Part shown: positions 1 through 64,000 of the stretch, one piece after another
Layout of the letters: each line of letters begins with the position of its first letter
How positions within the stretch are numbered: the stretch's first letter is position 1
Assembly: GCA_003222115.1 (NCBI GenBank)
Contig: QHUL01000056.1
Location: 16,998 to 80,997, forward strand
Length of the DNA: 64,000 bases
Direction of reading: 5' to 3'
DNA from: Gemmatimonadota bacterium
GTDB lineage: Bacteria > Gemmatimonadota > Gemmatimonadetes > Gemmatimonadales > GWC2-71-9
Notes under the pieces: model-generated
The model's input: the letters and a program-made list of their open reading frames with translations, nothing else
Told to the model about the DNA's origin: nothing
Databases searched by the model: none
Made by a program: the position numbers and the translations under genes

Positions 1-1530
1 CGCTTCGGTCCGACGGCGCTCTCCCTGGCGGCGTTCCTGGGTGTCGCGGCGCTCGCGGGCCCCCGCTGGGGCGAAGAGAAGATCGTGGCCGAGACGCGCG
101 GCCTGTCGCTGGTGCTCGCGGTGGACATCTCGCGCTCGATGCTCGCCGAGGACGTGAGCCCGAGCCGCCTGGCGCGCGCGCTGCGGGAGGCGCGCCGCCT
201 GGTGCAGGACCTCGACGGCGACCGCCTCGGACTCGTGGCGTTCGCGGGCTCGAGCTACATCCTGTCACCGCTGTCGGTCGACGGATCGGCCCTGGGGCTG
301 TATCTCGACGCGCTCGACCCGGACGTCGCCTCCGAGGGCGGGACCTCCTTAGCGGAGCCCCTGGCGCAGGGCGGCGAGCTGCTGCGGGCCAGCTCGGAGC
401 TCGCCGACCGCGTGCTGGTCGTCTTTACCGACGGGGAGGCGCACGACTCCGTCGCCCGCAGTGTGCGCCAGGCGCAGCGCCTCAACGCGCTCGGGATCCA
501 CCTCATCCTGGTGGCGGAGGGGGGACGGGCGCCGGCCCGCATTCCGCTGCGCGACGAGCACGGCACGCTGCTGGGCCAGCAGAAGGACGACGGCGGGGAC
601 GTGATCGAGACCCGGCGGCGGGACGACGTGTTGGGCGCCGTGGCGGACGCGTCGCAGGGCACCATCGTCGGTGCCGAGTTGCCCGACCAGGCGGGCGCGG
701 TGCGCGACCTGGTCGCGTCCTACAAGCGGGCGCGGGCGAGCGAGACGCACACGCAGCGCGGGCGACCGCGCTCCTGGATCCCGCTCGTCCTCGCCGTGGC
801 GCTCCTGTTCGGGCAGGCCGTGAACCGGCGGACCGCGTCGCTCATCGGACTCGCCCTGCTCGTCGGAGTGCCGCTCGCCGCCGCCGCGCAAGAGGCCCGC
901 CGCCCCCGCACGGCGGCGGAGCGGGCCTGGGACCGGGGGGACGTCACGCGGGCCCTCGCCGCCTACCTCGCCGAGCTCGCGGGGCGGCAGCGCGACGACA
1001 CGGCGTGGTACAACGCCGGCACGGCGGCGCTCGCGGCGAGTGATTTCGAGAGCGCGCGGGCGAACCTGGGCCATGCCGCTGCTTCGGTCGATCCGGGGAT
1101 CCGGTTCCGCGCGCTCTACAACCTCGGCCTCGTCGCCTTGCGCGAGTCGGTGGCCGACAGCAGCAACCGCGACGCGCACCTGGCGGACGCGGAGCGTGCG
1201 TACCGGGAGGCCCTGTTGCTCCATCCCCGCCAGCCGGCGGCGAAGTGGAACCTGGAGCTCGCGGTGCGCCGCCGCGGCGGCGGTGGGGCGAGCAGGAACG
1301 TCCCGCCGGCGGGAGGCGGCGGTGGTGGCGGAGCACCGCCGAGCGAGGCGGAGGCGGGAGGTGGCGGAGGGGCCGCGGGGGAAGGACAGCAGGGCGGGGG
1401 CGGCGGTGGCTTGACGCGGGCCCAGGCCGACCAGATCCTCCGGTCGATCGGCCAGGAGGAGCTCGCCACGCGGAGAAATCGCACGGGCCGCGTGCGGCGG
1501 GCCGAGGAACCGGGCGTGAAGGACTGGTGA
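1..1530 (+). CDS. VWA-domain protein with TPR region and Gly-rich linker (BatB-like aerotolerance-operon protein); 5' end lies outside the window
   Basis: Frame 1 is open from base 1 (RFGPTALSLAAFLGVAAL precedes the listed start at 85). MIDAS-like VDISRSM motif, TPR-like helices (AWYNAGTAALA, YNLGLVAL), stop TGA at 1528-1530. Confidence 0.7.
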   Translation, partial: RFGPTALSLAAFLGVAALAGPRWGEEKIVAETRGLSLVLAVDISRSMLAEDVSPSRLARALREARRLVQDLDGDRLGLVAFAGSSYILSPLSVDGSALGLYLDALDPDVASEGGTSLAEPLAQGGELLRASSELADRVLVVFTDGEAHDSVARSVRQAQRLNALGIHLILVAEGGRAPARIPLRDEHGTLLGQQKDDGGDVIETRRRDDVLGAVADASQGTIVGAELPDQAGAVRDLVASYKRARASETHTQRGRPRSWIPLVLAVALLFGQAVNRRTASLIGLALLVGVPLAAAAQEARRPRTAAERAWDRGDVTRALAAYLAELAGRQRDDTAWYNAGTAALAASDFESARANLGHAAASVDPGIRFRALYNLGLVALRESVADSSNRDAHLADAERAYREALLLHPRQPAAKWNLELAVRRRGGGGASRNVPPAGGGGGGGAPPSEAEAGGGGGAAGEGQQGGGGGGLTRAQADQILRSIGQEELATRRNRTGRVRRAEEPGVKDW

Positions 1531-3896
1531 CGCCGTCCCTGGTGGTGCTGCTCGCGCTGCAGGTCGCCGCAACGCCGCTCGACGTCACGGCGCGCGTGGA
1601 TCGCGCTCGGGTCGTGCTCGGTGATGAGATCGGGCTCACCGTGCGGGCGCGCGCTCGCACGGCGGAGCCGGTCAGCTTGGAGCTGCCGCCGCTCGCCGGT
1701 TTCCTGGTCCTCAGCACCCATGAGGTCACCGATGTCAGCGTCGGGGGCCCGGGCGCGCCGGTCCGCACGACCGTGCGGGAGCTGCAGCTGCGCGCGACCA
1801 AGGTTGGCACGCTATTGATCGGCGCCGTGCACGCGCGGCAGGGCCGGGTGATCGTCGCGACCGACCCGATCGTGGTCACAGTCGACAGCGGGGCGGCGGG
1901 GGGGCCGCCCGCGCTCACACCGCTGGCGCGCGCCCTGGTCGACGCGGCGCCGCCCCCGGAGCGCACCGACCGGGTGGCGCTCACGGTCGTCGTGCCGACC
2001 GACACGGTGCTCGCGGGTCAGCAGCTCGACGTCGTGGCCACGGCCTGGTTCCCGCGCGAGCTCCGGAACCGGCTGCACCGCCCGCCCCAAGTCACCATCG
2101 AGACCCCGCAACGCGTGTGGGCGTACCCCGCCGCGCGCTCGAGCGACGTCGCGGCCTCGCGGCTGGTGCGCGGGTCCTGGCTGGACCTGTACGTCGCCCA
2201 TCAAGTGGTCTTCCCGCTCGCCGCGGGCCGGGTCGTGATCCCCCCCGCGTCGGTGGAGTTCGCCGTGCCCACGACCTTTTCCTTTTTCAGTCGGGAGGAG
2301 CGCTACGCGTTGCAGAGCGACTCGGTGACGATCGTCGTGCTGCCCCTGCCGGTGGAGGGGCGCCCGGCCGACGACCAGCGGGTGACGGGGCGGGGGCTCG
2401 TCCTCGCGCTGGACGTGCAGCCGGCCGACGCGCGCGTCGGGGAACCGCTCGAGGTGACGACCACGGTCGCCGGTGTCGGCAACGTGGCGCTATGGCCGGA
2501 GCCGGCGTTGCGCTGGCCGCCGGGGTTCCGCCCCTACCCGGCGGAGCCCGAGGCGCGGATCGACTGGCAGGGCGGCCGGATCTCGGGGAGCAAGGCGTTC
2601 CGCTATCTCGTGGTCCCGGACTCGGCGGGCACGTTCGTCCTGCCCGAGCTGCGCTACCCGTACTATGACATGGGCCGGGGCGGCTATACCGTGGCGGGAG
2701 CGGCACCGCGGACGCTCGTCGTTGCGCCGGGTGCCGAGCCGCGTGCGGCCCGCTCGCTGCCACCGCTCGCGCCCGTCGACGGTGAGGCGTGGGCGAGCGC
2801 GGTCGCCCGCGATCTCTTCCCCTGGGGCTGGGGCGCCCTCGTGTGCGCGCCGCCGCTCGCCGCGCTGTTGTGGCGCCGCCGGTCGCGCCCGCGCGGCGGG
2901 CCGGAGCCCGCGCCCGCGGTCGCGCCGCAGGTCACGCGGCTGGGACGGCTGGAGCGGGAATTCCACGTCGTGCTCGCGAGTCATGTCGCCGATCCCGTCG
3001 CCCGCGACGGTGACGGCCTGGCTCGCGCGCTGCGCGCGGCCGGCATCGAGAGCGCGGTCGCGGACCACATCATGCGGCTGCGCGACCGGCTGCGGGCCGC
3101 GCGCTACGGGCCGCGCGGCCTGGGCGACGCGGCGGAGCTGGCTGCCGAGATCGAGCAGGTGCTGGGGGTACTGGGGGCGGAGCCGCACGGCGGGCGGCGG
3201 GTCCGCCTGTTCTCGACGCTGTGCTGCGCGGCGCTGCTCGCGCCGCGCGGCAGCCTCGCCCAAGGGCCGAGCGCCGAAGCGCTGTATGCCGCGGGGGCGC
3301 TGCGGGCGGCGGCGGACTCGTTCGCCGCCCGGGCCGCGGCCGAACCCCGCACTGCTGCGCACTGGTACAACGTGGGCGCCACCCTGTACCGGGCCGGCGC
3401 GGACGGCAAGGCTGCCGCAGCGTGGGCCGTCGCGGCGCGCCTTGCCCCGCGCGACCGCATGATTCGACGCGCCCGCGAGCTCCTCCCGGCGCCGGACGCG
3501 ACGAGCGAGCGCCTGCTCGCGGTCGGCGTCGGCGCACCCGGTGAATGGGGCCTCGTGGCCGCGGCGTGCTGGGTCGGCTTTTGGGCGGCGCTGGCCCGGC
3601 GACGCCGCTCGCGCGCGTGGCTGCTCGGGCTCGCGGTGTGCGCCGCCGCGGCGGGAGCGCAGGGCGCGCGCGAGGCGCTGCGGCGCCAGCAGGCGCTCGC
3701 GGTCGTGGTGAGCCCGGCCACGCCGGTGCGGGTGGCCCCGTACGGCGGCGCCAGCGCCGTCGCCACCGTCGAGGCGGGTGCCGCGCTGCTCGTGGAGCGG
3801 CGCGACGGGCGCTGGCTCGAGGTGCGGCGGCCGGACGGCATCCACGGCTGGCTGCTCGAGCGCGAGGCGGTGCGGCTGCCGCAAGATCCCCTGTGA
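1527..3896 (+). CDS. BatD-like oxygen-tolerance protein continuous with a TPR + SH3 (BatE-like) C-terminal module
   Basis: GTG at 1527 overlaps the upstream stop (GTGA). N-terminal signal-like VTPSLVVLLALQVAA and a BatD-style repeated beta-rich body. The C-terminal part has TPR (AHWYNVGATLYRAG), TM helices and an SH3-like end (WLEVRRPDGIHGWLLE). No stop separates the two parts. Confidence 0.6.
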   Translation: MTPSLVVLLALQVAATPLDVTARVDRARVVLGDEIGLTVRARARTAEPVSLELPPLAGFLVLSTHEVTDVSVGGPGAPVRTTVRELQLRATKVGTLLIGAVHARQGRVIVATDPIVVTVDSGAAGGPPALTPLARALVDAAPPPERTDRVALTVVVPTDTVLAGQQLDVVATAWFPRELRNRLHRPPQVTIETPQRVWAYPAARSSDVAASRLVRGSWLDLYVAHQVVFPLAAGRVVIPPASVEFAVPTTFSFFSREERYALQSDSVTIVVLPLPVEGRPADDQRVTGRGLVLALDVQPADARVGEPLEVTTTVAGVGNVALWPEPALRWPPGFRPYPAEPEARIDWQGGRISGSKAFRYLVVPDSAGTFVLPELRYPYYDMGRGGYTVAGAAPRTLVVAPGAEPRAARSLPPLAPVDGEAWASAVARDLFPWGWGALVCAPPLAALLWRRRSRPRGGPEPAPAVAPQVTRLGRLEREFHVVLASHVADPVARDGDGLARALRAAGIESAVADHIMRLRDRLRAARYGPRGLGDAAELAAEIEQVLGVLGAEPHGGRRVRLFSTLCCAALLAPRGSLAQGPSAEALYAAGALRAAADSFAARAAAEPRTAAHWYNVGATLYRAGADGKAAAAWAVAARLAPRDRMIRRARELLPAPDATSERLLAVGVGAPGEWGLVAAACWVGFWAALARRRRSRAWLLGLAVCAAAAGAQGAREALRRQQALAVVVSPATPVRVAPYGGASAVATVEAGAALLVERRDGRWLEVRRPDGIHGWLLEREAVRLPQDPL

Positions 3897-5584
3897 CGAA
3901 GATCGCCGTGCTCGCGGCGCAGGTGGCCGACCAGATCGCCGCCGGCGAGGTGGTGGAGCGCCCGGCGTCCGTGGTGAAGGAGCTGGTCGAGAACGCACTC
4001 GACGCGGGCGCGCGCACCATCCGCGTCGGCATCGAGAACGGCGGCAAGACGTTGATCCGGGTGAGCGACGACGGCGAGGGGATGAGCCGGGAGGACGCCG
4101 AGCTCGCGCTGGCGCGCCATGCGACGAGCAAGATCCGCGGCGCGGCCGATCTGATCGGGGTCGGCACCTTCGGGTTCCGCGGAGAGGCGCTCCCGGCCAT
4201 CGCGTCGGTGTCGCGCTTCGAGCTCGAGACCTCGCCCGACGGCCGGAGCGCAACCCGAGTGCGGGTGGTGGGCGGCAAGGGCATGGCCGTGGAGGACGCG
4301 GTGCGCCAGCGCGGCACCACGGTGACGGTGCGCGCGCTGTTCTTCAACACGCCCGCGCGGCGGAAATTCCTGCGTGCCCAGCAGACCGAGACCCGGGCGG
4401 TGGTGGAGGCGTTGACCGTGCTCGCGCTCGCGCGCCCCGACGTGGCCTTCGCGCTCGAGAGCGACGACCGTGCGCTCCTCGACGTCGGGCCGGCGGCGCG
4501 ACCCATCGACCGCGTACACGAGCTGTGGGGGCGGGAGCTCGCCGACACGCTGCTCCCCATCGGCCACCGCGAGGGCCCGCTCGAGGTGCGGGGCTTCGCG
4601 CAGCGCCCCGCGCAGGCGAAGCCTGCGGGACGCAAAGGCTACGTGTTGGTGCGGGGACGCCCCATCCGCGATCCCTTCATCCTGCGCGCGGCGGAGGCGG
4701 GGTACCGTTCGACCATCGCGCCCGGCGACCGCCCGACGCTCATCCTGTTCCTGGACCTCCCGGGAGACGCGGTGGACGTCAACGTCCATCCCACCAAGCT
4801 CGAGGTGCGCTTCCGTGACAAGTTCTTCGTCGAACGGGTGGTCGAGGAGGCGGTGCGCGGGGCGCTCGGGCCACTCGCCGCGGCGTCCCCGCTAGGTGTG
4901 GGGGGTGAGGCGTCGGGTGTCGGGGGGCCCTGGGCCGGTCTCGGTGCCGTGATCCCCGGCGTGGCCGCCGCGGAGCTCTTTTCCCGAGAGTCCCTCACAC
5001 CTGACGCCCGACGCCTGACACCCCCGCTGCTTCAGGTGTTTGACACGTACATCGTGTTTCAGACGGACACCGCCGTCGCCATCGTGGATCAGCACTCGGC
5101 CCACGAGCGCGTGCTGTACGAGACCGTGATGCGCCAGCTCTCGGGCGACGGCGCGCCCGCGCAGCGCCTGCTACTGCCGCTGACGCTCGACTTCTCGCCC
5201 GCCGAGCTCGAGGCCGTGGACGCGCACGGGGAGCTGCTGCGGCGCGTCGGCTACGAGATCGAGCCGTTCTCGGGCCGCTCCGTCGTCGTTCACACCGCTC
5301 CCAACCCGCATCCGCGGTTCGACGCGACGCGCTGCCTGCAGGAGCTCGTGGCCGATCTCGCGGGCGGCCGCTTCGGCGGCTGGGCGAACCGGCTGGAGCG
5401 CTTCGCCGCCAGCTTCGCCTGCCGCGCCGCGATCAAGGCCGGCCAGCGGCTCGAGCCGGACGAGATGCGGGAGCTCGTCATCCGCGTCCTCGGCGCCACC
5501 CTACCGGCCCACGACGTGCACGGCCGGCCGACCATCGTGCAGCTGCCGAAGGACGAGTTGGAGCGGCGGTTTGGGAGAGCCTGA
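3893..5584 (+). CDS. mutL: DNA mismatch repair protein MutL
   Basis: GTG at 3893 overlaps the previous stop (GTGA). GHKL N-terminus IAAGEVVERPASVVKELVENALDAG and the C-terminal dimerisation region. Confidence 0.9.
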   Translation: MTKIAVLAAQVADQIAAGEVVERPASVVKELVENALDAGARTIRVGIENGGKTLIRVSDDGEGMSREDAELALARHATSKIRGAADLIGVGTFGFRGEALPAIASVSRFELETSPDGRSATRVRVVGGKGMAVEDAVRQRGTTVTVRALFFNTPARRKFLRAQQTETRAVVEALTVLALARPDVAFALESDDRALLDVGPAARPIDRVHELWGRELADTLLPIGHREGPLEVRGFAQRPAQAKPAGRKGYVLVRGRPIRDPFILRAAEAGYRSTIAPGDRPTLILFLDLPGDAVDVNVHPTKLEVRFRDKFFVERVVEEAVRGALGPLAAASPLGVGGEASGVGGPWAGLGAVIPGVAAAELFSRESLTPDARRLTPPLLQVFDTYIVFQTDTAVAIVDQHSAHERVLYETVMRQLSGDGAPAQRLLLPLTLDFSPAELEAVDAHGELLRRVGYEIEPFSGRSVVVHTAPNPHPRFDATRCLQELVADLAGGRFGGWANRLERFAASFACRAAIKAGQRLEPDEMRELVIRVLGATLPAHDVHGRPTIVQLPKDELERRFGRA

Positions 5585-6539
5585 CCGCCCCCTGGTACCG
5601 GTACTCGTCGGCCCCACCGGCGTCGGCAAGACCGCCGTCGCGGCGGCGCTCGGTGTCCGCGCGCCCATCACCGTGATCTCAGCCGATGCGCGGCAGGTAT
5701 ACCGCGGGCTCGACATCGGCACGGCAAAGCCGCCGCCCGAGCTGCAGGCGCGGGTTCCCCACTTCGGCCTCGACCTGATCGAGCCGGGGGAGCGCTACAG
5801 CGCGGGACGGTTCGCACGCGATGCTGCCGGTTGGCTGGGGAGCGTCCGGGCCGGCGGGCGCGAACCGGTCGTCGTCGGTGGAACCGGGTTCTACGTGCGA
5901 GCACTGGCGGAGGGGCTGTTCCGCGAGCCGCCGCTCGACGCGGCGCGGCGCGAGCGACTACGGATCTGGGGTGAGCGGCTGCCCGCCGCGCGACTCGCCC
6001 ATTGGGCGGCGCGGCTCGACCGGCGCTTCGCGGGCGGCGGACGCCAGCGCGCGGCGCGCGCGATCGAGGTGGCGCTGCTCAGCGGTCGGACGTTGAGCTG
6101 GTGGCAGCGCGAGGCGCGCGAGACCGGGATTATGCGACCGTGGTACATTCATCTGACGCTGCCGCGCGACGCGCTCCACCGCCGCATCGCGGAGCGGGTG
6201 GACCGGATGCTCGCGGCGGGCCTCGTCGCCGAGGTGCGGACCCTGCTCGCCCGCGGCGTCGCGGCGCACGCGCCCGGACTCGACGGCGTGGGCTATCGCG
6301 AGGTCGTGGCGACGCTCGAGCGGCGGCTGCCGGAAGCCCGGCTGCGGGACGCCGTCGTCGCGGCGACGCGGCGGTACGCGAAACGGCAGGAGACGTGGTT
6401 TCGACATCAACTGCGACGTCAGACGTCAGACGTCAGACATCAGTCGGACGACGTTTGGACTATCGACGCGACAGCCCCGCCCGAGGAGCTTGCCGCCATG
6501 ATCCATAGGCGCTGGTGCACCACGCGTGCTGACGTCTGA
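5571..6539 (+). CDS. miaA: tRNA dimethylallyltransferase MiaA, with a C-terminal tail encoded by a heptamer-repeat element
   Basis: P-loop GPTGVGKT, plus DIGTAKP and YAKRQETWF motifs. TTG start at 5571 overlaps the mutL end. Confidence 0.85.
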   Translation: MGEPDRPLVPVLVGPTGVGKTAVAAALGVRAPITVISADARQVYRGLDIGTAKPPPELQARVPHFGLDLIEPGERYSAGRFARDAAGWLGSVRAGGREPVVVGGTGFYVRALAEGLFREPPLDAARRERLRIWGERLPAARLAHWAARLDRRFAGGGRQRAARAIEVALLSGRTLSWWQREARETGIMRPWYIHLTLPRDALHRRIAERVDRMLAAGLVAEVRTLLARGVAAHAPGLDGVGYREVVATLERRLPEARLRDAVVAATRRYAKRQETWFRHQLRRQTSDVRHQSDDVWTIDATAPPEELAAMIHRRWCTTRADV

Positions 6540-6557
6540 TGTCTGACGTCTGAGGTC
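6415..6557. repeat. Inverted pair of tandem heptamer arrays (GACGTCA x4 / TGACGTC x4) enclosing the miaA 3' end
   Basis: Arm 1 at 6415-6443 is gacgtcagacgtcagacgtcagacatcag. Arm 2 at 6529-6557 is ctgacgtctgatgtctgacgtctgaggtc. In register they are 26/29 complementary. An 18-nt perfect core pairs 6426-6443 with 6536-6553. Confidence 0.85.
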
Positions 6558-6559
6558 TC

Positions 6560-7687
6560 ATGCGTATCGGCATCACCTGCTATCCGACCTACGGCGGCTC
6601 CGGAGCCGTCGCCACCGAGCTGGGGCTCGAGCTCGCGCGGCGCGGCCACGAGGTCCATTTCATCTCGTACGCCAGCCCGTTCCGGCTGCGGGGCGGGTTC
6701 GCCGAGCGCGTCACCTTCCACGAGGTCGTGACCGCCGACTATCCGCTGTTCGAGCACTCGCCCTACGCGCTCGCGCTGGCCGTCAAGCAGCACGAGGTCG
6801 CGCTGCGCGAGGAGCTCGAGCTGATGCACGTGCATTACGCCATCCCTCATGCCGCGACGGCCTGGCTCGCCAAGCAGATGCTCAAGGCGGAGCGCGACCT
6901 CAAGCTCGTCACCACGCTGCACGGCACCGACATCACGCTCGTGGGGCAGGATCCCTCGTACTTCACCATCACGAAGTTCTCGATCGAGCAGTCCGATCGG
7001 GTGACCGCCGTGTCGCAGTACCTGCGCGACGAGACCTATCGCGCCTTCGGGTGCACCGGCTGCGACGTCCAGGTGATCCCGAACTTCGTGTCGACCGCGG
7101 AGTACCATCCGGCCCGCGATGCGTCCTGCCGGCGCGCGCTGGCCCCTCCGGACCACAAGATCCTGACCCACGTCTCGAACTTCCGTCCCGTCAAGCGCGT
7201 GCGCGACGTGGTGCGCATCTTCGCCGGCGTGCGGAAGGTGCTGCCCGCCACGCTCGTGCTCGTAGGGGACGGGCCGGACCGCGACGCGGCGGAGCAGGAG
7301 ACGGACCGCCTGCGCCTTGGGGACGACGTCCGGTTCCTCGGCAAGGTGGATCAGGTGGCCGACGTGCTGCGCGGGAGCGACCTGTTCTTGCTTCCCTCCG
7401 AGACCGAGTCCTTCGGCCTGGCCGCCCTCGAGGCCATGGCCTGCGGCGTGCCGGTGATCGCGAGCGCCGTGGGGGGCCTCCCCGAGGTCGTCGTGAACGG
7501 GGAGACGGGCTACCTCGCACCGCCGGGAGCCGTCGACGAAATGATGGAGCGGGCGCTCGCCATCCTGCGGGACGGCCCGCTGCACGGCCGGCTCGGCGCG
7601 AGCGCCGCAGCGCGGGCGCGCGACTTCTCGACCGAGCGGATCGTCCCGCATTACGAGGCGCTCTACCGGGACGTGCTCGGTGAGTGA
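6560..7687 (+). CDS. bshA: N-acetyl-alpha-D-glucosaminyl L-malate synthase (bacillithiol biosynthesis glycosyltransferase BshA)
   Basis: The N-terminus [36 protein letters not shown], together with [24 protein letters not shown] and [11 protein letters not shown], matches the BshA pattern I know from Bacillus. Confidence 0.8.
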
Positions 7688-8513
7688 ACTGGCCCGCCTC
7701 GCGCGGCTGCCGAACCTCGTGATCGCCGCGGCCGGCGTGCTCGCCGGCGGGTGGATCGCCCTGGGGCGCATCGCCGTGCCCGCGTCGCTCGCGCTCGCCG
7801 CCCTGTGCGGCACCGCGCTCGGCGCCTACGGGTTCATTCGCAACGACATCGCCGACGCCGCGGCGGACGCGGTGAGCCACCCCGACCGCCCCATCCCGAG
7901 CGGCCGCATCCATCCTGAGACCGCGGACTGGTATGCGCGCTGGGCCCTGCTCGCGGCGATGGGGCTGCTGCTGTCGGCGCTGCGCGCGGGCGCGCCCTCC
8001 CTCGTGATGCTCCCGTGCTTCCTCGCCGCATGGGGTGCCCTGGGCGGCTACTCGCCCGTCCTCAAACGGGTCGGCCTCGGTAACGTGGCCGTGGCCCTCG
8101 TCGCCGGGTTGCCCTTGTTCTTCGGTGCGGCGGCGGTGAACCGGCCGCGCGACGGGCTCGTCCCCTGGGCCATCGCCGCGTGGATCCACGTCCTGCGCGA
8201 GCTGGTGAAGGACATCGAGGACCAGCCCGGCGACCAGGCGGTGCGCCGCCGCACCCTGCCGATCCTGATCGGGCGCACGGGGGCGGCCAGGGTCGCCGCG
8301 GCGATCGCCCTGGCGTTCGTGCCGGTCAGCCTCGTGCTCCCCTACCACGCGCAGTACGGCGGCGCCTACTTCGCGGTCGCGCTGGTCGCTCAGCTCGCCG
8401 TGCTCGTGGCCGCGGCCCGGCTCGTGGTGGGACGGATCGAGCGCGTCAGCGCCCTGCTCAAGGGAGCCATGGTGGTGGGCCTGATCGCCCTCGTCGCCGG
8501 GCGGGTCACATGA
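7680..8513 (+). CDS. UbiA-family polyprenyltransferase (integral membrane)
   Basis: Multi-TM protein with the Asp-rich motif NDIADAAADAVSHPDRPIPSGRI and a second motif KDIEDQPGD. The start overlaps the bshA end. Confidence 0.7.
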   Translation: MSELARLARLPNLVIAAAGVLAGGWIALGRIAVPASLALAALCGTALGAYGFIRNDIADAAADAVSHPDRPIPSGRIHPETADWYARWALLAAMGLLLSALRAGAPSLVMLPCFLAAWGALGGYSPVLKRVGLGNVAVALVAGLPLFFGAAAVNRPRDGLVPWAIAAWIHVLRELVKDIEDQPGDQAVRRRTLPILIGRTGAARVAAAIALAFVPVSLVLPYHAQYGGAYFAVALVAQLAVLVAAARLVVGRIERVSALLKGAMVVGLIALVAGRVT

Positions 8514-9292
8514 CGCTGTGGCAGGGGATCCTGTTGGGGTTGGTGCAGGGGCTGACGGAGTTCTTCCCCGTCTCGAGCTCCGGCCATCTCGCCGTGGTCG
8601 AGGCGATGACGGGCGTGAAGACCCCGGGGCTCTTCGTGGAGGTCGCGCTGCATGTGGCGACGCTAGGCGCAGTGCTCGTGATCTACGGCCGGCGCTTGAT
8701 GCAGCTCGCGCTGGGCGTACTCCGCGGGCGGCGTGAGGACGTGCGCTACGCGGGGCTCCTGGTCCTCGCCACGATTCCCGCCGGCATCATCGGGGTGCTG
8801 TTCCACGCGCGGATCGAAGCGGCCTTTCGGACGCTCAGTTTCGTTGGGGCGGCGTTCATCGTCACGGGCTTCGTGCTCTGGTCCACCCGGCGCCGCTCTG
8901 GTGAGGCGTCCGAGCCGACGCCGTGGCAGGCGCTGATCGTGGGCGCGGCGCAGGCGGTGGCGGTCTTCCCCGGCATCTCGCGCTCGGGCTCGACCGTGAG
9001 CGCGGCCCTGTGGTGCGGTCTCGGGGCCGAGCGTGCCGCGGAGTTCAGCTTCCTGCTCGCCATCCCGACGATCGGCGGGGCGGCGCTGCTCGAGGCGCGG
9101 CACGTCGCGACGGACGTCGCGGTGGTCGGCGCGCTGCCGCTCGTCGCGAGCTGCGTCGTCGCCTTCGTGAGCGGGGCATGGTCCATCCGGTTCCTCGTCG
9201 CGCTGTTGCGACGCGGCCGGTTCTACGCGTTCGCGCCCTATTGCTGGGCGGTCGGCGTGCTCACGCTCGTATACGCGCGGTGGCTCACCTAG
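8510..9292 (+). CDS. uppP: Undecaprenyl-diphosphate phosphatase UppP/BacA
   Basis: ATG at 8510 lies in an ATGA overlap. LTEFFPVSSSGHL and PGISRSGST motifs. Confidence 0.9.
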   Translation: MTLWQGILLGLVQGLTEFFPVSSSGHLAVVEAMTGVKTPGLFVEVALHVATLGAVLVIYGRRLMQLALGVLRGRREDVRYAGLLVLATIPAGIIGVLFHARIEAAFRTLSFVGAAFIVTGFVLWSTRRRSGEASEPTPWQALIVGAAQAVAVFPGISRSGSTVSAALWCGLGAERAAEFSFLLAIPTIGGAALLEARHVATDVAVVGALPLVASCVVAFVSGAWSIRFLVALLRRGRFYAFAPYCWAVGVLTLVYARWLT

Positions 9293-9336
9293 GGCTCGAC
9301 GGCCTGCCGGGGAACGTCCTCGCGCAGCGGTGGGGA

Positions 9337-10038
9337 GTGCCGCAGGTGGGGCTGTTCCGGCGTCTCGGGTCCACCCTCGATGCGATCCACGACCTCGGTG
9401 CGCAGGACGCGCCGCACGGCACCGTCGTGCTCGCCGAGGAGCAGACGGCGGGGCGGGGGCGTGACGGGCGCACCTGGCGCTCGCCCGCGGGCGGGGTGTG
9501 GCTGGGGATGCTGCTCCGGCCCGGGGACGTCCGGGTCGAGCCGGGCTCGCTCGCGATCCGCGCGGGGCTCGTGCTCGCCGACGCCGTGGACGAGGTGGTG
9601 GGCCGGCCGGTGGCGCAGCTCAAGTGGCCCAACGACGTCCTCGTCCACGACCGCAAGCTCGCGGGGATTCTGTGCGAGAGCCGCTGGCAAGGCGAGGCGT
9701 TGCAGTGGATCGCCGTCGGGTTGGGCGTGAACCTGGGGAACGAGCTGCCGCCGGAGCTCGGCGCGCGGGCGGTGGCGCTGCGCGAGGTGGCGCCCGCGGT
9801 GCGACGCATTGACCTGCTGGACCGGCTGGTGCCGGCGCTCGCGCGCATCGGCGGCCCGGGAGCCTTCCTCGCCGAGGCCGAGTGCGCGGCGTTCGCGGCG
9901 CGCGACTGGCTGCACGGCCGGATGCTCCGGTCACCGGCCGCGGGGCTCGCGCGCGGCATCCGTCCGGACGGCGCACTGCTCGTCGATGCCGGGGCGGGGA
10001 CAGTCGGCGTGCGGGAGGGGCACGTGGAGTTGGCATGA
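9337..10038 (+). CDS. birA: Biotin-[acetyl-CoA-carboxylase] ligase BirA (no HTH domain); start uncertain (GTG 9337 or 9346, CTG 9304)
   Basis: GRGRDGRTW biotin-binding loop and KWPNDVL motif. Confidence 0.75.
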   Translation: MPQVGLFRRLGSTLDAIHDLGAQDAPHGTVVLAEEQTAGRGRDGRTWRSPAGGVWLGMLLRPGDVRVEPGSLAIRAGLVLADAVDEVVGRPVAQLKWPNDVLVHDRKLAGILCESRWQGEALQWIAVGLGVNLGNELPPELGARAVALREVAPAVRRIDLLDRLVPALARIGGPGAFLAEAECAAFAARDWLHGRMLRSPAAGLARGIRPDGALLVDAGAGTVGVREGHVELA

Positions 10039-10057
10039 GGGGAAGACCACTCGCGGC

Positions 10058-10437
10058 ATGCCCGTTCGTCTCTACGCCCATCTGACCTGGGCGACTCTAC
10101 AGCGCCAATCCTTGATCAGTCCCGCCGTGGCAGAATTCCTGCGCCGCTTTCTACCGCGGGAGGCGCAACGGCATGGTGCGAGACTGCTCGCTGCGGGAAT
10201 TGTTGCGGATCACGTGCATGTAGTTGTGCAACTGCCGGCGATCAACAACATCCCGCGACTTGTGCAAGGCCTCAAGGGGCCAGCGCCCGGCTCATCAATC
10301 GGGAGGGTCTCATGCCTCGAGCACCGCTGCGTTGGGCGGAGGGCTACGATCTACGGAGTGTCGGGGTCCGGCAGTTGGGGACCGTGATCACGTACGTGAA
10401 CAATCAGGCTTCCCGACACCCGGGCCAGCGTCCTTGA
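10058..10437 (+). pseudogene. IS200/IS605-type Y1 (HUH) transposase, RAYT-like, interrupted by a frameshift in a G run
   Basis: The frame from ATG 10058 gives MPVRLYAHLTWATLQRQ...DHVHVVVQLPAINNIPRLVQGLKG (HUH motif HVH). After GGGG at 10076-10079 the homologous continuation ASARLINREG..LRWAEGYDLRSV..ITYVNNQASRHPG (catalytic Tyr / Q..H motif) lies in the -1 frame and ends with TGA at 10435-10437. Confidence 0.7.
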
Positions 10438-10570
10438 GGACGTCGCGTAGCCGAGCGGGGACTTCAGTCCCTGAAAATTCGCGGGTCGAGAATGATCACG
10501 TGACCGTCGCTTGGTCGCGAGTTCGGGTCCACGTGGCGGCCTGCGGGCCTGCGGCCTATACTACGCCCCG

Positions 10571-11350
10571 ATGCTCCTCGCCACAAACATCAACAACACC
10601 GAGACCAAGGTCGGGCTGTTCCGCGGCGACAGCCTGGAGGCCCACTGGCGGCTCACGACCACGCCCTCGCGCACGCCCGACGAGTGGGCCCAGGCGCTCA
10701 CGTCCTACCTCACTCAGGCGGGACGCTCTACGCAGGAAGTCCGCGCGGCCATCCTCGCCTCGGTGGTGCCGCCCGTCACCCAGACGCTGTGCGAGGCGGT
10801 GGAGCGGGCGACCACGGTGAAGCCGCTCGTGGTGGACGGCCGCTCGCGGCTCCCCATCACGCTCGACGTGGAGGAGCCCCTCTCCGTGGGCGCGGACCGC
10901 ATCCTCAACACGCTCGCGGCCGCCACGCTGTTCCGCCGGGACACGATCGTCGTGGACTTCGGCACCGCGACGACGTTCGACTGCATTACGAGCGAAGGCC
11001 GCTTCATCGGCGGGGTCATCATGCCGGGGCTCCGCACCAGCGCCGACGCCCTGATCCGCAATACCGCCAAGCTCCCCGCCACCGAGCTGCTTCCCACGGA
11101 GCGCGTGATCGGGCGGCGCACCGAGGACTGCATCCGCTCCGGCGTGCTGTGGGGCGCGGCCGAGGCGGTGGACGGGCTGGTACGCCGCATCAAGGCCGAG
11201 TGGCCGAACGGGAACACGCCGAAGATCGTCGCCACGGGCGGCCTCGCGCCGCTGGTCGCGCCCCTCTCCAAGGAGATCGAGTCGCAGCACCCAGATTTGA
11301 CGCTCGTCGGGCTCCGTATCGCGGCGAGCGCGCTCGGCCTCAAGTGGTAG
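10571..11350 (+). CDS. coaX: Type III pantothenate kinase CoaX
   Basis: N-terminus MLLATNINNTETKVGLF, plus SVGADRILN and VDFGTATTFD motifs. Confidence 0.8.
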   Translation: MLLATNINNTETKVGLFRGDSLEAHWRLTTTPSRTPDEWAQALTSYLTQAGRSTQEVRAAILASVVPPVTQTLCEAVERATTVKPLVVDGRSRLPITLDVEEPLSVGADRILNTLAAATLFRRDTIVVDFGTATTFDCITSEGRFIGGVIMPGLRTSADALIRNTAKLPATELLPTERVIGRRTEDCIRSGVLWGAAEAVDGLVRRIKAEWPNGNTPKIVATGGLAPLVAPLSKEIESQHPDLTLVGLRIAASALGLKW

Positions 11351-12264
11351 CGGACGCGAGAACGCTCAACGCCTGGCGGCGCTGGGGGTACCGGCTACTC
11401 CCGGGCGAGCTGTTCTCCTACTTCCTGCACATGCGCCCCGCCGAGTGGCCCATCATGGCGGGGCACACGGCGCTGGGCTACGTGCTGGCCGTCGGATTCG
11501 GGGGCGTCGCCCGGGGGGAGCGGTTGGGGCAGGCGGTTGGGGGCCTGGTGATCTGGGTGGCGCTGCTCAACGGGGGGACTCTCGCGATCAACAGCGTATT
11601 CGACAAGGACGAGGGAGACATCGGCTACCTGATCGCCCCGCCTCGCCTGCCGCGGCACCTCCTCGCCTTCAGCGTGGCGCTGCTCGCGGGCGGCCAGCTC
11701 GCGGCGCTGACCCTGCCGCTGGCGTTTCAGATGGCCTACGCGATCTGCTTCGCGATGTCGATCCTCTATTCGGTGCCGCCGTTCCGCTTCAAGGCGGTGG
11801 CGGGCGTCGACTGGCTGATCAACATGTGGGGCTTCGGGACGCTGACGCCGTTCGCCGGCTGGGCCGCGACGGGTCGGCCGCTGGACTTGGGGCACGGGCT
11901 CGTGCTGCTCGCCTTCTGCCCCCTGTTCGCGGGGCTCTATCCGCTGACACAACTGTATCAATGCGACGAGGACCGGCGCCGCGGCGATCGAACGCTCGCG
12001 CTCATTATCGGGATGCGGCGCAGCCTGGACGTCGCACTCGGCTGCATCCTGCTCGCATTCGCGCTGTTGGGCTGGGCGGCCGTCGCAGTACGGGTGAGCG
12101 GCGTGCTGCTCCTCCTCCCGCTCGCGGCCTGGCTGTGGGTGGTCGTGCCGTGGCGCGCGGGGTATCAGTCATGGACGGCGGCGCGGCACCAGCAGGGAAT
12201 GTATCGGGCGCTCGCCGCGTGGGCGGTCACGGATGTCGTGGTGCTCCTGGTGTTTGCCCGATGA
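11344..12264 (+). CDS. Second UbiA-family prenyltransferase (integral membrane)
   Basis: GTG at 11344 overlaps the coaX stop. NSVFDKDEGDIGY and YQCDEDRRRGDRTLA Asp-rich motifs. About 8 TM helices. Confidence 0.65.
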   Translation: MVADARTLNAWRRWGYRLLPGELFSYFLHMRPAEWPIMAGHTALGYVLAVGFGGVARGERLGQAVGGLVIWVALLNGGTLAINSVFDKDEGDIGYLIAPPRLPRHLLAFSVALLAGGQLAALTLPLAFQMAYAICFAMSILYSVPPFRFKAVAGVDWLINMWGFGTLTPFAGWAATGRPLDLGHGLVLLAFCPLFAGLYPLTQLYQCDEDRRRGDRTLALIIGMRRSLDVALGCILLAFALLGWAAVAVRVSGVLLLLPLAAWLWVVVPWRAGYQSWTAARHQQGMYRALAAWAVTDVVVLLVFAR

Positions 12265-12326
12265 GCGCGGCGCGCTAGATTTGCCGGGCCAACCCACAAC
12301 CCCCCTGCAGCGAGGAGAGGCTGAGC

Positions 12327-12944
12327 ATGTCGGCTAGCTTCGCCCCCACGGCAACGGATCGCTCGGATTTCCGCACCGTGATGCTGAGCGGCACGAAGCT
12401 GGGCGCCCTCACGGCGGCGGCGGTCGTGCTCTTTCTCCTGGTCGCGCGATTCGTTCCCGAAACGGGCGGCGGCCGGGGCGGGCTGGAGGCGCTCATCGTG
12501 CTGGCGGCGGCCGTGCTCGCGAGCTTCCTGCCCGGCCGCTGGACCGCGGCCCGCCATGCGGAGGGGATCGCCGGCGCGGCCGCGATCGGCCTGTGGGGCA
12601 CGATCGTGTTCATGGCGTTCGACGTCGTCCTGCTGCGGCCCTTCAAGGCCTATCCGTGGACCTGGGACGCGATCGGCGGCGGGAGCAGCTGGTGGTATCT
12701 GCCGATCTGGTGGATGCTGGGCACGTTCCTCGCCTGGATGGGCGGCATCGTCACGGCCGCGCAGGCGGCGCGCGGCGAGGCGACGCTGCTGCGCACTGCG
12801 GGCCCCGCGGTCGTGGGCGCCGTCCTGCTCGTGATCGTTGCGCGACTGGCGGGCCTGCGCCTCGCGCTGCCGGTCGAGACGGCGGCGGGGTTCACGATCG
12901 TCCTGACGGTGCTCGCGGTCGTCGCCCTCGCCCGGAAGTCCTAG
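12327..12944 (+). CDS. Hypothetical integral membrane protein
   Basis: ATG preceded by gaggagagg. Several hydrophobic helices and good GC3 bias. No family recognised. Confidence 0.5.
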   Translation: MSASFAPTATDRSDFRTVMLSGTKLGALTAAAVVLFLLVARFVPETGGGRGGLEALIVLAAAVLASFLPGRWTAARHAEGIAGAAAIGLWGTIVFMAFDVVLLRPFKAYPWTWDAIGGGSSWWYLPIWWMLGTFLAWMGGIVTAAQAARGEATLLRTAGPAVVGAVLLVIVARLAGLRLALPVETAAGFTIVLTVLAVVALARKS

Positions 12945-12958
12945 AGCGGGGAGGGACG

Positions 12959-13243
12959 GTGCCCCGCTGGCTGGCTCACCTGCTCGTCGTGCTCGGCTGG
13001 CTCGTCACCCCGGTGCTCGCCTGGGGGGCGTCGTACGCCGGTCTCTGGCTCGGGGCCCTCGTCGCGACGCGGTTCTCTCGTCCCCTGACCATGCTCGTGG
13101 TGGCGGGGCTGGGCGCGGCGCTGCTCGGGTTCGCGGCCCTCTGGACGTGGGTGCGCTTCATGCGCCGGCTTCCGCACCTCCTGTCGCATCACATGGCGCC
13201 CCGGCCGTCGCAGGAGTACACGGCGGTTGCAGCGGCCGACTGA
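12959..13243 (+). CDS. Hypothetical small membrane protein (about 94 aa)
   Basis: GTG at 12959 follows ggggaggga. Three predicted TM helices (VPRWLAHLLVVLGWLVTPVLAWG...). Confidence 0.45.
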   Translation: MPRWLAHLLVVLGWLVTPVLAWGASYAGLWLGALVATRFSRPLTMLVVAGLGAALLGFAALWTWVRFMRRLPHLLSHHMAPRPSQEYTAVAAAD

Positions 13244-14201
13244 GCTCGGGTGGCTCCCGCTCGCGCTCTGCATTCCTGCGGTGCTCGCCGCCCAGGGTCG
13301 CGACTGGGAGTTCCACCGCGGCCGCTGGTACAACGGTAACCGCTCCGACAGCTACGAATTCCGCACCAGCGCCCGCTGGGGCGGGCCGTTCACGCACGGC
13401 TTCGGGGCGCAGGTGTTCCTCCACGATTCGCTGGGCCGCCGCCGCGCCTTCTACGGGCTGGGCTACGAGCTGCAGGCGTTCCGGGGCCGCCGCGCGCTCG
13501 GGCCGTACGCGCTCGCCGGCGTCGCGCTCGGCCTCTCCACCGACACCACCACTCAGGAGCTCGCCGCCCAGTGGAGCGTCGGCGGCGGCATCGAGTGGCG
13601 GCCGCTTTCGCGCTTCGCGCTCGGCGCCGAGGCGCGCTACCGGGTCGAAGACCGCGGGCCCCGCGGCTTCTGGCGTACCTCCGACGCCCGGACAGGCCTC
13701 AGCGGCGCGGTCGGGATCACGCTAAGGCTGGGGAGGGGGGAAGGGGGACGGGGGAGCGGTGGCTACGGCTCGCCGCCGCGGCCGCCTCCCGAGCCGCCGG
13801 CCACGATCACCGGGAGCGCGGCGGACATCGTGCGTACCGCGCTCGACGCCTTGGGAACCCCATATCTGTGGGGCGGCACGGCGGGAAACGGGTTCGACTG
13901 CTCCGGGCTCATCCAATACGCCTACGGCCAGCATGGCATCCGGCTGCCGCGGATGGGCCGCGCCCAGGCCTCGGCCGGGGCGGAGGTGGCCCCCGTGATC
14001 GACGCGCTGCGGCCCGGGGACGTCCTGCTCTTCTCGGCGGCGCCCGGATCCGGGGTGACCCACGTGGGCATGTACGTCGGCGAGCTCAAGTTCATCCACA
14101 GCTCGAGTAATGGAGTGAAGCTCTCGCTCCTCGAGGTCCACGATCCCGATGGTGCCTACTGGATCAATCGGTGGGTGGGAGCGAGGCGCATAATTCCATG
14201 A
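13227..14201 (+). CDS. NlpC/P60 (C40) cell-wall peptidase with an N-terminal beta-barrel-like domain and signal peptide
   Basis: C-terminal GTPYLWGGTAGNGFDCSGLIQYAY ... THVGMYVG catalytic Cys/His pattern. N-terminal LPLALCIPAVLAAQG. Confidence 0.8.
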   Translation: MQRPTELGWLPLALCIPAVLAAQGRDWEFHRGRWYNGNRSDSYEFRTSARWGGPFTHGFGAQVFLHDSLGRRRAFYGLGYELQAFRGRRALGPYALAGVALGLSTDTTTQELAAQWSVGGGIEWRPLSRFALGAEARYRVEDRGPRGFWRTSDARTGLSGAVGITLRLGRGEGGRGSGGYGSPPRPPPEPPATITGSAADIVRTALDALGTPYLWGGTAGNGFDCSGLIQYAYGQHGIRLPRMGRAQASAGAEVAPVIDALRPGDVLLFSAAPGSGVTHVGMYVGELKFIHSSSNGVKLSLLEVHDPDGAYWINRWVGARRIIP

Positions 14202-14650
14202 CGAGTCGCCAGCCGCCAAGAGGCTACGTCATACGAGTGCTACGGCTTAGCGCCTTAGCGTCCGGCGTCCTTGGGTTGTGCTGCGCTACGGGTTCCGCCC
14301 GCCGTGCCCCCGCGTCCCTGCGCGGCTACGACATCCTGATCACGAACAAAGACTCTCTCAGCGACGGACTGGCCCTGGCGCTGCGGCGCCGAGGGTTCAC
14401 GGTGCGGCGCAAGATCCGCGGCGGTGGTGCCCCCACGGCCGCCGTGATCATGTTCAACTCGAAGGACGACGAGCCGCCTGAGACCCACTGGTTGCACCTG
14501 CGGCTCGCGGACACGCGCAACGGGGTCATCGTGGCGGCCGTCTCGGTACCGCAGGATTCGCTCGGTCCCAGCGCGGAGTCCCAGGCGCAGGCCCTGGCCG
14601 ATTCACTGCGGAGCCAGGCCGTCCTGCGGCGCCCGATTTCCCCCCCTTGA
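14198..14650 (+). CDS. Hypothetical secreted protein or lipoprotein
   Basis: ATG at 14198 lies in an ATGA overlap with the P60 stop. Signal or lipobox-like LSALASGVLGLCCA. Confidence 0.45.
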   Translation: MTSRQPPRGYVIRVLRLSALASGVLGLCCATGSARRAPASLRGYDILITNKDSLSDGLALALRRRGFTVRRKIRGGGAPTAAVIMFNSKDDEPPETHWLHLRLADTRNGVIVAAVSVPQDSLGPSAESQAQALADSLRSQAVLRRPISPP

Positions 14651-14675
14651 CACGCCGGCCGGACGCGGTGAAATT
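14647..14675 (+). promoter_or_regulatory. Putative sigma-70-type promoter of groES-groEL (TTGACA-N17-GAAATT)
   Basis: TTGACA at 14647-14652 and GAAATT at 14670-14675. CIRCE follows immediately downstream. Confidence 0.5.
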
Positions 14676-14686
14676 CCTGCGCGTTC

Positions 14687-14713
14687 TTAGCACTCACGCG
14701 TGCTGAGTGCTAA
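14687..14713 (+). promoter_or_regulatory. CIRCE operator (HrcA binding site)
   Basis: Perfect TTAGCACTC-N9-GAGTGCTAA, about 65 nt upstream of groES. Confidence 0.92.
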
Positions 14714-14778
14714 GGTTGTGCGGTAATAGCGTTATTTCTCAAAGAGTTAGCTGACCCATCTGTTGGAGGTTGCGCGTC

Positions 14779-16745
<1,967 letters not shown>

Positions 16746-16770
16746 GAGCTAGAACGCACAGCCGCACAGA

Positions 16771-16808
16771 GCGTCCCGGAGAGCGATCTCCGGGGCGTTC
16801 TTGCTTTG
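16771..16808 (+). terminator. Intrinsic terminator of groESL
   Basis: Stem cccggaga (16775-16782) pairs with tctccggg (16787-16794) around a GCGA loop. The stem extends to about 12 bp with wobble pairs and is followed by the T-rich gcgttcttgctttg. Confidence 0.65.
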
Positions 16809-16827
16809 TCGGGGGTATCTTCCTTAC

Positions 16828-17217
16828 ATGACCCGCTTGCCGCTGCTGCTCGCGGCCCTCGTGGCCGTCACCACTCCGCTCGCCGCCCAATCGACGGCAC
16901 CGCGTCACCCCCGACTCGAGGGCACTTGGCAGGCGAAGACCGAGGACGAGATCCGCAACATCACCGTGCGGACCGACAGCTCGGCGCAGTTCGGCGAGCA
17001 GGTCGCGCGCTGGCGCGTGGTCGCGGACAGCCTCTGGATCACGGTGGGCGACGGCGTGTGGCAGGTGTATGGGATGAAGCTGGACGGCGAGAAGCTGACC
17101 ATTTCGGGCGGCGATCTCGAGAAACCGGTCACGCTGCGGCGCATCGGGCCGGCGACGGCGCGAGCCGACTCGGTGGCCATCCCCGCGCCCCCGCCGCCGA
17201 CCGAGCGGGCCTGGTGA
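16828..17217 (+). CDS. Hypothetical secreted protein
   Basis: Signal peptide MTRLPLLLAALVAVTTPLAAQ and good codon bias. No family recognised. Confidence 0.5.
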   Translation: MTRLPLLLAALVAVTTPLAAQSTAPRHPRLEGTWQAKTEDEIRNITVRTDSSAQFGEQVARWRVVADSLWITVGDGVWQVYGMKLDGEKLTISGGDLEKPVTLRRIGPATARADSVAIPAPPPPTERAW

Positions 17218-17220
17218 GAT

Positions 17221-17248
17221 GTAGGGGCGCAGCATGCTGCGCCCCTAC
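17221..17248. repeat. 28-nt perfect palindrome GTAGGGGCGCAGCATGCTGCGCCCCTAC between convergent genes (bidirectional terminator or REP-like element)
   Basis: The sequence is its own reverse complement. It lies 3 nt after the stop at 17217 and 8 nt from the convergent stop at 17256. Confidence 0.7.
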
Positions 17249-17255
17249 GCCCCCC

Positions 17256-19100
17256 TCAGCGGCAGCTGGTCACGCAGCGCACGCCGCCGATGCGCCAGCC
17301 CTCCGGCGTCTTCGTGAAGCTCATTACCAGCCGTGGCCGGTCCTGGCGCAGGCCGCCCCCACCCTCCGGCACATACCTGTATTCGGCCTGCACGAGCGCT
17401 CGCGCGCCCGTGCCGCGGGCCGAGAACTGCTGCACCCGGTAGCTGGCGGCGAGGTGGGTGCGGTGCTGGAAGTAGGCCTCCCATTCCGTCGTACTCGGCG
17501 GCTCCATCGACGGGCTCATGAGGACGCGGAGGTTCGCCACCCGCTCGCTCCCCACGGCGCGCTCCAGGTCGCGCAGCAGCACATCGATCGCCGCCCGGGG
17601 GTCGGCCGGCTGCGTAGTGGGCGGGGCCACGCCGGCCACGAGACCCGCCTGCTCGGCATCGAGCGCCGCAATCTTCGCGAGCGGGTAGTCCATCGTGCTG
17701 AACAGCGATTCCGCCCGCGCCAGTGAGGTGCCCGCCCGCGTCGCGCCGGGGCCGGTGCCGAGCGCCAGCACGACTGGACGCGTGCGCCCGATCACCGCCT
17801 CGGCTTCGCGGCGCAGCGCCTCCGCTTGGCGTGTCGCTACCATGTACTGGCCGATGGCCGCGAGGTAGCTGCTCGTGGCCTGGGCCAGGTCGCCCACGCG
17901 GACCCCGCGCTCGGCGTTCTGGAGCGCCGCCTCGGCCAGCGCCAGGGCGGGCACGCTGTTCTTCATGGCGCCGGCCTGCTGCGCTCGGCCGCGCGCCGCC
18001 AGGGCCGAGTCGCGCGGCTGCAGCAGCGCGGGGCTGAGGCCGCCGGGAAGCGGCTCGGCGATAAGCTGGTCCAGCGTCGCCGTCGGCGGCGCGAGCGGTG
18101 CCGCCGGCGCGGGCGGCCCCGAGCTGCGCGAGACTAAGAGGGCGACCACGAGCGCGAGGGTGGCCAACACCACCACCCGCCACCGCATCGGCGCGTGGCT
18201 GATGAGGCGCAGCACCGGCGCGGGGAGCGGGGTCCAGCGTGGCCCCAGCCGCTCGGTGGTCTGCCCCGCGCCCGACAGCGCCGCGCGGATCGCGACCAGC
18301 GCCGACTGCATCTGCTGCGCGCTGTCGTAGCGGTCTTCCGGGACCTTGTTCATCGCCTTCGTCACCACCCGCTCCAGCGCCGCGGGGATCGAGGGCGCCA
18401 TCGTACGCAGCGCGGGTGGGTCCGTCGTCAGCACCTGGTACAGCACGCCGTGGATCGTCTCGGCCTCGAACGGCTTGCGGTAGCCCAGCAGCTCGTACAG
18501 CAGGCAGCCCACGGCGAACAGGTCGGTGGCCGGGCCGATCGGCCCGTTCGTGATCTGCTCGGGCGCCATGTAGCTCGGCGTCCCCACGATGGCGCCGGAC
18601 CCGGTGAACTCCGCCGACTGCAGCCGCGCGATTCCAAAGTCCATGATCTTGATGCCGCCGTCCGTGGCGATGCGCACGTTCGACGGTTTGATGTCGCGGT
18701 GGATCACGCCGCGGTTGTGGGCGTACGTCAGGGCCTCGAGCACCTCGATCACGATGTCGAGCTTGCGCTCGAGCGGCAGCGGGTCGTGCCCGCTGATGAT
18801 CGTGCTCAGGTCCCGGCCGTCCACCAGCTCCATCGCGATGAAGAGCTGGTTCTCGGCTTCGCCGAGGTCGTAGATCGTGACGATGTTGGAGTGTTGCAGT
18901 ACGCCGGCGGCGCGCGCCTCGCGCAGGAAGCGCTCACGGATGTCGCCGGTGCGGCTCACCTTGGCAGGAAGGAGCTTGAGGGCGACGTAGCGTCGCAGGA
19001 CGGAGTCGTAGGCCTTCCACACGACGCCCATGGCGCCCTCGCCGATGAGCTCGTGCAGCTCGAACTTGCCGAGGCGCCGGTACTGCTTGGCTTGGGTCAT
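17256..19100 (-). CDS. Hanks-type Ser/Thr protein kinase with one TM segment and a large extracytoplasmic C-terminal domain
   Basis: GEGAMGVVWKA, VALK, HRDIKPSN, DFG and APE motifs, then the TM segment WRVVVLATLALVVALLV. Confidence 0.9.
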   Translation of the reverse strand: MTQAKQYRRLGKFELHELIGEGAMGVVWKAYDSVLRRYVALKLLPAKVSRTGDIRERFLREARAAGVLQHSNIVTIYDLGEAENQLFIAMELVDGRDLSTIISGHDPLPLERKLDIVIEVLEALTYAHNRGVIHRDIKPSNVRIATDGGIKIMDFGIARLQSAEFTGSGAIVGTPSYMAPEQITNGPIGPATDLFAVGCLLYELLGYRKPFEAETIHGVLYQVLTTDPPALRTMAPSIPAALERVVTKAMNKVPEDRYDSAQQMQSALVAIRAALSGAGQTTERLGPRWTPLPAPVLRLISHAPMRWRVVVLATLALVVALLVSRSSGPPAPAAPLAPPTATLDQLIAEPLPGGLSPALLQPRDSALAARGRAQQAGAMKNSVPALALAEAALQNAERGVRVGDLAQATSSYLAAIGQYMVATRQAEALRREAEAVIGRTRPVVLALGTGPGATRAGTSLARAESLFSTMDYPLAKIAALDAEQAGLVAGVAPPTTQPADPRAAIDVLLRDLERAVGSERVANLRVLMSPSMEPPSTTEWEAYFQHRTHLAASYRVQQFSARGTGARALVQAEYRYVPEGGGGLRQDRPRLVMSFTKTPEGWRIGGVRCVTSCR

Positions 19101-19160
19101 CCGACCGGGTTTTGCACGGGACGTGCATAATGCGTGGCGGCCCCGGCCGGGGCAACGGGG

Positions 19161-20330
19161 TCAGCGTGTCGCCCAGTCGTACAGGCGCGCGAGACAGGCG
19201 CGGGCAGCCTCGTCTACGGGCACGTCGCGCCGCGGCAGCACCCGTTCCGCGACCCTGAGGAATCCGTCCCGGCGCATCCGCTCCGGCCCGCTGCCGCCCC
19301 AGGCGAAGGGCGGCACGTACTTCGGAGGCCGCACCGCGTCGAACACGTTGGCTCCCGCGCCGATCACGGTGCCCGTGCCGAGCAGCGTGCCGATCGCCGT
19401 CTTGGCGTGATCGCCGATCAGGCTGCCCAGGAACTGCAGCCCGGTCTCGAGCGCGGTGCCGTTCACGTCCAGGCGCACGGGCCCGTAGGTGTTCTTCAGG
19501 TCGGAGGTCACGGTGCCGGCGCCGAGGTTCACCCAGCGGCCGATCACCGAGTGGCCGACGAACCCGTCGTGGGCCTTGTTGGCGTAGCCGAGGAACACGC
19601 AGGTCGAGACTTCGCCGCGGATTTTGCAATACGGACCGATCGCCGAGGCCCGAATCGGCCCGCCCAAGAGCTGCGTGTTGGCCCCCACCCACAGCGGTCC
19701 CTCGAGTCGCGTCCCCGACTTCACGGCGACGCCGCTCTCCAGCACGATCGGCCCCGCCGCCGTGTCGAACACCACGCCGGGCTCGACGGCGGTCGCGTGC
19801 AGCGCGAGCCAGGCCGGCTCGCCGATGACCGTGCTGCCGCGCGGGATCGCGTCGCCGCCCTCGAGCCGCGTCGCGAGCTCTGCGCCGAGCAATCGCTCGA
19901 GCGCCGGCACCAGGTCGAACACGCCGCGCAGCACGAGTCCCGCCACCTCGAGCGCGGGGCCCGCGTCGCTGGGTCGCGTCCAGGTGGAGCCCGGCCCGAC
20001 CACCCAGCCGACCGTGCGCCCCGCGTGCGTGAGCCGGATGTCGCCGGCCGGGAACGCCGGTGCGAGCCCGCGCGGGGCGAACGCCGACGCGCCGATCACC
20101 GCGGGGCCATCGACGGGACGCAGTGCCGTGACCACGGGGACGCCGGGCTCGCGAAATCCGGCGAGATGCGGCAGCGCGAAGATGGCCGTGGTCTCCGCAC
20201 CCACAAACGCCTCCCAGCTCTCGCGCACCAGCGCCGCGCCGACCCGTAGCTCCGACAGGGGCCGGATGCCGGCGAACGGCGCCCAGGCCGGCGTGGGCTC
20301 CGGATCGAGCAGGTGCAGGGTGTGCGTCAC
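19161..20330 (-). CDS. Sugar nucleotidyltransferase-like protein with a left-handed beta-helix (hexapeptide) C-terminal domain
   Basis: GTG at 20330 overlaps the manC stop (GTGA). Hexapeptide-like repeats (IGPYCKIRGEVSTCVFLGYANKAHDGFVGHSVIGRWVNLGAGT). Confidence 0.55.
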   Translation of the reverse strand: MTHTLHLLDPEPTPAWAPFAGIRPLSELRVGAALVRESWEAFVGAETTAIFALPHLAGFREPGVPVVTALRPVDGPAVIGASAFAPRGLAPAFPAGDIRLTHAGRTVGWVVGPGSTWTRPSDAGPALEVAGLVLRGVFDLVPALERLLGAELATRLEGGDAIPRGSTVIGEPAWLALHATAVEPGVVFDTAAGPIVLESGVAVKSGTRLEGPLWVGANTQLLGGPIRASAIGPYCKIRGEVSTCVFLGYANKAHDGFVGHSVIGRWVNLGAGTVTSDLKNTYGPVRLDVNGTALETGLQFLGSLIGDHAKTAIGTLLGTGTVIGAGANVFDAVRPPKYVPPFAWGGSGPERMRRDGFLRVAERVLPRRDVPVDEAARACLARLYDWATR

Positions 20331-21337
20331 AGCCGCTGCACCAGTTCCTTCAGGCGGTCCGCGTGGCCGGTCGGCATCACCAGGGTGTGGCCGTTCGCCC
20401 GCACGACGATCGTGTCCTCGAGCCCGATGACCGCGAGATGCTCGCTCTCCGCCCAGATGACCGAGCGCCGCACGTCGTCGGCCACCGTGGCGTTGCCCAC
20501 GACGACGTTGCCGCGCGCGTCGGCCCGCCGGATGCGGAGCAGGGCGTCCCAGGATCCGATGTCGTCCCAGCGGAACGTACCCGTGACGACCGCGAGGCGC
20601 CGGGTGCGCTCGAGGACGGCGACGTCCACGGCCACGGGGCGCGCCTTGGCGAAGAACCCCGGGACGTCCCCCGCCGAGAGGGCGGGCCAGGCGTCGTGCA
20701 GCTCGCGCGCGTAGGCCCCGGCCTCTCCCAGGAACCGGGCGACTCCCCAGGCGAACAGGCCCGTGTTCCACAGCGCGCCCCGCCGCCGCAGCAGCATCGC
20801 GCGCGCCGCGCTCGGCTTCTCGACGAAACGACGCACCGCGCGGGCGCTGCCCAGCGACTTGCCCGGCACGATGTAGCCGTATGCGGTCTCATTGCGGCTC
20901 GGCTTGACGCCGACGGTCACGAGGACGTCGTACTCCGCCGCGACGCCCAGGGCGTTGCGGGCCGCGGCGCGGAACGCGCGGTCGTCGCCCACGGCCCAGT
21001 CGGCGTGCAGCGACAGCATCTGCGCCCCGGGGTCGTGGCGCGAGATCCACTGCGCCGCCCAGGCGAGCGCCGGGGCGGTAGAGGCGGCGCGGGGCTCGAC
21101 CAGCACCTGCGTGCGCGGCACCTGGGGCACGAGCGCCGCGATCCGCTCGGCGAGCAGGGCCCCGGTGATGATCAGGATACGCTCCGGCGGCACCAGGCCC
21201 TCCAGGCGCTCGACCGCCTGCACCACGAGGGGGCGGTCGCCGGCGAGCGGGAGCAGTTGCTTGGGGCGCTCGGGCGTGGAGAGCGGCCAGAAGCGCGTGC
21301 CCGAGCCGCCCGCCACGATCGCCGCCCAGGGAGTCAT
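20327..21337 (-). CDS. manC: Mannose-1-phosphate guanylyltransferase (nucleotidyltransferase family)
   Basis: N-terminus AAIVAGGSGTRFWPLSTPERPKQLLPL and the overall GMP-type architecture. Confidence 0.75.
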   Translation of the reverse strand: MTPWAAIVAGGSGTRFWPLSTPERPKQLLPLAGDRPLVVQAVERLEGLVPPERILIITGALLAERIAALVPQVPRTQVLVEPRAASTAPALAWAAQWISRHDPGAQMLSLHADWAVGDDRAFRAAARNALGVAAEYDVLVTVGVKPSRNETAYGYIVPGKSLGSARAVRRFVEKPSAARAMLLRRRGALWNTGLFAWGVARFLGEAGAYARELHDAWPALSAGDVPGFFAKARPVAVDVAVLERTRRLAVVTGTFRWDDIGSWDALLRIRRADARGNVVVGNATVADDVRRSVIWAESEHLAVIGLEDTIVVRANGHTLVMPTGHADRLKELVQRL

Positions 21338-21741
21338 GCGGACTCGCCCCCGCCGGGCGGCGCGTCCCCCAGCATCGCGGCGATGCGGGCGGTGAGCTTG
21401 GTGGGGCTGAAGGGCTTGGTCAGGAGCGCGGCGCCCAATCGCTCCGCCTCGGCGAGCACGCGCTCTTCTCCTTCGGCGGTGAGCACCATGACCGGCAGCG
21501 CCCGCGTACCGGCGGCGCTGCGCAGCTCCCGCAGCAGGTCGAGCCCGGAGCCGTCGGGGAGATGGAGATCGAGCAGCAGGCCGTCGGGCGGCCCGTCGCG
21601 GCCCGAGAGCGAGCGGCGCGCGTCGGCGAGCGTGCGCGCCAGACTCACCCGATAGCCGTGGTGCTCGAGGTGCGGACGGAGCAGGAGCCCGATGTGCGGC
21701 TCATCGTCCACGACGAGGAGGTGCCGCGGGGAGGAGGCCAC
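21334..21741 (-). CDS. Stand-alone response-regulator receiver domain protein
   Basis: LLVVDDEP ... LLLDLHLPDGSG ... TKPF receiver signature. Confidence 0.8.
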   Translation of the reverse strand: MASSPRHLLVVDDEPHIGLLLRPHLEHHGYRVSLARTLADARRSLSGRDGPPDGLLLDLHLPDGSGLDLLRELRSAAGTRALPVMVLTAEGEERVLAEAERLGAALLTKPFSPTKLTARIAAMLGDAPPGGGESA

Positions 21742-21753
21742 CCGGCGCTCCGG

Positions 21754-22110
21754 TCAGAGCAGGCCGGCGATGGCGGAGCGGTGACGGCGGAGGTCGTAGA
21801 GCAGCGCGCCCACGTTGGTGGACGGCTGGACCAGCATCACCAGCAGCGCGTCGGCGTTGAGCACCGAGACGAGGGCGATGCCGGCGCCGAATTCGAGCAC
21901 TCCCGTGCCGAACTCCCCGCGTCCACCGGCCTGACCCAGCTGAGCCATGCTGGTGATCACCGACGGTAGCAGCGCGGCGAGCCCGTCCGCGTCGACGCCG
22001 TCCTTGGTGCGCGAATCGATCGGCAGCCCGTCCCGACGGCTGACGACCACCACGGCGTCCACGCCGGCGCGGCGGCTGAGCGCTTCGACCACGTCGCGGA
22101 TCGTCGCCAT
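21754..22110 (-). CDS. Roadblock/LC7 (MglB-like) domain protein
   Basis: 118 aa. The size and pattern (VDAVVVVSRRDGLPI ... GIALVSVLNADALLVMLV) fit the roadblock fold. Confidence 0.6.
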   Translation of the reverse strand: MATIRDVVEALSRRAGVDAVVVVSRRDGLPIDSRTKDGVDADGLAALLPSVITSMAQLGQAGGRGEFGTGVLEFGAGIALVSVLNADALLVMLVQPSTNVGALLYDLRRHRSAIAGLL

Positions 22111-22204
22111 ACGGCGGCCAAGCTAGGTTTCGGCGAAAGCGAAGTCAAGCAGCCACCGTGGGTTGACCCACTCGGACGCGCGCCAGTATCTTCCCCGGCA
22201 CCGC

Positions 22205-22771
22205 ATGCCTCCCCACCACCGGTTCGCCGCGCGCGCGCTCGCCGGCGCCGTCCTCCTTGCGCTCGCCGCGTGCAGCGAGCCGCTGGGGTTGCCCCCGCCG
22301 GTGCTGTCGAACGTCGTGGACCAGATCTCTCTGTTCGCCCTCGAGGGGACGCCGCTCACGACGCCGTCCGCCTACAAGTTGAGCGGGCGGCAGCTCGTCC
22401 GCACCGACCAATCGGCGGACTTCGATTTCGCGTTCAACATCGACGCATCGAACCGCCCCGTGCTGTTGCCCACGGGCGCGGTCGGCCTGCCCCAGGGCTC
22501 CGGCATTCAAGTCGCCACGCAGGGCTTCGACGCGCTCACCGTCGCGCCCACCGGCGGTTACGTGCTGGATCAACCGGTCGCGGTGGACGTCGACGTCGTG
22601 GCGCTGGTGCGCTCGCGCACCTTGGGCTGCTCCTTCGGTCTGAGCGTGCCCCTGTACGCCAAGCTCCATGTCCTCACCGTCGATTTGGTCGCCCGCCGCA
22701 TCGATTTCGAGATCCTGGTCGACCAGAACTGCGGCTACCGGGGTCTTGAGACGGGTTTTCCCCTGAAGTAG
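22205..22771 (+). CDS. Hypothetical lipoprotein
   Basis: Lipobox LLALAAC after ATG at 22205. Confidence 0.5.
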   Translation: MPPHHRFAARALAGAVLLALAACSEPLGLPPPVLSNVVDQISLFALEGTPLTTPSAYKLSGRQLVRTDQSADFDFAFNIDASNRPVLLPTGAVGLPQGSGIQVATQGFDALTVAPTGGYVLDQPVAVDVDVVALVRSRTLGCSFGLSVPLYAKLHVLTVDLVARRIDFEILVDQNCGYRGLETGFPLK

Positions 22772-22775
22772 CGCC

Positions 22776-24062
22776 GTGATCGACCTCAAGCTGCTGCGCG
22801 CCTCACCCGACCAGGTGCGGAGCGCGCTCGCCCGCCGCGGCGACACCGGCGTGACCAGGCTGCTCGACGAGCTGGAGGCGCTCGACATGCGACGGCGCGC
22901 GCTCGCGGGTCAGCTCGATCAGCTCAAGGCGGAGCGCAACGAGGCCGCGAAGGCGGACGGCCGCATGATGAAGGAGAAGGGCGCTCTACCGGCGGACGTC
23001 GTGGCCCAGCGCAAGCGGCTGGGCGAGCGCATCGGCGCCCTCGAAGCCGAGCTGCGCGACGTCGAGACGGCGCTCGAGGCGAAAGCCCTGTACGTCCCGA
23101 ATCTCCCGCTCCCCGAGCTGCCGGACGGCGACGCGTCCCATAACGCGGTCGTCCGCAGCTGGGGGGCGCCCGCGGAGGGAGGAGGGCGCCCGCACTGGGA
23201 GATCGCCGAGCGGCTGGGGATCCTCGACCTACGGCGCGGCGCGCTGCTCTCGGGGTCGGGGTTCCCGGTGTTCGTCGGCCAGGGTGCGCGCCTCGTCCGA
23301 GCGCTCGTCCAGTTGATGCTGGACCTGCATACGCGCGAGCACGGCTACATCGAAGTGGAGCCGCCCGTCCTGGTGCGGCGGGACATGCTGCAGGGCACGG
23401 GACAGCTACCGAAATTCGAGGAGGACGTCTACAAGACCGTGCCGGACGACCTGTTCCTCGTGCCCACGGCCGAGGTGCCGCTCACGAACCTGCATCGCGA
23501 CGAGATCCTCGACGGCGCCAAGCTGCCGCTCGCCTACACCGCGTACACGCCCTGCTTCCGGCGGGAAGCCGGTGCGCACGGCAAGGACACGCGCGGCCTG
23601 CTGCGCGTGCACCAGTTCGACAAGGTGGAGCTGGTGCGCTTCGTGCGCGCGGCCGACTCGGCGCGCGAGCACGAGCTGATGACGGGCCACGCCGAGACGG
23701 TGCTGCAGCGCCTCGAGCTGCCGTACCGGGTGGTGCTGCTCGCCGCCCGGGACGTTGGGTTCACCAGCGCCAAGACGTACGATCTCGAGGCGTGGGCCCC
23801 CGGCGTGGGGCAGTGGCTCGAAGTGTCGAGCTCGAGCAGCTTCACCGATTACCAGGCGCGCCGCGCCAACATCCGCTGCCGCCTCAAGCCGGGCGACAAG
23901 CCGGAGTTCGTCCACACGCTGAATGCGTCGGGCGTGGCGCTGCCCCGCACCCTCGCCGCTCTGCTGGAGACGCGTCAGCAGCCAGACGGCTCGGTCACGA
24001 TTCCGGCCGCCCTGGTGCCCTATCTCGGAACCGACCGTCTGGTTCCCCCCGGTGGCGGATAG
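22776..24062 (+). CDS. serS: Seryl-tRNA synthetase
   Basis: N-terminal coiled coil MIDLKLLR, TAEVPLTNLHRDEIL, and class II motifs. Confidence 0.95.
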   Translation: MIDLKLLRASPDQVRSALARRGDTGVTRLLDELEALDMRRRALAGQLDQLKAERNEAAKADGRMMKEKGALPADVVAQRKRLGERIGALEAELRDVETALEAKALYVPNLPLPELPDGDASHNAVVRSWGAPAEGGGRPHWEIAERLGILDLRRGALLSGSGFPVFVGQGARLVRALVQLMLDLHTREHGYIEVEPPVLVRRDMLQGTGQLPKFEEDVYKTVPDDLFLVPTAEVPLTNLHRDEILDGAKLPLAYTAYTPCFRREAGAHGKDTRGLLRVHQFDKVELVRFVRAADSAREHELMTGHAETVLQRLELPYRVVLLAARDVGFTSAKTYDLEAWAPGVGQWLEVSSSSSFTDYQARRANIRCRLKPGDKPEFVHTLNASGVALPRTLAALLETRQQPDGSVTIPAALVPYLGTDRLVPPGGG

Positions 24063-25230
24063 CGACCTGCGCCGCCGGGCGGGCCCCCGCGCGGTGGTGG
24101 TGCTCGCGCTGCTGCTGGGCGGCATCACGGTCGGCTACACGTGGGTGGTGGCGCGGCACCTGCGCGACGACGCGCGCGACACGAGCCGCCTGTTGGGGCG
24201 CGTGTTCGCTGGCCTGAACGACCCGCGCCCCGACGCCGCGACCGACGCGCTGCTCGACCTCGCCGCGCAGGTACGGGCGCTCGGCATCCCCATCGCCATC
24301 ACCGACGCGGCGGGGCGGGTCACGGCGATGGACAACGTGCCGCCCCACATCGCCGGGCCGGACGACACGGCGGGGCTGCGCGACTGGATCACGCGGCTCG
24401 ACGCGGTGAACGCGCCGCTCGTCCAGCCCGGGGTCGGCACCATCCACTACGGCCCGCTCCCCGTGGCCATGCAGTTCACCGAGCTCGCCGCGCTCCAGGG
24501 CGCCGTGTTCCTGTGCCTGGGGTGGCTCGCGGCGTGGGCCTACCGCCAGCGCCTCGCCGCCACGCGCGATCGCCTGTGGGTGGCGATGGCGCGCGAGTCG
24601 GCGCACCAGCTCGGCACCCCGCTCATGAGCCTCACGGGATGGATTGCCTACCTGCGGGAACATCCGGGTACCACGGGTGGGGAGTTGGTCGAGCATCTTC
24701 AGGCCGACACCGAGCGGCTGGAGCGTGTGGCCAAGCGGTTCGAGCGCATCGGGCGCCCCGTGCGGCAGGAGCCGGTGGGGCTCGGCGCTGTGGCGGAGCG
24801 CGTGGTGAGCTATTTCCGGCCCCGCCTGCCCACGCTGGCGAACGCGGTCCGGCTGGACCTCGTGGCCACGGGCCCCGGACCGACGGCGCTCGGTGACCCC
24901 GTCCTGATCGAGTGGGCCGTGGAGGCGCTCGTGAAGAACGCCATCGACGCGCTGAGCGGGCGCGGCGGGCGCATCGAGGTGCGCGTGGAGGCACACGACC
25001 GCATCGCGCGGGTGCGGGTGCGCGACGACGGTCCCGGCGTGCCGGCGGCCGTGCGGCCGCAGCTGTTCGAGCCGGGCGTCTCCACCAAGCCGGGGGGGTG
25101 GGGGATCGGCCTGGCGCTGGCGCGCCGCATCGTCGAGCAGCAGCACCACGGCCGCATCCAGTACCAACCCGCCGCCGCCGCGGCAGGGAGCGAGTTCGTG
25201 CTCGAGTTTCCGCTCGTGGCGACGCCGTGA
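24052..25230 (+). CDS. Sensor histidine kinase
   Basis: GTG at 24052 overlaps the serS end. TM helices, H-box ESAHQLGTPLMSL, and the ATP-lid region GWGIGLALARRIV. Confidence 0.8.
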   Translation: MADSDLRRRAGPRAVVVLALLLGGITVGYTWVVARHLRDDARDTSRLLGRVFAGLNDPRPDAATDALLDLAAQVRALGIPIAITDAAGRVTAMDNVPPHIAGPDDTAGLRDWITRLDAVNAPLVQPGVGTIHYGPLPVAMQFTELAALQGAVFLCLGWLAAWAYRQRLAATRDRLWVAMARESAHQLGTPLMSLTGWIAYLREHPGTTGGELVEHLQADTERLERVAKRFERIGRPVRQEPVGLGAVAERVVSYFRPRLPTLANAVRLDLVATGPGPTALGDPVLIEWAVEALVKNAIDALSGRGGRIEVRVEAHDRIARVRVRDDGPGVPAAVRPQLFEPGVSTKPGGWGIGLALARRIVEQQHHGRIQYQPAAAAAGSEFVLEFPLVATP

Positions 25231-27509
25231 CGTTGGCGCTCAATCCCCAACAGGAAGCCGCCGTGCGCCATCCTGGAGGCCCGCTGCTCGTGCTCGCGGG
25301 GGCGGGATCGGGGAAGACGCGCGTGCTCACGGCACGCATCGCCCACCTCATCCGGGACCGCGGGCTGGCGCCGCAGCGGATCTTCGCGGTCACCTTCACC
25401 AACAAGGCCGCAGGGGAGATGCGGGCCCGCGTCGCCGCGCTGCTCGGCGCCGATCCCCGGGGCCTCTGGATCGGGACCTTCCACGCGCTCGCGGCCCGCC
25501 TGCTGCGGCGGGAGGCGGCCCACCTCGGCTTCGGGTCCAACTTCACGATCTACGACGCGGACGACTCCGAGTCCTTCATCAGACGCCTGCTGGACCAGCG
25601 GGGACTGTCGCCCAAGGCCAATCCACCGCGCGCCGTCCACGCCTTGATCTCCGCCGCCAAGAACCGCATGATCGCGCCCGAGGAGTTCGCCGTCACCGCC
25701 GACGGTCCGCTGGTGCGGGCGGCGGCCGAGGTGTACGCGGCGCTCGGCCCCGCACTCAAGCAGGCCAACGCGATGGACTTCGACGACCTGCTGCTGCATC
25801 CGCTGCAGCTGTTCCGCGAGCACCCGGATCGCCTCAGCTACTGGCAGCACCGCTTCGAGCACGTGCTGGTGGACGAGTTTCAGGACACGAACTCCGCCCA
25901 GTACCGGCTGGTGAAGCTGCTCGCCGCCCCGCACGGGAACCTGTGCGTGGTGGGCGACGACGATCAGGCGATCTACGGCTGGCGCGGCGCCGACGTGCGC
26001 CACATGCTCGCGTTCCAGCAGGACTTCCCCGGCACGACACTGATCAAGCTGGAGCAGAACTACCGCTCGACCCAGGTGATCCTCGACGCTGCGAACGGCG
26101 TGATCGCCGGGAACGTGCAGCGGCTCGGCAAGACGCTGTTCACGGCGAAGCAGGGCGGCGAGACCGTCACCCTGCTCACCGCCGCCGACGAGCGGGACGA
26201 GGCCGAGTGGCTCGCCGCAGAGCTCGTGCGGCGAGCCGCGGAGACGGACGTGCCGCACGAAGGGATGGCGATCCTCTACCGCACCAACGCCCAATCCCGG
26301 GCGCTGGAGGAGACGTTCCGCCGCCGCGGCATCCCCTACCGTCTCGTGGGCGCGGTCAGCTTCTACGAGCGCCGCGAGGTGAAGGACCTGCTCGCCTACC
26401 TGCGGCTCGTTGCGAATCCGGCGGACGACGAGGCCTTCCTCAGGGTCGTGAACGTGCCCCGGCGTGGGATCGGGGAGGCGTCGCTCGCTCAGCTGATCCG
26501 CACCGCGGCTCAGTGGGGCAAGCCGCTGCTCGCCGTCGTCGCCACGGCCGAGCGGGTGCCCGATCTGCGCCCCAACGTGCGGCAGGCGTTCGCGGGGGTG
26601 GCGCGGCTGGTCGAGGAAGTGCGCGCGCGCTTTGGCGAAGCAGACCCGGCGACCGTGCTCGAGGCAGTGATCGACGTCGTGGGCTACGAGCAGTACCTGG
26701 CCGAGGAGGGGGCGGAGGGGATCGAGCGGCTGGACAACGTGCGCGAGCTCGTGGCCGGGGCCGCGGAATGGGCGGAGGAGGCAGCCACCGACGGTGATGA
26801 GGCCGGGGAAGACGGAGCCCTAAAGGACTCCCTGACGGTCGGGGGGGAGGGGGGGACTACTCTGCTCCAGCGTTATCTCACGCAGGTCGCGCTGGTCACA
26901 CCGGCCGACGACCGCGGCAGCGGGGCAGCGAACGGAGTGACGCTGATGACGGTCCACATGGCGAAGGGGCTGGAGTGGCCGGTGGTCGCGCTCGCCGGGC
27001 TCGAGGACGGTCTCTTCCCGCTCGGCCGGGCGAGCGGCGAGCCGGGCGGGCTCGAAGAGGAGCGGCGGCTGTGCTACGTGGGTCTCACGCGCGCGCGCGA
27101 AAAATTGTATCTCTCATGGGCGCGCACGCGGTACCGCAACGGTCGCTTCGAGCTGGCCGAGCCGTCGCGGTTCCTCGAGGCCGTGCCGGCGACGGTCGTG
27201 GAAGAGCGGACCACGACGCCCCGGTGGGATCGGGCCGCCGCGTTCGCCCAGCGGGCGGCGCGGGCGCGGCGGGTGCCGCTCGAGCCCGAAGAGCCCGCGT
27301 GGGCAGTGGAGGCGGTGTCGCAGGACGCGCCGCGCTACGTCGCGGGCGAGCGAGTCCGGCACCGGAAGTTCGGCAGCGGCGTGGTGCGCGCCGTGTCGGG
27401 CTCCGGCCGCAGCCTGAAGGTCACGGTCGCCTTCGACGACCAGGAGATCGGTACCAAACAGCTGCTCGTCGCGTACGCGGGCCTCGAGCGGGACTGGGAG
27501 AGCGCATGA
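25227..27509 (+). CDS. ATP-dependent DNA helicase UvrD/PcrA family
   Basis: GTG at 25227 in a GTGA overlap. GAGSGKTRVL, VDEFQDTN and MTVHMAKGLEW motifs. Confidence 0.9.
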   Translation: MTLALNPQQEAAVRHPGGPLLVLAGAGSGKTRVLTARIAHLIRDRGLAPQRIFAVTFTNKAAGEMRARVAALLGADPRGLWIGTFHALAARLLRREAAHLGFGSNFTIYDADDSESFIRRLLDQRGLSPKANPPRAVHALISAAKNRMIAPEEFAVTADGPLVRAAAEVYAALGPALKQANAMDFDDLLLHPLQLFREHPDRLSYWQHRFEHVLVDEFQDTNSAQYRLVKLLAAPHGNLCVVGDDDQAIYGWRGADVRHMLAFQQDFPGTTLIKLEQNYRSTQVILDAANGVIAGNVQRLGKTLFTAKQGGETVTLLTAADERDEAEWLAAELVRRAAETDVPHEGMAILYRTNAQSRALEETFRRRGIPYRLVGAVSFYERREVKDLLAYLRLVANPADDEAFLRVVNVPRRGIGEASLAQLIRTAAQWGKPLLAVVATAERVPDLRPNVRQAFAGVARLVEEVRARFGEADPATVLEAVIDVVGYEQYLAEEGAEGIERLDNVRELVAGAAEWAEEAATDGDEAGEDGALKDSLTVGGEGGTTLLQRYLTQVALVTPADDRGSGAANGVTLMTVHMAKGLEWPVVALAGLEDGLFPLGRASGEPGGLEEERRLCYVGLTRAREKLYLSWARTRYRNGRFELAEPSRFLEAVPATVVEERTTTPRWDRAAAFAQRAARARRVPLEPEEPAWAVEAVSQDAPRYVAGERVRHRKFGSGVVRAVSGSGRSLKVTVAFDDQEIGTKQLLVAYAGLERDWESA

Positions 27510-27817
27510 GCGTGACGCGGGATGACGTGTTGAAGATCGCCCAGCTCGCGGAGCTCGACGTGGACGAGGCGACGCTGCCCCTGCTGGCGGAGCAGATGTC
27601 GCGGATCCTCGATTACGTCGCGCAAATCGGCGCCGTGGCGGCGAGCGAGGGCGCACGGCCCTTCGTTCCGGGTCCCGACGCCGCGCGCTTCCGCCCCGAC
27701 GAGGTGAGGCCCTGGCCGCTCGCGTTCGGCCCCCAGAAGCTCGCGCCCGCCTTCAAGGACGGGTTTTTCCTCGTGCCGAAACTGGGCCAGTTCGAGGAGG
27801 CACAGGGGCTCGAGTGA
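27506..27817 (+). CDS. gatC: Asp/Glu-tRNA amidotransferase subunit C
   Basis: ATG at 27506 in an ATGA overlap. MSVTRDDVLKIAQLAELDVDE. Confidence 0.85.
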   Translation: MSVTRDDVLKIAQLAELDVDEATLPLLAEQMSRILDYVAQIGAVAASEGARPFVPGPDAARFRPDEVRPWPLAFGPQKLAPAFKDGFFLVPKLGQFEEAQGLE

Positions 27818-29202
27818 GCGATCCGGCGGAGGCGCTCGCGAGCGCCAAGGCGGCGGCCGACCGCATCGTCAAGGCCAAGCGCCTCAACGCGATGCTGACC
27901 CCGCCGAAGGAGCTGCGGAAGTCGCTGGACCAGCAGGCGAAGGCCGCCCACCCGTCCGGCGTCCTCTATGGCATGTCGGTCGCCGTGAAGGACAACATCT
28001 GCACCCTCGAATTCACGACGACCTGCGGCTCCAAGATCCTCGAGGGCTACCGCTCCCCCTACGAGGCCACCGCCGTCGCGAAGCTCAAGGCGGCGGGCGC
28101 GCTGGTCGCGGGGAAGACGAACTGCGACGAGTTCGCGATGGGCTCGTCCACGGAACACTCGGCATACGGTCGGGTGCTGCACCCGCTCGACAAGCATCGC
28201 GTGCCGGGGGGCTCGTCCGGCGGGTCCGCGGCCCTCGTGGCGGCGGGCGCGGTGCCGGCGGCGCTCGGCTCGGAAACGGGCGGCTCCGTGCGCCAGCCGG
28301 CGTCGCTGTGCGGCGTGGTCGGCATCAAGCCCACCTACGGGCGGGTGTCGCGCTACGGGCTCGTTGCCTTCGGCTCGTCGCTCGATCAGATCGGGGTGAT
28401 GGGGCGCAGCGTGCACGACGCCGCGCGGGTGCTGTCGGTGATCAGCGGCCGGGACACGAGGGACGCCACGTGCGAGGACCGCGATCCGCTCCGGCTCCCC
28501 ACCGTCCCCGAGTCGCTGCAGGGGTTCGTAATCGGGATCCCGAAGGAGTACTTCCCCGCCGATCTCGACCCTGCCGTGCGGCGCGCCTGCGACCGGGCGA
28601 TCCGCCTGTTGCGGGAGCTCGGGGCCGCGATGCGCGAGGTGTCGCTGCCGCACACGCCGTACGCGGTCCCGACCTACTATATCATCGCGCCGGCGGAGGC
28701 GTCCTCCAACCTGGCGCGCTACGACGGCGCGCGCTACGGGCCGCGCTTCGACGGCCAGGTCGATGTGCGCGCGCTATACCGGGGCACGCGCGGCGCCGGG
28801 TTCGGGCCCGAAGTGCGGCGTCGAATCCTCGTGGGGACCTACGTGCTGTCGTCCGGCTACTACGACGCCTATTACCGCAAGGCGCAGCAGATGCGGGCGC
28901 TCATTGCCCAGGACTTCCGCAACGTGTTCGACCGCGGCGTGGACCTGTTGTTCACGCCGACGACGCCCACGCCCGCCTTCAAGGCCGGGGAGAGGCTTGC
29001 CGACCCCGTGGCGATGTACCTGTCCGACATCTTCACGGTCACCGCGAACCTCGCCGGCTTGCCCGCGCTGTCGCTGCCGATCGGCCGCATCAAGGGCCTG
29101 CCGATCGGCGGGCAGCTCATCGGTCAGGCGTTCCTCGAGGACGAGATGATCGAGGCCGCCTACGCGATCGAGCGCGTGTTCCCGGCGGCGGAGGAGGCGT
29201 GA
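27814..29202 (+). CDS. gatA: Asp/Glu-tRNA amidotransferase subunit A
   Basis: Amidase signature GGSSGGSAA and the GSVRQPA motif. Confidence 0.92.
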   Translation: MSDPAEALASAKAAADRIVKAKRLNAMLTPPKELRKSLDQQAKAAHPSGVLYGMSVAVKDNICTLEFTTTCGSKILEGYRSPYEATAVAKLKAAGALVAGKTNCDEFAMGSSTEHSAYGRVLHPLDKHRVPGGSSGGSAALVAAGAVPAALGSETGGSVRQPASLCGVVGIKPTYGRVSRYGLVAFGSSLDQIGVMGRSVHDAARVLSVISGRDTRDATCEDRDPLRLPTVPESLQGFVIGIPKEYFPADLDPAVRRACDRAIRLLRELGAAMREVSLPHTPYAVPTYYIIAPAEASSNLARYDGARYGPRFDGQVDVRALYRGTRGAGFGPEVRRRILVGTYVLSSGYYDAYYRKAQQMRALIAQDFRNVFDRGVDLLFTPTTPTPAFKAGERLADPVAMYLSDIFTVTANLAGLPALSLPIGRIKGLPIGGQLIGQAFLEDEMIEAAYAIERVFPAAEEA

Positions 29203-30638
29203 TGGGGGGGGCGAACGCGTGGGAGACGGTGATCGGGCTCGAGACGCACGTGCAGCTGCGCACCAACTCGAAGATGTTCTGCGGCTGCTCCGCAGCCTTC
29301 GGGGCGCCGCCCAACACGAACGTCTGCCCCGTCTGCCTGGGGCTGCCCGGTGCGCTCCCGGTGCCGAACGAGCAGGCGATCCGGCTCGCCGTACGCGCCG
29401 CGCTCGCCTTGAACGGCACCGTCCACCCGAAGAGCGTGTTCGCCCGCAAGAACTATTTCTATCCGGACCTGCCGAAGGGCTACCAGATCTCGCAGTTCGA
29501 CCAGCCCCTCGCGACGGACGGCTCGCTCGTGTTCCTCTCGCCTGACCGCGGCGTCGTCACGGTGTCGATCGTGCGCCTGCACGTGGAGGAGGACGCCGGC
29601 AAGTCGCTGCACGACCGCTTCCCGAAGCAGACGGCGGTGGATCTGAACCGCTGCGGCGTGCCGCTCGTCGAGATCGTGACCGGGCCCGATCTGCGCTCGC
29701 CGCAGGAGGCGCGCGCCTATCTCCTGACGCTGAAGCAGGTGCTCGAGTACACCGGCGTCTCCGACTGCGACATGGAGAAGGGGAGCTTGCGCGTGGACGC
29801 GAACGTCTCCGTGCGCCGCGTAGGGGAAACGGCCCTCGGCACCAAGGTCGAGGTGAAGAACATCAACTCCTTCGCCTACGTCGAGAAGGCGCTCACCGTG
29901 GAGCGCGATCGCCAGATCGCGCTGCGGGAGGCGGGCGGCACCGTGGTGCAGCAGACGATGCTGTACGACGCCAAGGAGAACGCGGTGCGACCGCAGCGCT
30001 CCAAGGAGGAGAGCCACGACTACCGCTATTTTCCGGACCCCGACCTGCCCCCGCTCGTGCTCTCGACCGAGCTCGTGGCGGAGCAGCAGGCGACGCTCCC
30101 GGAGCTGCCGGCGCGCAAGCGCGACCGCTTCGTCGCTCAGTACGCCCTGTCGCAGCAGGACGCGAGCGTGCTCACGGCGAGTCGCGCGGTCGCCGACTAC
30201 TACGAAGCCGTGGTCCACGCCGGCGCGGACGCGAAGGCGGCGGCCAACTGGGTGATGGGCGAAGTGCTGGCGGACGCGAAGGCGCATGACGACCAGCTGC
30301 GCGCCTCTGCGGGCGCGCTCGCCCAGCTCATCGGGTTGGTGCGGGGCGGGACCCTGTCCCACCAGGCTGCGAAGCGCGTCTTCGGCGAGGTGGCCGATCG
30401 GGGCGGCGACCCGCGCAACGTGGCCGAGGCGCTTGGCCTCGTGCAGGTGGCGGACGCGGGCGTTCTCGCCGGCTGGGTGAGCGACGTGCTCGCGAGCCAG
30501 CCGCAGGAGGTTGCGCGCTACCGCAGTGGGGAGACGAGGCTGCTGCAGTTCTTCGTGGGGCAGGTCATGAAGGCCTCGCGCGGCAAGGCCGACCCGAAGC
30601 TGGCGCAGCGGGTGCTGGAGGAGAAGCTAACCGCCTGA
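29199..30638 (+). CDS. gatB: Asp/Glu-tRNA amidotransferase subunit B
   Basis: WETVIGLETHVQL, CPVCLGLPGALP, and the C-terminal YqeY-like tail. The start is GTG 29199 or ATG 29202. Confidence 0.92.
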   Translation: MMGGANAWETVIGLETHVQLRTNSKMFCGCSAAFGAPPNTNVCPVCLGLPGALPVPNEQAIRLAVRAALALNGTVHPKSVFARKNYFYPDLPKGYQISQFDQPLATDGSLVFLSPDRGVVTVSIVRLHVEEDAGKSLHDRFPKQTAVDLNRCGVPLVEIVTGPDLRSPQEARAYLLTLKQVLEYTGVSDCDMEKGSLRVDANVSVRRVGETALGTKVEVKNINSFAYVEKALTVERDRQIALREAGGTVVQQTMLYDAKENAVRPQRSKEESHDYRYFPDPDLPPLVLSTELVAEQQATLPELPARKRDRFVAQYALSQQDASVLTASRAVADYYEAVVHAGADAKAAANWVMGEVLADAKAHDDQLRASAGALAQLIGLVRGGTLSHQAAKRVFGEVADRGGDPRNVAEALGLVQVADAGVLAGWVSDVLASQPQEVARYRSGETRLLQFFVGQVMKASRGKADPKLAQRVLEEKLTA

Positions 30639-31553
30639 GCGGTCGCGCCACGGCCGCTGCGCCTGCGACTCCTTCCAGTACGCGAGCGCCGGCGTCGGCA
30701 GGCCGAAGTGCTGCTCCGCCGTCGCCTCGAGCCGCTCCGGCTCGTGCCCCGCGCCCTCGTGCAGCGCCTGGCGCCGCATCCGCTTGGCCAGGAGCAGCGC
30801 CTGGTGCCCGGCCGGGTCGAGCCGGCGCGCCGCCGCATCCCGATCGCCCAGCGCCTCCATCACGTACTCGAACGCCACCGCCATATGGCGCTCCACGTCC
30901 GCGTCCGGGAGATCCCAGCGGCTGTTCTCGAGCATCAGCTGGAACGCCCACTGCCAGCTCTGGCTCTCCGTGAGCCGCACCATCCCGCGGAACAGGCGAC
31001 GGCTGGTGCGCACGCTGAACAGCGTCGGCGAGATGATGGCGTCGAGGTGCGCGTCGCTCACGGCGTGGTCCTGCAGAATCAGCTGCTTCGCCTCGGCCGG
31101 GTAGGCCGTACCCAGGTGGGTCTCGAAACGGCTCTCCCAGTAGCTGTGGCCGAGGGCCGCCGTGCTCGACGTGAGCACGAGCTGGCGCGGCACGAAGAAG
31201 TTGTGGGCTACGCTGTCCGCGGCGAGGTGGGCGAGGTAGCCGTGCCCGAAGGCGCGTAACGGGTCGGTGGGGGCGAGGTCGAGGATCTCCTGCCCCACGT
31301 GCCAGGCGTGGCAATGGCGCCCCACGGGGGCGTACTTCTTCGCCATGGACGTGTCGGCCGCGATGTTGCCGTACAGAAAATCGTACGGGAACGCCCGCAG
31401 CAGGTCCGCGATCGCGGTCGGGAGCTGGTGCAGATTGGCGAGCACGGACTCGCCCAGGTAGACGTGCGTGCCTGGCGTCCAGGCGTGCGCCGCTCCCGGG
31501 AACAGCGCCAGCGCGACGAGCGCGAGGGCTAGGGCGCCGAGCGCGCGCCTCAG
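30627..31553 (-). CDS. Zinc-dependent phospholipase C family protein, secreted; apparent CTG start
   Basis: Signal peptide LRRALGALALALVALALFPGAAHA followed by WTPGTHVY (mature N-terminal Trp plus His), and later HGYLAHLAADSVAHN. No ATG, GTG or TTG lies upstream of the signal peptide. CTG at 31553 overlaps the upstream stop (CTGA). Confidence 0.6.
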   Translation of the reverse strand: MRRALGALALALVALALFPGAAHAWTPGTHVYLGESVLANLHQLPTAIADLLRAFPYDFLYGNIAADTSMAKKYAPVGRHCHAWHVGQEILDLAPTDPLRAFGHGYLAHLAADSVAHNFFVPRQLVLTSSTAALGHSYWESRFETHLGTAYPAEAKQLILQDHAVSDAHLDAIISPTLFSVRTSRRLFRGMVRLTESQSWQWAFQLMLENSRWDLPDADVERHMAVAFEYVMEALGDRDAAARRLDPAGHQALLLAKRMRRQALHEGAGHEPERLEATAEQHFGLPTPALAYWKESQAQRPWRDRSGG

Positions 31554-31963
31554 TGCTTCCTCCGCCCGCGCTTGAGCGCCCGCCGGCCCCAGTCCACGAG
31601 CGCGATCCCGCGCCGCACGCCGCGCAGCGTGGCGGCGACGTCCAGCACCGCCGACTCGACCTCCTCCTGGACGACGTCGAGCAGGGCGTCGAGATCCTGC
31701 AGCCGCGCTTCGGCCGCGTCTGCGGCCTTGACGATGCGGGCCCGCAGCTCCCGCGAGGTCCCCGCCAACCCTTCCGCTTCGGTGCGGATCGTCGCGACGA
31801 GCTGGCGCACGTCGCCCACGGCCGGGCCCGCGAGCTGCTCCAGCAGGCGGGCGAACTGCTCCAGCCGGCGCGCCGCCACGAGATGCGTCGCCGCCAGGAC
31901 CACTCCGGCGGCCGCCAGCACGGCGAGGCTCAAGGCCCCCAACACGCCCACCCAGGTCGGCAT
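31550..31963 (-). CDS. Membrane-anchored coiled-coil protein (DUF948-like)
   Basis: N-terminal TM segment MPTWVGVLGALSLAVLAAAGVVLA followed by a long helical region. Confidence 0.55.
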   Translation of the reverse strand: MPTWVGVLGALSLAVLAAAGVVLAATHLVAARRLEQFARLLEQLAGPAVGDVRQLVATIRTEAEGLAGTSRELRARIVKAADAAEARLQDLDALLDVVQEEVESAVLDVAATLRGVRRGIALVDWGRRALKRGRRKH

Positions 31964-31969
31964 CGCGGC

Positions 31970-33223
31970 TCAGTCCACGGGAGATTCGGCCGTAAGCTCG
32001 GGGCCCGGCGCCCGCTCTGTCAACGCCGTCGGCCGGAGCGCGAGGCGCATCAGGGGCGGGGCCGCGAGCTGCGCCAGGACCACGCCCACCACGATGGTCG
32101 TCAGGAGCGGGCGTCCCGTGCCCGACGTCGCGCCGTCCCCGAGGAGGAAGCTCGCGCCCAGGGCGACCGCGAGACCGCCCTGCGCGGTGGTCGCGAGGCC
32201 CAGCTGGGGCGGGATCGCGCCCAGCTGGAGCGGGTCGCGAGCGTAGCGCACGACTGCCCACTTCGCCGCGGTCCGCAGCGCCCACAGGATCGGGGCGGCC
32301 GCGAGCACCCAGACGGTGGGGAGGGCGAGCACGGCCCCGGTGATGATCAGGAACAGACCGTAGATGAGGTGCTCCCCAGCCGCGAGCAGTCCCCGCACGC
32401 GCCGCCGCAAGGGCGACCCGTTCACGATCAGCGCGGCGGCGAGGCCGCACACGACGAGGGGCGAGAGGTCCGCGGCGTAGCCGATGCCCGCGGCGAACAG
32501 CATCGCGCCGAGCAGGGCCACGCCCACGTGCTCGGGGTCCGGGCGGAGCCGAGTGAAGGAAAGGAACAGCATCCCCACGAGCGTCCCGCTCCCGATGGTC
32601 AGCGCAAGCCAGGCGAACCAGCCGTGCGTCGCGCCGCCCTCCCCGGACCCGCGCAGCGGGGAGATCGTGAGCGCGAGCGTCAGGGCGAGCGTGGCCCAGG
32701 CCGTCGCGAGCGTCGCCGCGAGCCCGAATACGCGAGCCACGCTGCGTCGCACCCCCAACGTCCGGGCGGCGAGCGCCACGGCTCCGGGCCCCGACGCCGC
32801 GGCTACGGTGCCGAGGGCGAGCACGGCGGGGAGGCGCGGCGTCCAGGCGGCGCCGAGCGCCGGGCGGGCGCGCGCCAGGAGCCAGGCAGCGAGCCCCACC
32901 ACGAGGAGGACGGCGACCGCCTCGAGGCCGCTCAGGAGCCAGAGGCGGCGTGGAATGCGCGTCACGTAGCGGCGCTCGCAGCGGGCGCCGAGCAGCGCGC
33001 CGAGCCAGCCGAGCGTCAGTGCCGTGACCGGCGACAGGGCCCGCAGCGCGGCGGTGTCGAGCAGCTCGATCCCGGGCCCGAGCACGATGCCGAGCAGGAG
33101 GAGGGGCGTCCCGGCGGCGAACAGCACGTCGAGCGAGCGGGGCCGGCGGGGCGGCAGCCGGGGCAGGCGTGTGGCGAGAACCCCGACGACCGCGAGCAAC
33201 CCGAGCGCGAGAACGGGGCTCAC
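31970..33223 (-). CDS. Polytopic membrane protein, cation:proton antiporter-like
   Basis: About 12 hydrophobic helices. GTG at 33223 is chosen because the longer listed ORF would overlap murA and its promoter. The family assignment is weak. Confidence 0.5.
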   Translation of the reverse strand: MSPVLALGLLAVVGVLATRLPRLPPRRPRSLDVLFAAGTPLLLLGIVLGPGIELLDTAALRALSPVTALTLGWLGALLGARCERRYVTRIPRRLWLLSGLEAVAVLLVVGLAAWLLARARPALGAAWTPRLPAVLALGTVAAASGPGAVALAARTLGVRRSVARVFGLAATLATAWATLALTLALTISPLRGSGEGGATHGWFAWLALTIGSGTLVGMLFLSFTRLRPDPEHVGVALLGAMLFAAGIGYAADLSPLVVCGLAAALIVNGSPLRRRVRGLLAAGEHLIYGLFLIITGAVLALPTVWVLAAAPILWALRTAAKWAVVRYARDPLQLGAIPPQLGLATTAQGGLAVALGASFLLGDGATSGTGRPLLTTIVVGVVLAQLAAPPLMRLALRPTALTERAPGPELTAESPVD

Positions 33224-33273
33224 GCGCGAACGTTCGCGCGCGCTTGACGCGAGCGCAAGCGCCGCCGTAGCTT
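33223..33273. promoter_or_regulatory. Divergent control region: an 18-nt perfect palindrome, a second inverted repeat, and a TTGACG-N18-TAGCTT promoter-like pair for murA
   Basis: cgcgcgaacgttcgcgcg at 33223-33240. gcgcttg-N9-caagcgc at 33240-33262. TTGACG at 33244-33249 and TAGCTT at 33268-33273. The murA ATG is at 33282. Confidence 0.4.
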
Positions 33274-33281
33274 GGCGGCCT

Positions 33282-34598
33282 ATGGCTCCGGCGTTCTGCG
33301 TGACCGGCGGGCGTCCGCTCAAGGGAACGATCCGCCCGGCGGGGAACAAGAACGCGGCCCTGCCCATCCTCGCGGCCACGCTGCTGGCCGATGCGCCCTG
33401 CCGCATTGATAACGTCCCCAGGATCGGTGACGTGGAGACGATGCTCGCGCTGCTCGCCCATCTGGGCGCGGAGGTGCGCTGGACCGGCGATCACGCGGTC
33501 GAGATCGATCCCGCGCACGCCGCACCGCGCGAGCTCGACCCTGCATTGTGCGCCCGCATCCGGGCCTCCATCCTGCTCGCCGGGCCGATGCTCGCCCGCT
33601 TCGGCCGCGTCGCCCTGCCGCCCCCGGGCGGCGACGTGATCGGGCGCCGGCGCGTGGACACCCACCTCCTCGCCTTGGAACAGATGGGCGCCGAGATCAC
33701 CGTGGGCGACAGCTACAAGTTCGAGGCACCGGCTCGGGGCCTGCGGCCGGCGGACATCTTCCTCGACGAGCCCAGCGTCACGGCCACCGAGAACGTCCTC
33801 ATGGCTGCGGCGGCGACGCCCGGGACCACCGTGCTGCGCAACGCCGCGTCCGAGCCCCACGTGCAGGACCTGGCGCGGTTTCTCACCGGGCTCGGCGCCC
33901 AAGTGGAAGGAATCGGCACCAACACGCTCACCGTGCATGGCGGCAAGCTGCGGGGGGCGCCGGGTGTCGTCGGGCCCGACCACATCGAGATCGGCTCGTT
34001 CATCGGGCTCGCGGCCGCGACGAACGGCGCCATCACGATCGACGGTGTGCGCGCCGAGGACTTGCGGGCTACGCTGCTGGCGTTCGACCGATTGGGCGTG
34101 CGTCCCCGCCTCGACGGCGCCCAGCTCGTCGTGGACGACAACCAGGAGCGGCGCATCCGCGCGGACCTGGGCGGCCACGTGCCGGAGCTCGAGGACGGGC
34201 CCTGGCCCCAGTTCCCCGCGGACCTGATATCGATCGCGATCGTCGTGGCCACGCAGTGCGAGGGGCTGTTGCTCGTCTTCGAGAAGCTGTTCGAATCGCG
34301 GCTCTTCTTCGTCGACAAGCTCATCGGCATGGGAGCGCGCATCGTGCTGTGCGATCCGCACCGCGCGGTCATCGCCGGGCCCTCGCCGCTGCACGGCCAG
34401 GTCGTGGACAGCCCCGACATCCGGGCTGGCATGGCGATGCTGCTCGCCGCGCTCGCCGCGCGCGGCGACTCGGTGATCCACAACATCGGGCAGATCGAGC
34501 GAGGGTACGAGCGCATCGACGAGCGGCTGCGCGCCCTGGGGGCGCAGATCGAGAGAATCGAGGACGGCGGTAAGGCGGCTGGGCGGTTAGGCGGATAG
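33282..34598 (+). CDS. murA: UDP-N-acetylglucosamine 1-carboxyvinyltransferase MurA, with a C-terminal tail encoded by an octamer-repeat element
   Basis: GTIRPAGNKNAALPILAATLLA and full-length EPSP/MurA-type body. The last roughly 11 codons (EDGGKAAGRLGG) lie in the repeat. Confidence 0.93.
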   Translation: MAPAFCVTGGRPLKGTIRPAGNKNAALPILAATLLADAPCRIDNVPRIGDVETMLALLAHLGAEVRWTGDHAVEIDPAHAAPRELDPALCARIRASILLAGPMLARFGRVALPPPGGDVIGRRRVDTHLLALEQMGAEITVGDSYKFEAPARGLRPADIFLDEPSVTATENVLMAAAATPGTTVLRNAASEPHVQDLARFLTGLGAQVEGIGTNTLTVHGGKLRGAPGVVGPDHIEIGSFIGLAAATNGAITIDGVRAEDLRATLLAFDRLGVRPRLDGAQLVVDDNQERRIRADLGGHVPELEDGPWPQFPADLISIAIVVATQCEGLLLVFEKLFESRLFFVDKLIGMGARIVLCDPHRAVIAGPSPLHGQVVDSPDIRAGMAMLLAALAARGDSVIHNIGQIERGYERIDERLRALGAQIERIEDGGKAAGRLGG

Positions 34599-34653
34599 GC
34601 GGTCAGAGTGCACGGCTCGACTAGCCGCCTAACCGCCTATCCGCCTAGTCTCC
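34566..34653. repeat. Inverted pair of tandem octamer arrays (GGCGGNNN x5 / TANCCGCC x3-4) spanning the murA-pgeF junction
   Basis: Arm 1 at 34566-34605 is ggcggtaa ggcggctg ggcggtta ggcggata ggcggtca. The 16-nt loop follows. Arm 2 at 34622-34645 is tagccgcc taaccgcc tatccgcc. Each paired octamer is 7/8 complementary. Confidence 0.85.
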
Positions 34654-34688
34654 GCGAGCAGCCCGTCGCCGACCCCGCCGTCCCCCGT

Positions 34689-35393
34689 ATGGAACTCGTC
34701 GACTGGGCGGAGCGCTACGGCCTCGTCGCGGGCATCACCACCCGCGAGCACGGCTTCAGCCTGGGCCTGTGGAGCGAGGAGAACGTGGGACAGGTGATGA
34801 CCCGCTGGCGGGCGTTCCGTGCCGCCTTCCACGCGGCGTTTCCCGTCACCGTGCTGAGCCACCAGATCCACGGCAGCGCGGTGAGGTGGCACGACGAGCT
34901 CTCGGACGGGTGGCTGGTCCTGGACGGCGTGGACGGGCACGCCACACGGGCGCGCGGCGTGCTGCTCACCGTGACCGTGGCCGACTGCGTCCCCGTCTAT
35001 CTCGCCGCGCCGACGACGGGCGCCGTGGCGCTGGTGCACGCGGGCTGGCGCGGCGCGTCGGCCGGGATCCTGGCGCGCGGCGTGGAGGTCTTGAAAGCGC
35101 GAGCGTTCGTGCGGGCCCAGGACATTATAATGCATTGTGGAGTTGGGATTTGCGGGCCGTGTTATGAAGTAGGTTCTGAAGTGCTGAGCCGCTTCACGGC
35201 TCGCACCGAGTCGGCGTCCGGCCACGTCGATCTGCGCGCGGTATTGGCGGGACAGGCAGGTGAGCTCGGGATTGAGCAGGTGACCGTCTCGCCGTGGTGC
35301 AGCGCGCACGACCGGGAGCACTTCTTCTCGCATCGGGCCTCGGATGGCCGCGACGGGCGGATGGTGGCGTACTTGGGCCTGCCCCGCGCTTGA
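34689..35393 (+). CDS. pgeF: Peptidoglycan editing factor PgeF / YfiH (DUF152 laccase-domain protein); alternative GTG start at 34608 inside the repeat element
   Basis: HQIHGSAV, DGHATRARGVLLTVTVADCVPV, VALVHAGWRG and CGPCYEVG motifs. Confidence 0.8.
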   Translation: MELVDWAERYGLVAGITTREHGFSLGLWSEENVGQVMTRWRAFRAAFHAAFPVTVLSHQIHGSAVRWHDELSDGWLVLDGVDGHATRARGVLLTVTVADCVPVYLAAPTTGAVALVHAGWRGASAGILARGVEVLKARAFVRAQDIIMHCGVGICGPCYEVGSEVLSRFTARTESASGHVDLRAVLAGQAGELGIEQVTVSPWCSAHDREHFFSHRASDGRDGRMVAYLGLPRA

Positions 35394-35417
35394 CACGAGG
35401 GGTCCGCCGGCTAGATT
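35390..35417 (+). promoter_or_regulatory. Putative promoter TTGACA-N16-TAGATT upstream of rimP-nusA-infB
   Basis: TTGACA at 35390-35395 overlaps the pgeF stop. TAGATT at 35412-35417. Confidence 0.45.
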
Positions 35418-35418
35418 C

Positions 35419-35459
35419 CGGGCCGGTGAGCGGGCGAAGTTCGGCCCGCGCTTTTTTTT
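35419..35459 (+). terminator. Intrinsic terminator or leader attenuator: GC stem plus T8 ending 4 nt before the rimP ATG
   Basis: Two alternative stems share the same 3' arm: cgggccg (35419-35425) or gcgggc (35430-35435) with cggcccgc (35442-35449). T8 follows at 35452-35459. Confidence 0.65.
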
Positions 35460-35462
35460 GCC

Positions 35463-35930
35463 ATGCTCTCCGACAGTCTCGTCGAGCAGTTTCGGGTCCG
35501 CCTGGCAGCCTTGGGACTCGAGCTCGCTGACCTTCGCATCGGCGGCACGCCCAATCGGCCGCTGGCTCAAGTGCGCATCGAGTGGCCGCCGGCCGATCCG
35601 GGCACCCCTGAGCGGCGGGTGACGGTGGAGGATTGCGCGCGGGCGAGCCGCGCCCTCGAGGCGTGGCTCGACGCGGGCGGGCCGCTCGGGGGCCGCTATG
35701 TGCTCGAGGTCTCGAGCCCGGGCCTGGAACGGCCGCTCCGCTGGCATCGCCACTGGGTGCGGTTCGTGGGGCGGGACGTGCAGGCGACCGTGGCGGGGCT
35801 GGGGCGGGTCCGGGCCCGGATCGTGGACGTGCCGGACGAGCACACGGTGGTTCTCGAGCCCGCTGGGCGCGCGGCGCAAAGCGTGCGGCTCACGGACATC
35901 CGTGACGCCCGGCTGGCGGTGGACTGGTAG
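35463..35930 (+). CDS. rimP: Ribosome maturation factor RimP
   Basis: Position upstream of nusA, plus YVLEVSSPGLERPL. Confidence 0.85.
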   Translation: MLSDSLVEQFRVRLAALGLELADLRIGGTPNRPLAQVRIEWPPADPGTPERRVTVEDCARASRALEAWLDAGGPLGGRYVLEVSSPGLERPLRWHRHWVRFVGRDVQATVAGLGRVRARIVDVPDEHTVVLEPAGRAAQSVRLTDIRDARLAVDW

Positions 35931-35951
35931 CCGATTGAAGAGGACGGTGTG

Positions 35952-37334
35952 ATGGCGAATACGACAGACGTAGTCTCCGCGATCCGCGAGCTGACGAACA
36001 CCAAGCAGCTCGATCGCGGCGAGCTGCTCGACCTCCTGAAGGACGGGCTGCACGCGGCGCTGGTGAAGCGCTACGGGCCCAACGTGCGGGCGGAGATCGG
36101 CATCGACGAGCTCAAGGGCACGATTCGCATCGTCGTCCTGCGGACGGTGGTCGAGACCGTGGAGGATCCCGGCTCGCAGGTGTCGCTGGAGGAGGCGCGG
36201 TTCGAGGACCCCGAGTTCCAGGTGGGGGACGTGCTGGAGGAAGAGGTCCCCTTCGAAGTGTTCGGGCGCACGGCGGTGCAGGCGGCCAAGCAGCGCATCA
36301 TCCAGCGTGTGCGCGAGGGGGAGCGCGCCCGCATCCGCGAGGAGTTCTCGGGCAAGGTGGGCGAGCTCCTGTCGGGCGAGGTGCAGCAGATCGAGCGCGG
36401 CAAGATCGTGGTGATGCTCGCGAAGTTCCGCGAGGCCGAGGCGATCATCCCCTACCGGGAGCAGAACCACCGCGAGCACTTCCACCAGGGGGACACGATC
36501 CGCGCCGTGCTGAAGCGGATCGAGGAGACGCCCAAGGGGCCGCGCCTCATCCTGTCGCGCGCCGACCCGCTGTTCGTGAAGGCGCTGTTCAAGCTGGAGG
36601 TGCCGGAGATCCAGCAGGGGGTCGTCGAGATCCGGGCCACCGCCCGGGAGGCGGGGAGCCGGACCAAGATCGCCGTCTCCTCGCGGGACGACGCCATCGA
36701 TCCCGTGGGCGCGTGCGTCGGCCTGAAGGGCTCCCGCGTGCAGGCGGTCGTGAACGAGCTCGGCGGCGAGCGCATTGACATCGTGCCGTGGTCGCCGGAC
36801 CCCGAGCGCTTCGCCAAACTCGCGCTCGCCCCCGCCCGTGTGGCGCGCGTGTTCTCCGATCCCGACTCGAAGACCGTCCAGGCCATCGTGGACGAGGACC
36901 AGCTGTCGCTCGCCATCGGCCGCAACGGCCAGAACGTGCGCCTCGCGTCCGAGCTCACCGGATGGAAGATCGACCTGTACTCGAGCCGCGAGTGGCTGGA
37001 GCGGGGCGGCGAGGGCCCGCTGTTCGCGCCGCTGCCGCCCGATGAGGAGGCGGCCACCAAGGTCGCCCTGCGCGAGCTGAAGGGGCTCCCCGCCGAGCTC
37101 GTGAACGTGCTGGAGCAGGGGGGACACCGCACCCTCCAGGACATCCTCGAGTTCGAGCGCGAGGACGTGGACAAGATCGCCGGGATGACGCCCGAGCTCG
37201 CCGAGAAGCTGATGGCGTTCCTCAACGAGATGACGGAAGAGGGCGGCGAGGAGGAGGCGCCCGCGGAGCCGGGCGCGGGCGATGCCGCGGCAGCGGCGCC
37301 CGCGGCTCCGCCGCCCGCCCCCGCGCCGGAGTGA
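35952..37334 (+). CDS. nusA: Transcription termination/antitermination factor NusA
   Basis: S1 and KH regions (GACVGLKGSRVQAVVNELGGERIDIV) and an acidic C-terminal HhH region. Confidence 0.95.
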   Translation: MANTTDVVSAIRELTNTKQLDRGELLDLLKDGLHAALVKRYGPNVRAEIGIDELKGTIRIVVLRTVVETVEDPGSQVSLEEARFEDPEFQVGDVLEEEVPFEVFGRTAVQAAKQRIIQRVREGERARIREEFSGKVGELLSGEVQQIERGKIVVMLAKFREAEAIIPYREQNHREHFHQGDTIRAVLKRIEETPKGPRLILSRADPLFVKALFKLEVPEIQQGVVEIRATAREAGSRTKIAVSSRDDAIDPVGACVGLKGSRVQAVVNELGGERIDIVPWSPDPERFAKLALAPARVARVFSDPDSKTVQAIVDEDQLSLAIGRNGQNVRLASELTGWKIDLYSSREWLERGGEGPLFAPLPPDEEAATKVALRELKGLPAELVNVLEQGGHRTLQDILEFEREDVDKIAGMTPELAEKLMAFLNEMTEEGGEEEAPAEPGAGDAAAAAPAAPPPAPAPE

Positions 37335-37633
37335 CGGACGCGGTGACGCGCCTGTTGGGCTTGGGGCTGCGGGCCCGGCGCGTGGTGCTTGGGGTGGCGG
37401 GCGTGCGGGCCCGGCTGCAGCGCGGCCGTTTGGCCTGCGTGGTGCTCGCCGCGGACGCGAGCCCGCGGACGCGCGACAAGGTGGAGCGGCTGGCGCTGGC
37501 GCGCGGCGTGCCGGTGGTGCGGGGACCCGCCGCCGAGCGGCTGGGAGCGGGGCTGGGACGGGCGGCGGTGCAGGCGGTCGGGGTGGCGGATGCGGGGCTC
37601 GCGCGCGGGCTCGTGGCGTCTTCGGGAGGCTGA
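37331..37633 (+). CDS. L7Ae-family RNA-binding protein (YlxQ-like)
   Basis: GTGA overlap with nusA. The pattern LGLGLRARRVVLGVAGVRARLQRGRLACVVLAADAS..., in the nusA-infB position. Confidence 0.6.
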   Translation: MTDAVTRLLGLGLRARRVVLGVAGVRARLQRGRLACVVLAADASPRTRDKVERLALARGVPVVRGPAAERLGAGLGRAAVQAVGVADAGLARGLVASSGG

Positions 37634-40231
<2,598 letters not shown>

Positions 40232-40235
40232 CGCC

Positions 40236-40517
40236 GTGGTCGTGGGACTGATCACGTGGGAGCTGCACCTCGCGGCGTGCCAGTCCCTGAAGGAGAAGCG
40301 CCACGTGTTGAAGAGCCTCAAGGACCGGCTGCACAACCGCTTCAACGTCTCCGCCGCCGAAACGGACCATCATGACCTGTGGCAGCGAGCCGAGCTCAGC
40401 GTGTGCGTCGTGAGCACCGACCGGGAGCACGCCGAGCGGGTGCTGCGCGAGGCCGATCGCCTGGTGGAGGGCGCCGCGGGCGCCCGCATCGTGGACACGG
40501 TCACGAGCTTCCTGTGA
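40236..40517 (+). CDS. DUF503 protein (YlxP-like)
   Basis: 93 aa at the conserved position between infB and rbfA. LHLAACQSLKEKRHVLKSLKDRL. Confidence 0.7.
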   Translation: MVVGLITWELHLAACQSLKEKRHVLKSLKDRLHNRFNVSAAETDHHDLWQRAELSVCVVSTDREHAERVLREADRLVEGAAGARIVDTVTSFL

Positions 40518-40873
40518 GGCGCCGACCCAGCCACCGGCCCGAGCGGGTGGGCGAGATGATCCGCCACAACGTGGCCGAGTTCCTGACCGGGAAAGCGCGC
40601 GACCCGCGGATCGGCTTCGTCACCGTCACCGCGGTCGAGGTCTCGGCCGACCTGACGCACGCCTGCGTGCGCGTGAGTGTGATGGGCTCGGACGAGGAGA
40701 AGGCGAAGAGCCTCGAGGGCCTCGCCAGCGCCGCGCGCTTCCTGCGCGCCGGCCTCGCCCGGGAGTTGCCGCTGCGCACCGCGCCCGAGCTGCGCTTCGA
40801 GCTCGATCGCGGCCAGGAGCACGCGATGCGCATCGCCCGGCTGCTGAAAGAGCTCAAGGAAGGCGCCGACTGA
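40514..40873 (+). CDS. rbfA: Ribosome-binding factor A
   Basis: GTGA overlap. RPERVGEMIRHNVAEFL ... DPRIGFVTVTAVEVSADLTHACV. Confidence 0.85.
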   Translation: MRRRPSHRPERVGEMIRHNVAEFLTGKARDPRIGFVTVTAVEVSADLTHACVRVSVMGSDEEKAKSLEGLASAARFLRAGLARELPLRTAPELRFELDRGQEHAMRIARLLKELKEGAD

Positions 40874-41730
40874 TCTCCGGGCTGGCGCTCGTGGCGAAGC
40901 CGGCCGGGCCTACCTCGCACGACGTGGTGGACGCCGCCCGGCGCGCCTTGGGAACGAGACGGATCGGGCACCTCGGCACGCTCGATCCCTTCGCCGCGGG
41001 CCTCCTCGTCCTGGTCGTCGGGCGCGCCACGCGGCTCGCGCCGTTCGCCGCACGCTGGATGAAGTCCTACGCGGGCGTCATCCGGCTGGGGACGACGACC
41101 GCCACGGACGACGTCTCGGGCGAGGTAGTGGCGACTGCAGAGGCGTGGCGCACCCTCGACCGGGAGCGGGTCGCGGCGGTGCTCGCCGAGTTGCGGGGCG
41201 CGCGGCTGCAGCGGCCGCCCGCCTACTCGGCGGTCAAGGTCGCCGGCGAGCGCGCCTACCGGCGCGCGCGCCGGGGCGAGGCCGTGGACCTCGCTCCGCG
41301 GCCTGTCGAGGTGCGCGAACTGGAGCTCACGCGCTTCGAGCCTCCGGACGCGGGCTTCCGGGCGACGGTGAGCGCCGGCACCTACCTGCGGAGCCTCGCC
41401 CGCGAGGCCGGTGCCGCCCTGGGGTGTGGGGCGCACCTGGCGGCGCTCGTGCGAACCCGCGTCGGCCCCTTCCGGCTGGAGGATGCGGTGGGGCCGGACG
41501 CGGTGACACTCGCGGACCTGCGCGACCCGGCCACCCTCGTGGCCGATCTGCCGCGGCGGGAGCTCGACGCGGCCGAGCGCACGGCAGTGGTGCACGGGCG
41601 GCCCGTCGCACTCAAGGACTCCCCGGCGGTCGCGGGAAACGTGGCGCTGTTCGCGGGAGGGCAGCTGATCGCCGTGGCCGAGCGCGTGGGGGACGTGTTG
41701 AAACCCGGGGTCGTGGTGGCGGAGCCGTGA
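40870..41730 (+). CDS. truB: tRNA pseudouridine(55) synthase TruB; apparent CTG start
   Basis: GHLGTLDPFAAG catalytic motif. The conserved N-terminal strand LISGLALVAKPAGPTSHD lies upstream of the first canonical start (GTG 40891). CTG at 40870 overlaps the rbfA stop (CTGA). Confidence 0.8.
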   Translation: MISGLALVAKPAGPTSHDVVDAARRALGTRRIGHLGTLDPFAAGLLVLVVGRATRLAPFAARWMKSYAGVIRLGTTTATDDVSGEVVATAEAWRTLDRERVAAVLAELRGARLQRPPAYSAVKVAGERAYRRARRGEAVDLAPRPVEVRELELTRFEPPDAGFRATVSAGTYLRSLAREAGAALGCGAHLAALVRTRVGPFRLEDAVGPDAVTLADLRDPATLVADLPRRELDAAERTAVVHGRPVALKDSPAVAGNVALFAGGQLIAVAERVGDVLKPGVVVAEP

Positions 41731-42617
41731 CGGGCACCGTCGTCACCGTCGGTACGTTCGACGGGATCCACCGGGGCCACCAGGCGGTCGTGGCCGAGGT
41801 CGTGCGGAGGGCGCGGGAGGCAGGGCTCGAGGCGGTCCTCGTCACGTTCGACCCGCACCCGCTCGCGGTCGTGAATCCGGCGGCGGCGCCCCAGCTGCTC
41901 ACGCTGCCCGACGAGAAGCGGGAGCTCTTGGCGCGGACGGGGCTCGACCGGGTGGAGCTGTTGCCGTTCACACCGGAGCTCGCCCGGCTCGGGCCCGAGG
42001 AGTTCGTGCGCGACGTCCTGCGGGCGCGCTACGCGATGCACGCCCTGGTGCTCGGGTACGATCACGGCTTCGGCCGCAGCCGCTCGGGGGATGTCGAAGC
42101 GGTGCGCCGGATCGGGGCGCGCGACGGGTTCGGGGTGGACGTGGTGGACGCCGTGCGGGAGGACGGGCAGCCGATTTCCTCGACCGTGATCCGGGCGGCA
42201 GTGGCGCATGGCGACCTCGCCGCGGCCGAGCGTGGGCTGGGCCGGCCCCATAGCCTGCGCGGCGTGGTCGAGCGGGGAGTGGGGCGCGGCCGCACGATCG
42301 GGGTCCCGACGCTCAACCTGGCGCCGCCCGACCCCCGCAAGCTACTGCCTCCCGACGGGGTATATGCGGTGCGGGTGGAGTGGCGCGGAGAGCGGCTCGG
42401 CGGGATGATGAACCAGGGGCCGCGCCCCACGTTCGGGATCGCGGCACGGGCGCTCGAAATCCACCTGTTCGACTTTGCCGGCGACCTGTACGGCGAGTCG
42501 GTGAGAGTGGAGTGGGTGCGCCGCCTGCGCGACGTGCAGGCGTTTCCCTCCCGCGAGGCGCTCGTCCAGCAGCTCGAGCGCGACCGGGTGGCGGCGCGAC
42601 AGACCCTGAACCTCTGA
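41727..42617 (+). CDS. ribF: Bifunctional riboflavin kinase / FMN adenylyltransferase
   Basis: GTGA overlap. VGTFDGIHRGHQ and PTLN motifs. Confidence 0.9.
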   Translation: MTGTVVTVGTFDGIHRGHQAVVAEVVRRAREAGLEAVLVTFDPHPLAVVNPAAAPQLLTLPDEKRELLARTGLDRVELLPFTPELARLGPEEFVRDVLRARYAMHALVLGYDHGFGRSRSGDVEAVRRIGARDGFGVDVVDAVREDGQPISSTVIRAAVAHGDLAAAERGLGRPHSLRGVVERGVGRGRTIGVPTLNLAPPDPRKLLPPDGVYAVRVEWRGERLGGMMNQGPRPTFGIAARALEIHLFDFAGDLYGESVRVEWVRRLRDVQAFPSREALVQQLERDRVAARQTLNL

Positions 42618-42626
42618 GAGAGGCGC

Positions 42627-44273
42627 ATGCGCTCGCTTCGTTGGCGTTTGATCTGGATCGCCCTCGCCACCGCGTTCGCCGTGATCGCGCTGGTCCCCCG
42701 CAACACCACTCAGCGGGTGCTGGACCAGAAGACCGGCCGCATGAAGGACACCACCGTGCGGCGCGTGCCCATCAACCTCGGCCTCGACCTGCAGGGCGGC
42801 ATCCACCTCGCCCTCGAGGTGGATCAGTCGCGGGGCCCGGTGCCCGACCCGGCCGAGGCGATCCGCCGCGCCGAGCGCGTGGTGCGGACGCGGATCGACC
42901 AGTTCGGCACGACCGAGCCGGTCGTGCAGGTGGTGGGCGGGAACCGCCTGATCGTGGAGCTGCCGGGCGAGAAGGATCCCGAGCGAGCCAAGCACGTCAT
43001 TCAGCAGACGGCCTTCCTCGAGTTCCGTATCACGGACATGCAGAGCAAGTTTCGCGACGCGATCCCCGCGATCGACGGCGCGCTCCGCGCGGCGGGGGTG
43101 CAAGCGCCGGGCAACGCGCCCGTGTCCGCCGTGTCGCAGCTGTTCGGCGCCGATACGGCCAAGCAGAAGAAGCAGGGCGCGAAGCAGAAGCAGCGGCCCG
43201 ACACCGCTGGTCTCAATGCGCCGGGACCGCTGTCCTCGCTGCTGTATCAGGGCGCGCTCCCGGGCGAATACCTCGTCCCCGTGGAGCAGGTGCCGGTGGC
43301 CGAGAGCTTGCTCGCGCGTCCCGAGGTGCAGCGGCTGATGCCGCGCGGCCTCGAGCTCAAGTGGGGCACGCAGGACATCTCGCGCGGCGCGCGCTCGTTC
43401 CAGTCGCTGTACGCGGTCGAGGACCGGCCCATCATCACGGGGGATGAGCTCGAGAAGGCGACCGCGCGGCGCGACCAGCTCACGAACCAATCGGTGGTGG
43501 ACTTCGTGCTCTCCCGGCGCGGCGGCCGCACGTTCGAGCGCGAGACGGGCCGGCACGTGAACGACTACATGGCGATCATCCTCGACGGGCGGGTACAGGG
43601 GCAGCCCCCGATCATCAAGAGCCAGATCGGCCAACGGGGTCAGATCGAGCTGGGCGCGAAGGCGCTCCAGGAAGCCCAGGACCTTGCGCTGGTGCTGCGC
43701 GCCGGGGCCCTGCCGGCGCCGCTCACGATCGTGGAAGAGCGGACCATCGGCCCGTCACTGGGGCGGGACTCGATTGCCGACGGCGTCAGGGCTGGCATCG
43801 TGGGCGTGGCCCTGGTCGTCCTGATCATGGTGATCTACTACCGCCTCTCCGGGGCGCTCGCCGTGGCCGCGCTGACGTTCTACGTGCTCCTGACGTTGGG
43901 CGGGCTGGCCGCCTTCGGCTTCACGCTGACCCTGCCGGGGCTCGCCGGGCTGGTTCTGTCGGTGGGCATCGCCGTGGACGCGAACGTGCTGATCTTCGAG
44001 CGCATCCGCGAGGAGCTGCAGCACGGCAAGCTGATCCGCACCGCCGTGGACGAGGGCTTCAAACACGCGATGAGCGCGATCATCGACTCCAATGTGAGCA
44101 CGGCGCTCACGGCGGCCATCCTCTACCTCGTTGGGACGGGCCCGGTGCAGGGCTTCGCCATCACCCTGATCATCGGCATCATCGCCTCCATGTTCACCGC
44201 CATCTTCGTGGTGCGCACCTTCTACATGATCTGGCTGCAGCGGCGGCCGGACATGGCCACCCTGAGCGTCTGA
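42627..44273 (+). CDS. secD: Protein translocase subunit SecD
   Basis: Typical SecD periplasmic domain and C-terminal 6-TM region. Confidence 0.92.
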   Translation: MRSLRWRLIWIALATAFAVIALVPRNTTQRVLDQKTGRMKDTTVRRVPINLGLDLQGGIHLALEVDQSRGPVPDPAEAIRRAERVVRTRIDQFGTTEPVVQVVGGNRLIVELPGEKDPERAKHVIQQTAFLEFRITDMQSKFRDAIPAIDGALRAAGVQAPGNAPVSAVSQLFGADTAKQKKQGAKQKQRPDTAGLNAPGPLSSLLYQGALPGEYLVPVEQVPVAESLLARPEVQRLMPRGLELKWGTQDISRGARSFQSLYAVEDRPIITGDELEKATARRDQLTNQSVVDFVLSRRGGRTFERETGRHVNDYMAIILDGRVQGQPPIIKSQIGQRGQIELGAKALQEAQDLALVLRAGALPAPLTIVEERTIGPSLGRDSIADGVRAGIVGVALVVLIMVIYYRLSGALAVAALTFYVLLTLGGLAAFGFTLTLPGLAGLVLSVGIAVDANVLIFERIREELQHGKLIRTAVDEGFKHAMSAIIDSNVSTALTAAILYLVGTGPVQGFAITLIIGIIASMFTAIFVVRTFYMIWLQRRPDMATLSV

Positions 44274-45301
44274 TGATCCGACTCTTCGCGAACGCGAACT
44301 ACGACTTCATCAAGTGGCGCCGCTGGGCCATCGGCCTCACCCTGGCCTTCATCGTCCCGGGGTACGCGCTCTTCTTCGTGCGCGGCCTCAATTACTCGAT
44401 CGAGTTCACGGGCGGCACGCTGATCCAGGTCACGGCCGCGCAGCCGGTCGGCACCGGCAAGATCCGCAGCGCGCTCGACGCCGCGGGGGTCCACGACGCC
44501 GAGATCCAGCAGTTCGGGGCAGCCAACGAGTACGTGATCCGGGCGCGGCTCGGCGCGGGCGGCGTGACCGCCGAAGGCAGCACGCAGGCTACGGCGCAGG
44601 CCGTGGATTCGGCGCTCGCGCGCGGCCTGGGTGCGGACCAGTACAGGATCGTCCGCACCGAGGCGGTCGGCCCGAAGGTGGGCCGCGAGCTGCAGGGCAA
44701 GGCGTTCCTCGCGATCTTTTTCTCGTTCATCGTCACGCTCGTCTACCTGGCGATCCGGTTCGAGTGGCGTTTCGGACTCGCCGCCGTGCTCGCGACGTTC
44801 CACGATATCCTCAGTACGATCGCCTTCATTCACTACCTGAATCTCGAGGTGAGCCTCGTCGTGGTGGGCGCGGTGTTGACCATGGTGGGGTACTCGCTCA
44901 ACGACACGATCATCATCTTCGACCGCGTGCGGGAGAACCTGCGCAAGTTCCGGCGGCAGAACCTGTACGAGATCCTGAACCTCTCGATCAACGAGACGCT
45001 GCCCCGCTCGGTGCTGACCCACGGCACGACGATGGCGACGACGCTCGCCATCGTGTTCCTCGCCGGCGAGGTGCTGCGGCCGTTCGCGCTCGTGATGACG
45101 TTCGCGATTTTCACGGGGACGTTCTCGTCCGTCTACATCGCGGCGCCGATCCTGATGTACATCGAGAAGCGCTGGCCGGGCGAGGACGCGCGCGGCGCCC
45201 GCCAGTTCCGTCCCGGAGCGGCCCCCGCCTCCCCCGCCTCCCCCGCCCCCGGCGCGCCGCCGCGGGCCCCACAGCCCCCGCAGCCCCAGACGATGCGGTA
45301 G
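44273..45301 (+). CDS. secF: Protein translocase subunit SecF, with a Pro/Ala-rich C-terminal tail
   Basis: TGATG 1-nt overlap with secD. GYSLNDTIIIFDRVREN motif. Confidence 0.92.
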   Translation: MIRLFANANYDFIKWRRWAIGLTLAFIVPGYALFFVRGLNYSIEFTGGTLIQVTAAQPVGTGKIRSALDAAGVHDAEIQQFGAANEYVIRARLGAGGVTAEGSTQATAQAVDSALARGLGADQYRIVRTEAVGPKVGRELQGKAFLAIFFSFIVTLVYLAIRFEWRFGLAAVLATFHDILSTIAFIHYLNLEVSLVVVGAVLTMVGYSLNDTIIIFDRVRENLRKFRRQNLYEILNLSINETLPRSVLTHGTTMATTLAIVFLAGEVLRPFALVMTFAIFTGTFSSVYIAAPILMYIEKRWPGEDARGARQFRPGAAPASPASPAPGAPPRAPQPPQPQTMR

Positions 45302-46072
45302 GTGCTGGTCGACGCCCACTGCCACCTCGGCGATGCGGCGTTCGACCGCGACCGGGACGCCGTGCTCGTGCGTGCCCGGGCCGCGGGCGTGGGGCACGTC
45401 GTGGTGATCGGCGGGACGGTGGAGGAGTCGGAGCGGGCGACCGCGCTCGCCCGCGGCGGGCCCGGTCTCTCGGCCACCGCCGGTGTGCATCCCCACGAGG
45501 CGCGGTCCTGGTCGCCGGAAGCGGCGTCCCGCCTGAAGGCGCTGCTCGCCCTACCTGAAGTGGTGGCTGTGGGCGAGACGGGGCTCGATTACCATTACGA
45601 CCATTCGCCGCGCCACGCGCAGCGACGTGCCTTCGAGGCGCAGCTCGCGCTCGGGGCTGAGCTCGGCAAGCCCGTCGTCGTGCACGCCCGCGAGGCGGAC
45701 GACGACGTCGCCGCGATGCTCGCCACGGCGCGTGCCGCGGTGGTGCTGCACTCGTTCAGCTCGGGACCCCAGGTCTTCGCAGCGGGGATGGGGATCGGCG
45801 CGTACTTTTCCTTCTCCGGCATGATCACGTTCAGGAACTGGGGTGCCGCGGTGGCCCTAACCGACTATCCGCCTGACCGCCTCTTGGTCGAGACGGACGC
45901 CCCGTACCTCGCGCCCGTGCCGCACCGCGGTATGCGCAACGAGCCTGCATTCGTGCGCGAGGTCGCGGTCGCGCTCGCCCGCATGCGCGGGGAGGCGCTC
46001 GACACCCTCGGGCAACGGACCACGGAAAACGCGCACCGGCTCTTCGGATCGCGCGTCGCCTCCACGCTCTAG
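45302..46072 (+). CDS. tatD: TatD-family metal-dependent hydrolase
   Basis: VDAHCHLGD, GETGLDYHY and LVETDAPYLAP motifs. Confidence 0.88.
   Translation: MLVDAHCHLGDAAFDRDRDAVLVRARAAGVGHVVVIGGTVEESERATALARGGPGLSATAGVHPHEARSWSPEAASRLKALLALPEVVAVGETGLDYHYDHSPRHAQRRAFEAQLALGAELGKPVVVHAREADDDVAAMLATARAAVVLHSFSSGPQVFAAGMGIGAYFSFSGMITFRNWGAAVALTDYPPDRLLVETDAPYLAPVPHRGMRNEPAFVREVAVALARMRGEALDTLGQRTTENAHRLFGSRVASTL
45857..45880 (+). repeat. Single arm of the octamer array (ctaaccga ctatccgc ctgaccgc) inside tatD coding sequence
   Basis: Three in-phase CTNNCCGN octamers matching arm 2 of the elements at 34622 and 59468. No inverted partner lies nearby. Confidence 0.35.
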
Positions 46073-46085
46073 CCCGAGAGGACCC

Positions 46086-47768
46086 GTGACCACGACGGCC
46101 AAGGTTCCCACCGACATCGCCATCGCCCAGGCGGCGAAGCTGCGCCCCATCGCCGACATCGCCGCGGAGCTGGGCCTCGCCGAGGACGAGGTCGAGTTGT
46201 ACGGGAGATACAAGGCGAAGGTACGGCTCGGGGCGCTGGCGCAGCGCAAGCCGCGGGGACGCCTCGTGCTCGTCACCGGCATCAATCCCACGCCCGCCGG
46301 CGAGGGGAAGTCCACCGTCACGGTGGGCGTGACGCAGGCGTTCCGCCGGCTCGGCAAGAACGCGGCGCTCTGCATCCGCGAGCCCTCGCTCGGGCCCGTA
46401 TTCGGCGTGAAGGGCGGGGCCTGCGGCGGCGGCTACGCGCAGGTCGTGCCGATGGAGGACATCAACCTCCACTTTACGGGCGACTTCCACGCCATCGCGA
46501 GCGCCCACAACCTGCTCTCCGCGATGCTCGACGCACACGTGCATCACGGCAACGCTCACGGCCTCGACACGCGCCGCATCACCTGGCCGCGCACCATCGA
46601 CATGAACGACCGGGCGCTGCGCAGCATCATCGTCGGGCTGGGCGGGCTCAACGCGGGCCCGACACGCGAGGACCGCTTCGTGATCATTCCGGGCTCTGAG
46701 ATCATGGCGATCATGGCGCTCGCGAGCGGCCTCGACGACCTGGAGCAGCGCTGCGCGCGCGTCATCGTCGGCCTCACGCGGGACAAGGCGCCGGTCCGGG
46801 CGAGCGACCTCAAGGCCCAGGGCGCGATGACGCTGCTCCTGAAAGACGCCATCAACCCGAACCTGGTGCAGACGCTCGAAGGCGGGCCGGCCTTCATCCA
46901 CTGCGGCCCGTTCGGCAACATCGCCCACGGCTGCAATTCGGTGGTGGCGACGAAGCTCGCGCTGGCCCTGTGCGACGTCGTGCTCACCGAGGCGGGGTTC
47001 GGGGCGGACCTCGGGGCCGAGAAGTTCTTCGACATCAAGTGCCGCATGGCGGGCCTCAATCCCGAGGCAGCGATCGTGGTCGCGACGGTGCGCGCGCTGA
47101 AGCTGCACGGCGGCGTGAAGAAGGATCAGCTCGGCAAAGCGGACGTGGAGGCTGTGCGCCGCGGTGCGGCGAACCTGCGACGACACATCCGCAACGTAAA
47201 GCGGTTCGGCGTGCCCCTCGTGGTGGCGCTCAACCGCTTCGTCAGCGACAGCGACGCGGAGCTCGACGCCGTGCGGCGGGAGTGCGACGCCGAAGGCGCG
47301 GGCGTCGAGCTGTGCGAGGTGTGGGAGAAGGGCGGGGAAGGGGGCGTCGCGGTCGCCGAGGCGGTGCAGCAGCTGCTCGACGGGCGGCAGGCGCGCTTCA
47401 AGCCGCTGTACGACGTCCGGCGGCCCGTCCGCGAGAAGATCGAGACGATCGCCCGGGAGATCTACGGCGCGGACGGCGTGGACTTCGCCGCCGCCGCCGA
47501 GCGGGCGCTGGAGCAGCTTCCGGCGCTCGGCCTGGGCGAGACTCCCGTGTGCATGGCCAAGACCCAGTACTCCTTCAGCGACGATCCGGGCAAGCTGGGT
47601 GCCCCGACGGGCTTCCGCGTCCTGATCCGCGACATCCTGCCCTCGGCGGGCGCCGGCTTCGTCGTGCCCCTCGCCGGCGACATCATGACGATGCCGGGGC
47701 TGTCGAAGGCGCCCGCCGCCGAGAAGATTCGAGTCCACCCCGACGGGACGATCGAGGGACTGTTCTGA
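46086..47768 (+). CDS. fhs: Formate--tetrahydrofolate ligase
   Basis: GINPTPAGEGKSTVTVG and full-length FTHFS similarity. Confidence 0.95.
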   Translation: MTTTAKVPTDIAIAQAAKLRPIADIAAELGLAEDEVELYGRYKAKVRLGALAQRKPRGRLVLVTGINPTPAGEGKSTVTVGVTQAFRRLGKNAALCIREPSLGPVFGVKGGACGGGYAQVVPMEDINLHFTGDFHAIASAHNLLSAMLDAHVHHGNAHGLDTRRITWPRTIDMNDRALRSIIVGLGGLNAGPTREDRFVIIPGSEIMAIMALASGLDDLEQRCARVIVGLTRDKAPVRASDLKAQGAMTLLLKDAINPNLVQTLEGGPAFIHCGPFGNIAHGCNSVVATKLALALCDVVLTEAGFGADLGAEKFFDIKCRMAGLNPEAAIVVATVRALKLHGGVKKDQLGKADVEAVRRGAANLRRHIRNVKRFGVPLVVALNRFVSDSDAELDAVRRECDAEGAGVELCEVWEKGGEGGVAVAEAVQQLLDGRQARFKPLYDVRRPVREKIETIAREIYGADGVDFAAAAERALEQLPALGLGETPVCMAKTQYSFSDDPGKLGAPTGFRVLIRDILPSAGAGFVVPLAGDIMTMPGLSKAPAAEKIRVHPDGTIEGLF

Positions 47769-48163
47769 TGCGCAAGACCAAAGGCCTGGGCATCGTGGCG
47801 ACCGACGCCGCGCCCCAGGCGATCGGCCCCTACAGCCAAGCCGTCACGACCGATGGGATGATCTACACGGCGGGGCAGATCCCGATCGATCCCGGCACGG
47901 GCCAGGTGGTGGGGAAGACCACCGCCGAGCAGACGGACCAGGTGATGAAGAACCTGCGGGCGATCCTCGAGGCCGCGGGCTCCGCGCTCGACAACGTCGT
48001 CAAGACGACCGTATATCTCGTCGACATGGCCGACTTCCCGCAGATGAACGACGTGTACGCGAAGCACTTCGGGAGGCACAAGCCGGCGCGTTCGACGGTG
48101 CAGGCCGCCGCGCTGCCGAAAGGCGTGCGCGTCGAGATCGACGCGATCGCGCTGCGCGGCTAG
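47768..48163 (+). CDS. ridA: RidA/YjgF family reactive-intermediate deaminase
   Basis: TGATG overlap with fhs. AIGPYSQAV and ARSTVQAAALPKGVRVEIDAIA motifs. Confidence 0.88.
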   Translation: MRKTKGLGIVATDAAPQAIGPYSQAVTTDGMIYTAGQIPIDPGTGQVVGKTTAEQTDQVMKNLRAILEAAGSALDNVVKTTVYLVDMADFPQMNDVYAKHFGRHKPARSTVQAAALPKGVRVEIDAIALRG

Positions 48164-48220
48164 GGGCGCGCCCCCGTACTGCGTTGGCGGGCATGGAGAT
48201 GACGGGGCCGCCGCCGTTTC

Positions 48221-48262
48221 TGTCACGCTGATTTCACGCTGCCGCCGGAGATTGCTTCCGGA
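48221..48262 (+). promoter_or_regulatory. Promoter block P1: direct 8-mer repeat TCACGCTG-N3-TCACGCTG (11-bp period) followed by GAGATT
   Basis: Boxes at 48223-48230 and 48234-48241. GAGATT at 48248-48253. The whole 42-nt block recurs at 48700-48741 (41/42 identical). Confidence 0.5.
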
Positions 48263-48301
48263 TGTCGGGCCTCACCGTGTGACATCGAACCAGGAGGCAG
48301 C

Positions 48302-48451
48302 ATGCCCACCGGAAAGCGCATCAGCCTGAAGCTGACCCCGCAGCAGAAGGAAGAGATCATGAAGGCGACGGGGAAGAAGGCCGAAGAGCTCCAGTTCACC
48401 GTCGAGGAGCTGGAAGAGCGGATCGCGCCACTCAGGACGTACAAGTTCTAG
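48302..48451 (+). CDS. Small acidic Lys/Glu-rich peptide, 49 aa (copy 1); family not recognised
   Basis: Strong SD AGGAGG at 48292-48297, 4 nt before the ATG. MPTGKRISLKLTPQQKEEIMKATGKKAEELQFTVEELEERIAPLRTYKF. Good GC3 bias. Too short for the ORF track. Confidence 0.65.
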   Translation: MPTGKRISLKLTPQQKEEIMKATGKKAEELQFTVEELEERIAPLRTYKF

Positions 48452-48505
48452 CTTGCGAGAGCCTCGCCCCGGTGGTGTCGCTGTATCGACCCTGCGATCC
48501 GAGCC

Positions 48506-48688
48506 GTGGTGGGCGACGACGCTCCGGAGCAGGAGGGCCCGCTGCTCGATCGCATCGTGGTGGAGGTGATCTACACGTTCTCGCGGGCGATCGAGCACAC
48601 GCCCGCGTTCCTGCACGAGGTACACAAGGTGTTGCGGCGAAACGGGATCCGGCGGCTGGATCACGCCGTGCAGCTGCTCACGTTCTGA
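48506..48688 (+). CDS. Hypothetical small protein (60 aa or fewer) between the two peptide copies
   Basis: Protein-like composition (LLDRIVVEVIYTFSRAIEHTPAFLHEVHKVLRRNGIRRLDHAVQLLTF) and nearly all G/C at third codon positions. Start uncertain. Confidence 0.4.
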   Translation: MVGDDAPEQEGPLLDRIVVEVIYTFSRAIEHTPAFLHEVHKVLRRNGIRRLDHAVQLLTF

Positions 48689-48699
48689 GGCGAACGCCG

Positions 48700-48741
48700 T
48701 GTCACGGTGATTTCACGCTGCCGCCGGAGATTGCTTCCGGA
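48700..48741 (+). promoter_or_regulatory. Promoter block P2: second copy of the direct-repeat block (TCACGGTG-N3-TCACGCTG, then GAGATT)
   Basis: Boxes at 48702-48709 and 48713-48720. GAGATT at 48727-48732. Confidence 0.45.
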
Positions 48742-48775
48742 CCTGAAGCTGACCCCGCAGCAGAAGGAAGAGATC

Positions 48776-48880
48776 ATGAAGGCGACGGGGAAGAATGCCG
48801 AGGAGCTGGAGTTCGGCGTCGAGGAGCTGGAAGAGCGGATCGCGCCCCTCAAGTTTGGGGCGAGCGGCGGTCTGCAGTAA
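48776..48880 (+). CDS. Second, 5'-truncated copy of the small acidic peptide (34 aa from the internal Met; the frame is open from 48689)
   Basis: The stretch from 48742 onward is about 93% identical to 48325-48436, but 62 nt carrying the SD and ATG of copy 1 are missing. The retained ATG at 48776 is preceded by aaggaag. The tail diverges (APLKFGASGGLQ versus APLRTYKF). Confidence 0.4.
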   Translation: MKATGKNAEELEFGVEELEERIAPLKFGASGGLQ

Positions 48881-48907
48881 CCGCTGCGCGCGGCCTCGCG
48901 CGCGCCA

Positions 48908-48951
48908 CGCCGGTGATGCGGCCTCCCGGGCCCGTCGCCGGCGGTTTTTTT
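48908..48951 (+). terminator. Intrinsic terminator of the peptide cassette
   Basis: Stem cgccggtga (48908-48916) pairs with tcgccggcg (48935-48943) around an inner GC hairpin. T7 follows at 48945-48951 and overlaps the stop of the convergent regulator gene. Confidence 0.6.
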
Positions 48952-51229
48952 ACCTGCGCAGCGGCTGTGGTGGCTCCGGGGCGGCGAGGTCCAGGTCGCC
49001 GTGCTCGATCCCGCGCGCCGGCGTCGGTTTGCGGCGTGGAGTGCGCGGCGGCTCGGCCCAGCCGGCGAGGCGGAGCAGCTCCGCCGTGGAGCGGTTCACC
49101 GCGTCGGCTTCGGGGCCCGGCTGCGCGAGCGTCGAGGCGACGTCCAGCCAGGACAGCGCTTCTTCGAACGCGTAGCGCCCCGCCGCCGCCTCGCTCGCCA
49201 GCAGCGCGTAACGGTAGGCCAGGGGGCGCTCGCCCCCGCGCTCGGCATGCCGGGCGATCTCGCCGGCTACCTCGCGCAGGCCGGCGGCCGGGGTCACGGT
49301 TTCGAGCGAGAGTGCGATTGCCCGATGCAGCTCGTGCCGGCGCGCGGGGGTGAGCCCGTCGCGCACGACCTCCGCGATCATCGGGTGCGCGCAGCGGTAG
49401 ACGCCCCCCTCTTCGGCCAGGAGGCGACGCTCGACCAGCGCGTCGGCCAGTGCGGCCGCGCGCAGCCGGGACATGCCGTGCACGGACGACACGAGGTCGG
49501 TGCGGATGCCGCGACCGGCGACGGCGACCGTGGCCAGCAGGTCGCGCAGCTCGTACGGCAGCCCCGCCACACGTTCCGCGATGGCGTCGTGCACGGTGCG
49601 AGGCATCTGCAGGTGACCGTAGCTCACCCCGCTCGGCACGCTGGGCGCGACCCACTCCCCCGTGCCCGGCGCGATCGCCAGGAGCCCCTGGGCGAACAGC
49701 GTCTTGATGAGCTCGACGACGTGGAACGGGTTGCCGTCCGTGACCGCGTGTACCCGCTCCGCGAAGCGGCGGCCGCCGGTCGGCGCGCTGATCCGGCCCA
49801 TCTCACGGATCAGGAGCCACACCTCGTCCTTGGTGAGCGGCGCCAGCGCGACCACGCTCGCGTGAGCGTGGGTGCGGAGGGCCCGCGCGAGCCGCGCCGC
49901 CGGGGCATCCCGCTCGAACTCGCCCAGCGTCAGCGTCGCCACGACCGCGACTGGTGAGCGCTCGAAGCGCCGCGCGAGGAAATGCAGCAGCGCGCAACTC
50001 TCGGTGTCGCACCATTGCACATCGTCGATGAACACGATCGTCGGCCGTTCTGCGGCGATCGACAGGACGAGCTGCGCGATTCCCTCGAACAGGCGCCAGC
50101 GGCGATCCACGTCCACCGCCGCGGCGGCCTCGGGCAGCGTGGGAAAGCGCTGCCGCAGCTCCGGGAGCAGCCGCGTGACCTCCGCGAGCCACTCGGGCGC
50201 CGTGCCCGCCAGACCGGGCGTCTGCAGCACGCCCCGCAGCGCCTCCAGGAACGGGCCGTACGGGATGCCGGTTTGCGCGTCGTAGCCGCGCCCCCGCAGC
50301 ACCGTGGCGCCCGCGGTGAGCGCCCAGCGCGAGAAGTCTTCGGCCAGGCGCGTCTTCCCCACACCCGCCTCGCCCTCGATCACGACGACCCGCCCCGCGT
50401 CCCGCGTGACCGCGTCCCAGACGCCCATGAGCGTGCGCCACTGTGAGTCGCGCCCGACGAGGCTCGCTTCGAAGGACGGCGCGGAGGGAGAGAGGTCCGC
50501 GGCACCCCTCCGCCGCGGGCGTTCCGCGTCGCGCTCGATGCGGCGCACCAGCTCGAGCATCGTGGCGCTCGGCGGAGCGGCGATCTCGTGCGCCAGACGG
50601 TCCCGGTACTCCCGGAAGCGCGCCAGGGCCGCGGCACCGTCGCCGGCCAGGTACAGCGACTCGATCACCAGTCTCGCGGCCTCGTCGGACAGAGGCTCGC
50701 AGGCGAGCCAGCGCTCCGCCCAGCCCAGCGCCTCACGCCAGTGCGATTGGGCGATCGCTTCGCGCGCCAGTCCGCGCAGCAGCTCGCCGAAGCGCCGCAG
50801 CAACCAGCGCCGCTTCACGCTGGCCCACTCCTCGAATACCGGCGCGTGACGCAGCGCGAATCCCGTCAGAAACCGGGGGACGTCGAAGCCCGCGGCCTCG
50901 CGCGGGGAGCGCTCCAACGCGTGGAGGAACTGGGTGACGTCGCACTCGATCGATCCCCGCACCTGCACGGCGTGGCGGTCCACGTGGAGCAGGTCGCCCA
51001 CGGCCGCGCGCAACCGCTTCAGCGCCTGGCGCAGCGAGGCGCGGGCTGCCGCATCGGTGGAGTCGCCCCACAACAGGGCGGCGAGCTCCTCACGCGTGTG
51101 GGCGCCGGGCTCCAGTGTCAGATAGGCGAGCAGGGCGATGTTCTTGGCCCCGCCGATGCCGCGCGCGGGCGTGACGTGCGACCGGGCGACGGCCGGCGGA
51201 CCGAGCAGGTTGAGCGCGAGGCCGGCCAC
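48950..51229 (-). CDS. SARP/BTAD-family transcriptional activator fused to an AAA/NB-ARC-like ATPase and a TPR-like C-terminal region
   Basis: Winged-helix LLAYLTLEPGAHTREELAALLWG, BTAD region (EWASVKRRWLLRRF...ALARFREYRDRLAHEI), and Walker A GEAGVGKTRLAEDF. The start is set at GTG 51229 (VVAGLALNLLGPP); the listed ATG at 51358 is also possible. Confidence 0.75.
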   Translation of the reverse strand: MAGLALNLLGPPAVARSHVTPARGIGGAKNIALLAYLTLEPGAHTREELAALLWGDSTDAAARASLRQALKRLRAAVGDLLHVDRHAVQVRGSIECDVTQFLHALERSPREAAGFDVPRFLTGFALRHAPVFEEWASVKRRWLLRRFGELLRGLAREAIAQSHWREALGWAERWLACEPLSDEAARLVIESLYLAGDGAAALARFREYRDRLAHEIAAPPSATMLELVRRIERDAERPRRRGAADLSPSAPSFEASLVGRDSQWRTLMGVWDAVTRDAGRVVVIEGEAGVGKTRLAEDFSRWALTAGATVLRGRGYDAQTGIPYGPFLEALRGVLQTPGLAGTAPEWLAEVTRLLPELRQRFPTLPEAAAAVDVDRRWRLFEGIAQLVLSIAAERPTIVFIDDVQWCDTESCALLHFLARRFERSPVAVVATLTLGEFERDAPAARLARALRTHAHASVVALAPLTKDEVWLLIREMGRISAPTGGRRFAERVHAVTDGNPFHVVELIKTLFAQGLLAIAPGTGEWVAPSVPSGVSYGHLQMPRTVHDAIAERVAGLPYELRDLLATVAVAGRGIRTDLVSSVHGMSRLRAAALADALVERRLLAEEGGVYRCAHPMIAEVVRDGLTPARRHELHRAIALSLETVTPAAGLREVAGEIARHAERGGERPLAYRYALLASEAAAGRYAFEEALSWLDVASTLAQPGPEADAVNRSTAELLRLAGWAEPPRTPRRKPTPARGIEHGDLDLAAPEPPQPLRR

Positions 51230-51274
51230 AACCCCCAGCGGTTTGCGAGGTGGGACTAACCTACGCCCCCGCCG

Positions 51275-51306
51275 GGCGACGGCAAGGGATCCCCGTCGCC
51301 TTGACA
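51275..51306. promoter_or_regulatory. Inverted repeat GGCGACGG-N10-CCGTCGCC abutting a TTGACA hexamer in the divergent intergenic region
   Basis: Arms at 51275-51282 and 51293-51300. TTGACA at 51301-51306. No convincing -10 element follows. Confidence 0.3.
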
Positions 51307-51336
51307 CCCGCGCGGGCAGCCCGCCTTTTCCACCGC

Positions 51337-53277
51337 ATGGCCGACGAGTCCGGCGCACCGGCCGTCCCGGCCGAAGACCTCCGCGTGGAGCTCGAACGCC
51401 TTCGCCTGCTGCACTCGATCAGCCAGGAATTCAACTCCTCACTCGACTTCGACGAGCTGCTCCCCAAGGTTTTCGACACAGTAGTCACCGCGGTCGGCGC
51501 CGCGGGCGGCTCGCTGTGGATCGCGGAAGGCGACGTGCTGCGCTGCAAGCTCGCGCTGGGTGCCGCGAGCCAGAAGCTGATCGGGACCACGATGCCGATC
51601 GGCACCGGCTTCGTCGGCGACGTGGCTCGGAAGCAGCGCACCACGATCGTCAGGGACGCGATGCTGGACGCGCGCTTCCAGCAGCGGGTGGACCGCTCGA
51701 GTACTCTGATCACGACGACCCTGATGGCCACCCCGATGCTGACGAAGGGCATCACGGTCGGCGCGATCCAGGTCGTCAACAAGGTCAGGGGCGACGGCAT
51801 CTTCGATGACCGCGACCGGGAGATCCTGGAGGGGCTGGCGGCGAGCGCGGCGGTGGCGCTCCGCAACGCCCAGCTCCACGCGGCCGAGAAGCGCGCCCGC
51901 GACCTCGCCGTGCTGCTCGAGATCAGCCGCGAGATCACCTCGACGCTCGACCTCGACCACGTGTTGCAGTCCGTGGTGAACCTCGCGTCGCGCGCGCTCA
52001 CCTTCGATCAGGGGGCGGTCGGGCTGCTCGAGAAGCAGCAGTGCGAGATCCGCGCCATCGCGGGCCACGAGCAGGTGGACCAGAAGGGCGAGCGGACCAA
52101 GCGGCTGGCGCGTCGCGCTGCGTGGCTCGTGGAGCGGGGCGAGACCTTTTACCTGCCGGATCGTGCGCGCCCGGCGTCCGACGTCGAGCGCGGCTTCGTC
52201 GCCGCGTTCGGCGCCGAGCTGGAGGCCGAAGAGCTGGCCAGCGGGTTGTACCTGCCGCTCAAGGACGAGGAAGGCATGCTGGGGGTGCTCTTGTTCGAGG
52301 CGAAGCGCCCCGGCTTTGCGAGCGAGACCCAGCGCGAGCTGGCGGAGATCCTCGCCAACCAGACGACCGTGGCGCTGCGCAACGCCCAGCTCTACAACCA
52401 GGTGCCGCTGGTGGACGCCCTCGGTGCGCTCGCCGCCAAGAAGCGCGCGCTCATGCAGCTGCCGCGGCGCCGCCGTCAGCTCTACGCCGGCGCCGTGGTG
52501 GCCGCCATCGCGGGGTTCACGCTGATCCGCTGGCCACTGCGCGTCGACGGAGCGAACCCGACGTTCCGTGCGTCCGCCTACGTCGAGGCGCGGACGCTGG
52601 TGCCGGGGATCGTGGAACGCGTGCTGGTGCACGAAGGGACCGAGGTGGGCCGCGGGGCTCCGATCCTGCAGCTGCGCGACGCCGAGTTGCGGGCGGAGCG
52701 CGAGGCGGCGGCGGCGGAGGCGGCCGCTGCCGAGCGGTCGGCGGCAGTGGCGGCGAGCCGCGGCAATCCGGCGGAGGAGCGGCTGCAGCGCACCCGGGCC
52801 CAGGCTTTCCGCCGGGAGGTGGCCCTGCTCGACGACGAGGTCGGCTCTACCACAGTGCGCGCGCCGGTCAGCGGCATGGTGCTCACGCCGCGACCCGAGG
52901 AGCGCCTGGGCGCTCGGCTCGAAGCCGGGGACCTGGCGGTGACGCTCGGGCGCACGGACACGCTCGAGCTCGAGTTCGGCGTGGCGCAGCGCGACATCGC
53001 TCGCGTGGCCGCGGGCCAGACCGTCCGGCTGCGCGTCGACGCGCTTCCCCAGCGCACCTTCGAAGGCCGCGTCAGCTTTCTCGGCGAGCTGCCGGTCGAC
53101 TCGCTGCCGGACGTCCGCTTTCCCGTGCGGGCCAAGGTCCCCAATCCCGACGGGCTGCTGCGGCCGGGAATGGCGGCGCACGTCAAGGTGCTGACACGGT
53201 CCACGTCGGTCGCCGGCCGCGCGCTGCGCGGGCCGGTGCGCTGGTTGCGGCTCGTGTGGTGGCGGATGTGGGCGTGA
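51337..53277 (+). CDS. Tandem GAF domains, one TM helix, and a HlyD-family membrane-fusion (periplasmic adaptor) domain
   Basis: Two GAF-like blocks, each ending in ..ALRNAQL. TM segment LYAGAVVAAIAGFTLI. HlyD-type lipoyl/coiled-coil/beta-barrel region (VRAPVSGMVL, GQTVRLRVDALP). Confidence 0.75.
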   Translation: MADESGAPAVPAEDLRVELERLRLLHSISQEFNSSLDFDELLPKVFDTVVTAVGAAGGSLWIAEGDVLRCKLALGAASQKLIGTTMPIGTGFVGDVARKQRTTIVRDAMLDARFQQRVDRSSTLITTTLMATPMLTKGITVGAIQVVNKVRGDGIFDDRDREILEGLAASAAVALRNAQLHAAEKRARDLAVLLEISREITSTLDLDHVLQSVVNLASRALTFDQGAVGLLEKQQCEIRAIAGHEQVDQKGERTKRLARRAAWLVERGETFYLPDRARPASDVERGFVAAFGAELEAEELASGLYLPLKDEEGMLGVLLFEAKRPGFASETQRELAEILANQTTVALRNAQLYNQVPLVDALGALAAKKRALMQLPRRRRQLYAGAVVAAIAGFTLIRWPLRVDGANPTFRASAYVEARTLVPGIVERVLVHEGTEVGRGAPILQLRDAELRAEREAAAAEAAAAERSAAVAASRGNPAEERLQRTRAQAFRREVALLDDEVGSTTVRAPVSGMVLTPRPEERLGARLEAGDLAVTLGRTDTLELEFGVAQRDIARVAAGQTVRLRVDALPQRTFEGRVSFLGELPVDSLPDVRFPVRAKVPNPDGLLRPGMAAHVKVLTRSTSVAGRALRGPVRWLRLVWWRMWA

Positions 53278-54251
53278 GCCGCGTCGGCCTCGCCGGGCTT
53301 GCCGCCTGCGCCGGCGCGTTGCTCGCCGCCGGGTGCGGCGGGTCGGCGCGATCGGACACGCCCGACGCCGCGCGCCCGCCGGCTCCGCTCGTGGCGATCG
53401 AGAGTTCCACGGTGGACGTGCCACTGTCGCTGCCCGCCCAGCTCTACGTGGAGCACGACGCACTCGTGTACGCACGCACCACGGGTATCGTCGAATCGGT
53501 GTACGTCGAGCTGGGCGCGCCGGTCGACCAGGGCCAGCTCTTGGCGCAGCTCGAGCACACCGATCAGGAGATCGCGCTGGCGCAGTCCGACCACGCCTAC
53601 CAGGCCGCCCTCCGGGAAGTGGGGCGCGCGCGCGAGCTGATGAAGGTGCGGGCCATCACGACCGCCGACTCCGAGCAGGCCGAGCTCACCTATCAACGGG
53701 CGGAGCTCGCGCAGCGGCAGACCCGGCGCAACTACGAGCTGACCCGGATCGCGGCGCCGTTCGGCGGCGTCGTGACCGCCCGCACGGTGCGACCGGGGCG
53801 TCTCGTGACGCTGGGCGACTCGCTGTTTCGCGTCTCCGCGCTCGGCCCGCTGCGCGTGTCCGTCCGCGTGCCGGAGGGCCCGAGCGCCGGACTCACGCCG
53901 GGGGCCCGGGCGGAAGTGGTGGGGCAGGACGGCGCCGTGGCCCGCGCCACGGTCGTCCGGGCTTCCCCCGCGATTGACGCGGCGAGCGGAACGCGCGAGG
54001 TGCTGGTGGAGCTTGCCCCGGGAGCGCCGTTGCGGCCGGGGGCGAGCGTCACCGTGCGGGTCGGCGCGGAGCGGCGCCGGATCATCGCCATTCCGCCGGG
54101 AGCGCTGGCCGAGCAAGGCTATGTGCTCGTGTGGGAGAACGGGCGCACCGTGCTGCGCGCCGTCACGCTGGGCGCCCGGCTCGCCGACGGCCGCCTCGAG
54201 GTCATGAGCGGCCTCGCCGCCGGCGAGCAGATCGTCAGTCGCGGCCGGTGA
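53274..54251 (+). CDS. HlyD/RND-type periplasmic adaptor lipoprotein
   Basis: GTGA overlap. Lipobox LLAAGC. TGIVESVYVELGAPVDQGQLLAQL, IAAPFGGVVTART. Confidence 0.8.
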   Translation: MSRVGLAGLAACAGALLAAGCGGSARSDTPDAARPPAPLVAIESSTVDVPLSLPAQLYVEHDALVYARTTGIVESVYVELGAPVDQGQLLAQLEHTDQEIALAQSDHAYQAALREVGRARELMKVRAITTADSEQAELTYQRAELAQRQTRRNYELTRIAAPFGGVVTARTVRPGRLVTLGDSLFRVSALGPLRVSVRVPEGPSAGLTPGARAEVVGQDGAVARATVVRASPAIDAASGTREVLVELAPGAPLRPGASVTVRVGAERRRIIAIPPGALAEQGYVLVWENGRTVLRAVTLGARLADGRLEVMSGLAAGEQIVSRGR

Positions 54252-56311
54252 GCCGTCCCCGCCTGCGCTCCGATCTCGTCATGGTGGAGCAGAGCTACCG
54301 CGGCGAGCGGAGCTACATCGTCAAGGACCCCGCGACCCACAAGTACTTCCGGTTCCGGCCGCTCGAGATGATGGTGATGGAGCAGTTCGATGGGGAGCAG
54401 ACGCCGGCCGAGGTGGCCGCCGTGCTGGCCGCGCAGGGCCCGCCGTTCTCGGTCGCGGCGATCGAGAGCTTCGCGCGCAAGCTCGCCCACATGGACCTGT
54501 TGGCGCGCTCGACGGCCGAGCGCTCCGTGCTTCAGATGGAGCGGCTGCGCGCCGAGCGGCAGCGGCGCATCCGCCGCACGCACTACCAGGGGAGCCTGCT
54601 CCGCATGCGCTGGTCGGTCGGCGACCCGGACCGGCTGTTCGACCGGTGGACGCCGCGGCTGCGGTTCTTCTTCTCGCGCCCGTTCCTCGCCCTGTCCGTC
54701 GCCCTGTTCGTCGTGTACTGCGTGATCGCGGTGGCGAAGTGGTCGGATCTGTCGCGCGGCATGGCGGCGCTCTACACGCCCAGCACGTACACCATCGGGA
54801 CCGTCGTGCTCTTCTGGAGCGCCCTGATGGTGGTCGTGTGCGTGCACGAGCTGGGGCACGGCTTCACGTGCAAGTACTTCGGGGGGCAGGTGCACGAGCT
54901 GGGGGCCATGCTGATCTACTTCCAGCCCGCGTTCTACTGTAACGTCAACGACGCGTGGACCTTTCCGGACCTGCGCGCGCGGCTGTGGGTGACGGCCGCC
55001 GGCTCGTGGATCCAGCTCGTGCTCGCGGCGCTCGCGGCGATCGTGTGGTGGCTCGCCCAACCGGGGACGCTGATCTCGCAGCTGGCGCTGTTCCTGGTGG
55101 TGATCGGGGGCGTCACGACTGTCGTGGCCAACGCCAACCCCTTGATCCCGCTCGACGGCTATTACGCGCTCAGTGACTACCTCGGAATTCCCAACCTGCG
55201 GGCCCGGGCGTTGGGCTACATGGCGTGGCTCGTCAAGCGGCACGTCCTGAGACTCACGGTCCCGCCCCCGCCGGCGGACGCTCACGAGCGGTGCGTCTTC
55301 GCGACCTACGGCACGCTCGCGCTGCTCTACTCGACCGGCCTGCTGCTGTTTCTCGTCGCAGCGATTTTCGGATGGGTGGGCCGGACGTGGGGGACGGTCG
55401 GTACCCTGGCCTTCGCCGTCGCGCTGTGGACGATGCTGCGCGGGCGGCTGCGCGCCGCGGCACGTGCCGTCATGGCGTCGCTGCGGGAGCATCGGACCGA
55501 GTGGAGGTCGCCGCGACGGCGCCGGTGGCTTGCCGGCGGGGCCCTCGCGGCCCTGCTGCTCGGCGTCGTGGTGCCGTGGCCCATCACGGTCGGCGGCGCC
55601 TTCACCGCCGCCGCTCCGCTGGAGCTCGACCTCAAGGCACCGGAGGGTGCCGTCGTCGTGCAGGCCCGCGCCGCCGAGGGGACCCGCGTGGCGGCGGGAG
55701 CGCCGGTCCTCGTGTTCCGCGACCCCGACCTCGAGCGGCGCGCCATCGGCGTCCGCCGCCTCGCCGACTCCCTGGCCGCGCTGGAAGGCGCGGCGCGGGC
55801 GGTCGGCCGCACGGACGAGGCGCGGCGGCTCGAGGCCGAGCGTGCGGAACAGGAGGCGCGAGCGGCGAGCCTCGAGGTGCGGCGCCAGGCGCTCACGCTC
55901 CGCTCCCCGGTAACCGCCGTGGTCCTGACGCCGCGCCTGCAGGAACTGGTGGGCCGCCGCTTCCCGAGCGGTGCCGTGGCCGTGCGCCTGGGGACGCCCG
56001 ACTCCGTCGAGCTGCGGGTCGTGCTGGAGCGTGCCGGCGCCACACTCGTGCGGCCGGGGCAGCCGGTCGCCGTGATCGCCTATGCCGACGTCAGCCACAC
56101 CCTCCAGGGCCGGGTGGCCAGCGTGGCGACCGCCGCCGCCGGACAGGCTGGGGACGGCCAGCTCGAGGCCCGCGTGCTGGTGCCGCGCACGGCGGGCGCG
56201 TGGCGGGCCGGGGCGACGGGCGAAGCCAAGATCACCCTCCGCCGCTCGAACCTCATCGGCGCCTTGGTGTGGGCCGTACGCAAGCGCGTCCGCAGCGATC
56301 TTTTGCTCTGA
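54248..56311 (+). CDS. Fusion protein: N-terminal PqqD/winged-helix-like domain, M50 site-2 metalloprotease membrane core, and a C-terminal HlyD-like domain
   Basis: GTGA overlap. HELGH at 54845-54859 and NPLIPLDGYY near 55135-55165 are the two S2P signature motifs. The N-terminus reads YIVKDPATHKYFRFRPLEMMVMEQFDGEQTPAEVAAVL. The C-terminus reads LRSPVTAVVL...GQPVAVIAY. Confidence 0.75.
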   Translation: MSRPRLRSDLVMVEQSYRGERSYIVKDPATHKYFRFRPLEMMVMEQFDGEQTPAEVAAVLAAQGPPFSVAAIESFARKLAHMDLLARSTAERSVLQMERLRAERQRRIRRTHYQGSLLRMRWSVGDPDRLFDRWTPRLRFFFSRPFLALSVALFVVYCVIAVAKWSDLSRGMAALYTPSTYTIGTVVLFWSALMVVVCVHELGHGFTCKYFGGQVHELGAMLIYFQPAFYCNVNDAWTFPDLRARLWVTAAGSWIQLVLAALAAIVWWLAQPGTLISQLALFLVVIGGVTTVVANANPLIPLDGYYALSDYLGIPNLRARALGYMAWLVKRHVLRLTVPPPPADAHERCVFATYGTLALLYSTGLLLFLVAAIFGWVGRTWGTVGTLAFAVALWTMLRGRLRAAARAVMASLREHRTEWRSPRRRRWLAGGALAALLLGVVVPWPITVGGAFTAAAPLELDLKAPEGAVVVQARAAEGTRVAAGAPVLVFRDPDLERRAIGVRRLADSLAALEGAARAVGRTDEARRLEAERAEQEARAASLEVRRQALTLRSPVTAVVLTPRLQELVGRRFPSGAVAVRLGTPDSVELRVVLERAGATLVRPGQPVAVIAYADVSHTLQGRVASVATAAAGQAGDGQLEARVLVPRTAGAWRAGATGEAKITLRRSNLIGALVWAVRKRVRSDLLL

Positions 56312-57735
56312 TGAACCCGACGATCCCCGGCGCCGTCGCGCTCTGGGCGATGCTGGTCGCCGCGCTGCCCAGACCCTCGCGCGCGCAGGAGTGGCTCCCG
56401 CCGGCCGACCGTCAGCTCGCGCGCGACATCCTGCGGGAGCTGATCGAGATCAACACCACGGACTCAGCGGGCCACACCCCGGAGGCCGCCCGGGCCATGG
56501 CGCAGCGCCTCCTGGCCGCGGGCTTTCCCGCCACCGACGTTCAGGTCCTCATCGGCCCCGATGCGCGGCACGGCAACCTGGTCGCGCGCTACCGTGGCAG
56601 CGGCAAGGGCGGGCGTCCGATCCTGGTGATGGCGCACCTCGACGTCGTGCCGGCGCGCCGGGAGGACTGGTCGGTGGACCCGTTCGCGTTCACGGAGAAG
56701 GACGGCTGGTTCTACGGGCGCGGCTCGACCGACAACAAGGCGGGCGCCGCGATGCTCGTGGCGGACTTCATCCGGCTGAAGCGGGAAGGGTTCGTTCCCG
56801 ACCGCGATCTCGTGCTCATGCTGGAGGGCGACGAGGAGACGGCGGGGAGCTGCGTCCAGTGGCTCATCGCGCAGCACCGCGACCTCATCGACGCGGAGTT
56901 CGCCCTCAATACGGACGCGGGCGGCGGCGTGCTGCGCAACGGCAAGCCGGTCTCGTTCACGGTGCAGGCGAGCGAGAAGGTGTACGCGACGTACCTGCTC
57001 GAGGCGCGCGACAAGGGCGGTCACAGCTCCTTGCCGCGGCCCGCCGACAACCCGATCTATCACGTCGCGGCCGCGCTGGTGCGGCTGTCGCAATACCAGT
57101 TCCCGGTACGGCTGAACGAGATCTCACGCGCGTTCTTCGAGCGCTCGGCGCAGCTCGAGACGGGGCAGCTCGCGGTCGACATGCGGGCCGTGCTGCGGAG
57201 TCCCCCCGACCGCGCGGCGCTCGCCCGGCTCTCGGCCGCGCCCTTCTACAACTCGAAGCTCCGCACGACCTGCGTGGCGACGATGCTCGATGCAGGACAC
57301 GCCGAGAACGCGCTGCCGCAGGCGGCGCGGGCGACGGTGAACTGCCGCATCCTCCCAGACCCGCCGCCGGCCGAGGTCGCGGCCGTCCTGGGGCGGATCG
57401 TGGCGGACGATCGGATCGCCATCACCACGACCTACACGCCGATTCCCAGCCCGCCCTCGCCGCTGCGGCCGGAGATCCTACGACCCATCGAGCGGCTGGT
57501 GGCCGTCCAGTGGCCCGGCGTGCCCGTCGTGCCGGTGATGGAAGCGGGTGCGTCTGACGGCCTGTTCCTCCGCAACGCCGGCATCCCGACGTACGGCGTG
57601 TCGGCCGTGTTCGAGGATCCGGACGACATCCGCGCTCACGGGAAGGACGAGCGCATCAGCGCGCAGAGCTTCTACGACGCGACCGTGTACTGGTATCGGA
57701 TGATGCAGGCGCTCACGTCCGGCGGATCGCCCTGA
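56311..57735 (+). CDS. Secreted M20-family metallopeptidase (carboxypeptidase/dipeptidase type)
   Basis: TGATG overlap with the M50 gene. Signal peptide AVALWAMLVAALPRPSRAQ. MAHLDVVP, GRGSTDNKAG and LEGDEE motifs. Confidence 0.8.
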   Translation: MNPTIPGAVALWAMLVAALPRPSRAQEWLPPADRQLARDILRELIEINTTDSAGHTPEAARAMAQRLLAAGFPATDVQVLIGPDARHGNLVARYRGSGKGGRPILVMAHLDVVPARREDWSVDPFAFTEKDGWFYGRGSTDNKAGAAMLVADFIRLKREGFVPDRDLVLMLEGDEETAGSCVQWLIAQHRDLIDAEFALNTDAGGGVLRNGKPVSFTVQASEKVYATYLLEARDKGGHSSLPRPADNPIYHVAAALVRLSQYQFPVRLNEISRAFFERSAQLETGQLAVDMRAVLRSPPDRAALARLSAAPFYNSKLRTTCVATMLDAGHAENALPQAARATVNCRILPDPPPAEVAAVLGRIVADDRIAITTTYTPIPSPPSPLRPEILRPIERLVAVQWPGVPVVPVMEAGASDGLFLRNAGIPTYGVSAVFEDPDDIRAHGKDERISAQSFYDATVYWYRMMQALTSGGSP

Positions 57736-57760
57736 GAGGGGATAGCTTTCCCGGCGGCAC

Positions 57761-57854
57761 GGGGGCGGATTGGGCCTGGTGGTCTGAGCGGTCTTCAAAA
57801 CCGTCTGGGGCTCGCAAGGGCCTCGGTGGGTTCGATTCCCACACGCTCCCGCCA
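57761..57854 (+). tRNA. selC: tRNA-Sec (anticodon UCA), CCA encoded
   Basis: Manual fold. The 8-position acceptor stem GGGGGCGG/ACGCUCCC has 1 GU and 1 terminal mismatch. The D-stem is 6 bp (UGGGCC/GGUCUG) with a 4-nt loop. The anticodon stem GCGGU/ACCGU carries the loop CUUCAAA. The variable arm is 21 nt. The T-arm is GUGGG-UUCGAUU-CCCAC, followed by discriminator G and CCA. Confidence 0.8.
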
Positions 57855-57872
57855 AGGGCCGGCCCAGCCGCC

Positions 57873-58448
57873 TCACCCGGCGCCCGCGACCGACCTGTCG
57901 AAGTGCGGTTTTTCGACCGCGCGGTAGAACGTGAGGATGGCCGCCTGGTCGAACAGCGCCGCGGCGAGCCCCGGCAGTGAGCCGGCCAAGAGCGCCAGGC
58001 CGTAGACTTGCAGATAGCCGACGGTGTACATGGGGTTCTTGAAGAAGCGGTACGGTCCCGCAATGCTCGGGGTGGTCCGATTGGCAGGCCCGAAGAAGTT
58101 CGACCAATAGTAAGCCCGGCCACCGAGCGTGGCCGCGGCCCAGGCTTTGGTGAGCACGCCGACGAGCACGAGCACCGCGCCCGCCGCGATGACGAAGCCG
58201 CGGGGCGACCCGATCGCCAGCGTGTTCCGACTCACGACGCACAGCACTACGAAACTCACCGCATCGCTGCTCATGAGGATCGCCGCCGCCCGGCGGAAGC
58301 GCCGGAATCCCTCCTCGGGGCCGTAGCGCCGCGTGAAGTAGCCTGTGCGCTCCTGACGTCTCAGGGCAAGCCCGACGTAAAGCACGTAAGCGAGCCGGCT
58401 CGCCAGGTGATAGGCGAGGGCGAGCGCGGTCCACACGGGCACGGACAT
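57873..58448 (-). CDS. Membrane methyltransferase of the PEMT/ICMT (isoprenylcysteine carboxyl methyltransferase-like) family
   Basis: Polytopic membrane protein with GPYRFFKNPMYTVGYL near the C-terminus. Confidence 0.6.
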   Translation of the reverse strand: MSVPVWTALALAYHLASRLAYVLYVGLALRRQERTGYFTRRYGPEEGFRRFRRAAAILMSSDAVSFVVLCVVSRNTLAIGSPRGFVIAAGAVLVLVGVLTKAWAAATLGGRAYYWSNFFGPANRTTPSIAGPYRFFKNPMYTVGYLQVYGLALLAGSLPGLAAALFDQAAILTFYRAVEKPHFDRSVAGAG

Positions 58449-58511
58449 GGCGAGAGAAGTTAACCCGCCTACGGCTCACTGCCTCGGTGGCGGACACGTA
58501 TCTTACAGCCT

Positions 58512-59405
58512 CTGATCTCCGCCCACGTCATCGTCAATCCCGCCGCGGGGCGCGGTGCCGGGGAGCGCGCGCTGGACCCCGTGGCACGGGCCTTTCGCCA
58601 GCAAGGGTGGGCCGTCGAAGTGACGCGGACCGGGGGCCCCGGAGAGGGCGCCGCGCTCGCCGCGGCCGCCGTCCGCAGCGGGGCGCAGCGCGTCGTGGCG
58701 GTGGGCGGTGACGGCACCGTCCACGAGGTGGCGAACGGCCTGCTGCGCTCGGGCGGCGCGGTCCCGCTCGGCGTGGTCCCGCTTGGCACCGGTAACGACT
58801 TCGCCAAGCTCGTCGGAGTCCACGGCTGCGCACCCGTCACCGCCGTGGGGCGGCTCGTCACGGCGGATGCCAGGGTGTTCGACGTGGGGCGGGTCGGCGA
58901 CGAGCGCTTCGTCAACAGCCTGGGCCTGGGCTTCGGACCCGCCGTCGTGCGGGCGCGCAACGCGATGCCGGGACTCCGGGGCTTCCTGTCGTATTTCGTG
59001 CCGGTGCTGCGCGCCTACGGCGGGTTCCGCCCGCCGCTCGTCGAGATCCGCTCGGCCGAGTTCCGGGAGCGGGGGTATGTGATGATGGTCGAGGTCTGTA
59101 ACGGGACGACCGCCGGCGGGGACTACCGGTTCGCGCCCGATGCCGACCCCGCGGACGGCCGGCTCGACGTGTGCCTGGTGCGCCGTGTGGGGCTGCCGCG
59201 GTTTCTGCTCGCAATCCCGCGGGTCATGCGCGGCACCCACGGCCGCATGCGCGAGGTGGCCTTGTTCCGCACGCGCCGCCTCATCGTACGATCCCCGGAG
59301 GCGCCGCTGCTGTTGCACCTCGACGGCGAGCTGCGCGAGCCGGGAACGAACGAAGTGACCGTGGCAGTGGAGCCGCGCAAACTCAAGGTGCTGGTGGCGC
59401 GATGA
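58512..59405 (+). CDS. Diacylglycerol kinase-family lipid kinase (YegS/DagK-like); apparent CTG start
   Basis: VIVNPAAGRG and VAVGGDGTVHEVANGL motifs. The NPxxG motif lies upstream of the first canonical start (GTG 58581). The in-frame candidates are CTG 58512 (LISAHVIVNP) or CTG 58479. Confidence 0.75.
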   Translation: MISAHVIVNPAAGRGAGERALDPVARAFRQQGWAVEVTRTGGPGEGAALAAAAVRSGAQRVVAVGGDGTVHEVANGLLRSGGAVPLGVVPLGTGNDFAKLVGVHGCAPVTAVGRLVTADARVFDVGRVGDERFVNSLGLGFGPAVVRARNAMPGLRGFLSYFVPVLRAYGGFRPPLVEIRSAEFRERGYVMMVEVCNGTTAGGDYRFAPDADPADGRLDVCLVRRVGLPRFLLAIPRVMRGTHGRMREVALFRTRRLIVRSPEAPLLLHLDGELREPGTNEVTVAVEPRKLKVLVAR

Positions 59406-59890
59406 GACAGCCGGTCAGGCGGTCAGGCGGTCAGGCGGTCAGGGGCCTCGCCTTGCTGACGCTCGTTCTATCCGCCTATCCGTCTAACCGCCTATCCGCC
59501 CAGGTTCCCACTGACACCGTCACTCCCCCCGCAGACACGTCCCATCGCTTGAAGCCATTCGCGGCCGCGTGGCGCTCGCTCCTGATACCCGGTTGGGGCC
59601 AGGCGGCGCTGGGGCGCGACGTCGCGGGCGCGGTGCTGGCGTCCTGGGAGGGCGTGACGATCATGATGACCGTCAAAGCGCGGCAGGAGCTACACTACCT
59701 CGAGCAGTCGGGCTCGGGGAACGTGCAGGCCAAGCGCCAGCAGGTCCAGGATTGGCTCGTCCTGTGGATCTTCAATCACCTGTTCGCGGGCGCCGAGGCG
59801 TTCGTGTCGGGCCACCTCCAGGACTTCCCCAAGGAGCTGCACGTCCAGCCCCTCCCCGGCGGGATCGGAGTCAGCATCCCGATTCCGTGA
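59402..59890 (+). CDS. Hypothetical secreted or membrane protein whose N-terminal signal region is encoded by an octamer-repeat element
   Basis: ATGA overlap with the kinase gene. MRQPVRRSGGQAVRGLALLTLVLSAYPSNRLSAQ, with LIPGWGQ later in the protein. Confidence 0.5.
   Translation: MRQPVRRSGGQAVRGLALLTLVLSAYPSNRLSAQVPTDTVTPPADTSHRLKPFAAAWRSLLIPGWGQAALGRDVAGAVLASWEGVTIMMTVKARQELHYLEQSGSGNVQAKRQQVQDWLVLWIFNHLFAGAEAFVSGHLQDFPKELHVQPLPGGIGVSIPIP
59411..59499. repeat. Inverted pair of tandem octamer arrays (GCGGTCAG x4 / CTAWCCGY x4)
   Basis: Arm 1 at 59411-59442 is ccggtcag gcggtcag gcggtcag gcggtcag. A 25-nt spacer follows. Arm 2 at 59468-59499 is ctatccgc ctatccgt ctaaccgc ctatccgc. Confidence 0.85.
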
Positions 59891-60620
59891 AGGTCCGCAT
59901 CTCTATCCCGTCTTTCGTGACGATCGCGTACCGGTAGCCGTCGAGAAATGCGCCGGGGTTGAGGTAGGCTCGCCCGTCCGGCAGCTGCTCGCACGCCGGC
60001 CGGTGCGTATGCGCGAGCACGACGAGGTCGAGGTCGGGGCGGCGCTCGAGCATCGTCTTCGCGTACGCGCTCTGGGCGCGCGCCGCGCGGTCCAGCACCG
60101 CCCGGTCGCGCGTGTGGTCGGCGAGCTTGCCCGACAGCTGGTCCGCGATCCAGAACCCGACGCTCGGGTGGAGCGCCCGGAAGACGCCGATCGTGATCGG
60201 ATGGCGCGTGACGCGGTGCATCAGTGTCGCGCTCCAGTGCTGCTCGCTGAGCCCGTCGCCGTGCGCCACGAAGGCCCGCCGCCCCGCCAGCTCCAGCTCC
60301 GCCTCGCCGGCGTGGAACGCGATGCCCAGGTCTTTGATGAGGAAGTCGCCGCCCCAACGGTCGTGGTTGCCGCCGACGAAGGTGATCGGCATCCCGCGCG
60401 CCCGCAGCGCCTGCAGCTTCGCGACGCTCGTGAAGTGCCGCCGCGGGACCACGGAGCCGTACTCGAACCAGAAATCGAACAGGTCGCCGTTGATGAGCAG
60501 TGCGTCGCCCAGGTCGGGTGCGGCCTCGAGGAACGCGTGGAAGGCGGCGGCGACGGCGGGCGCCGCCTGTCCCAGGTGAGCATCGGCGACGACGAGGACA
60601 CGCGCGGCTGGCACGGGCAC
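59871..60620 (-). CDS. lpxH: UDP-2,3-diacylglucosamine diphosphatase LpxH-like metallophosphoesterase
   Basis: VVADAHLG, INGDLFDFW and GGNHD motifs. Confidence 0.75.
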   Translation of the reverse strand: MPVPAARVLVVADAHLGQAAPAVAAAFHAFLEAAPDLGDALLINGDLFDFWFEYGSVVPRRHFTSVAKLQALRARGMPITFVGGNHDRWGGDFLIKDLGIAFHAGEAELELAGRRAFVAHGDGLSEQHWSATLMHRVTRHPITIGVFRALHPSVGFWIADQLSGKLADHTRDRAVLDRAARAQSAYAKTMLERRPDLDLVVLAHTHRPACEQLPDGRAYLNPGAFLDGYRYAIVTKDGIEMRTFTESGC

Positions 60621-60699
60621 AAGCTAGGAACGGGGGGAAAGGCCCGCAAGCGCGTCCGTCATTTGACATTTGGGAAGCGGCCGGGGATTTTGCCCCGGC

Positions 60700-61116
60700 G
60701 TGATCACCGATATCACCGTTCGCGTCAACTACTCCGAGACCGACCAGATGGGCGTGGTGTATCACGCCAACTACCTCGTCTGGTTCGACCGCGCGCGCAC
60801 CGAGCTCATGCGGGGGACCGGGCTCACGTACAAGGAGCTCGAGCAGCAGGGGGTCTACCTCGCCGTGTCCGAGGTGCACATCCGCTATCTCGCGCCGGCC
60901 CGCTACGACGACCCGATCCGCATCCGCTGCTGGGTGCGCGAGCTGGCGTCGCGGCGCGTCACGTTCGGGTACGCGGTCGAGCACGCGGAGCAGGGCACCC
61001 TGCTCGCCACCGGCGAGACGGCGCTGCTCTCGCTCACGCACCGGCACACCCTGACCCGACTTCCCGACCACGTCCGTGCGCTGCTCCAGGCGACGCCCGA
61101 TCCCGTTCAGCTGTAG
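60700..61116 (+). CDS. YbgC/4HBT-family acyl-CoA thioesterase
   Basis: VRVNYSETDQMGVVYHANYLVWFDRART hot-dog fold signature. GTG at 60700. Confidence 0.8.
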   Translation: MITDITVRVNYSETDQMGVVYHANYLVWFDRARTELMRGTGLTYKELEQQGVYLAVSEVHIRYLAPARYDDPIRIRCWVRELASRRVTFGYAVEHAEQGTLLATGETALLSLTHRHTLTRLPDHVRALLQATPDPVQL

Positions 61117-63121
61117 CCTCGCGCTGCTGCTGCTCGGCGCCGCGCGGGCGCCCGCTCAGCAGCCGGACGAGGTGCTCGTCGCCGAGCTCGCCCGCGTGCT
61201 CGCCGCGGCGGACGCGCGCGCATTCGACGCCGCGCTGCTGCGCAACGCGCTCGGGCACGCCCGGCCTGCCGTGCGACGGCAGGCGGCACTCGCCGCGGGG
61301 CGGATCGGCGATCCGGCGGCGGTCGACCTCCTGGTCGCGGCGCTGCGCGACTCCGATCGCACGGTCCAGGCGGCGGCGGCGTTCGCACTGGGGCTGCTGA
61401 AGGATCCCCGCGCCGTCGAGCCGCTCGCCGCGCTGGTGCGCGCGGTGGCGCCGGCGCAGCAAGGGGCGCCCGAAGTGGAGGCCGTGACGGCGCTCGCGAA
61501 GATCGGTGGGGACCAAGCGGCGCGCGCGCTGGGCGATCTTCTGGGCAGCGGCTCGCGGCCGGGCATCGCGCCACCCCCCGCCGTGAGCGCGGCGCTGCTC
61601 GAGGCGTGGCGCCTCGGCGCCCAGGCTCCCATCGCGGCGCTGCTTGGGTATGCGGAGGACGCGGACGCCGACGCGCGCTGGCACGCGGCATACGCGCTCG
61701 GGCGGCTGCGCGCCGGCGCCGGCGTGCCCATGCTGCTGGCCGCGCTGCGCGACCGGGAGCCATTCGTCCGCGCGACCGCCCTGCGCGGTCTCACGCGCGC
61801 AGCCGCGGACAGCGCGCGGCTCGAGCCCGGCCGAGTCGCGGGCGCGGTCCGCCTGTTGCTCGGGGATGGCGACCCGGCCGTGCGCATCAACGCGCTCCGC
61901 GCCCTCGCGAGCTTCCGCGACTCGACGCTCGCCGCGGGGGCGGCCCCGCTCGCCACCGATCCCGACGTGAACGTCGCGGTGCAGGCCGAGACGACGCTGG
62001 GCGCGTTGGGGGGGAGTGGGGCGGTGCGGGCGCTCGCCGCCGGCCTACGGAGCGCCGTGTTTGCTCTGCGGCGCCAGGCGGTGATCGGGCTTGCTCAGGC
62101 GGACAGCGTCGCGGGTGTGGGCGCCGCGGCGGCGCTTGCGAGCGACCCCGACTGGCGGTGGCGCAGCGTGGCCTGCGAGGCGTTCGGCGCCGCGCGCGAT
62201 CGCGCGCGCCTCGAGGGGGCGCTCGCAGACCCGGACGGGCGCGTGGTGGCGGAGGCGCTGCAGGCGCTCGGGCGGGTCGTCGCGGACTCGGACGCCGCGC
62301 TGCTCGCCCGCGCGCGCGAGCTGCTCGGGCACGCCGATCCCGCCGTGCGCAGCGTCGCGGCGGACCTGCTCGCCCGCCGGCCCGATGTCGCCGACGTCGA
62401 TCGCTTGGTCACGGCGTACCAGAGGGCGGCAGGCGATCCGTTCGACGACGCGCGGCTCTCAGCCGTCGCCGCGCTCGGCGCCGTGGCGCGCGCGGGCGCC
62501 GAGGGCCGGCTGCGGGTGGCAGCCCGGTTCGTGGCCGCGGTGCCCCGCCCGGACGACTACCTGGTGCGGCGGGTTGCGGCCGACCGGCTCCCCGACGCCG
62601 CAGAGGCCTGGGGCCCCGTCGTCCCGATCGCCACGGGCAAGACGGACGCCGACTACCGGGACGCGGTGCGGCGCGTGCTGCTGCCCGCGCTTGAGGGCCG
62701 GGCGCCGCCCCGCGTGACCCTCGAGACGGACCGGGGGAGCCTCGTGGTGGAGCTGCTCCCGGCCGAGGCGCCGCTCACGGTGGCCGCCTTCCTTGCGCTC
62801 GTCGAGCGGCGCTACTTTGATGGCGCGCGCTGGCATCGGGTCGTGCCCAACTTCGTCGCGCAGGACGGGGATCCGCGCGGCGACGGGTGGGGCGGCCCCG
62901 GCTTCGTGCTCCGGGACGAGGTGAATCCCACGCGTTACGAGACGGGTACGATCGGCATGGCGCTTTCCGGGCCCGATACGGGCGGCAGCCAGTTCTTCAT
63001 CACCCACTCCGCCCAGCCGCACCTCGACGGCACCTACACCGTCTTCGGTCGCGTCGTGGCCGGCCTCAACGTGCTCGCGGGCGTCGCCCAGGGCGATCGC
63101 ATCCGCAGCATCCACCGCTGA
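61076..63121 (+). CDS. Secreted HEAT-repeat protein fused to a cyclophilin-type peptidyl-prolyl isomerase
   Basis: Signal-like LALLLLGAARAPAQQ. About 10 HEAT/PBS-lyase-like repeats (D..VR..AA.ALG). C-terminal WHRVVPNFVAQDGDPRGDGWGGPG...GGSQFFIT. Confidence 0.75.
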   Translation: MRCSRRRPIPFSCSLALLLLGAARAPAQQPDEVLVAELARVLAAADARAFDAALLRNALGHARPAVRRQAALAAGRIGDPAAVDLLVAALRDSDRTVQAAAAFALGLLKDPRAVEPLAALVRAVAPAQQGAPEVEAVTALAKIGGDQAARALGDLLGSGSRPGIAPPPAVSAALLEAWRLGAQAPIAALLGYAEDADADARWHAAYALGRLRAGAGVPMLLAALRDREPFVRATALRGLTRAAADSARLEPGRVAGAVRLLLGDGDPAVRINALRALASFRDSTLAAGAAPLATDPDVNVAVQAETTLGALGGSGAVRALAAGLRSAVFALRRQAVIGLAQADSVAGVGAAAALASDPDWRWRSVACEAFGAARDRARLEGALADPDGRVVAEALQALGRVVADSDAALLARARELLGHADPAVRSVAADLLARRPDVADVDRLVTAYQRAAGDPFDDARLSAVAALGAVARAGAEGRLRVAARFVAAVPRPDDYLVRRVAADRLPDAAEAWGPVVPIATGKTDADYRDAVRRVLLPALEGRAPPRVTLETDRGSLVVELLPAEAPLTVAAFLALVERRYFDGARWHRVVPNFVAQDGDPRGDGWGGPGFVLRDEVNPTRYETGTIGMALSGPDTGGSQFFITHSAQPHLDGTYTVFGRVVAGLNVLAGVAQGDRIRSIHR

Positions 63122-64000
63122 TGCGGCGGTCGGTCTGGAGCGCGCTGCTCCTCCTCGCGGCCCTCCCCGCGGCGGCGCCGGCCCAGTTCGGCTACTTCGG
63201 GCAGAACAAGATCCAGTACCGCAGCTTCGATTGGCGCGTGCTGCGCGGTGAGCACGTGGACCTCTACTTCTATCCTGAAGAGGACGAGCTGGGTCGCGTG
63301 GCGCTCGCTTACGCCGAGGAGAGCTACGGCGTGCTGGAGCGCCGCTTCACACATCACGTGCAGCGCCGCGTGCCGCTCATCATCTACGCCTCGCACACCG
63401 ACTTCGAGCAGACGAACGTGCTCCCCTTCGTACCGCCGGAGGGCCTGCTCGGCGTCACGGAGTTCCTGAAGCGCCGGGTCGCCCTCCCGTTCACCGGGAG
63501 CTACAGCGACTTCCGCCATACCATCCGCCACGAGCTGGTGCATGTCTTCCAGCTGAGCCTCGTCGCCGAGGTGTTCCGGCGCTACCCGCGGATCCGGCAT
63601 GCCGAGCCGCCGCTGTGGTGGAGCGAAGGGCTGGCGGAGTTCTTCTCCGCCGGGGAAGACAGCCGCGACGAGATGATCCTGCGCGACCTCACGCTCTCGG
63701 GCCGGCTCCCCACGCTGCGCGAGCTCGCCTACGCCGCCGGCGGGATCGTCTATCCGGTGGGCGGCGTGATCCACCGCTTCCTCGCCTTATCCTCCGGCGA
63801 GTGGCGCATCGGCCAGTTGTACCGCGATCTGTGGAAGTATGCGTCGTTCGAAGCGGCCATCCAGGGCGTCTACGGCCGCTCGCTCGACCAGCTCTCCGAC
63901 GAATGGCAGTTCTGGATGCGGCGGCGCTACTACCCCAGCGTCGCGGCCGGGGAGCCGCTGGCGCTCACGGCGCGCGTCCTCACGAAGCTCGCCATCAAGC
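63121..64000 (+). CDS. Secreted HExxH (MA-clan-like) metallopeptidase-like protein; 3' end lies outside the window
   Basis: ATG at 63121 overlaps the previous stop (TGATG). Signal peptide MRRSVWSALLLLAALPAAAPAQ. HELVH at 63529-63543. The frame is open to 64000. Absent from the ORF track because no stop lies in the window. Confidence 0.6.
   Translation, partial: MRRSVWSALLLLAALPAAAPAQFGYFGQNKIQYRSFDWRVLRGEHVDLYFYPEEDELGRVALAYAEESYGVLERRFTHHVQRRVPLIIYASHTDFEQTNVLPFVPPEGLLGVTEFLKRRVALPFTGSYSDFRHTIRHELVHVFQLSLVAEVFRRYPRIRHAEPPLWWSEGLAEFFSAGEDSRDEMILRDLTLSGRLPTLRELAYAAGGIVYPVGGVIHRFLALSSGEWRIGQLYRDLWKYASFEAAIQGVYGRSLDQLSDEWQFWMRRRYYPSVAAGEPLALTARVLTKLAIK

Follow-up and report, generated by a model that had tools for sequence, protein, structure and literature searches.

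Arrays of short tandem heptamers or octamers at gene junctions, carried by cyanobacteria, Xanthomonas, Geobacter and Beggiatoa, have to our knowledge gone for decades without an accepted mechanism. Those of cyanobacteria reportedly include the STRR heptamers. Two further kinds of bacterial palindrome are relevant here. REP sequences shield upstream mRNA from 3' exonucleases and, when lying within about 15 nt of a stop codon, are said to stall ribosomes. Rickettsia palindromic elements are reportedly mobile, 100-150 bp long, share a family consensus and were inserted as one block.

Among the closest described systems are the heptameric GGGAATC arrays of Xanthomonas (with GGGGAYT in Nostoc), some of which form convergent inverted pairs (Rehm et al. 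2015, PMC4692102). In Xanthomonas, 70-75 cases per genome consist of two convergent arrays, G-rich first on the plus and next on the minus strand; co-oriented ORFs flank the arrays, which are placed no more than 50 bp after a sense stop or before an antisense start, and their site and type (single or paired) are kept between species (PMC4692102). Geobacter metallireducens carries arrays of four tandem octamers GTTGCTYN paired on opposite strands, paired arrays of five heptamers MTYCTGA, and four units of GGGACCG (Aklujkar et al. 2009, PMC2700814). Tandem heptamers are also known from Beggiatoaceae (TAACTGA; PMC4679880) and from the Nostoc recF/recO loci (bioRxiv 10.1101/2022.06.06.494920). REPs are extragenic and RAYT-linked; they are palindromes of 20-40 nt that share a conserved consensus and bear a GTAG/CGTC head (PMC3733652).

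We analysed a 64,000-nt stretch of a soil Gemmatimonadales genome (hereafter the window). The original prediction, that three gene junctions carry tandem 7-8-mers followed by tandem copies of their complement, was borne out: the three inverted pairs (sites A, B and C) are present where they were reported, are far above chance expectation from shuffled sequence and share one architecture. A fourth pair lies in the interdomain linker of MutL, and a single array was found elsewhere. The features, together with a tatD segment that falls outside the class, are as follows.

6412..6443, forward strand: site A left arm, 4.1 copies of GACGTCA, translated in frame within MiaA as the internal loop RRQTSDVRHQ
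6444..6528, forward strand: site A spacer, coding for VWTIDAT..EELAAMIHRRW, a native C-terminal segment of MiaA
6529..6560, forward strand: site A right arm, 4.3 copies of CTGACGT, coding for the MiaA tail ..ADV
34566..34606, forward strand: site B left arm, five G-rich octamers GGCGGNNN, coding for the MurA tail GGKAAGRLGG
34607..34620, forward strand: site B loop, holding the GTG (34608) that gene callers take as the pgeF start
34621..34647, forward strand: site B right arm, 3.4 C-rich units CTARCCGC, complement of the left arm
59408..59443, forward strand: site C left arm, 4.5 copies of CAGGCGGT, beginning 3 nt past the kinase stop TGA (59403-59405)
59444..59467, forward strand: site C spacer, hydrophobic core LALLTLVL, a predicted signal peptide h-region
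59468..59500, forward strand: site C right arm, 4.1 copies of CTATCCGC, coding for LSAYPSNRLSA directly ahead of the conserved ..RLSAQ
4894..4927 (pair 4900-4924), forward strand: MutL-linker left arm, G-rich heptamers GGYGTCR
4997..5027 (pair 5000-5024), forward strand: MutL-linker right arm, C-rich heptamers CCYGACR that complement those on the left
13730..13755, forward strand: single array, 3.7 G-rich heptamers GGGGANG, 5 nt past the stop TAA (13723-13725)
45857..45881, forward strand: tatD segment, coding for the conserved TatD motif ..YPPDRLLVETDAP

Site A has 32-nt arms that are 88% complementary and separated by an 85-nt spacer. The left arm sits between the conserved MiaA segments TWFRHQLR and VWTIDAT, and the segment encoded by the spacer is found too in MiaA orthologues without arrays. 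The right arm includes the miaA stop TGA (6537-6539) and extends to the bshA ATG (6560). The suggestion that the arrays encode the MiaA tail therefore held for the right arm, which codes for ..TTRADV and the stop, whereas the left arm codes for an internal loop some 30 residues short of the C-terminus. At site B, the MurA stop TAG (34596-34598) lies inside the fourth unit of the left arm, the loop region corresponds to a frame-conserved N-terminal segment of PgeF orthologues (LRExPxADxAVPRMEL), and the right arm is read as a PgeF N-terminal extension (..SRLTAYPPS..). The site B arms are 29 nt long, 86% complementary and 16 nt apart; in a shifted register, 19 nt pair at 95%. The site C left arm codes for the positively charged n-region (PVRRSGGQAVRG) of a downstream DUF5683-like protein (ATG 59402), and the left arm of the MutL-linker pair is in frame at about residues 333-380. 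Sites B and C have the octamer GGCGGNNA in common; together with GACGTCA and GGYGTCR this leaves no sequence shared by all four sites.

Arms are thus in frame within MiaA, MutL, MurA, PgeF and the DUF5683-like protein, in disordered or terminal segments. MiaA is called as a 322-aa protein with the arrays included, MurA ends at 34598 in 10 assemblies, and independent assemblies agree on GTG 34608 as the start of a 261-aa PgeF. These gene calls support the view that ribosomes would read through the arrays into protein termini, loops or signal regions.

The excess over chance was apparent for each kind of array. The pattern GGCGGN3GGCGGN3GGCGG, with up to one mismatch, matched 10 times in the window against 0.62 expected, and at least 10 matches were reached in 0/100 shuffles; there were three period-7 arrays (0.25 per shuffle) and two period-8 arrays (0.05 per shuffle). 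Predicted folds (z between -2.3 and -4.8) agreed with the proposal that long imperfect hairpins can form. The MutL-linker pair reached -86.1 kcal/mol (z = -4.0), site A -74.3 kcal/mol (z = -4.2) and site B -57.2 kcal/mol (z = -4.8); the weakest fold, only modestly better than shuffles, was that of site C (-47.9 kcal/mol, z = -2.3). A role in termination had also been suggested; no T-run followed any arm and 0 terminator-like sites occurred in 34300-34900, and intrinsic termination is thus unsupported. In an Rfam scan of the window at the gathering score, no match fell at the array sites and the sole hit was a tRNA-Sec (57761-57850). A complementary partner was looked for, and none found, at the single array 13730-13755. 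The supposed lone arm inside tatD proved to be ordinary coding sequence: it encodes the conserved motif PxDRLLVETDAP, shows no insertion relative to solved TatD structures and matches at a level at which about 0.6 chance matches are expected.

The arrays are not confined to the window, as had been anticipated, and are widespread in relatives. We compared loop and tail classes at the miaA 3' end from 120 proteins and 80 DNA loci, 33 distinct MutL-linker loci, MurA tails together with murA/pgeF junctions, and, at the protein level only, the N-termini of 120 site C orthologues. Each site was found at the same place in orthologues with as little as 57-70% protein identity. At all four (miaA 3' end, MutL linker, murA/pgeF junction, signal peptide) the unit differed by lineage and the arms stayed complementary. 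Many unit classes at miaA and MutL were GGGNNNN heptamers in about four units (GGGAAAC, GGGAGAC, GGGATGC, GGGGCTC), and classes without G-tracts occupied the same orthologous site (GACGTCA, CAGCCGT, CAGTCGT, GTCCGTY, CGCCGTG). Even among relatives with 90-96% identical MiaA cores, three miaA unit classes occurred. 8-mers were also used as units and 9-mers were rare. Median arm length at the MutL site was 31 nt, and arm length differed among divergent lineages. Some loci lacked the module with nothing else visibly altered, namely L156, L158 and L196 at miaA and L209 at murA/pgeF.

Placement and orientation were strongly biased. Of 13 independent loci, 10 had a stop codon, ending a long high-GC3 ORF, 0-8 nt outside the arm that is G-rich on the sense strand. 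Within the window this held for site C (+3) and the single array at 13730 (+5), and the MurA stop lies inside the arm itself. The rule is not universal, since the MutL-linker pair is off gene junctions and the miaA left arm lies 120 nt before the stop. The G-rich arm came first in 14/14 octamer pairs from genomes, in 28/33 MutL modules and in all G-rich miaA classes with one exception (L178). Slippage or template switching alone leaves this preference unexplained.

The two arms co-vary: the unit changes by lineage and site, and complementarity is kept. At miaA, the pairing score of a locus's own left and right arms was 18.0, against 8.0 for arms mixed between loci. RNAalifold returned 12 pairs, and compensatory changes on both sides were present in 12/12; 88.8% of cells were paired versus 58.3% in shuffles (reached in 0/500), and the covariation score was 0.692 versus 0.196 when shuffled (0/500), with slid controls at or below 0.23. 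Arm complementarity stands at only about 85%, and many of the mismatches are not wobble pairs. Stem mismatches showed no wobble bias on the transcribed strand, either at miaA (G·U 32 versus A·C 39) or at MutL (G·U 46 versus A·C 49). This lack of a G·U bias points to homogenisation at the DNA level and not to selection on the sense RNA.

Modules also behave as old allelic cassettes set in far more similar flanks, forming sharp islands of divergence where the DNA is otherwise 92-96% identical. The window and locus L126 are 92-98% identical over 4.1 kb, save for two sharp dips exactly at two modules. Among relatives whose flanks were 0.91-0.96 identical, spacer identity fell to 0.62-0.64; the spacers of L126 and L127 were 0.76-0.80 identical to those of lineages with flank identity of about 0.77. 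Arm similarity followed spacer identity more closely than core identity. Faster mutation within modules was considered as a source of these islands and is disfavoured, because the divergence of the L126 and L127 modules from their distant look-alikes does not exceed the genome background. The sharp islands could also reflect ancient balanced alleles.

Set against the described systems, the modules are closest to the Xanthomonas type, with which they share 7-nt tandem units at about four per array (4.1 and 4.3 at site A; sites B and C are an 8-nt variant), a convergent orientation with the G-rich strand first, placement close behind stop codons and sites that are kept between species. They differ in that Xanthomonas uses one genome-wide, G4-capable unit with G3+ tracts, whereas here the unit varies by site and lineage, 8-mers and units without G-tracts occur, and many of the arms are read into protein; neither co-varying arms nor islands of divergence are reported for Xanthomonas. 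The Geobacter repeats are alike in being tandem octamers or heptamers of four to five units, in opposite-strand pairs at variable distance and in part intragenic. In contrast, each of their classes has one conserved consensus, read as a regulator site, insertion sequences lie at fixed distances from them, and no co-variation among orthologues is described. The cyanobacterial and Beggiatoaceae heptamers are likewise concentrated beside starts and gene junctions, with suspected post-transcriptional roles, but are mostly direct arrays that lack an inverted counterpart, AT-richer and built of one unit per family. Escherichia coli REP/BIME elements resemble the modules as stable stem-loops just past stops inside operons; here, however, the arms are tandem arrays with no shared consensus or head, spacers are long and native, and arms are often translated. 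Rickettsia palindromic elements are also palindromic repeats carried in frame as extra peptide in conserved proteins, but here two separate arms flank native codons. The original prediction had not recognised the element as a described one. Similar pairs have in fact been published for Xanthomonas (PMC4692102) and Geobacter metallireducens (PMC2700814), and a search of the literature for such pairs in Gemmatimonadota found none.

What makes the present loci informative is that the same orthologous sites bear many units, so that what is conserved becomes visible. Conserved are arm complementarity, the G-rich-first order, arms of about four units and abutment to the stop; neither the sequence nor the G-tracts are, which argues against two readings. 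In one of these, the arrays would be binding sites for a sequence-specific protein, such as a global regulator or an RNA-binding protein, as the Geobacter and Nostoc authors proposed for tandem heptamers and octamers (PMC2700814, PMC4679880, bioRxiv 10.1101/2022.06.06.494920). The regular 7-8-nt period with about four units per arm, the position near starts and stops and the recurrence of GGCGGNNA both within the window (sites B and C) and across many Gemmatimonadota genomes fit such a binder. We nevertheless find it improbable: units are wholly different from site to site within a genome and, at a single site, among close relatives, so one sequence-specific binder cannot account for the arrays, and an 8-bp period fails to keep sites on one helix face. 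A functional G-quadruplex formed by the G-rich arm in DNA or RNA, as proposed for Xanthomonas GGGAATC, appears more improbable still. Many miaA and MutL classes are indeed GGGNNNN heptamers in about four units, and the post-stop placement on the sense strand agrees with PMC4692102. Against this, several classes at the same orthologous site lack any G-tract, the octamers GGCGGNNA give only G2 tracts, and across classes it is complementarity of the arms that is conserved and not the tracts.

The original prediction had favoured a dispersed, mobile REP/BIME- or MITE-like family inserted at junctions. A palindromic architecture repeated at several junctions of one window, the orthologues without a module and in-frame translation reminiscent of Rickettsia palindromic elements would all suit this. 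It is nonetheless largely refuted, and we regard it as very improbable indeed. The spacers, which comprise the C-terminal helix of MiaA, the h-region of the signal peptide and the linker of MutL, are native conserved coding DNA, not element DNA, and the sites are orthologous across deep divergence, on which grounds the insertion model is rejected. In addition, the two arms occupy two separate permissive points, no consensus is common to the sites, neither terminal inverted repeats with target duplication nor a GTAG/CGTC head is present, flanking direct duplications as in MITEs were not seen at sites A, B or C, and Rfam gave no match there. Contingency loci, in which slipped-strand changes in unit number would switch frames or vary protein termini between cells, seem the least credible of all, even though the units are non-triplet (7 or 8 nt), lie in or beside coding sequence and form arms whose length varies between divergent lineages. 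Slipped-strand variation, which had also been suggested, was not seen among strain-level contigs 0-50 SNPs apart: unit number was constant in six contigs at site A and ten at site B, with SNPs elsewhere. The lone array change among these 16 contigs was a G->A SNP at 34581, which turns a G·U pair into A-U. Moreover, the arrays have only 3-5 imperfect units and are shorter than typical phase-variable repeats. A rather unlikely, if more serious, competitor is a neutral by-product, whereby slippage and template switching make twin arrays anywhere, purifying selection spares those in harmless spots and the results are functionless. Stem mismatches without wobble bias argue against strong selection on RNA pairing, so the stems could be functionally neutral; arms of only about 85% complementarity with many non-wobble mismatches, orthologues lacking a module without other visible change and the location in disordered or terminal protein segments are all compatible with this. 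On the other hand, chance survival in harmless spots sits poorly with positions that four separate sites have kept down to protein identities of 57-70%, with modules tight against stops (0-8 nt) instead of scattered through intergenic space, with the consistent G-rich-first orientation and with arms that, like those of Xanthomonas (PMC4692102), are similar in length at about four units.

Our preferred explanation, to which we assign an even chance, is that the modules are convergent inverted pairs of short tandem arrays ('twin-array stem-loops'), a Gemmatimonadales version of the Xanthomonas and Geobacter pairs and not transposed copies, with a REP-like role. Each module keeps its position and runs from a G-rich arm through a native spacer to a C-rich arm. 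The modules lie where each arm can add about 30 bases without harm, usually directly 3' of a stop and otherwise in protein tails and loops, in linkers or beside signal peptides, places in which the arms are simply translated. Complementarity may be kept mainly by concerted evolution at the DNA level: replication slippage would even out units within one arm, hairpin-templated template switching or gene conversion would copy one arm onto the other, and homologous recombination in the highly conserved flanking codons could move whole modules between lineages. Template switching is described as homogenising and expanding inverted-repeat arms (PMC7202029, PMC13100816), and would act likewise at the present modules. 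In the transcript, the arms are predicted to pair as a 25-35-bp stem whose 5' base would lie inside the footprint of the terminating ribosome. Given that position, we infer that the modules most likely act as REP-type post-stop stem-loops. Such stems would protect the mRNA or direct its processing where genes of an operon meet, and would link opening of the downstream start to termination on the upstream gene.

A more speculative extension, which we consider doubtful, is that the tandem build of the arms is itself functional, as a putative register-shifting switch of translation coupling or polarity. As both arms are arrays of one unit, the stem can re-pair one unit out of register. A ribosome terminating at the abutting stop might strip the first one or two units of the G-rich arm, whereupon the helix would slip and free the distal C-rich arm beside the downstream start; a stem that stayed closed would hide the periodic C-rich arm from Rho. 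If this were true, a register-shifting switch would operate genome-wide in Gemmatimonadales, and perhaps in Xanthomonas, tuned by hairpin-templated concerted evolution and continually producing new protein tails, loops and signal-peptide flanks.

With many units at the same orthologous sites, the explanation by stem-loops and concerted evolution becomes directly testable. The non-triplet repeats have become part of essential proteins (MiaA, MutL, MurA, a signal peptide), where they form sharp-edged hypervariable islands in near-identical genomes. These islands bear on strain typing, on gene calling in high-GC metagenome-assembled genomes and on the origin of protein termini.

Telomerase-like 3'-end addition at breaks was also considered as a source of the arrays and was set aside, given the native spacer and the many templates that site-specific units would need. 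Such addition would have accounted for the G-rich-first order. Finally, the octamer pattern is concentrated in Gemmatimonadota, to which 59/119 of its genome matches belong.

All three inverted pairs of short tandem arrays claimed by the original prediction were present in the window, which has a G+C content of 72% and is matched by soil-metagenome contigs from a Gemmatimonadales bacterium. Two further members were identified, including an inverted pair in the MutL linker that was absent from that prediction.

Arrays in the window
Site A, miaA/bshA junction: GACGTCA x4.1, 6415-6443, against CTGACGT x4.3, 6529-6558; arms 32 nt, 88% complementary, spacer 85 nt
Site B, murA/pgeF junction: GGCGGNNN x5, 34566-34606, against 3.4 complementary units, 34621-34647; arms 29 nt, 86% complementary, spacer 16 nt
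Site C, lipid kinase/DUF5683-like protein junction: CAGGCGGT x4.5, 59408-59443, against CTATCCGC x4.1, 59468-59500
MutL-linker pair: heptamers GGYGTCR, ~4894-4927, against CCYGACR, ~4997-5027
Single array: GGGGANG x3.7, 13730-13755; starts 5 nt past a TAA stop

The three-unit octamer pattern had 10 matches in the window against 0.62 expected (attained in 0/100 shuffles), and the excess over shuffles was 12-fold for period-7 and 40-fold for period-8 arrays. The arrays at sites A-C are not due to chance. Single-strand folding gave the expected long stem at sites A (-74.3 kcal/mol, z = -4.2), B (-57.2 kcal/mol, z = -4.8) and C (-47.9 kcal/mol, z = -2.3). The MutL pair (-86.1 kcal/mol, z = -4.0) sits in the interdomain linker, where Pfam domains stop at residue 325 and restart at 380. 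A lone arm had also been proposed within tatD (45857-45881); this stretch encodes a conserved TatD motif (..PPDRLLVETDAP) with no insertion relative to solved TatD structures, and was taken to be ordinary coding sequence, in line with the ~0.6 matches expected by chance. Directly before the tatD start, the 3' end of an ORF ending at 45301 consists of a C-rich 9-mer array, CCCCCGCCT (45221-45287, + strand; 7.6 copies at 74% match), whose period, being a triplet multiple, points to a Pro-rich tail and away from membership of the 7/8-mer class. The 9/18-mer array GCGCAAGAAGGGGAAGAA in the IF2 N-terminal region (38269-38305; ~15000 in the related loci L206-L209) is conserved in all relatives; it is an in-frame, Lys/Arg-rich, ordinary low-complexity coding repeat outside the 7/8-mer class.

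Gene calls in independent assemblies supported the proposal that the arrays are translated. MiaA was called as 322 aa with both arms read through, MurA ended at 34598 within the site B left arm, PgeF started at GTG 34608 in the site B loop with the right arm read through, and the site C protein started at 59402. The segment LRExPxADxAVPRMEL, which follows the site B right arm, was conserved in orthologues with synonymous differences, so translation starts upstream of it. Repeats of 7 or 8 nt pass through every reading frame in turn, so that a unit containing TAA, TAG or TGA closes any frame after at most three copies; this accounts for the capacity of arms to provide new stop codons and termini. 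The site A left arm, previously read as a MiaA tail, is instead an internal MiaA loop between the conserved KRQETWFRHQLR and VWTIDAT. The 85-nt spacer behind it is the native MiaA C-terminal segment, also found in orthologues without arrays; the site C spacer is the hydrophobic core of a signal peptide, and the MutL spacer is linker. The two arms occupy separate permissive points with native codons between them, an arrangement that block insertion of a MITE, REP or RPE could not yield, and the suggested REP/MITE-like family was rejected on these grounds. Neither an intrinsic terminator nor an Rfam family was found at the array sites.

Conservation of the modules (arm, spacer and complementary arm) was analysed at miaA using 120 MiaA orthologues (71-95% identity) and 80 orthologous DNA loci. 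The MiaA loop and tail form discrete classes, each corresponding to another heptamer with its complement.

Unit classes at miaA (heptamer / complement; loop ... tail)
GACGTCA / TGACGTC; RQTSDVRHQ ... SDV*
CAGCCGT / ACGGCTG; RQPSAVSRQ ... ADG*
CAGTCGT; HQSSVVSHQ ... ADD*
GTCCGTY; HPSSVIRHP ... TDDG..
GGGAAAC / GTTTCCC; GNGKGDTGN ... FPVSRVPSP
Further classes: GGGAGAC, GGGATGC, GGGGGAC, GGGGAGC, GGGAGYC, GGGAAGA, CGCCGTG

Clear own-arm complementarity was detected at 38 of 76 scorable loci, all within the clade at >=0.71 core identity to the window, and own arms scored 18.0 versus 8.0 for arms of different loci. RNAalifold recovered 12 consensus pairs among 37 modules, every one with compensatory changes (for example, CG:15 / GC:15; GC:19 / CG:16). 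Paired cells reached 88.8% versus 58.3% in shuffles (0/500 attained 88.8%), and the covariation score was 0.692 versus 0.196 in shuffles and <=0.23 when partners were slid 1-3 columns. One metagenome contig (WNFK01186483.1) carries only the right-arm array at the miaA 3' end (tail ..TTHDAPRTTHDS, CGCACGA-type units), whereas a left arm is missing from its MiaA loop, possibly representing an intermediate stage in module gain or loss.

As at miaA, position is kept, the unit changes and the arms remain complementary at MutL, murA/pgeF and site C. The MutL linker yielded 33 distinct modules (median arm 31 nt, median spacer 54 nt) with the units GGGGCTC, GGGACTC, GGTGTCG, GGGGTCR, GGTGCTA, GGGGCCT, GCCGTCA, GGTGYCT and GGTAYCC. 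MurA tails included GGKAAGRLGG, GGGQAVGRSGGQ, GQADRRIGG and GGKGGKGGTGGKE, with right arms complementary at the DNA level, one 9-mer class among them; approximately half of the orthologues lack the array, end in ..IERRDDGR* and have overlapping murA and pgeF. The 9-mer right arm (CTGCCGCCC x5; L208, 11333-11377) faces a matching, less regular left arm, and therefore unit length, not sequence alone, can change at an orthologous site. Signal-peptide classes at site C (RRSGGQAV...LTACPPDRLTAQ; RRLGGWTV...LTVYPSNRLSAQ; RRIGGWAV...LSAYPPIRLSAQ; RTVGTWE...FPTFQLSAQ) were seen in orthologous proteins down to 57% identity. Single G-rich heptamer arrays of GGGGAAG also occur within the UvrD-like helicase and FAD synthetase genes of a relative (L206, 3508-3532, x3.6, and 19183-19201, x2.7); no inverted partner of these was found.

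Unit class was at odds with the gene tree. The window and two related loci, L126 and L127, have 90-96% identical MiaA cores and three unit classes, each matching lineages at ~0.71-0.81 core identity. Along 4.1 kb, identity between the window and L126 is 92-98%, interrupted by two sharp dips: it falls as low as 42% at the MutL module and to 62-67% at the miaA module including its spacer. These islands (4832-5040 and 6392-6570) coincide exactly with the two modules and their spacers. Identity of the miaA spacer among the three loci was 0.62-0.64, compared with 0.80 between L126 and L135 (flanks 0.76) and 0.76-0.79 between L127 and L132, L140 and L147 (flanks ~0.78). Arm similarity tracked spacer identity (rho 0.26, Mantel 0/999) better than core identity (rho 0.14). 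The sharp dips and spacer matches to distant lineages mean that the modules are old allelic cassettes; a generally higher mutation rate in these regions seems not to be the cause. Exchange among lineages appears to take place via recombination in very conserved flanking codons, encoding KRQETWFRNQLR and a further 12 residues. Strain-level slipped-strand length variation, another suggestion of the original prediction, was not observed, unit number being constant in 6 contigs at site A and 10 at site B. The only arm polymorphism among the latter, G->A at 34581, changes a predicted G·U pair to A-U and the MurA tail from Gly to Arg.

Arm order and placement were also constrained. A scan for GGCGGNNA x3, using one genome per species, returned at least 119 stretches. 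Among the 119 matches listed, 59 were Gemmatimonadota, and 14 (12 Gemmatimonadota, 2 Thermomicrobiales) had an inverted partner within 150 nt, the G-rich arm leading in 14/14 and the opposite order in 0; actinomycete matches among those listed were single long arrays. The G-rich arm also leads in 28/33 MutL modules and in all G-rich miaA classes with one exception, a metagenome contig (Ga0055489_10007787) in which C-rich CGCTATC precedes G-rich GATAGCC just past the miaA core, the heptamers of both arms being translated as a long MiaA tail. Of the independent pairs that could be evaluated, 10 of 13 have the end of a long ORF with high GC3 (168-941 codons) 0-8 nt beyond the outer edge of the arm that is G-rich on the sense strand of that gene, as in TAG|GCGGCAAGGCGG and TGA|GGCGGTAAGGCGG; where two genes converge on a pair, each end follows this rule. 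Placement in the window agrees: the site C arm lies +3 nt from the kinase stop, the 13730 array +5 nt from its stop, and the MurA stop falls inside an arm. Convergent GGCGGNNA octamer pairs, G-rich first and abutting stop codons, were observed in two Thermomicrobiales MAGs (L047, 3799-3893; L105, 3511-3625), a second phylum (Chloroflexota).

The view that the element is undescribed stands in that our literature search found no description of such arrays for Gemmatimonadota, and falls in that similar pairs are known in Xanthomonas and Geobacter; we file the arrays as a variant of a known but unexplained kind. The closest precedent is the Xanthomonas GGGAATC arrays, with 70-75 convergent inverted pairs per genome, a four-unit bias, sense-strand positions past stops and sites conserved between species (PMC4692102). 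Geobacter metallireducens has opposite-strand pairs of four tandem octamers or five tandem heptamers (PMC2700814), and cyanobacterial and Beggiatoa heptamers form mostly direct arrays (PMC4679880; 10.1101/2022.06.06.494920). New here are the Gemmatimonadales lineage, units of eight and occasionally nine nucleotides, the routine reading of arms in frame as parts of essential proteins, a multiplicity of unit classes per orthologous site with formal arm co-variation, and sharp divergence islands at modules.

Our confidence in this structural and evolutionary description is high, and in any cellular function low. Twin-array stem-loops, as the overall explanation, have about an even chance of being correct. 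The main rival, a purely neutral origin, is rather improbable; it is kept alive by the lack of wobble bias, sense-strand stem mismatches being no more often G·U than A·C (32 vs 39 at miaA, 46 vs 49 at MutL). Arm complementarity is probably upheld mainly at the DNA level, and strong selection on each RNA base pair is less likely. Within an arm the process would be slippage, and between arms it would be gene conversion or template switching on a hairpin template; PMC7202029 and PMC13100816 describe template switching as homogenising and extending imperfect inverted repeats. Several unit classes at one site lack G-tracts, so the G-quadruplexes proposed for Xanthomonas cannot be a general explanation here, and a unit that varies from site to site and among close relatives makes a sequence-specific binder unlikely.

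As stem-loops, the mRNA arms would form a 25-35-bp stem with its base inside the footprint of the terminating ribosome. Such modules would resemble the REP-type post-stop stem-loops of operons in action, serving to protect or process mRNA of the upstream gene and to couple termination there to downstream-start access. More speculatively, the G-rich-first order could reflect a need to have the pairing arm already transcribed when the periodic C-rich RNA emerges, so that Rho does not meet it unpaired. At site B the start codon of the downstream gene is within the loop, at site A it is where the right arm ends, and at site C it immediately precedes the left arm. Approximately 1.5 kb upstream of site C, a tRNA-Sec was detected at 57761-57850 on the + strand (Rfam RF01852, 79.1 bits against a gathering score of 47).

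Follow-up and report, generated by a model that had tools for sequence, protein, structure and literature searches.

Where does translation of truB begin in a genome whose truB frame holds no ATG, GTG or TTG ahead of the conserved N-terminal residues? The question arises at the rbfA/truB junction of the window analysed here, a stretch of 64,000 nt with a GC content of 72% from a soil bacterium of the Gemmatimonadales lineage, and it recurs there in two further genes, one for a YegS/DAGK-family lipid kinase and one, on the minus strand, for a Zn_dep_PLPC-like (PLC-like) protein. All three genes encode conserved N-terminal sequence upstream of the first ATG, GTG or TTG, none has such a codon before the conserved residues, and each has an in-frame CTG at the expected start, which aligns with the codon where orthologues have GTG, TTG or ATG. 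The original prediction, that these genes start at CTG and are truncated by callers restricted to ATG, GTG and TTG, is supported for each of them by this comparison with orthologues. A codon-usage boundary scan of the 61 genes of the window placed coding boundaries at 40870 (truB), 58512 (kinase) and 31544 (PLC-like), and these were the only genes whose boundary had no canonical start nearby. In addition, an initiation signal stands close to every CTG, namely an SD-like motif in truB and in the PLC-like gene and a −10-like box in the kinase gene. We infer that CTG is probably a genuine translation start in all three genes, with a stop/start overlap and a putative coupling mechanism in two of them, and a probable transcription start at or near the codon in the third.

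Conserved N-termini ahead of the first canonical codons

The rbfA gene (40556–40873, plus strand, start as in public calls; PF02033, TIGR00082) ends with the TGA at 40871–40873, and the proposed truB start, the CTG at 40870–40872, overlaps this stop in the CTGA (40870–40873) that had been predicted. An SD-like AAGGAAGG (40856–40863) lies inside the 3′ end of rbfA, 6 nt before the CTG. The truB reading frame stays open from 40414 onward; the first ATG, GTG or TTG in it is the GTG at 40891–40893, an internal Val codon of the first β-strand that serves as the start in public calls. As proposed, the truB CDS (40870–41730, plus strand, 286 aa) matches TIGR00431 from residue 3, which corresponds to profile position 2, at 207 bits (cut-off 151); its translation carries the catalytic Asp motif GxxGTLDP as GHLGTLDP, and TruB proteins in the PDB are matched down to 4e-50. 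G4 aligns with G4 of Thermotoga maritima TruB and G7 of Mycobacterium tuberculosis TruB, and the CTG-started protein has three residues before this conserved Gly, the same number as the T. maritima enzyme.

The junction is conserved well beyond this genome. CTGA joins rbfA and truB in 26/26 loci of the Gemmatimonadales clade, which span 52–87% protein identity, and 8 of these 26 have no ATG, GTG or TTG before the KP motif of TruB; in Longimicrobiales and other more distant Gemmatimonadota the junction reads GTGA, TTGA or ATGA. A GGAGG-like motif, read by eye, precedes the CTG by 4–9 nt in all 20 clade loci aligned and persists in loci with a differing RbfA C-terminus. From the CTG to the KP motif, substitutions number 9, 13 and 25 at codon positions 1, 2 and 3, as against 22, 18 and 19 in the preceding 24 nt, and in the LISG subclade the differences (ATC/ATT, TCC/TCG and GGC/GGT/GGG) are all synonymous; judging from the aligned codons, the stretch just 3′ of the CTG evolves in a coding manner. 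The last rbfA codon ends in C in 24/24 loci tabulated, and the CTG is retained order-wide although a synonymous C-to-G change in that codon would make GUG. By these comparisons the truB CTG is an order-wide conserved arrangement, not a recent mutation. Many relatives also carry, four codons further on, a GTG (Val in G-V-ALVAKP) that could be an alternative or additional start. Moving the start to 40891 was considered on account of two proteins (P0003 and P0005) whose 'M' of MAKPAG could be read as ATG for Val, and was rejected: the DNA (L173–175) has GTG at that codon and a second GTG upstream, and the initial M is thus the source's convention only.

The PLC-like gene shares the overlap geometry. 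Its proposed CTG (31551–31553, minus strand) overlaps the TGA (31550–31552) of an upstream 137-aa gene in the second CTGA (31553–31550) foreseen by the original prediction, 4 nt after the SD motif GGAGGA (31558–31563), and similar motifs occur in relatives. The tetranucleotide as such is common by chance, C preceding 20 of the 44 TGA stops in the window. The CDS as proposed (30627–31553, minus strand, 308 aa) matches PF00882 (Zn_dep_PLPC) over residues 29–147 at 54.1 bits versus a gathering threshold of 26.8, and opens with a 24-residue signal-peptide-like leader (L/M-RRALGALALALVALALFPGAAHA; 31482–31553) that precedes Trp25 (31479–31481). After GTG 32261 the frame has its next canonical codon only in the GTG at 31443–31445; this GTG is residue 37, follows both the Trp and the first His, and opens the public 272-aa calls. 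Across loci, the codon 24 codons before the Trp alternates between GTGA (L177, at 97% identity, L016 and L018) and CTGA (L178, L014, L022, L029 and L176), and strains vary synonymously (CTA/CTG) inside the leader.

At the family level, the motif W-x-P-G-[TS]-H is present in 118 of 120 close homologues, nearly always after AHA or AxA. An alignment of 64 members shows no variation at A24 and H30 and at least 90% conservation of W25, and a hydrophobic leader of 20–24 aa appears in every row displayed (about one third of the 64); the leader and the A|W...H motif, which lie upstream of the first canonical codon here, are family-wide. H30, D67, H82, H109, D113, H117, H136 and E140 are invariant across the 64 diverse members, and with W25 they form a set that presumably resembles the ligand pattern of Bacillus cereus PLC. 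Of the mature N-terminal Trp that had been proposed to ligate zinc, the conservation and the position upstream of the first canonical codon stand, whereas its putative zinc-ligating role is read only from this conserved ligand pattern. An AF2 model reached a pLDDT of 89 on the diverse alignment (42, and unusable, on a shallow one). A Foldseek search of the model against the PDB returned nothing at E ≤ 0.001, with B. cereus PLC (1p5x) at rank 3 as a non-significant match (probability 0.38, TM 0.27–0.33), and a PDB sequence search with the protein gave no match.

In the kinase gene, the proposed CTG (58512–58514, plus strand) is aligned with orthologous start codons. The CDS (58512–59405, plus strand, 297 aa) matches the YegS-family profile TIGR00147 at 163 bits (cut-off 119), with profile position 4 at residue 4, from which PF00781 and the DgkB structure 2qv7 also align, and the translation contains both VIVNPAAG (the NPxxG strand) and GGDGT. 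Upstream, an in-frame TAA ends at 58463; downstream, the first canonical codon is the GTG at 58581–58583, which is residue 24, past the VIVNPAAG strand and its loop, and from which the public 274-aa calls begin. Among 33 distinct upstream regions, the orthologous start codon is GTG in 14, CTG in 9, TTG in 7 and ATG in 2, and one orthologue (L108) has an in-frame TAA 4 codons upstream of the start with no canonical codon between.

A −10-like hexamer, TATCTT (58499–58504), ends 7 nt before the kinase CTG with no SD between. TAnnnT ends 5–10 nt before the start in 29 of the 33 orthologue upstream regions, against a background of 0.0011 per nt, and because this conserved box lies so close to the start codon, the kinase mRNA is probably leaderless or carries a very short leader of 0–3 nt. 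A strict σ70 scan of 58300–58700 did not detect a complete promoter ahead of the gene. Unlike the 5′-terminal AUG or GUG expected of a leaderless mRNA, the kinase codon is CTG here and in 8 further distinct orthologue contexts; in another 7 it is TTG. In the same window, aroA shows a like geometry with ATG and a full conserved promoter (TTGACG-17-TAGCTT).

A start context shared by truB and the kinase gene, CTGATCTCC, had also been pointed out. The identity exists, but it is not significant, with two occurrences in the window versus 0.45 expected and at least two in 9 of 100 shuffles, and no meaning can be demonstrated for it; kinase orthologues differ after the CTG (CTG ATC CAC or CTG GTC CAT), so the 9-mer identity with truB is chance.

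Alternative starts and other readings

It is unlikely, on balance, that initiation falls on a neighbouring near-cognate codon, ATC 40873 in truB, ATC 58515 in the kinase gene or CTG 31592 in the PLC-like gene. The original prediction held CTG to be the only in-frame near-cognate codon, and here it was mistaken, its claim that initiation is possible at CTG alone being too strong: an ATC follows the CTG directly in both truB and the kinase gene, and further candidates are CTG 40882 in truB, CTG 58479, ATC 58500 and ATC 58530 in the kinase gene, and CTG 31592, 31511 and 31505 in the PLC-like gene. ATC starts are documented, for example in dnaA of Deinococcus (PMC2830850), about 40 of 120 PLC homologues have their called start at an in-frame ATG or GTG 13–14 codons upstream, within the preceding gene, and many relatives have ATG or GTG at the equivalent of CTG 31592. 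However, other species follow the truB CTG with ACC, ACA, AGC, AAA or ACT and the kinase CTG with GTC or GTT; given this variation, CTG is the only candidate common to all. As for the upstream PLC start, the ATG there arises from Glu-Trp codons of the overlapping gene, and its use would put an acidic 13-residue extension on the signal peptide.

Translation from the first canonical codons, yielding shorter proteins, is very improbable. GTG 40891, GTG 58581 and GTG 31445 are the only ATG, GTG or TTG codons available, and gene callers choose them, so that the truncation noted in the open reading frames of the window recurs in public calls of 279, 274 and 272 aa, respectively. Nevertheless, such starts would deprive TruB of the first β-strand with its conserved Gly, the kinase of the NPxxG strand and loop together with 23 residues of the DAGK_cat domain, and the PLC-like protein of its entire signal peptide, Trp25 and the invariant His30. 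Moreover, GTC replaces GTG 40891 in several relatives, including L014 and L176, and no SD precedes any of the three GTG codons.

A shade less credible still is the reading of the CTGs as start-inactivating mutations or errors in genes that are silent or decaying. CUG is indeed a weak initiator (10.1101/063800) and the kinase CTG has no SD, but the CTG sites are identical across independent assemblies, 10 for truB (98.3–99.9% identity), 7 for the PLC-like gene and 2 further contigs for the kinase gene, which excludes sequencing error. The ORFs are unbroken and match their domains over the full length, truB belongs to the conserved housekeeping genes and has its CTG in all 26 divergent clade loci, and for the kinase a CTG is seen in 9 distinct orthologue contexts. 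A fusion with the upstream protein by −1 ribosomal frameshifting just before the TGA, compatible with a truB frame that is −1 relative to rbfA and open far upstream, has next to no chance of being right, since the rbfA/truB junction (GCC GAC TGA) has no slippery heptamer, the pre-stop codon varies by species (GAC, GGC, TCC, AGC or CCC), the PLC-like protein requires an N-terminal signal peptide, and an open upstream frame is typical of DNA at 72% GC. TGA read-through and, at the kinase gene, a uORF ending at TGA 58513–58515 were ruled out from the sequence.

Possible mechanism and known counterparts

If the CTGs are the starts, the predicted N-terminal peptides are MISGLALVAK(PAGPTSHDVVDAAR) for TruB, (M)ISAHVIVNPAAGR, and a mature N-terminus WTPGTHVYLGESVLANLHQLPTAIADLLR; by analogy with other non-AUG starts, the initiator tRNA would decode all three codons as Met. 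In truB and the PLC-like gene the codon sits in a −4 stop/start overlap (CUGA) behind an SD-like motif, and ribosomes ending rbfA or the 137-aa gene would arrive directly on the weak CUG, where translational coupling or re-initiation, aided by the SD, may start the second protein. The weak codon might, speculatively, lower TruB output relative to RbfA or confer sensitivity to IF3. The gene upstream of the kinase is divergent, so coupling through a −4 overlap does not apply to it; instead, the 5′-proximal NTG, which is GTG, TTG or CTG depending on the species, would act as the start. CUG gives 1–2% of AUG activity in E. coli (10.1101/063800), and CTG and TTG in the leaderless position are poor initiators in mycobacteria (PMC4633059), which suggests that a leaderless CUG start would be weak or under a different discrimination regime.

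CUG starts are already documented elsewhere, and the three genes add further examples. In Deinococcus-Thermus, the CTG start of rpsL is conserved and Deide_03051 is also CTG-started (Baudet et al., PMC2830850). Like rpsL, truB is a housekeeping gene with a clade-wide CTG start recognized through conserved residues upstream of canonical codons; the gene and the phylum, Gemmatimonadota, are different, the truB CTG overlaps the upstream stop, and whereas the rpsL start has mass-spectrometry support, that of truB is predicted from sequence. A start map of Caulobacter crescentus, likewise a high-GC, SD-poor bacterium with CTG starts and leaderless mRNAs, has few SD sites, many leaderless mRNAs and CTG at 0.7% of starts (PMC4117421). 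That figure comes from an experimental map, in contrast to the three in 61 genes read off the DNA of this window, a count with a Poisson P of ~0.01 at a rate of 0.7% in a window chosen after the fact.

NTGA coupling has been reviewed (PMC12548453), and the −4 overlap with termination–reinitiation is also treated in PMC6728339. The truB and PLC-like junctions have exactly this −4 geometry, and the window contains 11 GTGA and 3 ATGA junctions besides; unlike in canonical NTGA coupling, N is C, the start is near-cognate, and the coupling is putative, proposed from geometry. The leaderless mRNAs described in Actinobacteria and Deinococcus begin with AUG or GUG (PMC4633059, PMC4007540). The kinase gene resembles them in having a −10 box 5–10 nt before the start and no SD, but in its start column TTG (7) and CTG (9) are as frequent as GTG (14). 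Another parallel is found within the translation machinery. The infC gene starts with AUU, and its product IF3 discriminates against non-canonical start codons; truB, too, is a translation-related gene with a conserved weak start, whose expression would, purely by analogy, be IF3-sensitive; the comparison does not extend to any feedback loop.

Extent and consequences of probable CTG starts

How far CTG starts extend was addressed in related loci. When coding boundaries were scanned by codon usage in 216 genes of 23 loci, 23 cases stood out; roughly half were truB, and the others either have a canonical start only a few codons away or look like caller noise. A junction census of 25 loci counted canonical overlaps, 51 of the −4 and 25 of the −1 type, with CTGA-only junctions essentially confined to truB, plus the PLC-like gene at locus edges. 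Thus, neither the boundary scan of 23 loci nor the junction census of 25 demonstrated a general tolerance of CTG. A fourth candidate in the window, at 61118–63121 (CTG CTG CTG after TAnnnT), was rejected, given that a normal signal peptide results from GTG 61076 and that the upstream stop falls within the hexamer. An Rfam scan detected only tRNA-Sec, and our literature search turned up no earlier description of truB starting at CTG or of Gemmatimonas mRNAs that are leaderless. It is tentatively conceivable, though doubtful on present sequences, that Gemmatimonadales have a start-codon regime unlike the E. coli and mycobacterial models, in which CUG is selected and gene-specific and leaderless or near-leaderless mRNAs accept CUG or UUG as the first codon no less readily than GUG.

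For annotation, nearly all public models of the three genes from Gemmatimonadales MAGs seem to have an incorrect 5′ end, with examples including TruB starting inside its first β-strand, PLC-like proteins without a signal peptide and some spliced-looking fusions, and such errors distort localization prediction and orthology. The rbfA/truB CUGA junction, conserved order-wide, offers a natural test of a weak start in a coupled operon, and the kinase locus a naturally occurring comparison of GTG, TTG and CTG on a transcript that appears to be leaderless. Should CUG use prove to be raised in the phylum, callers for high-GC, SD-poor lineages should allow CTG given orthologue support; and if a distinct start-codon regime does hold, a percent-level share of genes would be mis-annotated at the 5′ end in a widespread soil phylum.

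Gene identities and proposed start sites in the window

The window has a GC content of 72% and derives from uncultured Gemmatimonadales of soil and groundwater metagenomes, as judged from look-ups of identical proteins and from scanning species-representative genomes. Family-model searches bear out the identities originally given to the three genes: truB (TIGR00431, 207 bits), a YegS/Rv2252/BmrU-type lipid kinase gene (TIGR00147, 163 bits, with PF00781 and PF19279), and a gene for a Zn_dep_PLPC protein (PF00882, 54 bits), called PLC-like here. The profile matches of truB and the kinase start at residues 3–4 of the CTG-initiated translations. The CTG proposed for truB (40870, +) overlaps the TGA of the preceding gene, rbfA, and its frame holds no canonical codon (ATG, GTG, or TTG) between the stop at 40411–40413 and GTG 40891. 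The kinase CTG (58512, +) lies downstream of an in-frame TAA ending at 58463, and GTG 58581 is the earliest canonical codon of this frame after that stop. The PLC-like CTG (31553, −) overlaps the TGA of an upstream 137-aa gene, with GGAGGA 4 nt upstream, and canonical codons are absent from this minus-strand frame from GTG 32261 to GTG 31445. As anticipated, callers restricted to canonical codons truncate these proteins, the Prodigal-type public calls on near-identical contigs being 279 (truB), 274 (kinase), and 272 aa (PLC-like). A simple codon-usage caller built on the window set the coding boundaries at 40870, 58512, and 31544, respectively, and only these three of the 61 genes scanned lack a canonical start near the boundary. 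A suspected fourth case at 61118 was dropped, as a good canonical GTG is present at 61076.

Sequencing error at the CTG sites is ruled out: the truB junction is base-for-base the same in ten independently assembled contigs (98.3–99.9% identity), the PLC-like junction does not differ among seven assemblies, and two more contigs match the kinase junction exactly. The sites are no artefact; within the PLC-like signal peptide, a synonymous CTA/CTG polymorphism occurs. Two details of the original prediction are incorrect or lack support. CTG is not the only in-frame near-cognate codon, as ATC follows directly at 40873 and 58515 and further in-frame CTG and ATC codons exist. The start context CTGATCTCC shared by truB and the kinase gene is not statistically notable (2 matches versus 0.45 expected, a count reached in 9 of 100 shuffles), nor is it kept in kinase orthologues.

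Elsewhere in the window (48221–48880, +), two copies of a small ORF (49 and 57 aa) have the peptide LKLTPQQKEEIMKATGK.AEEL.F.VEELEERIAPL in common, each behind a conserved 42-nt element, in a region with a 110-nt direct repeat (94% identity) whose arrangement varies between strains. An 802-aa BTAD/AAA_16 regulator adjoins on the opposite strand, and the small ORFs may encode precursor peptides.

The rbfA–truB junction

Among species-representative genomes, an in-frame CTG overlaps the rbfA stop in every Gemmatimonadales-clade locus (26 including the window, TruB identity 52–87%), lying 9–16 codons before the KP(A/G)GPTSHD motif, and in 8 of the 26 (L016, L017, L018, L020, L024, L025, L027, and L037) the stretch from CTG to KP is free of any canonical codon. 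More distant Gemmatimonadota have GTGA (L033, L034, and L040), TTGA (L044), or ATGA (L035, L036, and L038) at this junction. Four features of the alignments indicate that the codons following the CTG are translated. A GGAGG-like motif, identified by eye, lies 4–9 nt 5′ of the CTG in all 20 aligned clade loci and persists in loci with different C-terminal residues of RbfA; in the 20 loci, the minimum substitutions at codon positions 1/2/3 number 9/13/25 after the CTG and 22/18/19 in the preceding 24 nt; differences after the CTG in the L-I-S-G subclade are exclusively synonymous; and CTG-initiated TruB has three residues ahead of a conserved Gly that aligns with G4 of Thermotoga maritima TruB (MKHG...) and G7 of the Mycobacterium tuberculosis enzyme. 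Since the second codon varies among loci (ATC, ATT, ACC, ACG, ACA, ACT, AGC, or AAA), the CTG is the sole initiation candidate common to them.

The last rbfA codon (GAC 10, GGC 9, TCC 2, AGC 2, and CCC 1) invariably ends in C, while synonymous alternatives are common here (GGG 30%, TCG 61%, and CCG 57% of their codon families). This hints at selection for the C, and stays a hint because the loci are phylogenetically non-independent. A census of this syntenic 20-kb region in 25 relatives counted 27 GTGA, 22 ATGA, 2 TTGA, and 25 canonical −1 overlaps, with no CTG cases beyond those known; CTGA-only junctions are essentially limited to truB, which argues that its CTG is a gene-specific, conserved feature and not general drift.

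Most public TruB models for the order (homologue proteins P0001–P0120; loci L011–L032) begin at a Val codon inside the first β-strand (V/M-ALVAKP) or later, and are probably 4–23 residues too short. A TatD-like gene of locus L014 (14434–15252, +) lacks a canonical start near its boundary, the next one being 16 codons away, and has a CTG two codons inside the flagged boundary (CTC CCG CTG); it is possibly a further CTG start, or caller noise.

The kinase and PLC-like genes

In 33 distinct kinase orthologue upstream regions, the start column, located six codons ahead of (I/V)(I/V/L)NPxAG, holds GTG (14), CTG (9), TTG (7), or ATG (2). An in-frame TAA lies four codons 5′ of the CTG in L108, with no canonical codon in between, and TAG lies two codons upstream of the TTG in L102, L107, and L120. 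No SD precedes the kinase start, and a TAnnnT hexamer (forms include TATAAT, TATTAT, TATACT, and TATCTT) ends 5–10 nt before it in 29 of the 33 regions, against a background of 0.0011 per nt; a strict consensus scan found no full promoter upstream of the window gene. The aroA promoter of the window (TTGACG-17 nt-TAGCTT, 33237–33284, +), whose −10 box ends 8 nt before ATG 33282, has near-identical counterparts in about ten related species, some with variant −10 boxes (TAGTTT, TATGGT, and CATTCT), and points to an aroA mRNA that lacks a leader. A TAnnnT also stands 6–9 nt upstream of five further genes of the window (starts 10571, 16828, 22110, 58448, and 60614). Given this geometry in the kinase, aroA, and the five further genes, leaderless or near-leaderless mRNAs seem normal in this lineage, in agreement with the SD usage of 22% reported for the class Gemmatimonadetes (PMC10783764). 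A selenocysteine tRNA gene (57761–57854, +; anticodon TCA; Rfam RF01852, 79 bits) sits a short way 5′ of the divergent pair to which the kinase gene belongs.

At the codon orthologous to PLC-like 31553, the window, L178 (87% identity), L014, L022, L029, and L176 have CTG (CTGA), and L177 (97%), L016, and L018 have GTG (GTGA). A W-x-P-G-[TS]-H motif, nearly always preceded by AHA or AxA, occurs in 118 of 120 close homologues. About 45 of the 120 are called with this Trp at residue 25, from a canonical start at the orthologous codon; for about 40, the called start is an in-frame ATG/GTG 13–14 codons farther upstream, which arises from Glu-Trp codons of the overlapping upstream gene, and about 23 are truncated within the leader. 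An alignment of 64 diverse members (27–55% identity) has A24, H30, D67, H82, H109, D113, H117, H136, and E140 invariant, W25 in at least 90%, and a hydrophobic leader of 20–24 residues in each row displayed (about one in three). The conservation of leader, W25, and putative ligand pattern fits the original proposal, in which removal of the signal peptide leaves an N-terminal Trp beside a metal site; that the Trp would be a ligand is an analogy with the Bacillus cereus PLC and P1 nuclease sites. The AF2 model is confident (pLDDT 89) and all-helical and has no significant structural neighbours in the PDB, B. cereus PLC (1p5x) being a weak rank 3 match (probability 0.38), and the family is structurally under-described. 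Some public models (P0125, P0171, and P0222) join the N-terminus of the 137-aa gene to the PLC-like body, skipping the junction (30627–31963, −), and look like spliced-model artefacts arising where the canonical start is missing.

Probable initiation at CUG in the lineage

truB and the PLC-like gene each combine a weak CUG with an SD and a −4 overlap, which is the standard geometry of translational coupling (NTGA overlaps are reviewed in PMC12548453), differing solely by the near-cognate first base; the 50 co-directional pairs in the window include 11 GTGA, 3 ATGA, and 5 TGATG junctions. The kinase appears to use a 5′-proximal NTG as the start on a leaderless transcript. CUG gives 1–2% of AUG initiation in Escherichia coli reporters (10.1101/063800) and performed poorly as a leaderless start in mycobacteria (PMC4633059), so that either the three genes would be deliberately weakly translated, or the lineage would discriminate less against CUG. 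CTG makes up 0.7% of mapped starts in Caulobacter crescentus (PMC4117421), whereas it would serve 3 of 61 genes here, a high proportion by our Poisson estimate (P ~0.01), but in a window chosen on account of these genes. Documented CUG starts include rpsL in Deinococcus-Thermus and plasmid RepA (PMC2830850), and no report of one for truB or for Gemmatimonadota was found in the literature.

The observation behind the original prediction is real, and comparative evidence supports CTG as the start of all three genes. CUG starts as such are already known; the practical weight of these three lies in annotation, with a modest chance that they are a sign of an unusual start-codon regime.

Follow-up and report, generated by a model that had tools for sequence, protein, structure and literature searches.

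The window, by which we mean the whole stretch of 64,000 nucleotides analysed here, has a G+C content of 72%. It contains a small cassette of two peptide genes, preceded by housekeeping genes encoding SecD, SecF, TatD, formate-tetrahydrofolate ligase and RidA. Within the RidA coding region, the minus strand at 48098-48133 matches an Rfam CRISPR direct-repeat model with 21 bits (cutoff 45) and an E value of 0.35, and this match is almost certainly due to chance. In the window's lineage, the cassette sits between RidA and the 3' end of the gene for the neighbouring regulator, REG, which is convergent with it. The features of the cassette, of REG and of three further genes downstream are collected in Table 1.

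Table 1. Features of the peptide cassette, the regulator gene and the partner genes (window coordinates)
Feature	Position	Strand	Remarks
Distal box of promoter A, TCACGCTG	48223-48230	+	Conserved core (T)TCACG; doubles as -35-like hexamer
Proximal box of promoter A, TCACGCTG	48234-48241	+	11 bp past the distal box
-10-like hexamer GAGATT of promoter A	48248-48253	+	Assigned from conservation at a fixed distance from the boxes
Shine-Dalgarno sequence AGGAGG of peptide gene A	48292-48297	+	
Peptide gene A, 49 aa	48302-48451	+	Leader ...KATGK...EELEERIAP, tail LRTYKF
C-terminal remnant of FliB_C/CxxCxxCC gene	48506-48688	+	Outside the conserved system
Boxes of promoter copy B, TCACGGTG-ATT-TCACGCTG	48702-48720	+	TCACGGTG at 48702-48709, TCACGCTG at 48713-48720
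-10-like GAGATT of copy B	48727-48732	+	GATATT in near-identical relatives, GATGTT in L080
5'-truncated peptide gene B	48742-48880	+	Without 5'UTR, Shine-Dalgarno sequence, ATG and first codons
Intrinsic-terminator-like hairpin and T run	48932-48951	+	After peptide gene B; abuts the REG stop codon
REG, 759 aa	48950-51229	-	Winged helix, BTAD, STAND P-loop NTPase, helical C-terminal domain
Putative REG promoter TTGCCG-N16-TAGGTT	51258-51285	-	Conserved beside REG elsewhere
GAF-GAF-HlyD-type membrane-fusion protein	51337-53277	+	Conserved partner of peptide genes
Second membrane-fusion (HlyD/RND adaptor) protein	53274-54251	+	Conserved partner, 57 loci
M50-type intramembrane HExxH metalloprotease fused to HlyD domain	54281-56311	+	Conserved partner

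A scan for the peptide family with one genome per species found 79 loci, all of them from Gemmatimonadota, which commonly hold two or three tandem peptide genes. No Pfam family was found for peptide A. In alignments of the family, the leader LTPEQK...KATGK...ELEERIAP is invariant, and the tail, with 3-12 residues, is hypervariable. Judged by this conserved leader and variable tail, peptide A resembles the precursor of a RiPP or a signal peptide. A conserved leader, a variable core and a nearby protease and exporter, as in RiPP precursors, are all present, and no modification enzyme is conserved across the loci; the peptides of this family may be unmodified. A sub-family has a longer conserved tail ending in ...RLAANHNETLLV (L062 2500-3334, L065 4194-5131, L079 6382-6573). 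Its arrays contain up to five or six copies, and only the first copy is preceded by the boxes described below.

REG, the GAF-HlyD protein, the second adaptor and the M50-HlyD protease are the only window genes that are conserved around peptide genes, and no conservation of housekeeping neighbours was found there. The M50-HlyD protease is similar to daptide proteases with 200 bits, under the 300-bit cutoff. The trio at 51337-56311 is an unusual set for peptide processing and export, without an ABC transporter or a modification enzyme. A gene of the FliB_C/CxxCxxCC type, which is flagellin lysine-methylase-like, lies intact (437 aa) between both peptide genes in L080-L083 (L080 5047-6360), and only its last ~60 codons are left in the window and in L084-L087. 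A role of this gene as the missing modification enzyme was considered. However, 78 of the 79 genome loci lack it, and for this reason it was not counted among the core components; it is confined to the window's lineage and L047. The convergent position of REG is also specific to this lineage. REG is mostly divergent and directly upstream of a boxed peptide gene, typically ~200-250 nt from the first one, and the commonest order elsewhere is REG on the minus strand, divergent boxed peptide genes on the plus strand and then the three export and protease genes. Because of the rearranged order, the export and protease genes cannot share a transcript with the peptide genes in the window's lineage.

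Upstream of peptide gene A, two copies of TCACGCTG are separated by ATT, and six nucleotides lie between the proximal copy and GAGATT. The sequence at 48223-48253 thus has the layout that the initial annotation described. Read as a heptamer, the proximal box is TTCACGC at 48233-48239 and leaves a gap of 8 nt to the -10-like hexamer, and the -35-like hexamer in the distal box is 20 bp from it. From conservation, transcription of promoter A is predicted to start near 48260. The second arrangement was likewise found where it had been reported, at 48702-48732, with TCACGGTG as the distal and TCACGCTG as the proximal copy, and a pattern search showed that the tandem arrangement is limited to these two sites in the window. 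With a 34-nt matrix trained without the window, on sites from other genomes only, the two sites score 33.5 and 33.9 bits, and every other position on the two strands of the window stays at or below 8 bits. When up to two mismatches were allowed in the pattern, 3 of 100 shuffles likewise gave two tandem matches.

Isolated copies of TCACGCTG had been regarded as fortuitous and as two in number. The first part holds, as a codon-usage effect, but there are six copies, at 17129, 41899, 43921, 50815, 52517 and 54163, all on the plus strand. Four of them are inside called plus-strand genes in the frame xTC-ACG-CTG. The copy at 41899 has the same reading, LTL, outside every called gene, and the copy at 50815 is antisense within the REG gene. 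Together with the three promoter copies, TCACGCTG occurs nine times in the window against ~3 expected, and this excess is explained by codon usage.

A simple sigma-70 scan of 48100-49000 found no canonical -35/-10 pair, as is expected if the promoter depends on an activator. The usual spacer between -35 and -10 is 16-18 bp. The spacers from the two boxes are 9 and 20 bp, and either box as a true -35 was rejected.

The boxes are conserved far beyond the window. We searched the window and the 79 loci (1.18 Mb, both strands) with the pattern TCACR-N6-TCACR. Of the 115 pairs found, 107 are followed by a peptide gene on their own strand at a distance of at most 250 nt, and several of the remaining 8 precede peptide genes whose start was not called. 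The distance from the boxes to the peptide ATG is mostly 60-100 nt. The tandem-box element was seen in 71 of the 80 sources, which cover many species. Anchored on the distal box, 104 distinct sites gave the consensus wTTCACG-nTnn-wTTCACG-N9-cAgaTT, in which information is confined to wTTCACG, TTCACG and cAgaTT with near-zero conservation in between. Profile positions 0-4 of the distal box are invariant or nearly so. In the -10-like hexamer, the second position is A in 99 of the 104 sites and the sixth is T in 102. The conserved core of the boxes is the hexamer TTCACG and not the 8-mer proposed initially. In the 33 loci with two boxed promoters, the core is 89% identical and the non-core 33%, which is a classical phylogenetic footprint. 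Two further strong matrix matches lie outside the neighbourhood of recognised peptide genes, one at L043 19265-19298 (38.8 bits) with no family-like ORF downstream and one at L005 2504-2537 (20.8 bits) just before a TonB-dependent-receptor-like gene. These could be extra regulon members or decayed sites.

The two sites of the window are not independent of each other. In an alignment, 48221-48262 and 48700-48741 are identical at 41 of 42 positions and form one duplicated segment. Therefore, the repetition within the window is not independent evidence. Relative to copy 1, copy 2 lacks 62 nt that comprise the 5'UTR, AGGAGG, the ATG and eight codons. Relative to near-identical contigs, it is 65 nt shorter (window 48700-48880 versus L084 10399-10644), and the missing part is again the 5'UTR, the Shine-Dalgarno sequence and the ATG. 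In copy B, the bases that follow the proximal TCACG, up to and including the -10, are of the copy-1 (pepA) type, and the distal box is of the native pepB type. A complete second peptide gene, with its own 5'UTR, Shine-Dalgarno sequence and ATG, is present in L084, L085, L087 and L080; the intact version of peptide gene B is P0006. Its native promoter has diverged, reading TGTCACGGTG-ATT-TCACGATG-CCGCGG-GATATT in L084, with CCGCGA in L085 and L087 and GATGTT as the last hexamer in L080. The first in-frame ATG of the truncated gene B is at 48776 and is preceded by GAAGGAAGAG. If the allele is real, it could yield only a 34-aa peptide, MKATGKNAEEL...KFGASGGLQ, from this ATG. Exact look-ups of three possible copy-2 products and a metagenome scan with the junction sequence gave zero matches, so that by these searches the truncated allele has so far been seen only in the window. 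It may be a real conversion with a deletion, or an assembly fault. Of the earlier statement that boxes precede both peptide genes, the part on promoter A stands, where the gene is complete, and the part on B needs the correction that B is a recent copy on a truncated gene.

The stop codon of REG is 69 nt past the end of the peptide ORF at 48880, in agreement with the earlier observation that a SARP-type gene ends near the cassette. The start of REG is most likely GTG at 51229, as called in the near-identical contigs L084-L087. About residues 1-250 form the SARP domain, an OmpR-type winged helix followed by BTAD. Pfam recognises the BTAD (PF03704, 42.3 bits versus a cutoff of 22.1) and an AAA_16 domain (96 bits). 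Its Trans_reg_C match is weak (19.7 versus a cutoff of 26.2 bits, E 9e-4), and a search of PDB sequences with the single REG sequence gave zero matches. For these two reasons, the winged helix is assigned from a profile and from structure. A profile of 46 orthologous N-termini matched the AfsR SARP domain with an E value of 9e-12 over the winged helix and BTAD, the AfsR BTAD being matched at 8hvr chain positions 189-285. The same profile matched EmbR with an E value of 1e-9, again spanning the winged helix and BTAD. An AlphaFold model of REG (pLDDT 85.6, pTM 0.71) has the winged helix in a strand-helix-helix-helix-hairpin layout and superposes on AfsR chains bound to DNA in a transcription initiation complex, with an rmsd of 3.7 A over ~250 residues. 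The rest of the model matches the STAND proteins 6mfv, Avs3, Apaf-1 and MalT. The helical domain near the C-terminus is short, at about residues 616-722. Both the winged helix and the BTAD of the SARP family are present, and the initial classification of the neighbouring gene as SARP-type is borne out by the Pfam BTAD match, the profile and the superposition on AfsR. Orthologues are named 'DNA-binding SARP family transcriptional activator' by JGI and 'AAA family ATPase [Gemmatimonadales]' by NCBI, and all orthologues with an organism name are from Gemmatimonadota. Residues that are invariant in the N-termini of the orthologues are mostly in the winged helix.

Several observations connect REG with the boxes. 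REG is the only DNA-binding protein of the conserved cluster, and boxed peptide genes were found in 65 of 65 loci with a REG match, the match in L001 being only a 29% paralogue. Among 13 loci without REG within 10 kb, eight have no boxes and five are boxed. The association of REG with boxes has a Fisher p of 5e-8, uncorrected for phylogeny and over loci that are not phylogenetically independent. For three of the five boxed loci without REG, a REG gene is found at a different locus of the same MAG. The two with no REG orthologue in view are L069 and L030, and the MAG of L030 shows only the 29% paralogue, in L001. A sigma-70 scan upstream of the peptide genes in L023 and L044, which have neither REG nor boxes, found no promoter. 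Covariation between the recognition helix and the box was looked for, and neither varies: SLRQ in the recognition helix and TCACG in the box are both invariant, and the invariant SLRQ of the REG orthologues parallels the invariant TCACG core. From these sequence comparisons, it is most likely that REG binds the two boxes.

REG itself may be regulated through a similar box. The spacer between REG and the GAF-HlyD gene in the window keeps a motif, AACCTAC...GGCAAG, which in most loci lies ~10-40 nt upstream of the distal box and reads TTGCC-N16/17-TA(G/C)GTT on the opposite strand. On its minus strand, this motif is probably REG's own promoter, although a simple sigma-70 scan called no promoter in the REG/GAF-HlyD intergenic region. 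Of 63 promoters facing a divergent REG, 41 have a third TCACG box ~22 bp further upstream (-21 to -23). In most genomes it falls in the spacer of the putative REG promoter, and it is missing in the window. The position of the third box suggests that REG would be autoregulated.

The geometry of the boxes is that of published SARP promoters. In these promoters, the repeats are 11 or 22 bp apart, and 8 bp separate the 3' repeat from the -10 (PMC10936776, PMC11301090). The afs box is centred at -29.5 (PMC10936776), and the spacer of the afsS promoter is 20 bp (PMC10936776, PMC11301090). In our 104 sites, the period of the boxes is exactly 11 bp without exception, so that they are direct heptamer repeats with SARP-type spacing. 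The distance from the proximal heptamer TTCACGn to the -10-like hexamer is exactly 8 nt, and the repeats would overlap or replace the -35, the -10 being assigned from conservation. The distal TTCACG equals TTGACA at 4 of 6 positions and is 20 nt from the -10. The initial annotation had pointed to SARP-like spacing of 11 bp at a fixed distance from the -10, and this arrangement is equal to the published rule (PMC10936776, PMC11301090).

Among known systems, the closest parallels are found with AfsR and the afs box of afsS from Streptomyces coelicolor (PDB 8k60, 8hvr, 8jke). In both operators, two direct repeats follow each other with a period of 11 bp, and the box centre is near -30. A gap of 8 nt separates the 3' repeat from the -10. 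A poor -35-like hexamer lies 20 bp from the -10 and overlaps with the upstream repeat. REG also appears to share the domain order of AfsR, in which the SARP domain comes first, then a STAND NTPase and last a helical C-terminal domain, and residues 1-250 of the REG model can be superposed on DNA-bound AfsR with a TM score of 0.71-0.73. REG differs from AfsR in that the sequence identity is only ~25% and REG comes from a different phylum, Gemmatimonadota. It also has 759 aa instead of 993 aa, with a smaller C-terminal domain that has no Pfam TPR match. The target of AfsR is afsS, whereas the predicted targets of REG are small peptide genes, and the box core here is TTCACG. Furthermore, REG is not expected to have the partners RbpA and CarD, which are actinobacterial. 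The small SARPs ActII-ORF4, DnrI and RedD are also cluster-situated regulators; their heptameric direct repeats, sometimes three in number, are spaced by 11 or 22 bp and either overlap with the -35 or stand in for it (PMC10972967). In contrast to REG, they have <400 aa, no NTPase domain and TCGAG-type heptamers, and they control polyketide and other antibiotic clusters in actinomycetes. EmbR of Mycobacterium tuberculosis (PDB 2fez/2ff4) shares the winged helix and BTAD fold with REG, but has an FHA domain in place of the STAND NTPase, and the structural match is weaker (TM 0.49). OmpR and PhoB with the pho boxes are similar in that a winged helix reads direct repeats in tandem, with a spacing of about one helical turn, and these repeats serve in place of a -35. 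Unlike these proteins, REG lacks a receiver domain and contains BTAD and STAND domains, and the position of its boxes relative to the -10 is SARP-like.

We consider it likely that the two TTCACG boxes are a REG-bound operator of an activator-dependent promoter that switches on the peptide genes; binding by REG, activation and the transcription start are what we infer here. In each promoter a -10 (GAGATT) is recognisable, and no -35 lies at a workable distance. Two REG copies would sit side by side on the boxes, with one winged helix per box on the same face of the helix, and this pair would be centred ~30 bp upstream of the start. REG would then substitute for the absent -35 contact and bring RNA polymerase to the promoter, by which the peptide genes would be turned on. 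Replacement of the -35 contact and recruitment of RNA polymerase have been shown structurally for AfsR at the afsS promoter. Presumably, the STAND ATPase and the C-terminal domain of REG gate its activity upon a signal. In the window, promoter A would drive a complete peptide gene and promoter B would give a shortened peptide at best.

The boxes might instead be an operator that is read by a protein encoded elsewhere, such as a response regulator of the OmpR/PhoB type. Regulators of this type, too, recognise direct repeats that are spaced by about one helical turn and overlap with the -35, and the five boxed loci without REG within 10 kb would fit a reader other than REG. However, REG and boxes co-occur in 65 of 65 loci, loci without REG mostly lack boxes, and in three of the five orphan cases REG is present elsewhere in the MAG. 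Apart from REG, the conserved cluster encodes no DNA-binding protein. The gap of 8 nt before the -10 and the spacer of 20 bp are also specifically SARP-like (PMC10936776, PMC11301090). We therefore regard an external reader as unlikely. It is still less probable, at a small fraction of our confidence, that REG binds the boxes mainly as a repressor or an autoregulatory brake that occludes the promoter. Such a role would agree with the overlap of the boxes with the core promoter and, in most genomes, with the third box within the spacer of the putative divergent REG promoter. A box inside a promoter spacer is in a position typical of repression. Against this, the peptide promoters have no usable -35 and should thus be nearly silent without an activator. 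Every characterised SARP with such geometry activates (PMC10936776, PMC10972967), and the REG model superposes on AfsR as it is placed in the activation complex.

The window by itself could give the impression that the boxes are a functionless by-product of gene duplication or chance, as its two sites are one duplicated segment and shuffled sequences occasionally gave two matches when mismatches were tolerated. But the element recurs in most of the sources with a conserved core and diverged spacers, and a matrix that never saw the window gives its sites 33-34 bits and everything else in the window <8 bits. Chance or simple duplication is ruled out by these comparative data, and we give the idea almost no credence. 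Hardly any more credible is a role of the conserved sequence as RNA, in a 5' leader structure or a small RNA, for which its intergenic site upstream of very small genes might speak. No Rfam match was found for it, its folding energy is no better than that of shuffles (z 0.03), and the boxes lie upstream of the predicted transcription start. Recognition of DNA by a protein is indicated by the strict 11-bp phasing of the direct repeats and by the lack of compensatory changes.

An activator role of REG on the boxes can be extended to a larger circuit, which we put forward as a speculative and rather doubtful proposal: cells of a Gram-negative phylum would signal to each other through a peptide-based loop, with the boxes as its output switch. 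In such a loop, the M50-HlyD protease would cut the precursors, and the GAF-HlyD and HlyD proteins would export the products. The STAND and C-terminal domains of REG would sense the short variable tail, directly or indirectly. REG would then bind the boxes and autoinduce the peptide genes, and it would regulate itself via the third box. If this were true, SARP-type 'sigma adaptation' would exist beyond actinobacteria and would be tied to a new family of secreted peptides.

Reviews describe SARP regulators as exclusive to actinobacteria (PMC10972967, PMC7040171). REG departs from this description, as the 79 genome loci and the named orthologues are all from Gemmatimonadota; exclusiveness is a statement on distribution and not a structural criterion. 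The comparative sequence data support that REG and the boxes are a SARP-type pair of activator and operator in Gemmatimonadota, attached to an undescribed family of small-peptide genes. Gemmatimonadota is an abundant and barely cultured soil phylum. Across it, a regulator with a SARP domain is conserved together with an operator of exact SARP geometry. The operator is resolved to the base from ~100 natural variants, which allows AfsR-style replacement of the -35 to be tested on a non-actinobacterial RNA polymerase. In addition, an undescribed family of small genes for putatively secreted peptides is delimited together with its protease and export genes, and overexpression of REG may serve as a handle for turning these peptide genes on.

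Follow-up and report, generated by a model that had tools for sequence, protein, structure and literature searches.

The window (the whole 64-kb stretch of DNA that was analyzed, from an uncultured soil Gemmatimonadota bacterium) carries at positions 57761-57854 a genuine, canonical bacterial selC gene, encoding the selenocysteine tRNA (tRNA-Sec). Because the tRNA is conserved, we consider it highly probable (about 93%) that this selC is functional, and that the organism carries the selenocysteine (Sec) machinery elsewhere in its genome and uses the tRNA. The gene is a member of a known family, is found by standard annotation tools and is already present in public MAGs, among them 'Gemmatimonadetes bacterium isolate AG23' (QHUR01000185.1; AG23 below). 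The gene and its anticodon are as follows:

57761-57854, plus strand: selC, tRNA-Sec(UCA) with encoded CCA, 94 nt (ARAGORN, Rfam, fold, identity with AG23, covariation)
57795-57797, plus strand: anticodon TCA (UCA, which reads UGA), inside the loop CTTCAAA at 57793-57799 (sequence, ARAGORN)

The only tRNA that ARAGORN reports in the 64 kb is a tRNA-SeC at 57761-57854 on the plus strand with tca at position 35, in agreement with the original prediction of a tRNA-Sec at this position. That prediction held that a covariance-model score below threshold would speak against the gene; the match to the Rfam tRNA-Sec model RF01852 reaches 79.1 bits, well over the gathering score of 47 (E 1.2e-14), spans 57761-57850 and model positions 1-91 of 91, and is the only match in the window when all 4227 Rfam families are scanned. 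The unconstrained minimum free energy (MFE) fold of the 94 nt is the Sec cloverleaf (-46.9 kcal/mol), and the features from which the gene had been recognized by hand are each present. UCA lies in a 7-nt CUUCAAA loop, closed in the MFE fold by a 5-bp anticodon stem; the D-stem has 6 bp (U11-G26 to C16-G21, with three G.U pairs) and a 4-nt loop, UGGU; a 21-nt variable arm between the anticodon and T stems forms a hairpin with a 7-8 bp stem and a GCAA tetraloop (-12.1 kcal/mol); and G73, at tRNA position 91, is followed by an encoded CCA at 92-94. The extended acceptor stem, which had also been proposed, has 8 nt per strand, of which seven form standard pairs and the eighth a G8.A83 mismatch; together with the 5-bp T-stem on which it stacks, it makes a 13-position helix of 8+5 spacing. 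An alternative register that pairs G8 with C82 and bulges A83 is 4.5 kcal/mol worse (-40.9 versus -45.4 kcal/mol for the 8+5 cloverleaf).

The fold-energy z-score (-2.23; 5 of 200 shuffles are equally good) is weak because a sequence of 72% GC folds well anyway; what carries the identification as tRNA-Sec is the covariance model and the covariation rather than the energy. A sixth pair can be added to the anticodon stem (57787-57806) only if U44 is bulged out, and otherwise the top of the stem has a mismatch; the bulged model is supported by the covariation of pair 28:45 from G-C to C-G. The eighth acceptor position (57768/57843) is a purine-purine mismatch clade-wide, being G.A in the window, G.G at locus L087 and A.G at locus L078.

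When the tRNA is set against characterized members of the family, most of its architecture is familiar. Like E. coli selC and RF01852, it has UCA in CUUCAAA, the 8+5 arrangement, a 6-bp/4-nt D-arm, a long variable hairpin, G73 and CCA. The eighth acceptor pair of E. coli selC is C-G; the tRNA studied here differs in having G.A at that position, in an anticodon stem that attains 6 bp only with the bulged U44, in the make-up of its variable arm (a 7-bp stem with a GCAA tetraloop) and in its uncultured Gemmatimonadota host. The sequence is too diverged for a blastn search with the tRNA to return any match in E. coli genomes. Santesmasses et al. 2017 (PMC5330540) describe bacterial tRNA-Sec whose acceptor/T helix has 12 bp, in a 7/5 fold, with bulges at 43a and elsewhere. 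The window tRNA resembles these 7/5 variants in that no more than 7 of its acceptor pairs are standard and that the 3' strand of its anticodon stem probably contains a bulge. Unlike them, it has 8 nt between the T-stem and G73, which makes it canonical 8+5, and its eighth position is a conserved purine-purine mismatch with no missing pair or bulge. Bacterial tRNA-Sec follow the 8+5 rule and G73 is reported to be essential (PMC5330540).

The original prediction also stated that selA, selB, selD and obvious selenoprotein genes are absent from the window, and on this point Pfam, gene calls, tblastn, the scan of TGA codons and the conservation of stop codons all agree. From about -3.4 kb to +73 kb (about 76 kb) we found no selA, selB, selD, fdh or in-frame-TGA gene, using Pfam on all substantial open reading frames (ORFs) together with independent metagenome gene calls with Pfam tags, which cover the window, about 3.4 kb to its left and 9 kb to its right. 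The annotated genes of the window and flanks are all housekeeping or unrelated to selenium machinery: a MoxR/VWA/BatD operon, mutL, miaA, birA, coaX, groES/EL, serS, uvrD, gatCAB and aroA, then rimP-nusA-infB-rbfA-truB-ribF, secDF, tatD, fhs and ridA ahead of a block of about 9.6 kb, and beyond this block genes for PEMT, DAGK, a metallophosphoesterase, a thioesterase, HEAT-PPIase, Tricorn, LptE and a PQQ dehydrogenase. With E. coli K-12 SelA, SelB and SelD as tblastn queries, only an IF2 GTPase domain was matched in the window and flanks; the SelB-like match, at 38723-39592, was accordingly rejected as the GTPase domain of IF2/infB. Applied to 120 other tRNA-Sec loci, the identical search detects adjacent sel genes at about 50, a positive control that makes the negative result in the window reliable.

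For selenoprotein genes, a codon-model scan of every TGA found coding sequence on both sides only at same-frame gene boundaries and in antisense shadows. In tblastx against syntenic relatives, conservation stops exactly at the annotated stops, with no read-through; the raw Sec/Cys test was dominated by out-of-frame HSPs and a frame filter was applied. No gene with an in-frame UGA and a SECIS was thus found in the roughly 76 kb inspected, the remaining genome being >95% of the whole. Several TGA codons were considered and rejected. The one within 21334-22110 (minus strand) separates two genes, Roadblock/LC7 and then a response regulator, with a GTG start four codons past the TGA. The TGA at 31970 (within 31550-33223, minus strand) is likewise a gene boundary, with an ATG three codons later; here a 417-aa membrane protein is followed in the same frame across the TGA by a 137-aa protein. 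To a naive scan, each of these minus-strand pairs, with 2-4 codons between its members, looks like one gene with an in-frame UGA, but the members are separate genes. A third TGA, flagged by the codon model at 48686, is the stop of a 60-aa ORF that is followed by an in-frame small-peptide gene.

The sole component of the Sec pathway in the window besides the tRNA is a housekeeping gene:

22776-24062, plus strand: serS, seryl-tRNA synthetase (Pfam Seryl_tRNA_N and tRNA-synt_2b)

Sec synthesis begins with the loading of serine onto tRNA-Sec by SerRS (PMC13188914, PMC5330540). On the model of the established bacterial pathway, the SerRS of this organism would charge the tRNA with serine, SelA together with selenophosphate derived from SelD would convert the Ser-tRNA to Sec-tRNA-Sec, and SelB would bring the product to an in-frame UGA followed by a SECIS hairpin. 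The genes for SelA, SelB, SelD and the selenoproteins would be placed elsewhere in the genome, as they are in E. coli. A genome signature of Sec decoding is provided by selB with selC, which always coincide with selA, selD and selenoproteins (PMC1273633), and a G73 tRNA-Sec has been described as a reliable genome-level marker (Santesmasses et al. 2017, PMC5330540).

The missing sel neighbors are normal and not notable, because the E. coli K-12 selC (b3658) is equally isolated: it lies at 3,836,222, 75 kb from selB-selA (3,758,017-3,761,249) and 2 Mb from selD (1,846,965), so that a 64-kb window there shows none of the others either. Such an unlinked selC is a textbook arrangement; clusters of selD-selA-selB-selC are also common in many bacteria. 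Compared with these sel operons the window gene belongs to the same tRNA family, and selA, selB or selD lies within a few kb of the tRNA at the roughly 50 of 120 sampled loci noted above, whereas in the Gemmatimonadota clade none of 13 loci has an adjacent sel gene and the neighbors are fhs-ridA upstream and a conserved hypothetical gene (hyp162) downstream. At two of the sampled loci the tRNA-Sec pattern matched twice: L030 (1239-1291 and 6378-6430) and L088 (9966-10020 and 10133-10187), the copies in L088 being in tandem, about 170 nt apart, beside selA-selB. Several tRNA-Sec genes in one genome are known (PMC5330540).

When one genome of each GTDB species was scanned for the tRNA pattern, a single record was returned, AG23, in which the tRNA is identical at 94 of 94 positions while the shared DNA (window 57723-61603) is 88.3% identical. 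The tRNA is also identical in seven metagenome contigs from the same population, and the locus of the window occurs on many soil-metagenome contigs (CRIT18 ENA assemblies, JGI 3300026528 and 3300026538) at 99.5-99.99% identity. The 120 loci were sampled by a looser tRNA-Sec pattern scan of metagenomes, and the 13 of them that bear the clade signature are mostly syntenic with the window flanks, with flanking proteins 45-74% identical. The tRNA has therefore been kept at one chromosomal position over deep divergence.

In 15 aligned sequences, 96.9% of the cells in the four core helices are paired (42-56% in slid registers), and in six pairs both sides have changed, among them 3:92 (G-C/A-U), 5:90 (G-C/C-G) and 28:45 (G-C/C-G); none of 500 shuffles attains the observed values. 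The compensatory changes fall in three helices, and UCA, G73 and CCA are invariant in all 15; the search pattern itself dictated the inner anticodon stem and the T-arm, whose own invariance in the alignment is therefore uninformative. In the D-stem 98.9% of cells are paired across relatives, with one pair changed on both sides. Unaided, 14 of the 15 adopt the cloverleaf fold, and the variable arms of the relatives are hairpins built from differing sequences. Judged by these comparisons, the tRNA-Sec is under purifying selection and is not a relic, because it is identical to AG23 amid flanks of about 88% identity and because its position has been kept with compensatory changes.

The same data bear most directly on the alternative that selA, selB and selD have been lost in this lineage and that the tRNA-Sec is a decaying, functionless leftover. 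Such a history would fit the lack of sel machinery or a selenoprotein gene within about 76 kb, the G.A mismatch at the eighth acceptor pair, and the fact that we found no mention of Sec use in Gemmatimonadota in the literature and supplements searched. A homology search seeded with the SelB of L087, the Methylomirabilota/NC10 locus with the most similar sel-linked tRNA, adds nothing to either side, since all 120 matches listed were from Methylomirabilota/NC10 and the search is uninformative on Gemmatimonadota. A decaying gene, however, is hard to reconcile with zero substitutions in 94 nt against AG23, with retention of the locus across 45-74% protein identity, or with compensatory changes in three helices around an invariant UCA, G73 and CCA. 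The G8.A83 mismatch is itself conserved throughout the clade and is therefore a lineage feature, not decay. We regard loss of the pathway as very unlikely.

Still less probable is that the gene encodes a Sec-shaped suppressor tRNA that places Ser or Cys, and no selenium, at UGA, in the manner of the allo-tRNA and selC*-type tRNAs reportedly described from metagenomes by Mukai et al. 2017. The slightly unusual helices (the G.A eighth pair and the bulged anticodon stem) and the lack of sel machinery in the 76 kb inspected are compatible with such a tRNA, but those variants depart from tRNA-Sec in anticodon, discriminator base or helix lengths, and the window gene has the canonical UCA, G73, 8+5 and 6/4 D-arm and scores far over the Rfam threshold. 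That the call itself is mistaken, the sequence being a common tRNA-Ser, tRNA-Leu or tRNA-Tyr with a long variable arm, or a structure that GC-rich DNA forms by chance, has next to no likelihood: a z-score of only -2.23, as 72% GC folds well, would allow it, but Rfam clan competition leaves tRNA-Sec standing at E 1.2e-14, the UCA, the 6-bp D-stem with its 4-nt loop and the 13-position helix are foreign to tRNA-Ser and tRNA-Leu (PMC5330540), and the orthologues covary. A functional selC thus remains the preferred reading.

The genes around selC have a history of their own. The features adjoining the tRNA are as follows:

45302-48163, plus strand: TatD-FTHFS-RidA, ancestral upstream neighbors of tRNA-Sec (Pfam, gene calls, synteny; FTHFS is PYP21239)
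48164-57735: lineage-specific block of about 9.6 kb, from RidA to the tRNA (RidA is directly upstream in relatives)
56311-57735, plus strand: M20 family peptidase, subfamily PRK09133 (Pfam, NCBIfam; PYP21245)
57723-57760, plus strand: 38-nt leader common to the window and AG23 (AG23 homology begins at 57723)
57873-58448, minus strand: PEMT-family methyltransferase, convergent (Pfam, gene calls; PYP21246.1, DMD53_07970)
59402-59890, plus strand: hyp162, conserved hypothetical, ancestral downstream neighbor (tblastn synteny, 8 diverged loci)

The original prediction placed the tRNA immediately downstream of the M20 peptidase gene. This gene does end only 25 nt before the tRNA, but the arrangement is specific to the population, neither AG23 nor the deeper relatives having M20 upstream of the tRNA. 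It has no selenium link either, since the M20 protein scores 614.6 bits against the NCBIfam model PRK09133 (cutoff 349) and its assignment as the selenium-linked hydrolase YgeY was rejected (NF009555, 59.5 bits against a cutoff of 321). In diverged relatives the ridA stop lies 1-20 nt ahead of tRNA-Sec, in AG23 the gene upstream of the tRNA encodes a PKD-domain protein on the opposite strand, and in L121 an alpha-amylase gene is upstream of the tRNA (upstream of L121 position 1312). The 5' flank of tRNA-Sec is hence a synteny breakpoint, occupied by RidA in most relatives, M20 in the window, PKD in AG23 and alpha-amylase in L121. On the evidence of synteny, the ancestral order of the clade is TatD-FTHFS-RidA-tRNA-Sec-hyp162, the block of about 9.6 kb is an insertion on the 5' side of the tRNA, and the adjacency of M20 is lineage-specific.

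On the 3' side, the PEMT stop codon is 18 nt past the tRNA end. Both PEMT and DAGK are inserted 3' of the tRNA in the window and AG23, while L116 and L042 share DAGK only. Downstream of tRNA-Sec hyp162 is constant across the clade, with only residues about 50-162 conserved and only weak DUF5683/LIC11435-like matches; past it, the order metallophosphoesterase, 4HBT thioesterase, HEAT-PPIase recurs in relatives.

An origin of the 9.6-kb block as a tRNA-targeted integrative island was considered and rejected: there is no integrase among the gene calls, a search for 18-mers of the tRNA with up to 2 mismatches found none in the rest of the window, and the block has no significant flanking repeats and no att-like repeat of the tRNA. 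In content, the block looks like a peptide maturation and export cluster. The RiPP-like cluster spans 48164-56311 and includes the following genes:

48302-48451 (49 aa) and about 48707-48880: two paralogous small-peptide genes
48950-51229, minus strand: BTAD/AAA regulator
51337-53277: GAF-HlyD, membrane-fusion protein
53274-54251: RND-type adaptor, membrane-fusion protein
54281-56311: HExxH intramembrane metalloprotease fused to an HlyD-like domain

The small peptides have the common motif LKLTPQQKEEIMKATGK..EEL.F.VEELEERIAPL, and their region contains direct repeats of 110 nt (94%) and 42 nt. Consecutive accession numbers suggest that the small peptides are unannotated in the NCBI record. The region differs by insertions and deletions among near-identical strains: L011 (Scaffold_38, 12078-12448) has one 53-aa gene in a 370-nt gap, and the corresponding stretch of about 790-850 nt in the window (48164-48949) and L001 (19499-20351) holds two or three small genes. 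From its sequence, the HExxH fusion protease resembles RiPP-maturation proteases below the model cutoff; it scores 198.7 bits against the daptide-biosynthesis metalloprotease model NF041824 (cutoff 300) and also matches the YydH/LiaK epipeptide protease model.

A consensus scan found no sigma-70 promoter and no intrinsic terminator around tRNA-Sec. The tRNA would probably be expressed either on a transcript that reads through from the upstream gene and is then processed by RNase P, as the tight spacing to that gene suggests, or from a non-consensus promoter in the leader. The 38-nt leader, the first 13 nt of which are the 3' end of the M20 gene, is kept only with AG23 and not in deeper relatives. 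Because AG23 has this leader with its upstream gene on the opposite strand, the leader may be a candidate non-consensus promoter, or else a processing leader.

From the ancestral gene order one could go further and propose that selC was once the last gene of a tatD-fhs-ridA-selC unit, coupling the supply of tRNA-Sec to formate/one-carbon metabolism, that the junction 5' of selC is a recurrent insertion site with lineage-specific cargo (the peptide maturation/export cluster in the window, the PKD protein in AG23, the alpha-amylase in L121), and that the locus is early evidence of Sec decoding in Gemmatimonadota. Formate dehydrogenase, the partner enzyme in that metabolism, is the commonest bacterial selenoprotein. 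We consider this extended scenario unlikely as a whole.

For tRNA-Sec biology itself the gene adds nothing new, and its relevance is mainly to annotation. There are modest extras in that Sec use by the phylum is apparently undocumented in the literature searched and that the 5' flank of selC is variable in the lineage. With selC present, this Gemmatimonadota population probably uses selenocysteine, and genes that appear truncated at TGA in the MAGs of this population, fdhA and redox proteins especially, merit re-examination.
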